A stretch of DNA of 32,000 nt from Candidatus Saccharimonadota bacterium (GTDB taxonomy: Bacteria > Patescibacteriota > Saccharimonadia > Saccharimonadales > Saccharimonadaceae): positions 330,001-362,000 of the forward strand of contig JBAQRV010000001.1 of the NCBI GenBank assembly GCA_049296095.1, read 5' to 3'. The notes beneath the pieces were generated by a model. The model saw only the letters and a list, made by a program, of their open reading frames with translations. It did no database searches and was not told where the DNA came from. Of this stretch, positions 1 to 32,000 are shown one piece after another; the stretch's first letter is position 1, and each line of letters begins with the position of its first letter. The position numbers and the translations under genes were made by a program.

Positions 1-9
1 CCAGATCAT

Positions 10-216
10 TTATGACTCGCTGTCGAACTTCTTCTTGACGACCTTGATATCATTCTTAAGTTTTGTAAGATCCTTCTCGATCTCCTCAGCCAGCTTCTCG
101 GCCGCTTTGAATTTATCAACCGCACTCTCGAGCTTAAATGAGGCGCCTTGAAACCAAGCTACCATCTCTGACAACTCAGTTAATTTTTCTTGAACTGATT
201 TATTTGCTTCTGACAT
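10..216 (-). CDS. xseB: Exodeoxyribonuclease VII small subunit
   Basis: 68-aa helical, charged protein of XseB size and composition. It overlaps the 3' end of xseA by 17 nt. GGAGGT Shine-Dalgarno (rc of 222-227) lies 5 nt upstream of the ATG. Confidence 0.8.
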   Translation of the reverse strand: MSEANKSVQEKLTELSEMVAWFQGASFKLESAVDKFKAAEKLAEEIEKDLTKLKNDIKVVKKKFDSES

Positions 217-1291
217 CTTGTACCTCCGCTTTCATGATTGTCTTCATTGTTTCTATCTCCAGCACCGACCCCACCCGTTGCTCACCGCGGAGCAGTGCGT
301 AGCCTCGTTGCAGGACATTGTCTGGATTAAGCTGACTCACCACGACGCGCAGTGTCGCCAAGTGTTCAAACGTCCCATCCAATTTCTCTTGGATACGCCG
401 AAAGGCGGCATCCAGGCTTTCGCGAGTGCGTGCACTGTATTGATCGATGGCTTGCGCCAGAATATACCCGATTGACGTCGCCTGCTGATGGGCAGCTCGA
501 ATAATTTCCTGGCGATCTGGCACTAGAATCTGCGCCGCATTGGTCGGCGTCGCCGCACGGACATCTGCGATCATATCTGCTAAGGTATGATCGACTTCGT
601 GCCCTACCCCAACCAGCGTCGGGATGCGACTCTCGGCAATTGCCCGCGCTAACGGTTCATCATTAAAGGTTGAAAGATCCTCGGCACTTCCTCCGCCGCG
701 AATAATCACCAGAACCTCAGGCAAAGATTCGAGGCTATTGAAATAGCGAATCGCCCGAATAATCTGATCAGCTGCTGGCACACCCTGCACCTGCGTATGT
801 GCCACGTCAACGCGTAACCCACCCCATCGTTCATTAATAATTTTGACAAAATCAGCATAAGCCGCCGATTCGGTACTGGTAATCACCCCGACATGTGTCG
901 GTACCGCCGGCAGTGGACGCTTACGCTCAGCCGCAAATAACCCTTCGGCTTCTAGTTTGGCTTTTAATAACTCAAAGCCTTTCTTAATCGAGCCCTCACC
1001 GACCGGCTTCACCGCCTTCACATTCAGCGTAAAGAATCCTTTTTGATTTAAGCGCGGCGCAGCCGATACAATCACCTTCATGCCGTCTTCGAGGGGCATG
1101 CGCTGCTGAAAGACATTCATGAAACAGCCGACCACTGCCGTCTCGTCTTTAATCTTAAAGCTGATCCATTTTCCTTGAATGACCTTATACTCCGCCACCT
1201 CGCCTTCGATATTAACGATCGGATAGGCGTATTCGAGCGTCTGATTCGTCAGACTGACAAAGTCGCTAACGCTAAGTAGTACGTTTTCCAT
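200..1291 (-). CDS. xseA: Exodeoxyribonuclease VII large subunit
   Basis: 363 aa with an N-terminal OB-fold-like segment (NIEGEVAEYKV...GKWISFKIKD) and the XseA catalytic core (IIRGGGSAEDL, VGHEVDHTLAD). Followed directly by xseB. Confidence 0.85.
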   Translation of the reverse strand: MENVLLSVSDFVSLTNQTLEYAYPIVNIEGEVAEYKVIQGKWISFKIKDETAVVGCFMNVFQQRMPLEDGMKVIVSAAPRLNQKGFFTLNVKAVKPVGEGSIKKGFELLKAKLEAEGLFAAERKRPLPAVPTHVGVITSTESAAYADFVKIINERWGGLRVDVAHTQVQGVPAADQIIRAIRYFNSLESLPEVLVIIRGGGSAEDLSTFNDEPLARAIAESRIPTLVGVGHEVDHTLADMIADVRAATPTNAAQILVPDRQEIIRAAHQQATSIGYILAQAIDQYSARTRESLDAAFRRIQEKLDGTFEHLATLRVVVSQLNPDNVLQRGYALLRGEQRVGSVLEIETMKTIMKAEVQDVRSK

Positions 1292-2315
1292 ATTTCGCTA
1301 CCGTGAGTTGATAGAAGACATATCCAAATAAGATCGTACCGAGTACCAAGGTCACACGGGCAATCAGCGTCCCGGCAATCGCCACGTCGGCCGACACATT
1401 ACTCGAAGCGAGAAAGGCAATCATAATCGCCTCGTACACACCCGCACCCCCAGGTGTCACCGAAATAGCACTCGCAATCGAGGCCAGGCCGAAGGCAACA
1501 AACAGCAATGCTGGGTTAATCATATAGCCAAGCGCCCAAAAAGCGATCCAGATCAAAGCAACATCAGCGAGATTAGCCAGTATCGCCCACACAAACGGTC
1601 GGATAAGGATACGTCGATCTTTACGAATCGCTATATAATCATCATGTAGCTCCCCGAAAAAGTGAATCAATACTTCAATTTTGACCAGGTTTTTCTTTCG
1701 ACCCCTTGTAAAGAACGACACGACACGATTCGCTAGTCGCGTAAGCCACTGCGAGAATTGCTCTAGACGTGGTTTGCTCTTGATAACCCAAATAACAAAC
1801 CAAGTCGCTCCGATACATAGCACCGCCAGCCCGACGCAAATGAATATAATCATACGGTCAATCCGATGATCGATCACCAAAGCGACAACCGCCACTAGTA
1901 GAATTAATAAGAAACTAATAAAGGTCAGCGCAAACCGAATAATCTGTGCCATCGTTGATCGCCCCACACCCACTCCCCGACGACTCAAGACCCAACTTAA
2001 ATATGAGAACCCGGCCGCCCCACCACTCGGCAGTACGTGGTTCACAAAATTCAGTTCCAAGGCTGTCCGTGTCATGTAGCCATGAGATACGTCCCTCAAG
2101 TCACCCTTTGACCGCAGGTATGAGAAGATCATGCCGCCAGTTGCGTAGTAACTAAAGAACTGGACGGGAACCAACAAGGCTAGTATCCAAAGGTTGATTG
2201 TATCGAGCAACATCCAGGCCTTCACAATCTCCGGCCACGCGAAAAAGATCACAACCGCAAGCAGCACGGTGGTAATGAGCGTCAGCCAGCCCCTAAGTGA
2301 TAATCCGCGTCGCAT
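1272..2315 (-). CDS. Polytopic membrane protein, flippase-like / lysylphosphatidylglycerol-synthase TM-region (UPF0104) family
   Basis: 347 aa with about 8 predicted TM helices and a basic N-terminus, an organisation typical of the UPF0104/LPG_synthase_TM family. Overlaps the xseA start by 20 nt. The family call comes from sequence feel only. Confidence 0.6.
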   Translation of the reverse strand: MRRGLSLRGWLTLITTVLLAVVIFFAWPEIVKAWMLLDTINLWILALLVPVQFFSYYATGGMIFSYLRSKGDLRDVSHGYMTRTALELNFVNHVLPSGGAAGFSYLSWVLSRRGVGVGRSTMAQIIRFALTFISFLLILLVAVVALVIDHRIDRMIIFICVGLAVLCIGATWFVIWVIKSKPRLEQFSQWLTRLANRVVSFFTRGRKKNLVKIEVLIHFFGELHDDYIAIRKDRRILIRPFVWAILANLADVALIWIAFWALGYMINPALLFVAFGLASIASAISVTPGGAGVYEAIMIAFLASSNVSADVAIAGTLIARVTLVLGTILFGYVFYQLTVAKYGKRTT

Positions 2316-2323
2316 ATGGCTTC

Positions 2324-2332
2324 ATTATAACA
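2324..2332 (-). promoter_or_regulatory. Extended -10 box TGTTATAAT, 8 nt upstream of the ATG at 2315 (leaderless-type)
   Basis: rc of 2324-2332 reads TGTTATAAT. An 8-nt spacer (gaagccat) with no SD precedes the ATG. Confidence 0.45.
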
Positions 2333-2348
2333 CTGGTATAAGATCAGG

Positions 2349-2354
2349 TATAAT
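2349..2354 (+). promoter_or_regulatory. -10 box TATAAT, 6 nt upstream of the ATG at 2361 (leaderless-type)
   Basis: TATAAT at 2349-2354, then aaacct, then ATG. No SD is possible in that spacing. Confidence 0.4.
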
Positions 2355-2360
2355 AAACCT

Positions 2361-3512
2361 ATGCACATCACCATCTTGGGCCGCCAACCGGCCATTTCTA
2401 TCGCCGAGCTCGAACGCACCTATAAAGACGTCAGCTGGTTTTCCGACATCAGCGCTCTGGTTGAAGCCGATTATATCGACATCACCCGCCTCGGTGGTAC
2501 CCAAAAAGCTGGTAAGGTCATCGACCAAGTCAACGGCACCGACTGGCGCCACGCCAGTATTAAAATTGTTCAGCACTACACTAAACTCTGGAGCCAGTAC
2601 GAAGGGAAGATTACCCTCGGCATCAGCGCCTACGGCTTCTCAACCACTCCTCGCGAGATTCAAAAGACTGGCCTGATCCTCAAAAGCAAACTCAAAGGCA
2701 CCACCGCCAGTCTCCGTCTCATCCCAAACCAAGACAACGAACTCAGCACCGCCACCTCTCACCACAATAAACTTGGCCTGTCTGATAACAAAATCGAACT
2801 TATCGTCGTCCGCGGCGCCAAAAGCATCATCATCGCAGAAAGTACTGGCGCCCAAAACATCACCGCCCTCGCCGCCCGCGACCAAGGCCGCCCAAAACGC
2901 GATGCCTTCGTCGGTATGCTCCCACCAAAGCTCGCCCAGATCATGATCAATATGGCAGGCCTCGAACAGGGTCGCATTCTCGATCCATTCTGCGGCACAG
3001 GTGTTATCCTGCAAGAGGCAGGCCTCATGAAATACGCTGTCTACGGTACAGACTTGTCAGAAAAAATGATCCGCTTCTCAGCAGAAAACTTAAAGTGGCT
3101 CCAAGAAACTCAGAATCTCTCTCTTGACGTCCACCTTCAAGAAGGTGATGCCATGACCCATCACTGGGATGCGCCGATTGATGCCGTCGTTGCCGAAACC
3201 TACCTAGGACAACCCTTTAGCGCGCCGCCATCCGCTGCCAAACTCACCGAAGTTCGTGGCAACTGTAACCATATTATCAGCACATTCTTAAAGAATTTGG
3301 GTACTCAAATCAAGTCAGGCACCCCAGTCGTCCTAGCTGTTCCTGCCTGGAAAAGCACCGATGGCAGCTTTACCCACCTACCCCTTCTCGGCCAACTCGA
3401 AAAGTTAGGCTATAAAGAAGTCCAGCTCCAAACCGTCCGCCCAGACCAGCTCCTTTACTTCCGCCCAGACCAGGTCGTGGCCCGCGAATTGCTTATCCTA
3501 ACTAAAATCTAA
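2361..3512 (+). CDS. Class I SAM-dependent RNA methyltransferase (Trm11 / UPF0020-like, putative guanine-N2 MTase)
   Basis: 383 aa. SAM motif I is DPFCGTGVILQEAG, followed by an acidic loop (YGTDLS). An upstream LPPKLAQIMINMAG segment is typical of COG1041/UPF0020 enzymes, and there is an N-terminal non-catalytic domain. Substrate is not determinable from sequence. Confidence 0.6.
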   Translation: MHITILGRQPAISIAELERTYKDVSWFSDISALVEADYIDITRLGGTQKAGKVIDQVNGTDWRHASIKIVQHYTKLWSQYEGKITLGISAYGFSTTPREIQKTGLILKSKLKGTTASLRLIPNQDNELSTATSHHNKLGLSDNKIELIVVRGAKSIIIAESTGAQNITALAARDQGRPKRDAFVGMLPPKLAQIMINMAGLEQGRILDPFCGTGVILQEAGLMKYAVYGTDLSEKMIRFSAENLKWLQETQNLSLDVHLQEGDAMTHHWDAPIDAVVAETYLGQPFSAPPSAAKLTEVRGNCNHIISTFLKNLGTQIKSGTPVVLAVPAWKSTDGSFTHLPLLGQLEKLGYKEVQLQTVRPDQLLYFRPDQVVARELLILTKI

Positions 3513-3615
3513 TCGCCATCAAGTACGCTTCAATTATTACTGTCCCTAGCAGCATAATAACTATCGTGTGTTTAACCATAGTTTCAATCTTAAACCTTCT
3601 TCGTCCTCGTTTCAT
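3502..3615 (-). CDS. Speculative small ORF, 37 aa, basic N-terminus plus one TM helix (MKRGRRRFKIETMVKHTIVIMLLGTVIIEAYLMAIRF)
   Basis: Hand-translated and below the ORF-track cutoff. ATG at 3615 is preceded by GAAAGGA 6 nt upstream, and the stop is TAG at 3502-3504. It overlaps the convergent MTase stop by 11 nt. No homology evidence. Confidence 0.25.
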   Translation of the reverse strand: MKRGRRRFKIETMVKHTIVIMLLGTVIIEAYLMAIRF

Positions 3616-3644
3616 CTTTCATCCTTTCGTTTACGCGGTTACAA

Positions 3645-3688
3645 CGCAAACACTCCGAAGAAACGAAATGGGGTGTTTACGCGATTTT
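3645..3688 (+). terminator. Hairpin plus U-tract (plus-strand sense), possible terminator of the MTase transcript or of an antisense RNA
   Basis: 9-bp stem 3648-3656 / 3670-3678 (AAACACUCC / GGGGUGUUU, one G-U pair) with a 13-nt loop. Two outer pairs can extend it, followed by CGAUUUUG. It lies about 135 nt downstream of the MTase stop. Confidence 0.4.
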
Positions 3689-3758
3689 GACCATGTCTCT
3701 AAAGTACAGAGGGTTAGGCCATTCATATCCTATCAATGAATAATGAATTTTCTTTTAA

Positions 3759-4508
3759 TTATTCGATTATGTTTGGACCGTCTGTTGATTCAGGGTTGAT
3801 CGTGCTAACGATGCGATAGAATTCATCATTAAGTATTGCTGCCGATGCAAGCCTCGCCTCTAGACGTTCAGCTTCGGCATACTTCTCTCTAGCCTCATAC
3901 ACGGCACGTTGCAAATCAAGCGTAGGCTCAAGTTCCGGCTGCAAATCATACCAATCAATTGCTGTATATACAAAGTTATATGCTAACACCGCAACATATC
4001 CAGCTTCACTCTCGTTGTCAAATAGATCGAGTACGACCCCATCAACCACATCAATAATGTCATTGTGAATGTCTCCAAACCCATCTATTTCGCCAATACG
4101 ATCGTTCATGAGATGAGCCGACCTCAAATCACGAGCGCGTTGGCCAGCTATATTCTCGTCATTCATGAGCCGCCAGGCATCGATATAATATCGGTTCAAA
4201 GCCTTATATAATCTTGGTGAGAGCTCCTTGTCGGTCATTTCGAATTGTAATGTCCTTAGACCTAAAAATGCACCTACTCGAAACGCCTTCTGGAGGTCTG
4301 GTGTAATCCCCTCAGGATTAGCTAGAAATTGAGAGTACCGACCTATCTGTACAATATTCGCATGAAGCTCTGCGGAAGCGAACAGCAGATCTTGAAGCTC
4401 GACCAAAAACTCTTGCGAACTTGGCGCAGCTTCAATCAAAGCTTGTAGCCTTTGAGCCGTAGGGTCTTCAATAACGTTCGGTGGGTATTCTTCTTCGGAG
4501 TGGTCCAT
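3759..4508 (-). CDS. Hypothetical protein (249 aa, acidic, predicted all-helical)
   Basis: Long intact ORF with an ATG start and no domain I recognise. It sits in a locally more AT-rich stretch. No obvious SD. Confidence 0.7.
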   Translation of the reverse strand: MDHSEEEYPPNVIEDPTAQRLQALIEAAPSSQEFLVELQDLLFASAELHANIVQIGRYSQFLANPEGITPDLQKAFRVGAFLGLRTLQFEMTDKELSPRLYKALNRYYIDAWRLMNDENIAGQRARDLRSAHLMNDRIGEIDGFGDIHNDIIDVVDGVVLDLFDNESEAGYVAVLAYNFVYTAIDWYDLQPELEPTLDLQRAVYEAREKYAEAERLEARLASAAILNDEFYRIVSTINPESTDGPNIIE

Positions 4509-4593
4509 ATGTGGTAAACTCGGCCGATCAGTGCTTTATCTTATGCCCCATTCTATGCTCTTTCTATTAATCTCACAACCTTCCCGTAACCCC

Positions 4594-4622
4594 TTGACTA
4601 TTCCTCCCCTATTCTGTACAAT
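4594..4622 (+). promoter_or_regulatory. Sigma70-like promoter of rpmA (TTGACT-17 nt-TACAAT)
   Basis: TTGACT at 4594-4599, a 17-nt spacer, and TACAAT at 4617-4622. AAGGAG SD at 4652-4657, 9 nt upstream of the ATG. Confidence 0.55.
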
Positions 4623-4666
4623 TAAACAGATTGAAAAGCCCTCAAAGCTTTAAGGAGAAATAATAT

Positions 4667-4939
4667 ATGTCACACGTAAAAGCAGGTGGTTCAAGCAAGA
4701 ACATCCACAATAATGCCGGGCGCCGCCTCGGTGTGAAACGCTTTGGTGGCCAAGTTGTAAACACTGGCGAAGTTATCGTCCGTCAAACCGGCAGCACCAA
4801 GGTTGCTGGTCCTGGTACCTTCCTTAGCCGTGATTACACCATTCACGCGGCAAAAGACGGCGTCGTTACCTTCTCTAAAGTAAAAAAGACCCGCTTCACC
4901 GGCAAGACCGCTTTCCGCACCCAGGTCAGCGTCCAATAA
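4667..4939 (+). CDS. rpmA: 50S ribosomal protein L27
   Basis: 90 aa with the canonical L27 N-terminus (HVKAGGSSKN...RLGVKRFGGQ). No rplU lies upstream. Confidence 0.95.
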   Translation: MSHVKAGGSSKNIHNNAGRRLGVKRFGGQVVNTGEVIVRQTGSTKVAGPGTFLSRDYTIHAAKDGVVTFSKVKKTRFTGKTAFRTQVSVQ

Positions 4940-4956
4940 TCCACTGTGATACCAGA

Positions 4957-4984
4957 AAATAACCTCCTATTTAGGAGGTTATTT
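4957..4984. terminator. Bidirectional intrinsic terminator between rpmA and the convergent 163-aa gene
   Basis: 12-bp perfect stem AAATAACCTCCT / AGGAGGTTATTT with a 4-nt loop. T-rich runs flank it on both strands. Confidence 0.7.
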
Positions 4985-4985
4985 G

Positions 4986-5477
4986 TTATTTACGAGCTTT
5001 GTAATCGTCTGCTCTATTATTAATCGCGTCGTCGCGAGTGGCGACTCGAGCAGGGCGGCGAATATTCTCTTCAATCCACTTTTCTTCATCAGATAATTCT
5101 TTGTGAATAGCAGCGCCTTCAACAGTGAGATCACTGCCGTCATAGTTCGGATCCATAAGTCGGTCATATGGATTGTTATCTTTCGTCTCAGGTGCGGGCT
5201 CATCAACACCAGTATTCTCTAATGCACCGTGGCCAAGCTTTTCTTGTTGAGCTGCATACTGCTCTGCAAGGGCAGCTTGTACCTCAGGACTTAGTCCTCC
5301 ACTTTCGTGCGCTCGACGGGCAGGGCGAGGATCGTCACCATCAGCTTCGGGACGAACAAGTACGCGACCTCTTTCATTAATATCATTCGTAAGGTCCCAC
5401 TGCTCGACTGTGCCCTTATACGCAACAAAGGCTTTTTCTCCAGTGAGTTGGACTTTTTTTGGTTCTGATTCTTGCAT
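4986..5477 (-). CDS. Hypothetical protein (163 aa, highly charged, probably largely disordered)
   Basis: Intact ORF with an ATG start, its own extended -10 box upstream and a terminator downstream. No recognisable domain. Confidence 0.65.
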   Translation of the reverse strand: MQESEPKKVQLTGEKAFVAYKGTVEQWDLTNDINERGRVLVRPEADGDDPRPARRAHESGGLSPEVQAALAEQYAAQQEKLGHGALENTGVDEPAPETKDNNPYDRLMDPNYDGSDLTVEGAAIHKELSDEEKWIEENIRRPARVATRDDAINNRADDYKARK

Positions 5478-5504
5478 ATTTGTTTTGCTCGCTTACTTAA
5501 CTTC

Positions 5505-5513
5505 ACTATAGCA
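5505..5513 (-). promoter_or_regulatory. Extended -10 box TGCTATAGT upstream of the 163-aa gene
   Basis: rc of 5505-5513 reads TGCTATAGT. It lies 27 nt upstream of the ATG at 5477, and the A-rich leader has no SD. Confidence 0.4.
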
Positions 5514-5522
5514 TAAGCTTGA

Positions 5523-5551
5523 CGAAAAAACAACCCCGTGTTACCGGGGTG
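5523..5551 (-). terminator. Intrinsic terminator after the proline-rich protein gene
   Basis: GC-rich 6-bp stem (5533-5538 / 5545-5550) followed on the minus strand by UGUUUUUUCG. It lies 26 nt downstream of the stop at 5577. Confidence 0.6.
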
Positions 5552-5576
5552 CTTTAATAATCGATTTTCTTCAAGA

Positions 5577-6053
5577 CTAGTGGCGAACTTCTCCAGTCCA
5601 ACCGGGGACTTTGCTCGGATCTGCTGGCATTGATGTCTCAATAACCCCCATGCCGAAACGTCCCTTGTCGTCTTCTACTGGTGCGGGAGTTGTTTCAGTA
5701 TTTTGTTGGACTGGTAGTGCTTCTACAGGAGCAGTCTCAGCCACAGGAGGCATACCGATAACATTGGCTGCGGCCGTGGCCTCTGGCGCAGAAGGAGCTG
5801 GAGTAACCTCAGTCCCTGATGGCACCGAGATTTGCTCAGATGCTTGCGTTGGTACTTCCGCTGCAACTGGTGGCTGTACCGTTTCAGGTACAACGATTTG
5901 TTCTGGTGTAGCCGATGCCGATACGTCTGGGTTCAGTTCGGCGACTGGAGGTGCACTAATCTGTTCTGGCAAGGGTGGAACGAGCTCCAATTTGGATGGT
6001 CCAGTCGGAGGCATACCAATCTGTTCTGAATTCGCTGCTGTTTGTCCGTCCAT
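5577..6053 (-). CDS. Proline/glutamate-rich repeat protein (158 aa, low complexity)
   Basis: AGGAGA SD 5 nt upstream of the ATG, an 8-nt gap after the REC gene, and a terminator downstream. Contains repeated (S/P)EQI-x-x-P and IGMPP motifs. No signal peptide or TM helix. Confidence 0.6.
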   Translation of the reverse strand: MDGQTAANSEQIGMPPTGPSKLELVPPLPEQISAPPVAELNPDVSASATPEQIVVPETVQPPVAAEVPTQASEQISVPSGTEVTPAPSAPEATAAANVIGMPPVAETAPVEALPVQQNTETTPAPVEDDKGRFGMGVIETSMPADPSKVPGWTGEVRH

Positions 6054-6061
6054 ATCTTCTC

Positions 6062-6460
6062 CTATTCTTTTGGTTTCTCTTCGAGCATTCCTAAATGAAA
6101 CTTCACTCGTTCAACAACGTCGCCAATGACAACTTGCGACTTCACGAGATAATCATTCACGCCGAGAGATTCAGCGCGTTCCTTGTCCTTTGGCTGACTG
6201 AGTGCGGTCAACATAATCACTCGAATATCCGCGGTTTCAGGGGTGTTACGAAGGATGTCAAGGACATCAAAACCGCTAATCTTTGGCATCATTGCATCGA
6301 GCAAAATGAGATCGGGTTTGAACTCCATTGCGGCCGACAGAGCTTCTTCCCCGTTGTTTACCTCTTTGCACTCAAAACCTTCGATTTCTAGACGAGATTT
6401 GTAAACGGCAGCCAGGGCTTCATCATCTTCGACGAGCAGAATTTTTTTCTTTGCGTCCAT
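6062..6460 (-). CDS. Stand-alone response regulator receiver (CheY-like REC domain only)
   Basis: 132 aa with a complete phospho-acceptor pocket: D12/D13, D55 (LILLDAMMP), T85 and K107. No output domain. Confidence 0.9.
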   Translation of the reverse strand: MDAKKKILLVEDDEALAAVYKSRLEIEGFECKEVNNGEEALSAAMEFKPDLILLDAMMPKISGFDVLDILRNTPETADIRVIMLTALSQPKDKERAESLGVNDYLVKSQVVIGDVVERVKFHLGMLEEKPKE

Positions 6461-6469
6461 ATGAGATTC

Positions 6470-6475
6470 ATTGTA
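6470..6475 (-). promoter_or_regulatory. -10 box TACAAT, 9 nt upstream of the REC ATG (leaderless-type)
   Basis: rc of 6470-6475 reads TACAAT. The spacer is gaatctcat, followed by the ATG at 6460. Confidence 0.35.
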
Positions 6476-6525
6476 CTACAAGGGGGACGCAAAGCACAAG
6501 CAGAACACTTTCAGTTGTTTTTCTT

Positions 6526-7731
6526 CTAAAGCAAAGCTTTGGCGGCGTCGAGTTGTGGGTCGCGACTCGCGTTAATATCCTCGGGAGTGAGCGGCACTTC
6601 TTTGTTTGGCATGATACCTTTTTCTGAGATATTGACACCATTTGGAGTGTACCACCTGGCGATGGTTACTTTCAGCTCAGCGCTCAGCGGCAAGCTGATG
6701 AGCTTCTGCACGCTTCCCTTACCAAAAGTCTTCTCACCCACCAACTGAGCAACGCCGTAGTCCTGGAGAGCACCAGCGACGATCTCGCTGGCACTGGCGC
6801 TGCTTGCATTGACCAAGACAACCGTCGGTATACCTTCGAGCAATGGATTACTGCCAGTCTTTAGTTCATCGATAACCGTCGAACCTTTTCGTTCACTCAC
6901 GACAACCTTTTTATTCAACCACAGGCCCGCTAATTCTTGAGCTGAGGTAACATAGCCACCGCCATTACCTCTCAGATCAAGTACGACGCCTGTCACCTTG
7001 GCATCCTTAAATTCCTGAGCAACTTCGCGTGCCTGATCACCAGTTTCGCCGTCAAAACGAGTGACGGTCATAATTCCGATACCATTTTCAATCGTAGAAT
7101 AAACACTCGGATTGTTAACTTGGGCGCGAGTAATGGTGAAGTCCTGCGTTGCTGTTCCTCGCAAAACCGTTAACTTTACGGTTGTACCAACCTCACCGCG
7201 GATCTTCGAAACGGTCTCTTCAACATTCCATCCGTCCGTGTTCTCGTCGTTCACCGCGACAATAACATCGTTCACAGTCACACCCGCCTTTTCAGCAGGA
7301 TTACCCCTCACTATTCGGATAACGGTAGGAACATCGTTTCGAAGCCCAACTTCAATACCGACACCGCCGCCAATATTACCCGTCAGACTATTATCAAACT
7401 CGGTCGTTTGCTGGGTATTCATATATACCGTGTACTCGTCACCTAATGCCTCGACAAGCCCCCTATTGGCACCCTCGATCAATGCCGTGTCATCAATAGT
7501 CCCGTCATAGTTAGCCTTGAGTGCCTGGTAGGTTGCTTGAACTGAAGAAAGATCGAGCGTTCCAGTGTATACTTTTGCTCCGAATAACGGCGCGACTGCC
7601 CCAAAGATCTGCGTATTAAAGGTTCCGGCGATATACCCAAGACCAGCAATAAACACAAATGCCACCACCATAATACTCACAGGTATACGGCGCGGCGCTT
7701 GTTGTCGGCGCGACTTTGAATGCTCAGTCAT
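6526..7731 (-). CDS. S41 family C-terminal processing peptidase (Ctp/Prc-like) with PDZ domain
   Basis: N-terminal TM anchor, PDZ domain (RGNPAEKAGVTVNDVIVAVN), and S41 motifs (LDLRGNGGGY, ASASEIVAGALQD, TFGKGSVQ). The start is placed at the ATG at 7731 because GGAGGGAG lies 6 nt upstream. The ORF-track start at 7773 is an upstream extension. Confidence 0.9.
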   Translation of the reverse strand: MTEHSKSRRQQAPRRIPVSIMVVAFVFIAGLGYIAGTFNTQIFGAVAPLFGAKVYTGTLDLSSVQATYQALKANYDGTIDDTALIEGANRGLVEALGDEYTVYMNTQQTTEFDNSLTGNIGGGVGIEVGLRNDVPTVIRIVRGNPAEKAGVTVNDVIVAVNDENTDGWNVEETVSKIRGEVGTTVKLTVLRGTATQDFTITRAQVNNPSVYSTIENGIGIMTVTRFDGETGDQAREVAQEFKDAKVTGVVLDLRGNGGGYVTSAQELAGLWLNKKVVVSERKGSTVIDELKTGSNPLLEGIPTVVLVNASSASASEIVAGALQDYGVAQLVGEKTFGKGSVQKLISLPLSAELKVTIARWYTPNGVNISEKGIMPNKEVPLTPEDINASRDPQLDAAKALL

Positions 7732-7774
7732 GAATGGCTCCCTCCGAAAGAAACTAGTAAAATATGCTCTCATA

Positions 7775-7780
7775 ATTATA
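7775..7780 (-). promoter_or_regulatory. -10 box TATAAT for ctp (about 37-nt leader with strong SD)
   Basis: rc of 7775-7780 reads TATAAT. It partly overlaps the foot of the 7778-7805 hairpin. Confidence 0.35.
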
Positions 7781-7805
7781 CCGCACCCTGAGGCGGGTGC
7801 GGTAT
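7778..7805 (-). terminator. Strong hairpin after the PcsB-like gene (terminator or RNA-stability element, weak U-tract)
   Basis: 11-bp perfect stem ATACCGCACCC / GGGTGCGGTAT with a 6-nt loop, 27 nt downstream of the stop at 7832. The minus-strand tail is AAUUAUG, which is not a classic U-run. Confidence 0.5.
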
Positions 7806-7831
7806 AAAACTCATGGTTTTAGTTGTAAAGT

Positions 7832-9013
7832 TTACTGACCAATGTAGATGTAGTGATCGAATGCATTCTCAGACAAGGTCATCTCGCTGTACATGCCATA
7901 CCCTTGACCGTAATCATAGTTATATTGGCTCACCGTTACCATACCGTTTGCTGCGCCTTCAACCCAAGCAACGTGTCCGTAGCCTTGACCAGCCTTGGCA
8001 GGATCCATCACAGCGATCGAACCAGCACGTGGCGCTCCTTCAACGTACCCAGCATTCTTAGCGTTCTGCGTGAAGTTTACGGCATTACCCCAACTATAGT
8101 AACGGCCAGTCACCTTAGCGATCTTCCAAGCAGCGTAGCTAGCACATTGACGGCAGCCATAGCCGCGTCCATCGCCACCGTTACCGTCGGCACCACCAGT
8201 CGAGAGATATCCCCACATTGGACAGTTAGTACTATTCCAAGGATACGCTGCGAGAGATCCAGCCGCGACAAGTGTGTAGCCCCCGTTGTTGTTATAACGA
8301 GCGTTAATAGCTGCCTGAGTCGCCTTTGCCTCGGCAATTTGCTGAGCACTGCTTGCAATCAAGCCTTGATAGGTCGATTCATCATTTCGAGTTCGACTCA
8401 ATAGCCCTGCCTGTTCGCTTTCCTTGGCAGCCAAGCTATCACGAGCGCTCTTTTGCTCATTCAACACCTTCTCAACAGCAACTTTCTTTTCATCAAGTTC
8501 TAGCTTCAATTGCTTCACTGTTTTAATAGTGCTGCTGAGTTGATCACGAACAGAGTTGCGGTATTCCTGCTTGTTAAGAAAGTCGGTGATGTTATCACTA
8601 CTGGCAAGCATCTCAATTGGAGAGACATTTCCATCAACATACAGGTCAGCAATTGTTGTCCCGAGGCCGTCCTGATTGTCCTTAATCGCCTTCTCTGTCT
8701 CGGTAATTTCAATCACTAACTTATCGTACTGCGTTTGATTCAAGTCAATCTGCGCCTGGAGAGCGTTTTTTTCATTGGTAATTTGAGCGAGGGCATTGGA
8801 AAGTGTCGCTGCTTCAGCGTTCAGACGGTTAGCCTCAGCCTGGTAGCGAGCCATATCAGCCTGCAGAACGGCAATCTTGTCATCATAAGGATCAGCTGAG
8901 GTCGGACGAGCAATATACAGGGCCGCTACAGTAATACCAACGACAATCGCCAAAGCGATTCCCCATTTAACGAAGCGAGAGAGTGAGACTGGTGTGGTGG
9001 CGCGCAGTTTCAT
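7832..9013 (-). CDS. PcsB-like peptidoglycan hydrolase: N-terminal anchor, long coiled coil, C-terminal CHAP domain
   Basis: 393 aa: TM/signal anchor, about 200 aa of heptad-rich coiled coil, then a CHAP domain with catalytic Cys (GCRQCASYAAWK) and His (GHVAWVEG). Confidence 0.85.
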   Translation of the reverse strand: MKLRATTPVSLSRFVKWGIALAIVVGITVAALYIARPTSADPYDDKIAVLQADMARYQAEANRLNAEAATLSNALAQITNEKNALQAQIDLNQTQYDKLVIEITETEKAIKDNQDGLGTTIADLYVDGNVSPIEMLASSDNITDFLNKQEYRNSVRDQLSSTIKTVKQLKLELDEKKVAVEKVLNEQKSARDSLAAKESEQAGLLSRTRNDESTYQGLIASSAQQIAEAKATQAAINARYNNNGGYTLVAAGSLAAYPWNSTNCPMWGYLSTGGADGNGGDGRGYGCRQCASYAAWKIAKVTGRYYSWGNAVNFTQNAKNAGYVEGAPRAGSIAVMDPAKAGQGYGHVAWVEGAANGMVTVSQYNYDYGQGYGMYSEMTLSENAFDHYIYIGQ

Positions 9014-9023
9014 AACTTATTCA

Positions 9024-9032
9024 ACTTTAGCA
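9024..9032 (-). promoter_or_regulatory. Extended -10 box TGCTAAAGT, 10 nt upstream of the PcsB-like ATG
   Basis: rc of 9024-9032 reads TGCTAAAGT. The spacer is tgaataagtt with no SD. Confidence 0.4.
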
Positions 9033-9048
9033 TAACCATGATCAAACG

Positions 9049-10584
9049 TCAATCAGTCGGAATAGCAGATACTTCGACGGGAATATTCGAAGAATTAGAA
9101 GCACCATTCCCCAGCTGACCCCCTGTGCCAAGCCCCCAGCAATATGCTTGCCCACCCGCGATCGCACAAGTTGTATTATTGCCAGCAGACATAGCAGAGA
9201 CAGTTTTCCCGCTTAACACTCCAGCGGTCGATACCGCAACTGGTACATTTGAAGAGGTCCCGGCATTACCTAACTGCCCACTCGATCCACTACCCCAACA
9301 AAAGGCTTGGCCATCTGCAATAGCACACGTGTGACTCGATCCACTAGTGATTGCGGTCACTGTCTTGCCAGAAAGTACGCCAGCTGTCGAAACAGCCACA
9401 TAAGAGGTCGAGGAGGCACTCACACCTTGCCCTAGTTGCCCACTCGTTCCGCTTCCAGCACAATATACTTGGCTATCAGCTATGACACATGTAAATCCGG
9501 TACCTAACGAGATACCCGTTATTGATTTTCCGGCCAAAACCCCCGAGCCTGACACGAGGACCGGGGAGGTTGATGACGATGTACTCCCGACTCCATACTG
9601 ACCCAAGGAATTAGTTCCCCAACAGTATGCTCCACTATCAGCAATGGCACAGGTGTGGTTATTGCCGCCATTAATGGCTGTTACTGTTTTTCCGGCCAAT
9701 GCGCCATCAGCTGTCACTGCAACCGGTATATTCGAGCTTGTCGTGCTACTATTTCCTAACCGACCACCTGTATTACTTCCCCAGCAAAAGGCTTGGCCAT
9801 CTGCAACTGCACAACTGTGAGCGTCGCCAGCACCAACCGCAGTGACTGTTTTTCCTGCCAATACCCCCGATATAGAAACGGCTACAGGAGAATACGAATG
9901 ACTTGAGCTAGCATTACCAAGCCTTCCGTTTGTATTATTTCCCCAGCAAAAGGCTTGGCCATTTGCGACTGCACAAATATGTTCAAGTCCTCTTGAGATG
10001 GCTGAGATTGATTTGCCCGATAATACACCGGTCGTTACCGTAGCGACAGGTATATTAGACGAAGTGGGCGTCCCCCCATTACCGAGTGCGTACGAGGCTC
10101 CCCAACAATAAGCCTTACCTGCAACAACACCACAGGACACAAACTGTGTGCTCGCGATAGCACTCCACACCGTTCCTGTTTCATGCTCACTACAAACCCC
10201 GGCAGTGACAGCTTTGGCACTACTATCAATGTGATATGCCAAAGTATTCAGTCGTGTCGATGTCGCAGATAAGCAATAGCTATTTGTCTCGTTCGTGTAA
10301 GTATATTGGTAGGTCGTACCATCACTCGCCTTAAGGTTGGCTGTGGCTAAATCTACTGGATAGTGTTCACTCCCGCTATCAGTTTTTGCAACCTCAAGCT
10401 GGTTGGCTGCCGAACGCAGATCAGACTGTAGTACTGACTCAGCGGCGCGTTGTTGTATCCCATTAAACGCGACGAGTGATAGCGCAGCTAAGATCCCAAT
10501 AACAACGATAACGATCAAGAGCTCAACAATCGTAAAACCCCTTCGTAAATGTCGATGCGTGTTACCTATTGCCCGTTTCGTCAT
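9049..10584 (-). CDS. Type IV pilin-like protein fused to a seven-repeat RCC1-like beta-propeller
   Basis: Prepilin class III signal (MTKRAIGNTHRHLRRG|FTIVELLIVIVVIGILAALSL, with Glu at +5) and a pilin-like head with a Cys104/Cys131 pair. Seven repeats of about 54 aa follow, each with a C(W/A)G...G(Q/R)LG motif (C160, 213, 267, 321, 375, 429, 482). Confidence 0.88.
   Translation of the reverse strand: MTKRAIGNTHRHLRRGFTIVELLIVIVVIGILAALSLVAFNGIQQRAAESVLQSDLRSAANQLEVAKTDSGSEHYPVDLATANLKASDGTTYQYTYTNETNSYCLSATSTRLNTLAYHIDSSAKAVTAGVCSEHETGTVWSAIASTQFVSCGVVAGKAYCWGASYALGNGGTPTSSNIPVATVTTGVLSGKSISAISRGLEHICAVANGQAFCWGNNTNGRLGNASSSHSYSPVAVSISGVLAGKTVTAVGAGDAHSCAVADGQAFCWGSNTGGRLGNSSTTSSNIPVAVTADGALAGKTVTAINGGNNHTCAIADSGAYCWGTNSLGQYGVGSTSSSTSPVLVSGSGVLAGKSITGISLGTGFTCVIADSQVYCAGSGTSGQLGQGVSASSTSYVAVSTAGVLSGKTVTAITSGSSHTCAIADGQAFCWGSGSSGQLGNAGTSSNVPVAVSTAGVLSGKTVSAMSAGNNTTCAIAGGQAYCWGLGTGGQLGNGASNSSNIPVEVSAIPTD
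9052..10167 (-). repeat. Seven tandem intragenic repeats of about 162 nt (RCC1-like blades)
   Basis: The CWG codons recur every 159-162 nt. An identical 16-nt core, caaaaggcttggccat, occurs at 9299-9314, 9785-9800 and 9947-9962, with offsets of 486 and 162 nt. Confidence 0.8.
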
Positions 10585-10622
10585 GCGATGTCTGACCGTG
10601 TCCTGTACTAGTTCCGTTATGT

Positions 10623-11609
10623 TTATAGCTTGAGGTAGCGACGGGTTGCCATTAATGACGATACAATGCCGATAAATGCCCCGATAAGGATCATTCCAAG
10701 AAGGACGAATCCAGCGTAGTATGTGATGATATCAAGCGTCGGCTGGACCGTAATTCCCTGTTGCGTCAGGCCTGGAGCCGCAAAGTACAAGACAGCATAC
10801 CCCATCGCACTTGCGATCAGGGCAGCAAAGAAGCCATACACGATCGCCTCGACGACGAATGGACCTCGTATAAATGAACGTTCGGCACCAATTAGTTTCA
10901 TCATCTGAATTTCTTCACGGCGATTAAAGATAGCCATGCGGATCGTGTTAAAGATGATCAGCGTCGAAATCAGCACGAAAATCACACTGGCGCCAATCCC
11001 GACTTTCTGAGCAAAATCAATCGCTTGAGCAATTGTCTCGATAGTCGCCTTCTTGGTACCCGCAAATGACGGTGGACGATTTGGGTCGAGCCGTTCTTTT
11101 GCGTATTCATTATCGGTTACAAAGGTTGCCAATTCACTCGTATTATTGATATCGGCCACCTTGATATTTAGTGTCCATGGGAATTTATTCGTTGCTTCTT
11201 TAATAGCGTCTAGGGCATCATTATCTTCCTTGTTCTGTTGAACAAAGCTGTCACGTGCATCCTGTGGCGATATTGTCGTCACACCAATAACTGACGGCAG
11301 ATCGTTGAGATCAGCTGCAACTTTCGTCACCTCTTCATTCGTTGTTTCGGTCTTTAGATAAATCGACATACTAATGTTATCTTGGAGGTTTGTTAGGGTA
11401 TCAACCAAGATATTACGCGCAGATACGCTGGTAAAGACAATAAATAGTGTGATCGTCATGACGGCCGTTGCAGCAATTGTTAGCCAGGCGTTACGGGTGA
11501 AATTATTGATACCGTAGCGACACATGCGCATAAATGTCGTCCATTGGCGGTGGTGACGCTTTTGTTGTGCAAAGGTCTTTGAGTCGAGTTTTTTCTTACT
11601 TTTTGCCAT
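10623..11609 (-). CDS. ftsX: Cell division ABC transporter permease FtsX
   Basis: 328 aa with a basic N-terminus, TM1, a large extracytoplasmic loop and three C-terminal TM helices. TAATG overlap with the ftsE stop. Confidence 0.9.
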   Translation of the reverse strand: MAKSKKKLDSKTFAQQKRHHRQWTTFMRMCRYGINNFTRNAWLTIAATAVMTITLFIVFTSVSARNILVDTLTNLQDNISMSIYLKTETTNEEVTKVAADLNDLPSVIGVTTISPQDARDSFVQQNKEDNDALDAIKEATNKFPWTLNIKVADINNTSELATFVTDNEYAKERLDPNRPPSFAGTKKATIETIAQAIDFAQKVGIGASVIFVLISTLIIFNTIRMAIFNRREEIQMMKLIGAERSFIRGPFVVEAIVYGFFAALIASAMGYAVLYFAAPGLTQQGITVQPTLDIITYYAGFVLLGMILIGAFIGIVSSLMATRRYLKL

Positions 11610-12292
11610 TATTGTCGATAACTTCCTTCAGCTTGGTCGCCGGTAATTTTACCGCCTTCGATCGTGATCACCCGTCGCTTCAATTTATTAACAATTTCAG
11701 CGTTGTGAGTTGTGAGCAGAACGGTAGTGCCGTATTTATTGATCTTTTCAAGCAGTCGAACGATGTCCCAGCTGTGTTTTGGATCGAGGTTTCCGGTTGG
11801 CTCATCAGCAATGAGGATCTTTGGTTGTCGAACAACTGCACGCGCAATCGCTACCCGTTGTCGCTCTCCGCCAGAGAGCTGGTGTGGGAATTGCTTTTCC
11901 TTACCGGTCAATCCAACCAGGTCGATAACCTTTGGAACTGTATTTTTGATTTCTCGGCCAGTCATACCGGCAATCTCGAGAGCAAAGGCAATATTTTCAA
12001 AGACGGTGCGTTGCGGCAAGAGTTTGAAATCTTGAAAGACCACACCAATTTTACGGCGAAGCATCGGGATCTGAGAATCCTTCAAAGTATCATAGTCAAT
12101 CCCACCGACAACAATCTTGCCACTGGTCGGTTTTTCTTCACGAGTTAAGAGTTTGAGAAGGGTTGATTTTCCGGCACCACTGGCACCAACAATAATCACG
12201 AATTCACGTGGCTCAATAAAGACACTCAGACGGCTGAGTGCTGGTGTACTATCTTTACCGTACGTTTTTGTTACCCTATCTAACAGAATCAT
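11609..12292 (-). CDS. ftsE: Cell division ATP-binding protein FtsE
   Basis: 227 aa with Walker A (GASGAGKST), ABC signature (LSGGERQR) and Walker B (ILIADEPT). Paired with ftsX. Confidence 0.92.
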   Translation of the reverse strand: MILLDRVTKTYGKDSTPALSRLSVFIEPREFVIIVGASGAGKSTLLKLLTREEKPTSGKIVVGGIDYDTLKDSQIPMLRRKIGVVFQDFKLLPQRTVFENIAFALEIAGMTGREIKNTVPKVIDLVGLTGKEKQFPHQLSGGERQRVAIARAVVRQPKILIADEPTGNLDPKHSWDIVRLLEKINKYGTTVLLTTHNAEIVNKLKRRVITIEGGKITGDQAEGSYRQ

Positions 12293-12302
12293 TACTAGAC
12301 GT

Positions 12303-12311
12303 ATTATAGCA
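12303..12311 (-). promoter_or_regulatory. Extended -10 box TGCTATAAT, 10 nt upstream of the ftsE ATG (leaderless-type)
   Basis: rc of 12303-12311 reads TGCTATAAT. The spacer is acgtctagta with no SD. Confidence 0.45.
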
Positions 12312-12334
12312 TAAAGGGAATCAAAAAAAGTACC

Positions 12335-13417
12335 CTAGGACTTCTCTGGCGCTTCCAAAAATGCCTCCATAAACCCATCGAGATCACCATCCAAAACACC
12401 TTGAGCATTATTCGTCTCATGCTTCGTCCGTGCATCCTTCACTAAAGTGTACGGATGGAGGACGTAGTTTCGGATCTGACTTCCCCAGTTGGCTGACTCG
12501 CCTGCTTGTAGTTCGGTAATCGAACTGACGTGTTGTTCCATTTGAAGTTGCGCGAGTTTTGAGCGCAATAATTTCATGGCAGTTTCTTTATTCTGCAGCT
12601 GCGAGCGTTCATTCTGAATCGCCACGACAATGCCGGTCGGAATATGAGTAATGCGAACCGCGCTATCGGTCGTATTGACTGATTGACCACCATGGCCGCC
12701 AGCGCGGTACACATCAATCTTGAGATCTTTGTCGTCAATCTTCAGTTCATCCGGCGCATCAATCTGCGGTAGCACCTCCACTAGTGCGAAACTGGTTTGA
12801 CGAAGATTATCACTGTTGTACGGACTGAGACGAACGAGACGATGTACACCATGCTCACTTCTCAATTTGCCGTAGGCAAAACCACCGATAATCTCAATCA
12901 CACTCGACTTTATACCTGCCTCCTCACCCTGTGATCGCTCAATCACTGTCGCAGACATTCCTGACCGCTCAGCCCAACGAAGATACATCCGTTCAAGCAT
13001 TTCTGTCCAATCCTGGGCATCAGTTCCACCAGCTCCAGCACTTAAACGAAGAATCGCATTATGGTCATCAAACTCACCATCAAATAATAGGTCTTTACGA
13101 AGTCGTTGGAACTCTTTTTCCAGTGCAATAATCTGACCTTCGAATTCACCGAGCAAGCTATCATCATCGAGATCCATCAGTTCAGTCATATCGCTCACTT
13201 GAGCCCGTAGGGTGAGCCAAGGATCGACGACGTTCTTTAGAGCCGCTAGTTGTTTACTTTTTGCCTGAGCAACGGAAGGATTATTCCAAATTTCAGATGT
13301 GGCCATTACCTGCTCGAGTGCATCAATCTCGGCCTGTTTATCGGTAATATGGAGTCGTTCTAGGGCTGCTTCAACTTCAGGACGCAGCTCATTCAGTCGT
13401 TTTATCAGGGGTTGCAT
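12335..13417 (-). CDS. prfB: Peptide chain release factor 2
   Basis: GGQ motif (GGHGGQSVN), an RF2-type recognition loop (LSPYNSDNLRQTSF), and collinearity with E. coli RF2. The frame is continuous with no +1 frameshift site. The start is placed at the ATG at 13417 (MQPLIKRL), which removes the overlap with murD. Confidence 0.93.
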   Translation of the reverse strand: MQPLIKRLNELRPEVEAALERLHITDKQAEIDALEQVMATSEIWNNPSVAQAKSKQLAALKNVVDPWLTLRAQVSDMTELMDLDDDSLLGEFEGQIIALEKEFQRLRKDLLFDGEFDDHNAILRLSAGAGGTDAQDWTEMLERMYLRWAERSGMSATVIERSQGEEAGIKSSVIEIIGGFAYGKLRSEHGVHRLVRLSPYNSDNLRQTSFALVEVLPQIDAPDELKIDDKDLKIDVYRAGGHGGQSVNTTDSAVRITHIPTGIVVAIQNERSQLQNKETAMKLLRSKLAQLQMEQHVSSITELQAGESANWGSQIRNYVLHPYTLVKDARTKHETNNAQGVLDGDLDGFMEAFLEAPEKS

Positions 13418-13424
13418 AGTCTCT

Positions 13425-13430
13425 ACTATA
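13425..13430 (-). promoter_or_regulatory. -10 box TATAGT, 7 nt upstream of the prfB ATG (leaderless-type)
   Basis: rc of 13425-13430 reads TATAGT. The spacer is agagact, followed by the ATG at 13417. Confidence 0.35.
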
Positions 13431-13442
13431 CAGGAAAGTGCC

Positions 13443-14723
13443 TTATAGTGCGTTGACCGCGGCGATAAACTGCTCACCTCGATCGACATAATTCTTGAAC
13501 ATACCAAAACTTGCCGCCGCTGGACTCAGCAGTACTGCTGCGCCAGGCTGCGCCAGCTCGTGGGCTCGACGCACGAACGCCTCTGCTCCCCCGTCAATGG
13601 TCTCAAAATCTTCGAATTCTACCGCTCGAAGTGCTTCAGCAATACGCGGCGCTTCATCTCCCACCAAGATAGCCTGCACATCATGCAGCTTCATCTCTCT
13701 CGCTAATTCACTGAAATCGGATCCTTTTGATGAACCGCCTAGAATAATTATTTTAGGGCGATCAAAAGCTCGCAGTGCAGCGATTGCCGAACCTGGTGTA
13801 GTTGCGATGCTGTCATCATAGTAATCAACACCATCTACAGTCCGAACAAAAGACAATCGATGTGCCAAGCCTTTAAAATTAGTAAGCCCTGTCTCAATAA
13901 CCTGTGGGTCTTTCGTATACTGCCAGATCGCGTCAATCGCTGCTGTAGCATTATCAACGTTATGCGCACCAGCAATCTTTAAAGCATCAACTGAACACAA
14001 TTCTTGTTCATTATAGAAAAACTTTCCCTCAAAAACATGTGCGCTATTCTGCCCCGGATAGGCGACTTTCTTTGCTGATGACAGATCAGCGATCTGCCGT
14101 GAATACTCGTTGTGGGCATTAAATATGAGTAGGTCGTCAGGAGATTGAAAGCGTGCAATATTGCCTTTCGCCTCGATATACTCCGACATATCTGCATGGA
14201 CATCGAGGTGCTCTTGTTCAATAAAGAGCACAACCGCTGTCTTCGGCGAACGCTCAATATCCCATAGTTGAAAACTCGAAAGTTCATATACTACGATGTC
14301 ATTCGGTTGAATCTCGCCAAGGATATCCAGTGACGGTTGTCCAATATTCCCGACCAACCACACCTTTCGCCCATCCGCCTCTAGTATTGAGCTAATCAAA
14401 CTTGAGGTTGTCCCCTTACCCTTAGAGCCAGTGACACCGATAATATCAGCTGGGCATTTTGCAAAGAATTCATTCGTCGCCGACCAAATCTTTCCATCCG
14501 TCGTGATCTTGTGCGGAGCAAGCCCGGCGGTACGAATCACCAGATCGAACCCATTCAGCTGCTCAAATGCATCCGGTGCCAATAGTGTTGGCACTCCCTC
14601 TGGAAGGGGTCGATCTGGAATATCTTTCTGATCAACAATCGTTATCTGATTGTCAGGATCTTGCGACCAGTAGGCATAGTTGGCCTCACCCTCAACCCCG
14701 TACCCAGCAATCGCAATCTTCAT
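13443..14723 (-). CDS. murD: UDP-N-acetylmuramoylalanine--D-glutamate ligase
   Basis: 426 aa with an N-terminal Rossmann-like segment (KIAIAGYGVEG) and the Mur ligase P-loop (GVTGSKGKGTT), collinear with MurD. It is not located within a dcw cluster here. Confidence 0.9.
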   Translation of the reverse strand: MKIAIAGYGVEGEANYAYWSQDPDNQITIVDQKDIPDRPLPEGVPTLLAPDAFEQLNGFDLVIRTAGLAPHKITTDGKIWSATNEFFAKCPADIIGVTGSKGKGTTSSLISSILEADGRKVWLVGNIGQPSLDILGEIQPNDIVVYELSSFQLWDIERSPKTAVVLFIEQEHLDVHADMSEYIEAKGNIARFQSPDDLLIFNAHNEYSRQIADLSSAKKVAYPGQNSAHVFEGKFFYNEQELCSVDALKIAGAHNVDNATAAIDAIWQYTKDPQVIETGLTNFKGLAHRLSFVRTVDGVDYYDDSIATTPGSAIAALRAFDRPKIIILGGSSKGSDFSELAREMKLHDVQAILVGDEAPRIAEALRAVEFEDFETIDGGAEAFVRRAHELAQPGAAVLLSPAAASFGMFKNYVDRGEQFIAAVNAL

Positions 14724-14732
14724 ATGCTTATT

Positions 14733-16022
14733 TTACTCGGATTTATCAAATAATGGCGCAATTTTGTCGTTTAGTTCAACCAGCTCTTCCTTGTCGCCAC
14801 TACTCACCGCGGCAAGTACCCAGGTATTGGCATCGACAAAGCTCTGTGCGGTCGCCATAATCTTCTCGCGGGTGACGCGACGGATCATATCGGGTACCTT
14901 GTCATAATCCTTGATAAAGTCATCAGCGAAATAACGATTAGTATAAAACCCGCTGATCTGCGAAACCGTCTGTGCGCCCATCTGATAACGCCCAAGACCG
15001 AATGACTTGGCAGCATCAATCTCTTCGTCTGTGAGCTTACCGTCTAGGACGGCCTTGATTTCTTTGGCAATGATGTCAAATAAAGCAGGTGCGGTGTCAT
15101 GATTCACCTGTCCAGAGATGTCCCAGGCACTATCGTAGAACCCAGCACCAGTGTAAGCACCAACGTGATACGCCAGCCCTTTCGAACGTGCTTGCCCATA
15201 GATACGAGAATTAGCCGTCCCCGTCAGAATATGGTTCAAACTATGCATTGCATCGAGCTCTTCATCTGACAACTCACGCGGCAGACTCATCGTCCAGCCG
15301 AAGGTGAGGTTCGATGCATCCTTGCGGCGAATCACCGCAGGGCCTGCACTGGCAAGTTCGTCACGTGGCACCTCAAAGCGCTCACCTTCTGGAAGTTCAA
15401 ACGCCTCCATGAGACGAATAATTTCGCTCTTTCGTCCCCGAAGCTTACCGGCAATCACAAAACGCATATTACGCGTCGTGTGCGTCCGTCGATGATGCTC
15501 ACGAATGTCCGCCAACGTGACGTTCGAAATCGTACTGAGTGACTGCCGATAGGTCAAAACGTCCTCACCGAGCAATTGTTGAACACGTGGCCACAAAATC
15601 CGATGATGATCATTCAAATAGTTAGTCAGCTCACCCCGCACGTTGCCCTTTTCGGCCTCGAGCTCAGTCTCGTTAAACTTCGGCTGACAAATACTCAGCT
15701 TTTGGAGTTCCAAAATACGATCCCATTCAAAATCAGCACAGTCTGCTTCATATACCATTGAAAGATCGGAGGTATAAGCATTGTGATAGGCCCCGTTCTT
15801 CGTAAATTCTGATTCAAAAGCATGTTCTGATTTGAATCGAGCATTTGCCCCAAAAGCCATATGTTCCATAATATGGGCAACTTGTTCGATATCTTTTGAT
15901 TTGACGTAGCGATTACCAGCGCGAAATTGGAACTGCATGCTCATCACGGTAGCACCCGGAACATTAATCAGCAGGCCTTTGGCGCCATTTTTCAGCCGTA
16001 CTTCTTCAACAGTATGATTCAT
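14733..16022 (-). CDS. M16 family (pitrilysin/insulinase-like) zinc peptidase
   Basis: 429 aa with the inverted zinc motif HxxEH (HIMEH) near the N-terminus and two-domain M16 length. Confidence 0.85.
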   Translation of the reverse strand: MNHTVEEVRLKNGAKGLLINVPGATVMSMQFQFRAGNRYVKSKDIEQVAHIMEHMAFGANARFKSEHAFESEFTKNGAYHNAYTSDLSMVYEADCADFEWDRILELQKLSICQPKFNETELEAEKGNVRGELTNYLNDHHRILWPRVQQLLGEDVLTYRQSLSTISNVTLADIREHHRRTHTTRNMRFVIAGKLRGRKSEIIRLMEAFELPEGERFEVPRDELASAGPAVIRRKDASNLTFGWTMSLPRELSDEELDAMHSLNHILTGTANSRIYGQARSKGLAYHVGAYTGAGFYDSAWDISGQVNHDTAPALFDIIAKEIKAVLDGKLTDEEIDAAKSFGLGRYQMGAQTVSQISGFYTNRYFADDFIKDYDKVPDMIRRVTREKIMATAQSFVDANTWVLAAVSSGDKEELVELNDKIAPLFDKSE

Positions 16023-16025
16023 AAA

Positions 16026-18647
16026 TTATCTTCGGCCAGATTTACGGTTTTGGCGCTGTCCCTTTTTCTTTTTACGAGCTTGGTTCTTTTTTTGGTTCGC
16101 TTCAGTGTGAGTACTGGCTTTTTTCACCTTAAAGTCATCGTCCCGATTGCTTTCACCGGCTGTGATCTCGTTCACGCCCTTCTCAACCGCCGCTTCAGCC
16201 AATCGAGTAAGTTCAGTTTCGTGGTCCTCACGGGCACGCACTGCTGCATCACGTGGAGTAACGTGCATGACGGCTCGAAGCACTTCGTCACGAAGTGTCG
16301 CCTGGAGACTATCGAATAGCTTTTGTGATTCGGCGCGGTACTCAACCAACGGGTCGCGCTGTCCTACGCTGCGCCAGTGAATACCGTCACGCAGGTGTTG
16401 CATGTTCTCGAGGTGTTGCATCCACAGCGTATCGAGGACCTGCAGGTAGGCTTCACGTTCGACTTTTCGCATCACTTCACTATCGAGTTCTTTCTCTTTG
16501 AGCTTGTAGAGCCCCTCTACCTCTTTGAGTGCCAGTTCAAAACGGGCCTTGTCATTCTTTTCGGCACCAATCGCCTCGATTTGCTTGTCGTCTAGCGGGA
16601 AAATTGCTTCAAATTCTTGACCAAATAGCCGATTATTTTTAGCTGGAAGAACCGTCAACTCACGTACTTTTGCCTCGATCAGACGATCAATTTCAGACCT
16701 GATGTCAGCCCCTTCGAGGATCTTACGACGAATCGTATAGACCACACGACGATGTCGGTTGATGACGTTGTCATACTGGACGACATTTTTACGGTTGTCA
16801 AAGTTATAGCCCTCAACTCGCTTTTGCGCAGCTTCCAACGTCTTGCTGACCATTGGGTGCTGCAGTGGCATATCGTCGTTCAAGCCAATCCGCTCCATCA
16901 AAGTCGCAATACGATCACCCTGGAAGATACGTAGGAGGTCATCCTCAGTCGATACGTAGAACTGAGTCACGCCAGGGTCACCCTGACGACCACCACGACC
17001 ACGAAGCTGATTATCAATACGACGAGACTCGTGTCGCTCTGAACCGATCACAACCAATCCACCCAGCTCGACGACACCTTCACCCAACTTAATGTCAGTT
17101 CCACGTCCAGCAATGTTAGTTGCTAGCGTGATTGCACCCTTTTCACCTGCTTTTTCAATAATCGCAGCTTCACGTTCGTTATTCTTGGCGTTCAAGATTT
17201 CATAAGGAATATGCTCTTTATCGAGCCAGTCAGCAATCAACTCATTCTTGGCAATCGAGGCTGAACCGACCAGTACTGGACGACCCTGCACATGATAGGC
17301 TTGAATGGCATCGGCAATCGCCTTTAGTTTTGCCTTTTCGGTTCGGAAAATCAGATCTTCTTTGTCCTCACGGATGGTTGGGCGGTTTGGCGGTACCTGA
17401 ACAACATCCAGCTTATAGATCTGCTGGAACTCTTCTGCTTCAGTAAAGGCAGTACCGGTCATACCAGACAGTTTTGTGTACAAACGGAAATAGTTTTGGA
17501 AAGAAACAGTCGCTAGTGTCATGCTTTCTTGCAAGACGGGTACCGACTCTTTTGCTTCGATCGCTTGGTGGAGGCCTTCATTATAGCGGCGTCCTTGCAT
17601 CAAACGACCAGTGAATTCATCCACGATAATCACTTCGCCGTCTTTGCTCACGACGTAATCTTTATCACGACGATACAGAGTCTGTGCACGAAGTGCCTGA
17701 TCCATGTGGTAGACCGAGCGGACGTATTCAGGGCTGTAGAGATTTTTTACACCCAAGAGGCGTTGTACCTTCTCGACTCCATCATCAGTCAAGGCAACCA
17801 TTTTGCGCTTTTCATCGAGCACATAGTCACCATCGGTCAGTTTTGCGGCGATCTTAGCGAATTGAATATAGCTTTCTGGATTCTCGGCCGCTGGTGCACT
17901 AATGATCAATGGCGTTCGCGCTTCGTCAATCAAAATACTGTCTACCTCGTCGACGATCGCGTAGTGCAGGTCGCGTTGGCGAAGCAAATCGACCTCATTT
18001 ACCATGTTGTCGCGTAGATAGTCGAAACCAAACTCATTGTTTGTTCCATAGGTGATATCGGCTGCATAAGCTTCCTTACGGGTCGAAGGCCGCAAGTGGT
18101 GCATACGTGGATCATCGTGCGCTTCGTTGAGGTAGTTTTTGTCATACACAAACGATGCTTCGCTAATAATGACACCTGTTGAAAGTCCGAGGAAATCGAA
18201 CAGCTCGCCGTTCCAACCGGCATCACGCTGTGCCAAGTAGTCGTTGACGGTCACGATATGGACACCCTTACCTTCCAGCGCGTTCAAATAACTAGGCAGG
18301 GTCGCCATCAATGTCTTTCCCTCACCAGTACGTAGTTCGGCAACGTTGCCTTCGTGCAGCACCATGCCACCAATCAGCTGAACATCAAAGTGGCGCATAC
18401 CCATGATGCGGCTACTCGCCTCACGGACCAACGCAAAGGCATCTGGCAGAATAGTGTCGAGATTCTCACTCTTCTTGGCGAGGCGTTTCTTTAGAACTTC
18501 AGTCTGTTTTCGAAGCTCGGCCTTGGTCATCTTTTTGTACTTTTCCTCGAGGTCGTTAATAACGACGACCTTCTTTTGAAGGCGCTTCAGCGTCTTGACC
18601 TGCGGATCACCAAAAATCTTAGTGAGTGCGCCTTGCCTACTTATCAT
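16026..18647 (-). CDS. secA: Preprotein translocase ATPase SecA
   Basis: 873 aa with canonical SecA DEAD motor motifs (MRHFDVQLIGG, TGEGKT, DEVDSILIDEARTPLIIS, TNIAGRGTDI). The C-terminus is a poly-basic tail without the Cys/His zinc motif. Confidence 0.97.
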   Translation of the reverse strand: MISRQGALTKIFGDPQVKTLKRLQKKVVVINDLEEKYKKMTKAELRKQTEVLKKRLAKKSENLDTILPDAFALVREASSRIMGMRHFDVQLIGGMVLHEGNVAELRTGEGKTLMATLPSYLNALEGKGVHIVTVNDYLAQRDAGWNGELFDFLGLSTGVIISEASFVYDKNYLNEAHDDPRMHHLRPSTRKEAYAADITYGTNNEFGFDYLRDNMVNEVDLLRQRDLHYAIVDEVDSILIDEARTPLIISAPAAENPESYIQFAKIAAKLTDGDYVLDEKRKMVALTDDGVEKVQRLLGVKNLYSPEYVRSVYHMDQALRAQTLYRRDKDYVVSKDGEVIIVDEFTGRLMQGRRYNEGLHQAIEAKESVPVLQESMTLATVSFQNYFRLYTKLSGMTGTAFTEAEEFQQIYKLDVVQVPPNRPTIREDKEDLIFRTEKAKLKAIADAIQAYHVQGRPVLVGSASIAKNELIADWLDKEHIPYEILNAKNNEREAAIIEKAGEKGAITLATNIAGRGTDIKLGEGVVELGGLVVIGSERHESRRIDNQLRGRGGRQGDPGVTQFYVSTEDDLLRIFQGDRIATLMERIGLNDDMPLQHPMVSKTLEAAQKRVEGYNFDNRKNVVQYDNVINRHRRVVYTIRRKILEGADIRSEIDRLIEAKVRELTVLPAKNNRLFGQEFEAIFPLDDKQIEAIGAEKNDKARFELALKEVEGLYKLKEKELDSEVMRKVEREAYLQVLDTLWMQHLENMQHLRDGIHWRSVGQRDPLVEYRAESQKLFDSLQATLRDEVLRAVMHVTPRDAAVRAREDHETELTRLAEAAVEKGVNEITAGESNRDDDFKVKKASTHTEANQKKNQARKKKKGQRQNRKSGRR

Positions 18648-18694
18648 GTAACCCCGCCTTTCGGAAAATAGTTCAGTACTTTACTTTAGCTATT

Positions 18695-18723
18695 ATTATA
18701 CTGTTTAGAGGGGTTTGAAACAA
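18695..18723 (-). promoter_or_regulatory. Candidate secA promoter (TTGTTT-17 nt-TATAAT)
   Basis: rc of 18718-18723 reads TTGTTT and rc of 18695-18700 reads TATAAT. The leader is about 40 nt with a weak GGCGGGG SD. Confidence 0.35.
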
Positions 18724-18724
18724 G

Positions 18725-19078
18725 CTATTTTCGGCGGCCATACAGTAATCGGCGGTTACCGACATGTGCCATTGTCGCCTGTTTGTATTTACGCAATTGA
18801 GCAAGCAATTTTGCCTCGACGATATCAATCGCTGCTAACATGTTTACGGTCGAATCTTTTGCGGTTAATGTTTTATCTGGCACATTTAAGATCACTTCGG
18901 CTTCATATTTGTTGCCGTGGTCGCGATTGACGAGCTTCAATTTCACATCGGCAGTCACGCTTTTACGTGCGTGGCGCGGCAGATAGCGATCGAGTCTGGC
19001 TATCTTGCGAGTGACATACTTTAAGGTTGTTTGGTCAGCGGTATATCTTACCCCTGTGATGTCGACTGATGCTATCAT
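18725..19078 (-). CDS. hpf: Ribosome hibernation promoting factor / RaiA family (short form)
   Basis: 117 aa with the sigma54-modulation/S30EA fold pattern (ITGVRYTADQTTLKYVTRKIARL...YEAEVILNVP...MLAAIDIVEAKL). GGAGGG SD 5 nt upstream. Located upstream of secA, as in Firmicutes. Confidence 0.85.
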   Translation of the reverse strand: MIASVDITGVRYTADQTTLKYVTRKIARLDRYLPRHARKSVTADVKLKLVNRDHGNKYEAEVILNVPDKTLTAKDSTVNMLAAIDIVEAKLLAQLRKYKQATMAHVGNRRLLYGRRK

Positions 19079-19116
19079 AAGGACCCTCCGTTTCTTAAGC
19101 GGCTACTTGTATATCT

Positions 19117-19125
19117 ATTATAGCA
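19117..19125 (-). promoter_or_regulatory. Extended -10 box TGCTATAAT for hpf (about 30-nt leader with SD)
   Basis: rc of 19117-19125 reads TGCTATAAT, immediately downstream of the preceding gene's TGA stop. Confidence 0.45.
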
Positions 19126-19128
19126 TTA

Positions 19129-19491
19129 TCAAGATGGACGCTGCAGCCTGATACCTGCCTTTTTTGCCATCGCCACCACCTCACGGTCGATAACCTGAAT
19201 TTTTGTTTCTAGTGGTAACTTAGCAAATTTCTTATCTGTCAAAGTCACGTTTTGTTGCTTTGTCTGTATAAAGTAAAGTTCTTTTACATCCGCCTCAAGT
19301 GCTTCGAGACGTCCATCTATGTCGTCTAGTTGCATGTTAACTTCGCGCATCCCCAGCTTTAAATTGTAAATATCCTCCTTCATAACAAGAATATCTCTAT
19401 CAATGGCATCGAACCGCGGTACTACCAATTGTTCGATCGCTCGAACAATTGTGCTCTGAATATAGGTTTGATCAGCTGTCGTCAAGGTCAT
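19129..19491 (-). CDS. Hypothetical coiled-coil protein (120 aa)
   Basis: Intact ORF with an ATG start and a central heptad-like segment (KEDIYNLKLGMREVNMQLDDIDGRLEALEADVKEL). No recognised family. Confidence 0.65.
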   Translation of the reverse strand: MTLTTADQTYIQSTIVRAIEQLVVPRFDAIDRDILVMKEDIYNLKLGMREVNMQLDDIDGRLEALEADVKELYFIQTKQQNVTLTDKKFAKLPLETKIQVIDREVVAMAKKAGIRLQRPS

Positions 19492-19497
19492 GTAGTC

Positions 19498-19503
19498 ATT
19501 ATA
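19498..19503 (-). promoter_or_regulatory. -10 box TATAAT, 6 nt upstream of the ATG at 19491 (leaderless-type)
   Basis: rc of 19498-19506 reads GGCTATAAT. The spacer is gactac, followed by the ATG. Confidence 0.4.
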
Positions 19504-19543
19504 GCCAAGACTTCTTACCTAATTCTTAACTACGTCAATAAAA

Positions 19544-20788
19544 CTACAAAGTCGTGCGATTACCCAAGTATGGGCGTAGTACCTCAGGCACCCGCAAGGT
19601 TCCATCCTCATTTTGGTAGTGCTCAATAATCGCAACCAATGAACGGGCCAATGACACAGCCGTTCCATTCAAAGTATGCACTGTCTCTACTTCACCGCTA
19701 TCGCGTCGCACCCGAATATTCAAGTTTCGCGCCTGGAAATCAGTACAATTTGAGGCACTCGTCAGCTCACGGTACATACTATCAACTGGCGACCAATATT
19801 CGAGGTCGTACTTCTTACTGGCAGGCGCGCCGAGATCACCTGAGGCAATGTTAATAACGTGATAAGGAATACCCAGTGACTGCCAGATTTCTTCTTCAAT
19901 CGCCAAGATCTGCTCATGCATGTCATTGCTCTGCTCTGGCAGTGAAAAAATATACATTTCAAGCTTGTTAAACTGGTGGACACGGAAAAGTCCGCGGTTG
20001 TGCTTGCCGTATGTCCCCGCTTCCTTACGATACGATGGACTATAGCCGACATATTTCAAAGGAAGGTCAGATTCATTCAAGATTTCATCGGCGTGATACC
20101 CGGTCAGAGGCGCCTCAGCCGTCCCAATCATCGTCAGGTCATCACCTTCGATGAAATACTCATTACTCTCAATGTCACCACGTGGCGAGAAGCCAGCCCC
20201 TTGTGCAATCCGACTATTCACCATATGAGGGACTGTCAAAAATGTGAAATTCTTTTTCATCACAAAGTCGAGGGCATATTGCGTAATGGCATTTTCAAGT
20301 AGCGCTAAATCACCTTTGAGGAAATAGAACTTCGCCCCAGCAACCTTCGCGCCGCGTTCAAAATCAACCCAGTCGCGACTGGTCGCAAAATCGAGGTGAT
20401 CCATCGCACCACTGGTCTGTTCACCCCATTGTTTGATTTCAACACTATCCTCTTCACCACCAACTGGCACACCATCTTGCATCATATTCGGCAAACTATT
20501 CAAGAGTTGACCATATACCACGTCGGCTTCGTTGTAAGCCGTTTCAATATCGCCCAGCTTCTCTTTAATCGTCTTTACCTCAGCAATAACTTCATCAGAT
20601 GGACGCCCGCCTTGCAGCTGACTCGACAGAGCATTACGTTTTTCGCGTAGCTCATCAGCTTGTTGTCCAAGCGTGCGGCGGGTTTCATCAACCTCGAGAA
20701 GTTTGGCGACATCAACCTCATAACCCTTGTCCTTGGCATTTTGCTGTACTTTGTCGGCATTCTCCCGAATATAACGGATATCTAACAT
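19544..20788 (-). CDS. serS: Seryl-tRNA synthetase
   Basis: 414 aa with an N-terminal coiled-coil arm and a class II catalytic core (FRVHQFNKLE, GTAVSLARSLVAIIE). Confidence 0.95.
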   Translation of the reverse strand: MLDIRYIRENADKVQQNAKDKGYEVDVAKLLEVDETRRTLGQQADELREKRNALSSQLQGGRPSDEVIAEVKTIKEKLGDIETAYNEADVVYGQLLNSLPNMMQDGVPVGGEEDSVEIKQWGEQTSGAMDHLDFATSRDWVDFERGAKVAGAKFYFLKGDLALLENAITQYALDFVMKKNFTFLTVPHMVNSRIAQGAGFSPRGDIESNEYFIEGDDLTMIGTAEAPLTGYHADEILNESDLPLKYVGYSPSYRKEAGTYGKHNRGLFRVHQFNKLEMYIFSLPEQSNDMHEQILAIEEEIWQSLGIPYHVINIASGDLGAPASKKYDLEYWSPVDSMYRELTSASNCTDFQARNLNIRVRRDSGEVETVHTLNGTAVSLARSLVAIIEHYQNEDGTLRVPEVLRPYLGNRTTL

Positions 20789-20794
20789 GCAATT

Positions 20795-20803
20795 ATTGTA
20801 CCA
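20795..20803 (-). promoter_or_regulatory. Extended -10 box TGGTACAAT, 6 nt upstream of the serS ATG (leaderless-type)
   Basis: The whole 15-nt intergenic gap plus the upstream stop reads TAATGGTACAATAATTGC-ATG on the minus strand. Confidence 0.4.
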
Positions 20804-22162
20804 TTACTCTGTTCGTAGTGCTTCAATTGGATCAAGCTTAGCTGCTTTTCTGGCTGGGAAATAGCCGGCTAACATCGCAATTAGCATCAAAACTATGATC
20901 AATATAATAATCGGGATTGGCTGGAAGATGAGTAAGTAGTTACCCTCGCCGAGCGTCAGTAGATCGGTAATAACGGGATTCAATGCCAACCCAGCGATAA
21001 CCGCAATAATTGCCCCAATCACCCCGCCAAGGAAGCCAATCCAAGCCGCTTCAAACTGGAACAACCGACTGACATGACGACCACGCATACCGAGAGCCTT
21101 CATTAATCCAATCTCACGAGTTCGCTCCAATACAGAGATGTACTGCGTGTTAATAATGCCAAACACACTAGTAATCAACGCCAAGATTCCAAAACCAATC
21201 ACCACGCCCTGTAAAGTATTGACGATCGTAAACAACAAGCCTTGAAGGTCTTTGGCTGTTTGCACACCGTACCCTTCGGCCACTAAAGACTCTTTCACCT
21301 TGGCTGGATCAATGCCTTCTTTCACACTGGCAGTAGCTATGGTGTACTTTTGGTAGCGTGGCGTGCCGGCTGTACTGAACTCAGACAACTCTTTAGCAGT
21401 CGCATCGCTGACCTGCACGTTGGTTGCTGCGGTTAAAGCGGTTGCCGATTTGCCAACAACAGCAACGACTTTCAACTCAGTATTCATTAACTGCGGAGCG
21501 CTTAGTTGCGCAATCGCCTCAGGCCCAGCTGCAAGAGCTGCTTGAATCTGCTCTTGCGTCACATTTGGTGACCGTTCAAGGTGTAGGCTCACCGTTTTAC
21601 CGATCGCATCCTGAGCTGAGGCAAACCCTAGCAAATCAACGTAGGTCTCGGGAATTGCAATCTCATCATCTTGAATAGTTGAACGAAGCGGAGGCAAAGC
21701 GCCAGCCGTCACCGTCTGCGTCACCCCAGCATCATACTGCGCAACCTCAACCGTGTACTTTTTAGCGTCTGAACGTGTTATGTACTGAGCGTTGATGACA
21801 TAGGCAGGATAAATAGTCTGAATGTCGTCACGCGCCGCAATCTTAGCGATATCATCTTGAGTGAGGAGTGCTATAGTCGGACCACCCGAACCCTGACTGA
21901 CCAATGTAACATCTGGGTTATACTCTTGAGGACCAGTCTGCCCACCTTCGAATAGGCTTTTATCCTTAGCAATGGCCAGAACCTGCGGGTCAATATTTGA
22001 AGTCAACAGCGTATCAGCATATTGCCGTGCACCTTCTCCTGCTGCAATCGCAATCGTCAACGTGAAGGCACCCACAGCAATCGCCAAACTCGTTAGAATC
22101 GTGCGCGCCTTGGCATTCTTCAAGCTTCGCCCAGCACGGCGAATAATATCGGTTGTTTTCAT
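20804..22162 (-). CDS. ABC transporter permease, MacB/FtsX-like (4 TM with large extracytoplasmic domain)
   Basis: 452 aa: TM1, an extracytoplasmic domain of about 260 aa, then three C-terminal TM helices with the FtsX-type motif (LERTREIGLMKALG). TAATG overlap with the ATPase gene. Confidence 0.85.
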   Translation of the reverse strand: MKTTDIIRRAGRSLKNAKARTILTSLAIAVGAFTLTIAIAAGEGARQYADTLLTSNIDPQVLAIAKDKSLFEGGQTGPQEYNPDVTLVSQGSGGPTIALLTQDDIAKIAARDDIQTIYPAYVINAQYITRSDAKKYTVEVAQYDAGVTQTVTAGALPPLRSTIQDDEIAIPETYVDLLGFASAQDAIGKTVSLHLERSPNVTQEQIQAALAAGPEAIAQLSAPQLMNTELKVVAVVGKSATALTAATNVQVSDATAKELSEFSTAGTPRYQKYTIATASVKEGIDPAKVKESLVAEGYGVQTAKDLQGLLFTIVNTLQGVVIGFGILALITSVFGIINTQYISVLERTREIGLMKALGMRGRHVSRLFQFEAAWIGFLGGVIGAIIAVIAGLALNPVITDLLTLGEGNYLLIFQPIPIIILIIVLMLIAMLAGYFPARKAAKLDPIEALRTE

Positions 22163-22845
22163 TATTTCTTACCCCCGGTAATACGTTCAATCCGTCCGTC
22201 TTTGATATAAATCCTCATGTCACATTTGGCTGCGAGCTCCTCATCATGTGTCACAATCACCAACGTACTGCCACCCTTCTTATTCAAGCCAAACAGCAAC
22301 CTCTCGATTGATGCCCCAGTCTGCGTATCCAAGTTACCCGTCGGCTCATCGGCAAAGATAATCCGCGGGTTATTCACAATTGCCCGAGCAATCGCCAATC
22401 GCTGCTTCTGTCCACCGGACAGATTGCGGGCCTTTTGTTTCTCTTTGTCATTCAAGCCAACCACCCGCAACGCCTCACGAACACGCTTGCGCCGCGTTCC
22501 CGCAGACAAGCTGGCAATTTCTAGTGGCAGCGCGACGTTTTCAAACGATGTCTCATTCGCCTGCACGAAAAACGCCTGGAAAATAAACCCTATCTTTTCA
22601 GAACGAAATTTATCAACTGCTTTTGACTTTAATTTAAGAATATCGACACCATCAATCACTACTTGACCAACTTCCGGTCGATCAAGCCCACTCATGGCAT
22701 GCATTAAGGTAGATTTTCCTGAACCAGATTTTCCGACGATCGCCACACTGGCGCCGTCAGGAATCGTAAAACTCACGCGGTCAAGCGCCCGAAATGCGCT
22801 GGCCTTTTTCCCATAGGTCTTGGTAATATTTTTAATCTCAATCAT
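22162..22845 (-). CDS. ABC transporter ATP-binding protein (MacB/LolD-like)
   Basis: 227 aa with Walker A (GKSGSGKST), signature (LSGGQKQR) and Walker B (IIFADEPT). Confidence 0.92.
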   Translation of the reverse strand: MIEIKNITKTYGKKASAFRALDRVSFTIPDGASVAIVGKSGSGKSTLMHAMSGLDRPEVGQVVIDGVDILKLKSKAVDKFRSEKIGFIFQAFFVQANETSFENVALPLEIASLSAGTRRKRVREALRVVGLNDKEKQKARNLSGGQKQRLAIARAIVNNPRIIFADEPTGNLDTQTGASIERLLFGLNKKGGSTLVIVTHDEELAAKCDMRIYIKDGRIERITGGKK

Positions 22846-22853
22846 CAGTCCCT

Positions 22854-22862
22854 ACTATAGCA
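22854..22862 (-). promoter_or_regulatory. Extended -10 box TGCTATAGT, 8 nt upstream of the ABC ATPase ATG (leaderless-type)
   Basis: rc of 22854-22862 reads TGCTATAGT. The spacer is agggactg, followed by the ATG at 22845. Confidence 0.45.
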
Positions 22863-22895
22863 AAAAAGACACCGCTTATGTTAGCGGTGTCTTTT
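22863..22895 (-). terminator. Intrinsic terminator after the FMN reductase gene
   Basis: 13-bp perfect stem AAAAGACACCGCT / AGCGGTGTCTTTT with a 6-nt loop. A U-run follows on the minus strand. Confidence 0.75.
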
Positions 22896-22915
22896 AAATA
22901 TCACTATGATTTTAC

Positions 22916-23449
22916 TTAGGCCAGTTTCGCAATGTGAGCCGTGAAGGCTGCGATAAACTTTTGGTATAGCTCGGTCGCCTCAGGCGTGAGCTTCCCCTCT
23001 TCATCATGGACGCGCAAAACATCAATATACATCTCAGGCTGACCTAATAGATGTGTATTTAAGTACAAAGCAACATTTCGTAGTTGCTGTTGCGCCTGGG
23101 TCGTTGCCAATGAATTAGAAGCACCAATAATCGCCGCTGGCTTGCCATCAAACGAGTTTGTTCCCCATGGTCGTGACGCCCAATCAATTGCATTCTTTAA
23201 AGCAGCTGGAAAACTTCGATTATGCTCGGGAGTGACGAACAATACACCATCCGCGCTCTCGACCAATTCCTTTAAAGCCTTGGCTTCGGCTGGGTAGTCA
23301 GCCTCAAGATCCTGATTATACAACGGTAGATTCAAGTCGGCATACGCAAAGGTTGTCCCTTCTGGAAGAAGTGCCTCCACCTCTTTAGCTAAACGTTGAT
23401 TGATTGAGTCGGCGCGCAAGCTACCGACCAGTACGGCAATTTTTGTCAT
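22916..23449 (-). CDS. NAD(P)H-dependent FMN reductase family oxidoreductase
   Basis: 177 aa with a flavodoxin-like N-terminus (KIAVLVGSLRADSINQRLA) and FVTPEHNRSFPAALKNAIDW, typical of the FMN_red family. GAGAGGA SD upstream. Confidence 0.85.
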   Translation of the reverse strand: MTKIAVLVGSLRADSINQRLAKEVEALLPEGTTFAYADLNLPLYNQDLEADYPAEAKALKELVESADGVLFVTPEHNRSFPAALKNAIDWASRPWGTNSFDGKPAAIIGASNSLATTQAQQQLRNVALYLNTHLLGQPEMYIDVLRVHDEEGKLTPEATELYQKFIAAFTAHIAKLA

Positions 23450-23481
23450 ACGGTCCTCTCTGTGAATTATTTACTATATTT

Positions 23482-23490
23482 AGTATAGCA
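23482..23490 (-). promoter_or_regulatory. Extended -10 box TGCTATACT for the FMN reductase gene
   Basis: rc of 23482-23490 reads TGCTATACT. The leader is about 25 nt and contains the SD. Confidence 0.4.
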
Positions 23491-23531
23491 ATGTCCATCC
23501 ACAAGTACAACCATGATTCTAGCTCACACTA

Positions 23532-23560
23532 TTGACTTTTCATCAATAATAGTGTAGATT
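23532..23560 (+). promoter_or_regulatory. Sigma70-like promoter (TTGACT-17 nt-TAGATT) for the 298-aa gene
   Basis: TTGACT at 23532-23537, a 17-nt spacer, and TAGATT at 23555-23560. The leader is A-rich with no SD. Confidence 0.45.
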
Positions 23561-23588
23561 AGAATAAGAAATAAGCAAAAAACAAACC

Positions 23589-24485
23589 ATGGAAAATTTA
23601 CAAACCCACACTAACCCTGAATCCACTCCTGCCTCTCGCTCGACCGAACGTTCAGGCCGTAATCGTCGTGCGAAAGACGAGCGGCAGCGTGATATCCAAG
23701 ACTACCAAGAACGAGAAGACCTGATCGCACGACTTGAAAGAAATCTTAATGGTGAGGCTAACTCCGATACCGACCTCACTCCTCAATCATCACTGATCGA
23801 GTCAACACCCCCTATCATCGACAAACGAAAGTTCAGTCGCGAAGACTTAGGTATTCACATTTCGATGAAAGGCCTCACAGAAATCGCTCCTTCCAATGAT
23901 GACGCAATAGACACTCCAGGCACTCTGACTGAAGCATCGCCTCTCGAATCAACCGAAACCGATTCGAGCGATATAACAGATCCAGAAACTATCACCACCG
24001 ATCCTGAAGTTGCCGAGACTGAGGTATCTCCAGAAAAAAAGAAAGTTTGGTTCAAACGACTTGGCTACGCTGCTTCGATGCATTACAAGATTATTCGTGG
24101 TGTCGGCATTAAAGATTATGCCAAAGACCTTATGGAACGTACCGAAGATGCCTTGATCGACAAAAAAGATGAAGTTAAAGCAGCTATCTATCAAAAAACT
24201 GAAGCAAAGCTTTGGAAGTTAGCAGACGAAGTAGCCTCTGCCGTCAAGACAGTAAGCGGCGAATATACTTCTATTGCTACTACTCTTTCTACAGAATACA
24301 AGCAATTTAAAGAAGGATTTAGTGCCGATCTAGAAAACGCCATGGGAATGTGGATGGCTCGTCGTGAACGCGCCCGTGCAGAAAAAGCAGCCCGCGCCAA
24401 ATATGTTAATGACAAAATCGTTGCCTTCGCCCTTCGCCGCGAACGTAAGCACATATTATCCAGCGCCAATGGTGCAAGCCTGTAG
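23589..24485 (+). CDS. Hypothetical protein (298 aa: disordered acidic/Thr-Ser-rich N-half, helical Lys/Glu-rich C-half)
   Basis: Intact ORF with an ATG start and a promoter upstream. No domain recognised. Confidence 0.7.
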   Translation: MENLQTHTNPESTPASRSTERSGRNRRAKDERQRDIQDYQEREDLIARLERNLNGEANSDTDLTPQSSLIESTPPIIDKRKFSREDLGIHISMKGLTEIAPSNDDAIDTPGTLTEASPLESTETDSSDITDPETITTDPEVAETEVSPEKKKVWFKRLGYAASMHYKIIRGVGIKDYAKDLMERTEDALIDKKDEVKAAIYQKTEAKLWKLADEVASAVKTVSGEYTSIATTLSTEYKQFKEGFSADLENAMGMWMARRERARAEKAARAKYVNDKIVAFALRRERKHILSSANGASL

Positions 24486-24493
24486 AGCTCTCT

Positions 24494-24517
24494 CATAGCA
24501 CCTGAAAAGGTGCTATG
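24494..24517 (+). promoter_or_regulatory. Perfect 9-bp hairpin directly after the 298-aa gene stop, overlapping the next gene's promoter-like box
   Basis: CATAGCACC-tgaaaa-GGTGCTATG. The 3' arm contains TGCTATG of the TGCTATGAT box (24511-24519). There is no clean U-tract. Confidence 0.45.
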
Positions 24518-24519
24518 AT
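24511..24519 (+). promoter_or_regulatory. Extended -10 box TGCTATGAT, 7 nt upstream of the ATG at 24527 (leaderless-type)
   Basis: TGCTATGAT, then tatatac, then ATG. This is the same architecture as the minus-strand boxes. Confidence 0.4.
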
Positions 24520-24526
24520 TATATAC

Positions 24527-24844
24527 ATGGAACCACTCATCACCCCCGCGCTCCTCGCCTCAACAGGCATTAACGTCCCTGACGATCAAGTCGAAGAATA
24601 TCTTGATCTTATTAATGATCAACTGGCTGAACGTATCGGTGAATCGGTTATCGAGAGTCTCGATGAAGCAACGGTTGAAAAACTAGCCGATATGCAGGAA
24701 ACGGCTAGTGACGAAGAGCTTAATAACTGGATGCAGGCTAATATTCCTCAACTGAATGACATTATCCGACAGGAGATTGACATCATTTTGGGCGATGCGG
24801 CTGAAAATAGCCACGCTTTTAATGGCTTAGAAAAAGACGCTTAG
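24527..24844 (+). CDS. Hypothetical acidic protein (105 aa from ATG 24527; ORF-track start 24515)
   Basis: Intact ORF. I prefer the start at MEPLITP because the 24515 ATG lies inside the hairpin stem and inside the -10 box. No domain recognised. Confidence 0.7.
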   Translation: MEPLITPALLASTGINVPDDQVEEYLDLINDQLAERIGESVIESLDEATVEKLADMQETASDEELNNWMQANIPQLNDIIRQEIDIILGDAAENSHAFNGLEKDA

Positions 24845-24853
24845 GGCGTCTTT
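24833..24853. terminator. Bidirectional terminator shared by the 105-aa gene and lysS
   Basis: 8-bp stem AAAGACGC / GCGTCTTT with the plus-strand TAG stop in the loop. T-runs flank it on both strands. Confidence 0.7.
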
Positions 24854-24854
24854 C

Positions 24855-26366
24855 TTAGTCGAATTTTACTCCAGGATAGATACTTTTTGTCACGTCATCA
24901 TATTCGTGACGGAGTTGTGGGAATGGCACACCCTCGCGGGCGGTGACACCTTCAAAGATCCAGAACAAGCGTTCACTGTAGCTAAAGCCACAAGTTGGCG
25001 GAATACCGTATTCCAGCATCTCGACAAAGTCGATGTCGAGCATCATAGCCTCGTCGTCCCCTGCTTCGCGCATTTTTTGCTGTTCAAGGAAGCGTTCTAA
25101 TTGATCGATCGGATCGTTTAACTCAGAAAAGTTGTTGCCGAGTTCAGATCCAGCGATAACCGGCTGGAAGCGCTGAGTGGTGCGTGGATCGTCGAGGTTA
25201 GTTTTGGCAAGCGGACTCACAAACAGAGGCGTGTTGATGAGCCAAATAGGACCAGCAACGTCCTTGCGGATATTTTTCCAGAGCTTGTCGATGCCACGGG
25301 CTTTACTATCGATTTTCTCGACCTCAAGGTTGTTATCTTTGAGGGCTTTTTGAACGTCTTCCAGGCTACACTCATAAATGTCGAGGCCATAGCGCTTCTT
25401 GATGGTTTCGGCGTAGTCCCAGTGTTCCCATTCCTTATCGAGATCAATGTCGAACTTGCCCAGCTTAAACTGCAGCGTACCGAATGTTTCCTTGAGGACG
25501 TACTTCATCATGTCCTGCATAAAGACGATCCCCTCTTTCCAGCTGGCGTAGGCCCAGTAGAATTCAAGTGCGATGTGTTCAGGCAGGTGCTCATCACTGT
25601 AATTTTCATTTCGAAATCGAGGACCGAGGTCGTAGACCTTTTCAAAGCCTGCGCCGATCAGGCGCTTGAGCGGCAACTCGTGGCTAATACGGAGATAAAA
25701 GTCTTCGTCGAGCGCATCCATATGTGTCACGAATGGGTTGGCATCAGCGCCACCGGTGGTATGTTCGAGAACGGGAATATTTACTTCGATAAAGCCATGG
25801 TCGTCGAGGTATTTGCGGGTGGCTTGCCAGAATTTTGAGCGGCGAACGAAGCGGTCACGCACCTCAGCATTAACATTCATGTCAACATAGCGACGACGCA
25901 TGCGCTCTTCTTTGTTTGTGAAACCTTCGGTTGCACTCGGCATTGGGCGGAGAGATTTTGTCAGGAGGACAAGTTCTTTGGTAAAGATCGACACTTCACC
26001 CGTTTTACTCTTATCAACCGTGCCAGTCGCCTCGACAAAGTCGCCCGTATCAAGCAATGGCAAATCTTCAATGCCCAATTGATTCTTCGTCGTGTCGCGA
26101 GGAGAAACCTCGGCTTCATTTAAATAGAGCTGAACTGATCCACTAAAGTCACGAACCACAATAAAGGCCAGTTTGCCGAATTTTCGAATGGCGGTAATAC
26201 GACCAGCTACTGTTACCGTCTCGCCCTTGAGCTTATCGAAATCAGCCATAACCTCGCCCGCATTATGCGTACGGTGAGAATCGGCCGGGTAAGGATTAAA
26301 CCCGAGTTTTCTCAGGTCATCTAGTTTGCGAAGTCGCTCGTCGCGGAAGTCTTTTAATGTAGCCAT
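24855..26366 (-). CDS. lysS: Lysyl-tRNA synthetase, class II
   Basis: 503 aa with an N-terminal OB anticodon-binding domain and class II motifs (FRNENYSDEHLPEH, GIPPTCGFSYSERL). Confidence 0.95.
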   Translation of the reverse strand: MATLKDFRDERLRKLDDLRKLGFNPYPADSHRTHNAGEVMADFDKLKGETVTVAGRITAIRKFGKLAFIVVRDFSGSVQLYLNEAEVSPRDTTKNQLGIEDLPLLDTGDFVEATGTVDKSKTGEVSIFTKELVLLTKSLRPMPSATEGFTNKEERMRRRYVDMNVNAEVRDRFVRRSKFWQATRKYLDDHGFIEVNIPVLEHTTGGADANPFVTHMDALDEDFYLRISHELPLKRLIGAGFEKVYDLGPRFRNENYSDEHLPEHIALEFYWAYASWKEGIVFMQDMMKYVLKETFGTLQFKLGKFDIDLDKEWEHWDYAETIKKRYGLDIYECSLEDVQKALKDNNLEVEKIDSKARGIDKLWKNIRKDVAGPIWLINTPLFVSPLAKTNLDDPRTTQRFQPVIAGSELGNNFSELNDPIDQLERFLEQQKMREAGDDEAMMLDIDFVEMLEYGIPPTCGFSYSERLFWIFEGVTAREGVPFPQLRHEYDDVTKSIYPGVKFD

Positions 26367-26377
26367 AATTATCTGTT

Positions 26378-26386
26378 AGTATAGCA
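26378..26386 (-). promoter_or_regulatory. Extended -10 box TGCTATACT, 11 nt upstream of the lysS ATG (leaderless-type)
   Basis: rc of 26378-26386 reads TGCTATACT. The spacer is aacagataatt with no SD. Confidence 0.45.
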
Positions 26387-26420
26387 TATCCACCCCGTAG
26401 AATTGTTTACGAGATTGGCT

Positions 26421-26876
26421 TTAATTAATCTGAGCAATCTTGTAAGTCACACTGCCCTTTGGTGTAGTGATAACAGCGCTGTCCCCGACTTTTTTGCCAT
26501 AGAGGGCCATACCGATTGGTGATTCGTTGCTGATTTTGCCTTCGAGTGGGTTGGCTTCAACTGGGCCAACGATGGTATAGTTTACGGCTTTGCCGCCGGT
26601 TTTGAGCTCAACGCGGCTTCCGAGGTCGATGGTTTGCTTGCGGCTTGCCTTGATAATGTCGGCGTTGTTAATAATTTCTTCGATTTCGGCGATACGAGTC
26701 TCGAGGAGGCCTTGCTCTTCGCGGGCAGCGTCATATTCGGCGTTTTCGCTGAGGTCACCAAAATCACGAGCTTCTGAGATTTTCTCAGCCACGTCACCGC
26801 GGCGCGCCTTTAATGTAGCGAGCTCTTTTTCAAGCTCTTTTTTACCTTCTATAGTGATCTGGTATTGTTTCTTCAT
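26421..26876 (-). CDS. greA: Transcription elongation factor GreA
   Basis: 151 aa with an N-terminal coiled coil carrying the acidic tip (GDLSENAEYDAAREEQ) and a C-terminal FKBP-like domain. Confidence 0.93.
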   Translation of the reverse strand: MKKQYQITIEGKKELEKELATLKARRGDVAEKISEARDFGDLSENAEYDAAREEQGLLETRIAEIEEIINNADIIKASRKQTIDLGSRVELKTGGKAVNYTIVGPVEANPLEGKISNESPIGMALYGKKVGDSAVITTPKGSVTYKIAQIN

Positions 26877-26971
26877 GATGTTCTCTTTTTTCTTAAATAA
26901 AATGATTGAAAATCTTTTTTAAAGGCGCCCTACACCATATATAGCGTAGGACACCAACTCGCAGTCTCTAA

Positions 26972-28213
26972 TTAAGCTAGTTTAGCAAGCAGCTCTTCAG
27001 GTGTCAATAGCTCAGATTCGCCGCTTGAACGTGGGGTTAATTCGAATTTTCCGCCCTCTAGCAGACGCTCACTGACTGTGACGCGGTATGGGATACCCAG
27101 CAGCTCGGCATCGGCGAATTTCGCGCCAGCTCGTTCATCTCGATCATCATAAAGAACCTCGATTCCCGCTTGAGTAAATCGATCATACAGTTCATCAGCT
27201 TTATGACTCGCACCTTCACCAATACTAACGAGGTAGACCTTGAAAGGTGCAACCGCTTCTGGCCAAACCAGACCCTTATCATCAGCAAAATGTTCAGCAA
27301 TGAGTCCCATTAAACGGCTCGGGCCGATACCATAACTTCCCATAATGACTGGTTTTGATTCACCATTTTCGTCAGTAAAATTCAAATCAAGTGGGTCGCT
27401 GTATTTAGTACCCAGCGTGAAGATGTTTCCGACTTCAACAGCCTTCACTTCTTCTAGCTCGTCCTTCGATACGCCCAATTCAGCGAGGACTTCGTCGGTG
27501 TAGACCTCCTCGTTAATTGCGAGACCTTTTTCTCGGTTGAGATAAATCGTGTCTTCACCAACCGGACTCAAGGTCTGATACTCGTGAGAGAATTTTGAGA
27601 AGCTTCCGCCACTGGCAAACGTCTTGTATGTAAGGTCACCCAGGCCAAGACGATCAAACACGCGGAAATACGCCTGGCTAATCGTTTCATAAAACGCATC
27701 GTGCTCTTCCTGTGTCCGACTAAAGCTATACAGGTCCTTCATCCAGAATTCGCGGCCACGCATCAGGCCACTTTTTGAACGAATCTCGTTGCGAAATTTG
27801 ATTTGGAACTGATATGGATAGACAGGAAGATCCTTGTAGCTGTGGATGTAGTTTTTCATCAGCTTGGTAAGTGGTTCCTCATGCGTTGGCGCCAGACCGA
27901 GTTCGGTCCCATTGGCAAGTTTTGTTTTGAACCAGACATCGATGACCTCGTCACTCCAGCGTCCAGATGTTTTCCAAACATCGCTCGATTGCAAGGCGGT
28001 CAGGCTGATTTCATTGCCGCCAATCCCATTCATTTCTTCACGAATAATCTGAGTTACCTTCTCTAGCACTCGCTTGCCAAGCGGCAGGTACGCATAGACA
28101 CCGGCCATTTCCTTATAAATAAACCCGGCGCGAATGAGCAGCTGGGCGTTTTTGGCGACCTCATCGGCTGGTGCGTCTTTGAGTGTTTTAGTGAATAGTT
28201 GTGTAATTTTCAT
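26972..28213 (-). CDS. proS: Prolyl-tRNA synthetase, bacterial-type core lacking the INS editing domain
   Basis: ProRS N-terminus (MKITQLFTKTLKDAPADEV...LLIRAGFI), class II motifs and a C-terminal anticodon-binding domain. Only about 45 aa lie between motifs 2 and 3, and total length is 413 aa. AGGAGGA SD sits inside the upstream gene's 3' end. Confidence 0.9.
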   Translation of the reverse strand: MKITQLFTKTLKDAPADEVAKNAQLLIRAGFIYKEMAGVYAYLPLGKRVLEKVTQIIREEMNGIGGNEISLTALQSSDVWKTSGRWSDEVIDVWFKTKLANGTELGLAPTHEEPLTKLMKNYIHSYKDLPVYPYQFQIKFRNEIRSKSGLMRGREFWMKDLYSFSRTQEEHDAFYETISQAYFRVFDRLGLGDLTYKTFASGGSFSKFSHEYQTLSPVGEDTIYLNREKGLAINEEVYTDEVLAELGVSKDELEEVKAVEVGNIFTLGTKYSDPLDLNFTDENGESKPVIMGSYGIGPSRLMGLIAEHFADDKGLVWPEAVAPFKVYLVSIGEGASHKADELYDRFTQAGIEVLYDDRDERAGAKFADAELLGIPYRVTVSERLLEGGKFELTPRSSGESELLTPEELLAKLA

Positions 28214-28219
28214 AATAAT

Positions 28220-28978
28220 TTATCCTCCTAGTGTACCGAGAAGTGTTGGATTAATAAAGAGGAAGTAAAAAGCGACAGCATTTTTTAACATGTGGAGAAT
28301 GATCGATGGCCACAGGCTCTTTGTCAGCACCCGTAGCAAACACAGCACGATACTGAGGGCAAAGACATCAATACCGACATTCCAAGCACCGTGCACAACG
28401 CCGAACAAGATACTTGTAATAAGGATCGCAACCCAGACTGGAACGTGATGACGTAGCTTTCCAAACAAATAGCCGCGGAATAAGATCTCTTCAGCCACAG
28501 GAGCAATGATAATCAACATGATAAACGCTAATACAAATTCGTACTGCTGACTGATTTGAGAAAAGCCAGTATCCTGCGCCTGCTCTGGGTTAACGAATGG
28601 CAGCATTCCAGCGAGTAATGCCAGCACTGCCGACAAAATCACATAGACAAAGAACCCAGCTGGCGCCAACAATAAATCAAGCCACTCTGGCAAGCGCGTC
28701 AATCCTAGCTCTTCACGAGTCGTTTTGTTCTGTTTGATAAGCCACGGCAAGCCAATAGTTAACACCAGGGTAATAATATATATCACGCCACCAGCCACTG
28801 TCGTCAGAACGGCTTGATTCACGGCATGAAGATCAACGCCAACCGCCGTTAACAAACTGATCACAACGGTGACGATAGCTTGGGCAAGAATAAAGCTGAC
28901 ACACACCCAGATTGGCAGGACCAATGCCAGCCACATCTTCTTCTCAATAAATTTATGCAAAAAGTTTTGTAACATCAC
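28220..28978 (-). CDS. CPBP family intramembrane glutamic endopeptidase (CAAX protease-like)
   Basis: Polytopic membrane protein with CPBP motifs EEILFRGYLF and FGVVHG. The start is uncertain: GTG at 28978, ATG at 28975 or ATG at 28936. The longest form overlaps rseP by 26 nt. Confidence 0.8.
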   Translation of the reverse strand: MMLQNFLHKFIEKKMWLALVLPIWVCVSFILAQAIVTVVISLLTAVGVDLHAVNQAVLTTVAGGVIYIITLVLTIGLPWLIKQNKTTREELGLTRLPEWLDLLLAPAGFFVYVILSAVLALLAGMLPFVNPEQAQDTGFSQISQQYEFVLAFIMLIIIAPVAEEILFRGYLFGKLRHHVPVWVAILITSILFGVVHGAWNVGIDVFALSIVLCLLRVLTKSLWPSIILHMLKNAVAFYFLFINPTLLGTLGG

Positions 28979-30092
28979 CGATGGTAATGAGGATAATGAG
29001 GCCCATCAGCACCATAAAGCCGATCCCCTTCACTCGTTCCTCTATATCCTTGGTTAAGGGTTTCTTCATGATTCTAAACAAAGCCATCAAGTACCAGCTA
29101 CCACCATCAAGTGCTGGGATAGGCAGGACATTCATCACGGCCAATGTCAGAGAGATGATCGCTGCAAGGAATAGGACCGTTTCAGGACCAGCCTGACCAG
29201 CTGCCGGGAAGATTGTTCCAAGGATACCGACAGGACCAGCCACGCCAGCGCTGGCTTCATCTAGATTAGCCTTGCCCTGTTCACGGGCTGCTTGGTCTGG
29301 GCTGAGTTGCAAGAATAGTCCACTGAACAAATCGCCGAGTAGATTGCCCAGGCCTTGAACAGTCGCCCAGGTATATTGTGCAGTTGTCACCACACCCACA
29401 ATCGGTGCTGACCAAGTAGCCCTGATACGTTGCTCTTGAGCCAGTGTCGAGCCAAAGACAGCTGAATCAGTGTCGCGGAGTGTCACTTGCGTTGTTTGAT
29501 CTTTATCATCGCGCTCAAAGACAACTGGAACCGTTTGCCCGCGATTGGCCTTGCTGACAGAAATGAGTTCTTCAGTCGTTTCAATCGGTTCACCAGCAAA
29601 TGAGATGATTTTATCGCCTGACTGTAGCCCGGCTTTCTCGGCTGGGTAGTCTTTTGAAACAACACCCAGTTGGACTGGGAGGTTAATTGTCGTCGTATCG
29701 CCTGGGACCGAGAACTGGTTTGGAATGATTTTCGGAAGGCCAATAACCGCAAGAATACTGAGGATCACTACTGCTACCAACCAGTTGACGACCACCCCAG
29801 CGAACAAGATCTGTGTCTTTTGCCAGAAAGTAGCAGCACCAAAGTCGCCCTTCTTCCGAGCTGAATCACTCTCGCCCTTTAGTTTTACAAAGCCACCGAG
29901 TGGCAACCAGTTGAGACTAAACAAAGTGCCATTTTTCAGCTTCTTCGCCCAAGCTCGAGGTGGAAAACCGACACCAAATTCCTCCACAACCACGCCAGCA
30001 CGTCGGGCAGCAATAGCATGGCCTAGTTCGTGCAGGACAACCAAGACGACAAGAACAACCAGCCCAATCAAAATTCCAACAAATAAGTCCAT
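28953..30092 (-). CDS. rseP: RIP metalloprotease RseP / site-2 protease (M50) with PDZ domain
   Basis: HELGH zinc motif in TM1, a PDZ domain (AEKAGLQSGDKIISFAG) and a C-terminal NVLPIPALDGG motif. Confidence 0.88.
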   Translation of the reverse strand: MDLFVGILIGLVVLVVLVVLHELGHAIAARRAGVVVEEFGVGFPPRAWAKKLKNGTLFSLNWLPLGGFVKLKGESDSARKKGDFGAATFWQKTQILFAGVVVNWLVAVVILSILAVIGLPKIIPNQFSVPGDTTTINLPVQLGVVSKDYPAEKAGLQSGDKIISFAGEPIETTEELISVSKANRGQTVPVVFERDDKDQTTQVTLRDTDSAVFGSTLAQEQRIRATWSAPIVGVVTTAQYTWATVQGLGNLLGDLFSGLFLQLSPDQAAREQGKANLDEASAGVAGPVGILGTIFPAAGQAGPETVLFLAAIISLTLAVMNVLPIPALDGGSWYLMALFRIMKKPLTKDIEERVKGIGFMVLMGLIILITIGDVTKLFA

Positions 30093-30791
30093 TTAGCCTC
30101 CAAAGCGTCGATGTCGACGCGAATATTCTTTAATTATAGCCGTCACGTCGTCTTTTGTCATTTCTGGCCACATCTTATCGAGAAATATTAACTCGCTATA
30201 AGCCGAGCGCCATAGCATAAAGTTGCTGAGTCGTTTCTCGCCACTGGTACGTACAATAACGTCGACCGGCGGTACTTCCGCGCCATAGAGATTGGCAGCG
30301 ATCAAATCTTCATCTATCTCCTCAGCAGCAACCCCGGATTGAACAATTTTTTTAACTGCATCAACAACCTCACGCTGACCGCCGTAATTTAAACAAATTG
30401 CCAATGTTCCGCCCGTATTATCCTTTGTGTCATGTTCGAGCTTATCCATCGCCTTCAGGATCTTATCGTCTAATCCATCCCGAGTCCCCAAGATCTTTAA
30501 ACGAATATTATTCTCATGAAACAATTTTGCGTCGGTCGTAAAAAGACGCAACACCAGTGACATCAACCCCTTAATTTCTTCCTGGCTCCGCTTCCAGTTT
30601 TCGGTTGAGAAAATATAAATACTCATAAACTGGATCTTTGCTTCGAGTGAGGCGAAGGCAATATCTTTTAGGGCATTATACCCAGCCAAGTGGCCTTCAT
30701 AGGTAGGCAATCCGTGCTTCTTTGCCCAGCGACGATTACCATCAATAATATACCCAACGTGCCGAGGAATGATAAGTTCTGTTTCGGACAT
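30093..30791 (-). CDS. uppS: Isoprenyl transferase (undecaprenyl-diphosphate synthase)
   Basis: 232 aa with IPRHVGYIIDGNRRWAKKHGLP and a C-terminal RLSNFMLWRSAYSELIF motif. Abuts rseP (TAAATG) and overlaps frr (TAATG). Confidence 0.93.
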   Translation of the reverse strand: MSETELIIPRHVGYIIDGNRRWAKKHGLPTYEGHLAGYNALKDIAFASLEAKIQFMSIYIFSTENWKRSQEEIKGLMSLVLRLFTTDAKLFHENNIRLKILGTRDGLDDKILKAMDKLEHDTKDNTGGTLAICLNYGGQREVVDAVKKIVQSGVAAEEIDEDLIAANLYGAEVPPVDVIVRTSGEKRLSNFMLWRSAYSELIFLDKMWPEMTKDDVTAIIKEYSRRHRRFGG

Positions 30792-31345
30792 TAGAGTGTT
30801 AAGATTTCTTTCTCTTTATCTTTAAAGATAGTGTCAATTTGAGCGTTCAATGTACTCATTGAATCATCGATGGCTTTTTCAGCTCGTTTTTGGTCATCTT
30901 CGGACATTTCTTTAGCATCCTTAGCACGTTTAAACTCTTTAAAGGCGTCTTGGCGAACGTTACGAAGCGCAATGCGAGCTTCCTCTACCTTTTCGCCGGT
31001 CTGCTTAACGAGAAGTTTACGACGCTCCTCGGTGAGTGGAGGGATTGGCACGCGCACTACTCGACCATCGTCGCTTGGATTGAGTCCAAGGGATTGATCG
31101 TTACGAATCGCTGTCGAGATGGCGGCGATGTTTGATGGATCAAATGGCGTTAAGGTCAAAAGCTGCGGCTCGGGTGCGGTCACGTTAGCCACCTGATTCA
31201 GCGGCATGCGCTGTCCGTAGGCCTCAACACTAATGCTATCGAGCATGTTTGGATGAGCCCGACCGGTACGAACCTTTTTTAGTTCATCTTCAAAATGGGC
31301 AACGGCGGCGGCAAATCGATCATCGTAGGGTTTTGTGTCAAACAT
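30791..31345 (-). CDS. frr: Ribosome recycling factor
   Basis: 184 aa, collinear with RRF (LDSISVEAYGQRMPLNQVANV...VRVPIPPLTEERRK). Confidence 0.95.
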   Translation of the reverse strand: MFDTKPYDDRFAAAVAHFEDELKKVRTGRAHPNMLDSISVEAYGQRMPLNQVANVTAPEPQLLTLTPFDPSNIAAISTAIRNDQSLGLNPSDDGRVVRVPIPPLTEERRKLLVKQTGEKVEEARIALRNVRQDAFKEFKRAKDAKEMSEDDQKRAEKAIDDSMSTLNAQIDTIFKDKEKEILTL

Positions 31346-31354
31346 AATGTCCCT

Positions 31355-31363
31355 AGTATATCA
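31355..31363 (-). promoter_or_regulatory. Extended -10 box TGATATACT, 9 nt upstream of the frr ATG (leaderless-type)
   Basis: rc of 31355-31363 reads TGATATACT. The spacer is agggacatt. The same TATAnT-AGGGAC junction occurs at 22846-22859. Confidence 0.4.
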
Positions 31364-31368
31364 AAAAA

Positions 31369-31722
31369 CTAGTAATCGACGTCTTCCGTACTTGTACGAA
31401 TGACCATTTTTTCTAGAGTCTCTTTACCGACTGCAATATCAATCGATGTCGACTGACCATCTCGGGAGGTAATCATAACAAAATCAGTTGAGTCTTGTTT
31501 GCCATTACCCAGATCTTCCCTCGTTGCATAAACAACGCCTTCGGCATGACGATCTTTTAGAAAACGAACAATGCGTTCGTTAGTGTCAGCGATTATTTCT
31601 CCTTCATTCGGGGTAAATACCAAGGCAATACGAGCCATAAGACTTCGTGCAAAGAAGAGATTCTCGTTTTTATCAAACTTATGTTCCACCCTCGTCATGA
31701 TGCGCTCACCAATATCAGGCAT
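31369..31722 (-). CDS. Hypothetical protein (117 aa) occupying the tsf-frr slot
   Basis: Strong AAGGAGG SD 6 nt upstream of the ATG and a 12-nt gap after the tsf stop. No domain recognised, and it is far too short to be UMP kinase. Confidence 0.7.
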   Translation of the reverse strand: MPDIGERIMTRVEHKFDKNENLFFARSLMARIALVFTPNEGEIIADTNERIVRFLKDRHAEGVVYATREDLGNGKQDSTDFVMITSRDGQSTSIDIAVGKETLEKMVIRTSTEDVDY

Positions 31723-31734
31723 TGAGTGCCTCCT

Positions 31735-32000
31735 TTATTCGTTAACGCCGAGCTCAATTCGCTTGAACTGACGGATGATAATATTCTCACCCATCTTGCC
31801 GATGTTCTCTTTGAGGAACTGTCCGACGGTCATCGAGTCATCCATAATGTAGGCTTGGTTCAAGAGAACCTTGTCTGCAAAATGTTTCTTCACCTGACCT
31901 TCAACAATCTTTTCAGCCATCTCGGCAGGTTTGCCTTCAGCAACTACCTTTTCCATTGCTTCTGAGCGCACTCGTTCAAGCTCCTCAGCTGGAATGTCAG
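31735..32000 (-). CDS. tsf: Elongation factor Ts, C-terminal part (5' end outside the window)
   Basis: EF-Ts C-terminal sequence (AEKIVEGQVKKHFADKVLLNQAYIMDDSMTVGQFLKE). The reading frame stays open to the window edge, so the ORF-track Met at 31971 is internal. Confidence 0.85.
   Translation of the reverse strand, partial: DIPAEELERVRSEAMEKVVAEGKPAEMAEKIVEGQVKKHFADKVLLNQAYIMDDSMTVGQFLKENIGKMGENIIIRQFKRIELGVNE

Follow-up and report, generated by a model that had tools for sequence, protein, structure and literature searches.

The 511-aa gene that separates ftsX from the gene of a PcsB-like hydrolase in a Saccharibacteria MAG encodes a type IV pilin module fused to an RCC1 propeller. Its presence there is very probably due to a lineage-specific insertion of a PilX2-like adhesin pilin gene, and the protein is not a new division component on this reading. 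The locus was examined within a 32-kb stretch of DNA (the window, which denotes the whole stretch analysed). On the minus strand, the order is ftsE, ftsX, a 38-nt gap, the 511-aa prepilin-RCC1 gene, a 35-nt gap, a coiled-coil/CHAP gene, a hairpin and ctp. A preliminary description of positions 7832-12292 had given this ORF order and these gap sizes, which were borne out when the ORFs and coordinates were re-read; its domain assignments (FtsE, FtsX, pilin-RCC1, coiled-coil/CHAP and ctp) also hold in profile searches.

A modular pilin with an RCC1 propeller

The inserted gene (9049-10584, minus strand) encodes a modular, PilX2-like type IV pilin, identified by N_methyl, RCC1, WD40_RLD and TIGR02532 matches together with an AlphaFold2 model. 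Scores against N_methyl (PF07963, 27.5 bits) and TIGR02532 (26.7 bits) exceed the cut-offs of 21.2 and 16.3, respectively. The protein begins with a 16-residue leader followed by a G|FTIVE cleavage motif (10537-10584, minus strand), and the leader and the mature N-terminus read MTKRAIGNTHRHLRRG|FTIVELLIVIVVIGILAA. All elements of a class III signal are present: a basic leader that ends in Gly, the G|FTxxE motif and a Glu at position +5. By sequence, the N-terminus matches pilins of solved structure, among them geopilin and PilA. Residues 17-135 (10180-10536, minus strand) form the α1 helix and a small pilin β-sheet, and residues from about 140 to 505 (9070-10167, minus strand) form a seven-bladed RCC1 propeller, to which the RCC1 profile matches in six stretches and WD40_RLD with 201.7 bits.

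The AlphaFold2 model has a mean pLDDT of 88.9 and contains a helix at residues 19-70, β-structure at residues 90-128 and seven four-stranded blades. The α1 helix packs on the β-sheet as in pilins, and the seven-bladed RCC1 propeller is fused to this pilin module. Foldseek aligned the model to UVR8 with a TM score of 0.87-0.91; the PDB fold search otherwise returned only generic RCC1 propellers (UVR8, HERC2, RCC1). Sixteen Cys residues are present. Seven pairs, one in each blade, do not vary among 27 homologues; the eighth, C104/C131, sits in the pilin module.

The closest described relative in architecture is PilX2 from the thin pilus T4P-2 of Nanosynbacter lyticus TM7x. This minor pilin bears a heptabladed RCC1 propeller, is needed for efficient host binding and has been proposed as a tip adhesin (PMC11623550). 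The two proteins come from the same phylum and share an N-terminal pilin helix, a small globular module and the heptabladed propeller; this likeness rests on the architecture described in that study (PMC11623550). They differ in two respects. No predicted PilD signal was reported for PilX2 (PMC11623550), whereas the window protein has the canonical G|FTIVE class III signal. In addition, pilX2 belongs to a pilus locus, where it neighbours pilA2; the window gene, by contrast, stands as an orphan in the ftsEX-hydrolase cluster. Pfam scans of all other large ORFs in the 32-kb window returned housekeeping genes only, with no pilus machinery and no pil gene, and no second prepilin signal emerged when all six frames were scanned for the motif, the pilin-RCC1 gene being the sole match.

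Type IV pili are near-universal in Saccharibacteria (PMC11623550, PMC12592800). As expected from its family, the protein would be cut by a prepilin peptidase and then built into type IV pili whose genes lie elsewhere in the genome, where it would act as a modular minor pilin whose leader and pilin module bear the secreted seven-bladed propeller. Modular type IV pilins are widely distributed and number over 1,200 proteins in 264 architectures, CPR bacteria included (PMC8179133), although RCC1 is not mentioned in the main text of that survey. PilB and PilC of Streptococcus sanguinis carry a vWA module and a lectin module, respectively (PMC8179133, PMC9934059); in contrast, the window protein has an RCC1 propeller as its module, in which every blade contains one conserved Cys pair. 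PilY1/PilC of Gram-negative type IV pili also places a seven-bladed β-propeller at the pilus tip for adhesion (PMC8179133, PMC11623550). However, PilY1 itself is no pilin, and its propeller is of another family (IPR008707), whereas the window propeller is fused directly to the pilin module. A preprint on a 'novel pilus' of CPR bacteria was set aside, because it concerns a chaperone-usher-like system.

The FtsEX-hydrolase cluster and its putative promoters

An FtsE-type ATPase is encoded together with an FtsX that bears an extracellular domain. The ftsE gene (11609-12292, minus strand) encodes a cell-division ABC ATPase of 227 aa (TIGR02673 FtsE, 278.7 bits with a cut-off of 264.85; PF00005), and its stop codon overlaps the start of ftsX in the sequence TAATG. 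The ftsX gene (10623-11609, minus strand) encodes a permease-like division protein of 328 aa, and its scores against PF02687 (62.6 bits) and PF18075 FtsX_ECD (45.9 bits) are both above the cut-offs. The scores against two NCBIfam FtsX models (183 and 164 bits) fall under their cut-offs (225 and 255), and on this basis the window FtsX is classed as a divergent member of the family.

The hydrolase gene (7832-9013, minus strand) encodes a protein of 393 aa with an N-terminal membrane anchor or signal, a coiled coil and a C-terminal CHAP domain (E-value 3.7e-14, 53.4 bits). The CHAP domain has its catalytic Cys and His in the motifs RQCASY and GHVAWV, and the coiled coil matches CC_PcsB (3.7e-4) and DUF7491 weakly. 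Alignment with PcsB (4cgk) extends from end to end (residues 26-390 with 13-390, E-value 3.6e-5) and brings the QC and GHVA motifs into register. Against the NCBIfam equivalog models, the protein scores far under the cut-offs, both for PcsB (NF046104; 1.2e-10, 41.1 bits, cut-off 450) and for RipC (6.5e-7, 29.1 bits, cut-off 425), so that orthology to PcsB is not indicated by NF046104. Because the PcsB match is very weak, the hydrolase is taken as an analogue or distant relative of PcsB and not as an ortholog; it is PcsB-like by architecture and context. FtsEX-CwlO of Bacillus and FtsEX-RipC of Mycobacterium are analogous FtsEX-hydrolase pairs. The similarity to FtsEX-PcsB of S. pneumoniae lies in the combination of an FtsE ATPase and an FtsX extracellular domain with a secreted coiled-coil/CHAP hydrolase encoded beside them; the difference is that the window hydrolase gene has its own conserved promoter, and its activation by FtsX would follow by analogy. 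The published work found on FtsX in Saccharibacteria consists only of gene-presence statements and host-gene expression.

Promoter-like elements were found at two positions in the cluster. Reading of the sequence showed an extended −10 element, TGCTATAAT (12303-12311, minus strand), at 10 nt upstream from the ATG of ftsE; transcription of ftsE-ftsX(-pilin) probably starts from it. The same layout, TGnTAnnnT followed after about 10 nt by ATG, is also seen ahead of many other window genes. The second element was located by a promoter scan ahead of the hydrolase gene (9024-9052, minus strand) and comprises a −35 hexamer TTGACG (9047-9052), a 17-nt spacer and an extended −10 TGCTAAAGT (9024-9032) that ends 10 nt ahead of the hydrolase ATG. 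This element fills the 35-nt gap between the pilin and hydrolase genes (9014-9048, minus strand), which corrects the earlier view of the gap as a plain spacer. Of 111 distinct related loci, at least 72 have this element, with unchanged distance to ATGAAACTGCG, and a rough estimate of the chance expectation is less than one locus. The putative hydrolase promoter is strongly conserved and probably leaderless, and it could serve annotation as a landmark, as well as genetic studies of cultivable strains (TM7i, for example).

No counterpart was found for the pilin gene. The 38 nt that separate ftsX from the pilin gene (10585-10622, minus strand) form the left edge of the inserted segment. Neither a promoter nor a terminator nor a well-placed Shine-Dalgarno sequence could be recognised in them, and a search for a pilin promoter that took in both this gap and the 3' end of ftsX gave nothing convincing. 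Pilin-RCC1 homologues at other sites bear their own TGnTAnnnT promoters. Because the inserted copy has no such promoter, it would most likely be transcribed by read-through from the ftsE promoter. Its tight gaps and the shared strand make co-transcription with ftsEX probable, and co-expression of the pilin with the division genes is likely, although not conserved. The preliminary description had noted that the gaps are too short for terminators, which hints at a single transcript for all the genes. This holds in part: no terminator-like site was detected in the 38-nt or the 35-nt gap by a terminator scan, but a single transcript does not account for the promoter that the hydrolase gene has for itself.

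A GC-rich hairpin lies 3' of the hydrolase gene (7776-7807, minus strand; −26.7 kcal/mol, z = −6.0), and none of 200 shuffled sequences was equally stable. It is probably a terminator or an RNA-stabilising stem; it has no T-run or T tail and is absent from the output of the terminator scan. The ctp gene that follows (6526-7773, minus strand) encodes a C-terminal processing S41 protease with a PDZ domain (TIGR00225, 289.6 bits with a cut-off of 218.6; PF03572), and its true start is likely the ATG at 7731, which is preceded by GGAGGG.

The ftsX/CHAP junction in related genomes

The junction was surveyed in species genomes and in metagenome contigs with a related ftsX. Among 46 species genomes whose sequence could be read beyond ftsX, 45 have the CHAP gene directly after it, as do all of the approximately 64 informative metagenome contigs, at distances of −93 to +219 nt. 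This supports the first of two readings in the preliminary description, namely an insertion, specific to the lineage, in a division cluster that is conserved. That description had also proposed a synteny survey of whether the pilin-RCC1 gene always lies between ftsX and the CHAP gene. It does not: the gene occupies this junction only in the species of the window and in none of about 110 relatives. The closest relatives (L052 and L053), whose FtsX proteins are 85% and 80% identical, have no insert and a junction of 41 nt. In a tree of six concatenated proteins, the window is placed beside L003 and L002, both of which are also free of the insert.

The borders of the insertion can be read by comparison with L052. 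In the window, the ftsX stop codon TAA is followed by 38 nt and by an ORF that ends in TGA inside TTGACG, whereas L052 has TAA-C-TTGACT. Inspection of these borders by eye revealed no repeats or mobile-element remnants as insertion scars. Because the pilin stop codon (TGA, 9049-9051) falls within the −35 hexamer, the insertion has kept the putative hydrolase promoter intact. As the comparison with relatives shows, one pilin-RCC1 copy was inserted whole into the short spacer from the ftsX stop codon to the hydrolase −35 box, in the species of the window alone.

The surrounding array, hpf-secA-M16-murD-prfB-ftsE-ftsX-(CHAP hydrolase)-ctp, is conserved class-wide. In relatives, the variable slots between murD, prfB and ftsE are occupied by genes of NUDIX, Clp_N, racemase and unknown type, and by no pilins. 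The insertion spared the conserved array from hpf to ctp, hydrolase promoter included, and for this reason FtsEX and the PcsB-like hydrolase presumably function as they do in the approximately 110 pilin-free relatives. In about 110 related loci, no gene separates the hydrolase gene from ftsX, and one clade has them overlapping. Together with the end-to-end PcsB alignment, this class-wide adjacency strengthens the earlier case for the CHAP protein as a PcsB-like partner of FtsEX, and the conserved array makes this protein the clear candidate for an FtsEX-regulated hydrolase in these uncultivated epibionts.

The closest full-length homologues of the pilin-RCC1 protein (48-55% identity) are found at four unrelated sites: ahead of leuS (P0048), beside an SDR gene (P0116), between rpsJ and rplC (P0070) and, as a tandem pair, after smpB (P0018). 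These homologues are also orphans at housekeeping sites. The distribution suggests that pilin-RCC1 genes are mobile accessory genes in Saccharibacteria, which would settle at different housekeeping sites in each lineage; PilX2-like orphans that land in varied housekeeping operons fit a rapid turnover of the surface proteins by which Saccharibacteria bind their hosts.

Other explanations for the position of the pilin gene

In one other species (L016), a different modular pilin lies at exactly the ftsX/CHAP junction. Its C-terminal module differs from that of the window protein, the pilin modules are only 40% identical, and it seems to be equipped with a promoter-like element and a Shine-Dalgarno sequence of its own. 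In the six-protein tree, L016 stands beside L018 and L026, both without an insert, in a clade that differs from that of the window. An ancestral pilin at this site was rejected as the source of both cases, given the separate clades, the insert-free sisters and the different modules. A recurrence beyond chance was rejected as well: with the ascertained window excluded, 0.32 further pilins are expected at the junction among about 110 loci (P about 0.28), and one extra case is within chance. The L016 pilin could nevertheless be a hint of a favoured position, which runs against the view of a plain insertion.

The L016 case bears first on the possibility that the position itself was selected, with pilin synthesis tied to the division operon so that new cells are equipped for host attachment and with no physical link of the pilin to FtsEX or the hydrolase. 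The absence of the promoter that its homologues have, the placement 38 nt behind ftsX without an intervening terminator and the independent insertion in L016 speak for such regulatory co-option. However, only two of about 111 lineages have a pilin here, which is statistically compatible with random scatter; the apparent promoter and Shine-Dalgarno sequence of the L016 pilin do not fit a read-through design, and other pilin-RCC1 copies lie behind unrelated genes. We consider co-option unlikely. A more general form, in which the ftsEX unit of Saccharibacteria has repeatedly captured modular adhesin pilins (independently in the window and in L016) such that a tip adhesin is made at division, is given a low probability. 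If true, it would provide a regulatory link between division and host attachment, by which the daughters of an obligate epibiont are equipped, and would involve no physical link to FtsEX or PcsB.

The lack of a promoter and of a well-placed ribosome-binding site could also point to a gene without current function, acquired recently by duplication or horizontally and either weakly expressed or in decay. Atypical codon usage points in the same direction: the GC3 of 0.396 is the lowest among the window genes with a family assignment, and the codon fit is the second-worst in the window. Moreover, no close homologue has been sampled, the best match besides the protein itself among 5.8 billion proteins being at most 55% identical. 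The codon figures and the lack of a close homologue count for the lineage-specific insertion as well. Such a silent passenger is nonetheless very unlikely, as the ORF is intact across 511 codons and all family-invariant residues are kept, including the seven Cys pairs and G|FTIVE; the model is confident throughout, and the arrangement is identical on four contigs.

The second reading of the preliminary description held that the pilin-RCC1 protein is a wall-spanning, pseudopilin-like part that works with the FtsEX-activated hydrolase, in the passage of a pilus or at a host-contact site. Such functional coupling draws support from the short gaps between these neighbours of one strand and from the renewed occurrence of a pilin-type gene at the junction in L016. 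The preliminary description had itself named the absence of the gene, or its location elsewhere, in relatives with an otherwise identical cluster as grounds for abandoning this idea, and that is the distribution found. Pilin-RCC1 does not co-occur with ftsEX and the hydrolase in a conserved manner (none of about 110 relatives, with one unrelated pilin), and its homologues occupy unrelated sites. The conserved promoter of the hydrolase gene argues for three units instead of one designed operon, the L016 pilin has a different C-terminal module, and the same architecture has already been assigned to host binding in TM7x (PMC11623550). Coupling is accordingly regarded as highly improbable. With a lineage-specific insertion as the preferred explanation, the consequences for cell-division biology are small: the FtsEX-hydrolase module is pilin-free in essentially all Saccharibacteria lineages surveyed, and pilin-assisted wall remodelling is therefore without comparative support.

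An assembly artefact, in which a chimeric join brought the pilin gene into the cluster, has next to no probability, and no evidence in its favour was found. The exact protein with identical neighbours is present on four assembled contigs, which come from different sources and range in size from 50 kb to 0.7 Mb, and the borders of the insertion are clean, with the pilin stop codon embedded in the conserved −35 box.

Gene order and the conserved ftsEX-hydrolase array

On the minus strand of the window, ftsE (11609-12292), ftsX (10623-11609), a pilin-RCC1 ORF of 511 aa (9049-10584), a hydrolase ORF of 393 aa (7832-9013), a strong hairpin (7776-7807; -26.7 kcal/mol, z = -6.0) and the S41/PDZ protease gene ctp (6526-7773) follow one another. 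ORFs and profile searches confirmed this order and the domain calls of the preliminary description. FtsE passes the TIGR02673 equivalog cut-off, and FtsX has Pfam matches to the permease and the extracellular domain. The pilin ORF encodes a prepilin N-methylation motif followed by RCC1 repeats, and the hydrolase comprises a coiled coil and a CHAP domain. ftsE and ftsX overlap in TAATG; gaps of 38 nt and 35 nt separate the pilin ORF from ftsX and from the hydrolase ORF, respectively. Four assembled contigs, including a 242-kb contig of the Saccharibacteria MAG GCA_049286885.1, encode an identical pilin protein flanked by these same genes, and the arrangement is therefore real. The ctp ORF as listed begins at 7773, yet in the region 7720-7773 an ATG at 7731 has GGAGGG ahead of it at the right spacing, and a TATAAT lies just past the hairpin; translation therefore probably begins at what is residue 15 of that ORF. 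A second ABC pair, an ATPase and a MacB/FtsX-family permease with a MacB periplasmic-core domain, is located 9 kb upstream of ftsEX (20804-22845).

The window FtsX was used to scan one genome per GTDB species, and ORFs in the relatives were classified against the window proteins. In the resulting 47 Saccharibacteria loci (FtsX identity 35-76%), the order secA-M16-murD-prfB-ftsE-ftsX-CHAP-ctp-response regulator is strongly conserved. With hpf (S30AE) ahead of secA, the array occupies 6062-19078 (minus strand) of the window and is conserved in approximately 47 species (loci L002-L048). It resembles the hpf-secA-prfB...ftsEX...ctpB neighbourhood of Bacillus subtilis. The sequence beyond ftsX could be read in 46 of the species loci, and the CHAP gene comes directly next in 45 of them. 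Scanning metagenomes yielded 80 further loci, and all of the approximately 64 with enough downstream sequence pass from ftsX to the CHAP gene without an insert (gaps of -93 to +219 nt). The junction in the closest relatives, L052 and L053 (FtsX 85% and 80% identical), measures 41 nt and contains no pilin. The earlier proposal of a lineage-specific insertion is thus borne out: a complete modular pilin gene has entered, in a species-specific manner, a class-wide conserved ftsEX-hydrolase-ctp array. Two slots of the array, murD/prfB and prfB/ftsE, vary in content between species (L002-L047); NUDIX, a Clp_N-domain protein, an opposite-strand Asp/Glu racemase and unknown ORFs of 300-440 aa occur there. 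The window has no gene in either slot, and its prfB and ftsE are 42 nt apart. In locus L087 (1318-1982), an unknown ORF of 117 aa takes the place of the CHAP gene behind ftsX (61% identical to that of the window); it may be a third insertion at the junction, on a contig that ends 664 nt past ftsX.

Residues 26 to 390 of the hydrolase align with the pneumococcal PcsB structure 4cgk with weak similarity (E 3.6e-5), and its profile-search scores are far from the cut-offs of the curated PcsB and RipC models. The protein is therefore PcsB-like in build, as previously described, and not a PcsB ortholog. It may be activated by FtsEX, as in Streptococcus. The conserved linkage is evidence for a coiled-coil CHAP protein as the FtsEX partner in Saccharibacteria, which we consider more useful than the original idea of coupling to the pilin.

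Insertion borders and the hydrolase promoter

A sequence scan revealed that the 35-nt gap ahead of the hydrolase gene is taken up by a full promoter-like element (9024-9052, minus strand), with TTGACG, a 17-nt spacer, the extended -10 TGCTAAAGT, 10 nt and the ATG. A strict pattern recovers the element, equally spaced from the conserved start ATGAAACTGCG, in no fewer than 72 of the 111 distinct loci from relatives, with less than one locus expected by chance (a rough estimate from pattern degeneracy); several of the loci missed are one base off. This conserved promoter is likewise a more useful by-product than the coupling idea. The fixed 10-nt distance and the absence of a Shine-Dalgarno sequence suggest that the hydrolase mRNA is leaderless or nearly so. 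A TGnTAnnnT extended -10 lying 7-11 nt before the ATG, without a Shine-Dalgarno sequence, precedes many genes, including ftsE (12303-12311), the CHAP gene and those for the response regulator, SerRS and RRF, which suggests from sequence that leaderless mRNAs may be widespread in this lineage. In one clade (L036, L040, L042, L045, L114, L116, L123, L125, L126 and L130), ftsX overlaps the CHAP gene in ATGA and the promoter between them is missing; there, the hydrolase is predicted to be translationally coupled to ftsX, with no promoter of its own.

The junction reads TAA-C-TTGACT in relatives. In the window, TAA is followed by 38 nt and the pilin ORF, whose stop TGA forms part of TTGACG. The point of insertion therefore lies precisely between the stop codon of ftsX and the -35 box, and the hydrolase promoter was left intact. 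Homologues elsewhere carry a promoter, and none comparable was found in the 38-nt gap upstream of the pilin; a scan detected no terminator-like site in either gap. Read-through from the ftsE promoter would be the most likely route of pilin expression. That the position offers a purely regulatory advantage is improbable.

Pilin genes at this junction and elsewhere

One other locus, L016, carries a prepilin gene (397 aa; 11035-12228) at the ftsX/CHAP junction. The encoded protein shares only 40% identity with the window pilin in the pilin module and has a C-terminal part other than RCC1. By eye, this C-terminal part shows FGE/SUMF1-like motifs (RGGSW, GFR), with no Pfam match, and a promoter-like copy flanks the insert on each side. 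In a neighbour-joining tree of six concatenated conserved proteins, the window groups with L003 and L002 and L016 groups with L018 and L026; all four neighbours are insert-free, which indicates that the two insertions are independent. Four prepilin ORFs occur in 1.36 Mb of related loci (the window's own copy left out), corresponding to 0.32 expected at one named junction among approximately 110 loci, and the recurrence is not significant (probability of at least one, ~0.28). It is the basis of the most novel, and improbable, reading: that the ftsEX transcription unit repeatedly captures modular adhesin pilins in Saccharibacteria.

The best match to the pilin-RCC1 protein besides itself among 5.8 billion database proteins is at most 55% identical, and many full-length prepilin-RCC1 proteins of ~500 aa exist. 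The contexts of four homologues all differ and are all unrelated to ftsEX: before leuS (P0048), next to a short-chain dehydrogenase gene (P0116), in the ribosomal-protein region between rpsJ and rplC (P0070), and, as two tandem genes, downstream of smpB (P0018). These homologues are orphan accessory genes dispersed among housekeeping genes, and a conserved association with ftsEX is absent. By codon-usage fit, the pilin gene ranks second from the bottom among genes of the window, and its GC3 of 0.396 is low beside the ~0.48 of its neighbours; both would fit an accessory or acquired gene. Functional coupling of the pilin with the FtsEX-controlled hydrolase, the second reading of the preliminary description, is not supported and very unlikely, as the synteny survey showed that close relatives lack the gene at this site although the rest of their cluster is the same. 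The rpsJ/rplC homologue (L132:5001-6554) is accompanied by PGA_cap and VanY genes and breaks the ribosomal-protein gene order; the tandem copies at the smpB site (L133:5001-8264, from another species) have near-identical promoters.

Architecture of the inserted pilin

The pilin-RCC1 protein has a 16-residue leader with the cleavage motif G|FTIVE. AlphaFold2 modelling from 27 full-length homologues (mean pLDDT 88.9) gives a long N-terminal helix (19-70), a small β-sheet (90-128) and seven blades of four strands each (140-504). Superposition of the modelled propeller on RCC1-like domains, UVR8 among them, yields TM values of 0.87-0.91. The 16 cysteines form a C104/C131 pair in the pilin module and one pair per blade. 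The seven blade pairs, spaced 9 residues apart in CxxxxxxxxCWG (residues 151-482), are invariant in the 27 homologues. This pattern suggests one disulfide per blade and fits an extracellular, disulfide-stabilised protein. To our knowledge, a per-blade cysteine pair is not a known feature of eukaryotic RCC1 domains.

The protein belongs to the modular type IV pilins as defined by Raynaud et al. (PMC8179133) and represents another instance of a known gene type. PilX2, a minor pilin of the cultivated Saccharibacterium Nanosynbacter lyticus TM7x with an RCC1-repeat heptabladed β-propeller, is required for efficient host binding and is the proposed adhesin of the thin pilus (PMC11623550). The window protein shares the architecture described for PilX2. 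Neither pilus machinery nor a second prepilin motif was found in the 32-kb window, and the protein may be a tip adhesin of the PilX2 type that is built into pili encoded elsewhere.

Follow-up and report, generated by a model that had tools for sequence, protein, structure and literature searches.

Host recognition by ultrasmall CPR epibionts is still to be explained, and genetic support for an attachment organelle exists only for type IV pili. Almost all Saccharibacteria are reported to have such pili (PMC11623550), and in Nanosynbacter lyticus TM7x the thin T4P-2 pili include PilX2, a minor pilin that bears an RCC1 propeller (Grossman et al., bioRxiv 2024 / ISME J 2025, PMC11623550, PMC12206443). 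Deletion of pilX2 in TM7x lowered the proportion of hosts bound from 10.6% to 4.6%, and the protein was found to be required for competitive fitness and dispensable for filament extrusion (PMC11623550). Outside the CPR, "modular pilins" have been described in S. sanguinis, where PilB carries a vWA module and PilC a ConA-like lectin (Raynaud et al. 2021, PMC8179133; Shahin et al. 2023, PMC9934059); PilB is a proven adhesin, modelled as compatible with the pilus tip only (PMC8179133). Dataset S1 of Raynaud et al. 2021 also lists architectures that combine N_methyl with RCC1 (IPR012902 with IPR000408 or PF13540; PMC8179133). The pilin-RCC1 design is therefore already catalogued (2021) and its example from an oral relative genetically tested, and an earlier note on this DNA, which knew of no characterised pilin-RCC1 fusion, was mistaken in this respect (PMC11623550, PMC8179133).

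The window analysed here, which is the whole stretch of 32,000 nucleotides, contains on its minus strand a gene of this design. The gene, its parts and its junctions are listed below, with the basis of each assignment in brackets.

9049..10584, minus strand: modular type IV pilin gene with a C-terminal RCC1-like propeller (single ORF, 511 aa plus stop)
10585..10622, minus strand: upstream insertion junction, a 38-bp spacer from the ftsX stop to the pilin ATG (no promoter-like box)
10537..10584, minus strand: leader peptide, residues 1-16 (MTKRAIGNTHRHLRRG), basic, ending in Gly(-1) (direct sequence reading)
10378..10536, minus strand: residues 17-69, comprising the mature N-terminus F17 and the alpha-1 helix; Glu5 is E21, and alpha-1N is hydrophobic (N_methyl, TIGR02532, model)
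10192..10377, minus strand: pilin head, residues 70-131, a D-region-like four-stranded sheet with the Cys104/Cys131 pair (model, Cys positions)
10168..10191, minus strand: linker between head and propeller, residues 132-139, SEHETGTV (no secondary structure between strands 126-128 and 140-145)
9070..10167, minus strand: seven-blade RCC1-like beta-propeller, residues 140-505 (Pfam, AlphaFold2, Foldseek, phmmer)
9014..9052, minus strand: downstream junction, where the TTGACG -35 element of a promoter-like site of the CHAP gene shares bases with the pilin stop TGA (promoter scan)

The 511-aa length reported before is that of this single ORF, whose strand had been left unstated, and the CPR origin that had been supposed agrees with the assignment by NCBI of a neighbouring protein to Candidatus Microsaccharimonas sp. 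(Saccharimonadaceae). An identical protein is deposited at NCBI as MFZ2126274.1, under the title [quoted passage not shown]. Scanning of the 511-aa protein with Pfam gave N_methyl (27.5 bits; cut-off 21.2), RCC1 (166 bits; cut-off 21.7; E-value 2.6e-49), RCC1_2 (83.7 bits; cut-off 22; E-value 5.5e-24) and WD40_RLD (201.7 bits; cut-off 150; E-value 2.9e-59), with a sub-threshold match to ABC2_membrane_3 as the only other family, and the NCBIfam model TIGR02532 scored 26.7 bits against a cut-off of 16.3. The pilin and propeller profile scores are well outside chance, and the expectation that RCC1, RCC1_2 and N_methyl would be found by HMM search was borne out.

At the N-terminus, MTKRAIGNTHRHLRRG is followed by FTIVELLIVIVVIGILAA, which places the cleavage site between Gly16 and Phe17 and makes Glu21 the Glu at +5. 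The segment has the features of a class III signal peptide, with RRG directly before FTIVELLIVIVVIGILAA, Phe(+1), Glu(+5) and a hydrophobic stretch of about 20 residues. Residues 1-13 of the leader have a pLDDT below 50 in the AlphaFold2 model, and the leader columns are strongly variable among homologues (mean entropy 2.85 bits). The modelled alpha-1 helix comprises 51 residues (19-69), and a PDB sequence search matched residues 13-70 to Geobacter PilA and Thermus PilA4/PilA5. Among 135 representatives that share the N-domain, Glu5 is invariant and G, F, T, I, V and L are at least 90% conserved, while alpha-1N is the best-conserved segment of the protein, at 0.92 bits versus 1.5-2.1 elsewhere. 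The prepilin signal (cleavage between G16 and F17, Glu at +5) and long alpha-1 helix described in the earlier note are thus confirmed by the sequence, N_methyl, TIGR02532 and the model. Its globular segment of about 90 aa with a Cys104/Cys131 pair corresponds to a four-stranded head (strands 90-97, 102-109, 116-120 and 126-128 in the AlphaFold2 model), in which both Cys columns ("YC" and "GxC") are at least 90% conserved in the 135 proteins. A long helix, an antiparallel sheet and a C-terminal Cys pair together give the predicted "lollipop" fold of a pilin, with a pLDDT of 75-93 in this region. The orthologue of PilA2, the major pilin of the thin pilus, aligns with the N-domain at 44% identity over 90 aa (E 2e-11), and the linker that follows the head is variable among homologues (2.35 bits). 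The gene encodes a complete, canonical type IV pilin module.

Beyond the linker lie seven repeats with a period of 53-54 aa, whose blade extents are approximately residues 140-181, 193-235, 247-289, 301-343, 355-397, 409-450 and 462-504, each with one C-x8-C pair on adjacent strands (151/160, 204/213, 258/267, 312/321, 366/375, 420/429 and 473/482). The motif past the second Cys is CWG in six of the seven blades and CAG in blade 5, so that the seven RCC1 repeats of about 54 aa with C(W/A)G noticed previously are all present; the G(Q/R)LG motif that had been ascribed to every blade is exact in five, with ALG in blade 1 and GQYG in blade 4. Pfam placed RCC1 in six stretches, RCC1_2 in four and WD40_RLD at residues 155-468. 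The AlphaFold2 model (mean pLDDT 89.4) contains 28 propeller strands, or four in each of seven blades, and its top fold match in Foldseek was UVR8 (E 9.5e-34, target TM 0.86-0.91, rmsd 1.8-2.3 A, approximately 378 columns), which phmmer also matched at 1e-37. From this model we are confident that the domain is predicted to form a closed seven-blade propeller on a pilin N-domain, as had been proposed. [quoted passage not shown] All 16 cysteines have a partner available, two of them in the head and the others as a C-x8-C pair in each blade, a pattern that fits an extracytoplasmic protein, and the C-x8-C in each blade is conserved among pilin-fused homologues. The same seven-blade fold and repeat signature occur in UVR8, the HERC2 RLD, RPGR, RCC1 and BLIP-II, but these are soluble cytosolic, nuclear or secreted proteins without a pilin module, and C-x8-C in every blade is a trait of the propeller pilin versus their RCC1-like domains. 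RCC1-like propellers are also found in phage tail-fibre proteins.

Like the propeller pilin, PilX2 is a pilin-like protein of Saccharibacteria with a C-terminal seven-blade RCC1 propeller and C-x8-C in its blades, and its proposed role is that of a host-binding adhesin of the type IV pilus. We traced the PilX2 orthologue via the published deletion primer to positions 711-2462 of locus L007, where it encodes 583 aa with the start ...KKDG/YSLVL, without Glu5 and without an N_methyl match; this non-canonical N-terminus contrasts with the canonical Glu5 module of the propeller pilin. In L007 and L009 the operon order is three N_methyl pilins, pilX2 and pilA2, so that pilX2 sits in a minor-pilin operon upstream of pilA2, whereas the propeller pilin gene is an orphan between ftsX and the CHAP gene. 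The propellers alone align, at 30% identity, leaving the alpha-1 helix and pilin head unaligned, and the single HSP beginning at residue 127 owes its start there to a spurious, gapped extension. Orthology with PilX2 therefore failed on the N-terminus, on full-length similarity and on operon position, and as a consequence the PilX2 phenotype, which is itself partial, is transferable by analogy only. The locus represents a second, distinct RCC1-on-pilus arrangement, with a canonical Glu5 pilin versus the non-canonical PilX2, and, taken by itself, the propeller pilin confirms an established pattern and is no surprise.

The modular pilins PilB and PilC of S. sanguinis likewise belong to a single-membrane organism and join a small canonical pilin module through a short linker to a bulky functional module, and the propeller pilin has the three elements by which Raynaud et al. 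2021 define a modular pilin, namely a pilin module at the N-terminus, a short linker and a domain with no specific tie to pilus biology. It differs from PilB and PilC in the grafted module, in phylum and in being encoded by an orphan gene, in contrast to their position in the pil locus. These proteins are a closer comparison than the CofB/TcpB-type minor pilins of the earlier note: CofB and TcpB are also large minor pilins with extra C-terminal domains, and are tip-located, but their domains are beta-repeat and beta-sandwich domains and they form trimers in type IVb systems (PMC8179133), and neither was among the PDB matches of the sequence search or of the fold search. PilY1/PilC of diderm type IVa systems also presents a beta-propeller, displayed at the pilus tip where it mediates adhesion, but PilY1 is a non-pilin with a propeller of another family (IPR008707), whereas here the propeller protein is itself a pilin; the TM7x authors found that PilY1 resembles PilX2 only distantly in structure (rmsd 5.0; PMC11623550). 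Membership of the PilY1/PilC family was rejected, as Pfam gave nothing but the RCC1-type families and N_methyl besides the sub-threshold ABC2_membrane_3 match.

The gene order at the locus is ftsE-ftsX-[pilin]-CHAP-ctpA, all on one strand, where the CHAP protein is a PcsB-like hydrolase, and the pilin gene is flanked by gaps of 38 bp on the ftsX side and 35 bp on the CHAP side. Three relatives (L013-L015; CHAP protein 70-74% identical) have the whole neighbourhood intact, with CHAP directly after ftsX and no gene intervening. The promoter-like site of the CHAP gene at 9052..9024 reads TTGACG-N17-TAAAGT with TG upstream, and a homologous TTGAC(T/G)-N17-TGCTAA.. box lies immediately past the ftsX stop in L013-L015. 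The pilin gene is a lineage-specific insertion, placed precisely at the boundary of the ftsX stop and the -35 box of the CHAP gene. The promoter scan revealed no recognisable promoter of the pilin gene's own, and neither short gap contained a terminator-like site; taken as a whole, the promoter and terminator scan was at chance level, and the CHAP-gene site alone is backed, by its conservation in the relatives.

Pfam detected no PilB, PilC, PilD, PilM or PilT among the 30 neighbouring ORFs, and no pilus machinery lies within approximately 52 kb of the contig (the window and 10 kb on each side). A six-frame motif scan of the window found the prepilin motif once, in the pilin gene, and the 10 kb beyond each window edge yielded one second modular pilin; within the same approximately 52 kb there was no other pilin of the same chassis, as we term the N-terminal pilin module. 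This chassis recurs with many other C-terminal modules, amounting to 57 Pfam families in 135 representatives, among which Laminin_G_3 (21), RCC1 (13), NHL (11), sortilin/BNR (9), CBM_4_9 (8), SBBP (7), Fib_succ_major (6) and LRR_5 (5) were counted. Modules on the chassis are mostly lectin-like. The gene context was read for six family members, and all of them are orphan genes far from pilus genes; a stand-alone pilin relative, P0182, is likewise an orphan. Five other family members sit in five unrelated neighbourhoods, and family genes elsewhere were found after rpsJ, smpB or ksgA.

The pilus-displayed adhesin put forward in the earlier note is still the best-supported reading, by analogy only, and we consider it reasonably probable that the protein acts as a modular adhesin, likely a tip or rare subunit, whose propeller would bind a ligand on the host surface. 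After export, a PilD-type prepilin peptidase would cut after Gly16 and methylate Phe17, alpha-1N would retain the pilin in the membrane, and the type IV pilus machinery would feed it into the filament via the invariant Glu5. Because the propeller far exceeds the pilin head in bulk and the linker is short, a tip position or rare incorporation would be most likely. The propeller would then bind a ligand, probably a glycopolymer of the cell wall, on the surface of the host bacterium, such that the epibiont would attach through it and pilus retraction would draw the epibiont towards the host. Against the adhesin reading, the pilin gene lies outside any minor-pilin operon, unlike pilX2, has no recognisable promoter of its own, and is without pilus machinery in the approximately 52 kb around it. 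The ligand might also lie elsewhere, on an abiotic surface or biofilm matrix, other Saccharibacteria or a eukaryotic surface, or the module might serve as a phage decoy. The sequence itself points to no particular ligand, and known RCC1-like propellers bind proteins and other ligands (RCC1-Ran, BLIP-II/beta-lactamase, UVR8-COP1), but the sole genetic data on an RCC1-propeller pilin indicate host binding and on-host competition (PMC11623550) and the chassis modules are mostly lectin-like, making a non-host target quite unlikely.

The orphan state of the gene, shared with the six family members read, and the lack of pilus machinery in the approximately 52 kb around it would suit a surface-anchored receptor that is never polymerised, for which the class III signal would provide only export and a membrane anchor or short stalk. 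Those archaeal sugar-binding proteins that carry class III signals offer a model for such a receptor. We nevertheless regard it as unlikely, as an invariant Glu5 and an alpha-1N that is the most conserved segment are expected for filament assembly rather than simple anchoring, and the head retains a full predicted pilin fold and its disulfide pair. If the protein does polymerise, its N-domain, which is of the major-pilin type with Glu5, shares the 44% identity with the PilA2 orthologue and is not GspK/PilX-like, could also place it in the body of the pilus, co-polymerised along the filament or in a filament of its own, to give a propeller-coated pilus with multi-site binding; according to Raynaud et al. 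a flexible linker leaves a body location possible (PMC8179133). However, a linker of 8 residues here bears a propeller of approximately 365, placing S. sanguinis PilB in the body of a filament model produced clashes with adjacent subunits (PMC8179133), and TM7x pili are approximately 3 nm wide or less (PMC11623550), all of which makes a body subunit very unlikely. Lastly, the position of the gene inside a same-strand cluster, with short gaps and no terminator-like site in either, might suggest a cell-division or cell-wall factor that works with FtsEX and the PcsB-like CHAP hydrolase, but three relatives do without any gene at this point and the five other family members reside in unrelated contexts, indicating that the linkage to ftsX and CHAP is an accident of insertion. 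A functional link to FtsEX and the PcsB-like protein is thus largely ruled out by synteny, and such a role is extremely improbable.

Returning to the adhesin reading, we tentatively suggest that one conserved pilin module may serve Saccharibacteria as a plug-in carrier for interchangeable lectin and propeller modules, encoded as orphan cassettes, whose repertoire would set the hosts to which a cell can attach. Modules in this set are RCC1, ConA-like, NHL, BNR/sortilin, CBM and LRR. The chassis genes behave as orphan cassettes inside housekeeping operons, and several are possible per genome. If the suggestion is correct, the repertoire of pilin modules would have counterparts in the receptor-binding proteins of phages and in the diversified UmbA lectins of Streptomyces umbrella toxins. 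UmbA lectins recognise the variable teichoic and teichuronic acids of Actinobacteria. Were the modules host-recognition elements, a metagenomic repertoire could predict host range, and one module at a time, for instance residues 140-511, could be produced and assayed on the cell walls of hosts.

The origin of the propeller was also considered. Blade-by-blade comparison gave the best match at the equal blade position in 43 of 140 cases, with a blade identity of 0.50 at the equal position versus 0.45 at other positions; the blades resemble a consensus without a signal of their history, and so permit no inference on recent blade duplication. No DNA-level tandem repeats were found within the pilin gene, and the blades are diverged at the DNA level. 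The best organism-named non-pilin propeller matches are mostly from Actinobacteria (40-49% identity), with one from Bacteroidia (39%), and pilin-fused paralogues fall within the same range of identity, so that no direction of transfer can be inferred and a transfer of the propeller from actinobacterial hosts is unsupported as to direction. Foreign origin by composition was likewise rejected, as the GC content of the pilin gene (0.50) shows no anomaly versus its surroundings (0.44-0.51). A scan of the whole window with Rfam returned zero matches. Gly, Ala, Ser and Thr together make up 50.7% of the residues of the 511-aa pilin, above the 36-39% of the most exposed TM7x pilins (PMC11623550 / PMC12206443).

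The pilin-RCC1 fusion is encoded by a single open reading frame:

9049-10584, minus strand: pilin-RCC1 gene, ATG start, 511 aa

Its product begins MTKRAIGNTHRHLRRG/FTIVELLIVIVVIGILAA, with predicted cleavage between Gly16 and Phe17 and Glu21 as the Glu at +5. This prepilin signal, read from the sequence in the earlier note, was borne out by profile searches, in which both N_methyl of Pfam (27.5 bits versus a cut-off of 21.2) and TIGR02532 of NCBIfam (26.7 versus 16.3) exceeded their cut-offs; the remaining NCBIfam matches (GspG, GspH, PilA, ComG) fell below theirs and covered residues 13-78 only. The remainder of the protein matched the Pfam families RCC1 (2.6e-49), RCC1_2 (5.5e-24) and WD40_RLD (RCC1-like domain; 2.9e-59), and its 16 cysteines comprise a 104/131 pair and seven C-x8-C pairs at 53-54-residue spacing, in agreement with the head cysteine pair and seven RCC1 repeats noted earlier. 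A six-frame scan found no further prepilin motifs in the 32-kb window. NCBI lists an identical MAG protein, MFZ2126274.1, solely as 'prepilin-type N-terminal cleavage/methylation domain-containing protein'.

A closed seven-blade propeller on a pilin N-domain had been anticipated, and an AlphaFold2 model built on 28 aligned full-length homologues (mean pLDDT 89.4, pTM 0.75, disorder limited to residues 1-13) predicts this fold:

residues 19-69: helix
between residues 90 and 128: four strands
8 residues after the four-strand head: linker without secondary structure
between residues 140 and 504: 28 strands, seven blades of four

Foldseek against the PDB returned UVR8 as the top match (E 9.5e-34, target-normalised TM 0.86-0.91, rmsd 1.8-2.3 A over ~378 columns), followed by RPGR, the HERC1 and HERC2 RLDs and RCC1. 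In a PDB sequence search, which was concordant on the propeller, Geobacter PilA also aligned with residues 13-70, and Thermus PilA4 and PilA5 with residues 17-109. As the model places both cysteines of every blade on neighbouring antiparallel strands, for example C151 (strand 149-154) and C160 (strand 157-162), it is plausible that disulfides staple each blade.

Full-length pilin+RCC1 fusions made up about one quarter of the best 120 whole-protein matches, with lengths of 500-575 aa, 40-55% identity and 93-100% query coverage, and some of those with a named organism were from Microsaccharimonas; the other matches among the 120 were RCC1 proteins without the pilin module. The fusions are mostly seven-bladed, with eight blades in three. 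Two pilin-fused versions of ~885 aa were also found, P0005 (890 aa) and P0025 (883 aa), the latter with 12-14 RCC1 repeats in Pfam, enough for two propellers on a similar pilin module. One genome carries at least two copies, P0048 and P0056. On a 578-kb Saccharibacteria-like contig (L006), tandem paralogues of 513 and 517 aa follow smpB (10001-11542 and 11711-13264) and have near-identical upstream sequences (..GCTAGTGCTAAG..TTAAT ATG). In a further homologue, P0097 (745 aa), RCC1 repeats accompany PilX_N (PF14341), so that recognisable PilX-type N-domains also bear RCC1 propellers, in addition to the canonical-pilin and PilX2-type versions.

An exhaustive search of 1.84 billion representative proteins with the N-domain (residues 1-139) yielded 2,967 matches at E<=1e-10. 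The best 150 of these (120-528 aa) matched the entire head domain at their own N-terminus, and N_methyl was present in 132 of the 135 scanned with Pfam. In these 135, Glu5 is invariant and conservation of both head cysteines is 90% or higher, and the C-terminal parts contain 57 Pfam families, led by Laminin_G_3 (a ConA-like lectin; 21/135), RCC1 (13/135), NHL (11/135), Sortilin/BNR (9/135), CBM_4_9 (8/135), SBBP (7/135), Fib_succ_major (6/135) and LRR_5 (5/135). The window protein is therefore one architecture among many on a common chassis. A second orphan modular pilin lies on the same contig ~14 kb away, beyond the left edge of the window (L011 16396-17721, plus strand, 441 aa), with the motif GFSIVELI, an N_methyl match (31.4 bits) and, at the C-terminus, an FGE-sulfatase-type domain (33.8 bits; cut-off 23.3); its head is unlike that of the window protein (28% identity). 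The wider pattern worth following is one of orphan cassettes in which swappable modules are joined to a common chassis.

The earlier note knew of no characterised pilin-RCC1 fusion, and this is contradicted by the literature. Modular pilins were defined by Raynaud et al. 2021 (PMC8179133), whose list of 264 architectures draws heavily on CPR phyla and includes N_methyl+RCC1 (Dataset S1), and who showed S. sanguinis PilB to be an adhesin, with modelling compatible with a tip location only. In N. lyticus TM7x, the minor pilin PilX2 carries an RCC1 propeller of seven blades (Grossman et al., bioRxiv 2024, ISME J 2025; PMC11623550, PMC12206443); deletion of PilX2 lowered hosts bound from 10.6% to 4.6% and abolished competitive fitness, with thin pili still produced (PMC11623550). 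An exact search with the 32-nt deletion primer published for pilX2 matched three Saccharibacteria MAGs and led, at this site, to a PilX2 orthologue (L007 711-2462, 583 aa) with seven RCC1 repeats that starts ...KKDG/YSLVLIVL and has neither Glu5 nor an N_methyl match. Its gene is followed by that of a 141-aa canonical pilin, the orthologue of the thin-pilus major pilin PilA2, and at locus L009 is preceded by three N_methyl minor pilins. The propeller alone aligns between the window protein and this orthologue (residues 140-504 versus 158-570, 30% identity, E 4e-44), whereas the window N-domain aligns with the PilA2 orthologue (90 aa, 44% identity, E 2e-11). Thus, while the propeller type is common to both, the window chassis is canonical with Glu5 and that of PilX2 is non-canonical and placed like GspK/PilX, and by sequence comparison the window protein is an analogue rather than an orthologue of PilX2. 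It is a new, uncharacterised modular type IV pilin within a known class, and a second, distinct RCC1-bearing pilin type in Saccharibacteria.

The architecture proposed in the earlier note thus stands and its novelty does not, while function as a pilus adhesin is plausible. The prepilin would be cleaved and methylated by PilD, retained in the membrane via alpha-1N and enter the pilus via Glu5. Since a propeller of 365 residues, joined by a linker of just 8, cannot be packed in the way that a ~60-residue head is, the protein would be displayed at the tip or sparsely incorporated, where the propeller may bind a host surface ligand. A glycan is suggested only by analogy, since other chassis modules are lectin-like, glycan binding was proposed for PilX2 by the TM7x authors (PMC11623550), and RCC1-like propellers are found in phage tail-fibre proteins. 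The module palette on this chassis also resembles that of Streptomyces UmbA, in which 5-, 6- and 7-blade propellers, laminin_G_3 and CBM_4_9 read variable teichuronic/teichoic acids of Actinobacteria. Variable positions of the window propeller cluster in three loops per blade.

No pilus machinery was found in the window or 10 kb either side. The gene sits in a same-strand housekeeping order of secA, M16 peptidase, Mur ligase, prfB, ftsE, ftsX, pilin-RCC1, PcsB-like coiled-coil/CHAP hydrolase, ctpA and response regulator:

6526-7773, same strand: ctpA
7832-9013, same strand: PcsB-like coiled-coil + CHAP hydrolase
10623-11609, same strand: ftsX
11609-12292, same strand: ftsE

The CHAP neighbour is named Candidatus Microsaccharimonas sp. 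at NCBI (family Saccharimonadaceae, phylum Saccharimonadota) and is 62-85% identical among the 119 relatives listed. This position could indicate a functional link to cell division; however, three relatives whose CHAP proteins are 70-74% identical retain the entire neighbourhood with no gene between ftsX and CHAP. Their 41-bp spacer carries a TTGAC(T/G)-N17-TGCTAA.. box directly before the CHAP start codon, and the pilin open reading frame with 38 bp upstream lies precisely between the ftsX stop and this box, which is intact in the window (9024-9052) with its -35 hexamer overlapped by the pilin stop TGA. The pilin gene is thus an insertion at this site, and its GC content is unremarkable. Five further family members occupy five unrelated housekeeping contexts:

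P0048 (L002): upstream of leuS
P0056 (L003): after a KsgA-type methyltransferase (RrnaAD) gene
P0070 (L004): after rpsJ, within a ribosomal protein cluster
P0116 (L005): adjoins an HTH gene
P0018 (L006): follows smpB as one of a tandem pair of paralogues

We therefore rejected the functional link and consider the linkage accidental. As the 38-bp spacer lacks the -10-like box that other family members have 7-12 nt ahead of ATG, this copy probably depends on ftsEX read-through.

In several genes (window 9024-9052 and upstream regions in L003, L005, L006 and L011) a -10-like box (often TGCTAA.AT) lies just 7-12 nt before ATG, without an intervening Shine-Dalgarno, suggesting that transcripts of this lineage are leaderless or nearly so. 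The ftsE-ftsX-(PcsB-like coiled-coil + CHAP hydrolase)-ctpA cluster (ftsE to CHAP, 7832-12292) is kept in Saccharimonadaceae relatives and resembles the streptococcal FtsEX-PcsB division hydrolase system. The window prfB (RF2) open reading frame called mechanically (12335-13507, TTG start, 390 aa) overlaps the Mur ligase gene, versus a deposited call of 360 aa (L001 7168-8250). In the genome of the window, ~17 kb away from its pilin gene, L011 19024-21092 encodes a KwaB-family member (PF16162; Kiwa anti-phage system) beside a PIF1-type helicase, and L003, from a related Microsaccharimonas MAG, encodes a 1061-aa UvrD-type helicase (4723-7908) with a weak intein-splicing domain match (PF14890). 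The interval from the response regulator to rpmA (L27), window 4986-6053, is variable among relatives: here it holds a 158-aa Pro/Ala/Glu/Thr-rich open reading frame (5577-6053) and a 163-aa one without a Pfam match (4986-5477), and in relatives one or two of unrelated lengths (267; 130+306; 492 aa):

L013 8958-9761: response regulator-rpmA interval
L014 8956-10280: response regulator-rpmA interval
L015 8973-10451: response regulator-rpmA interval
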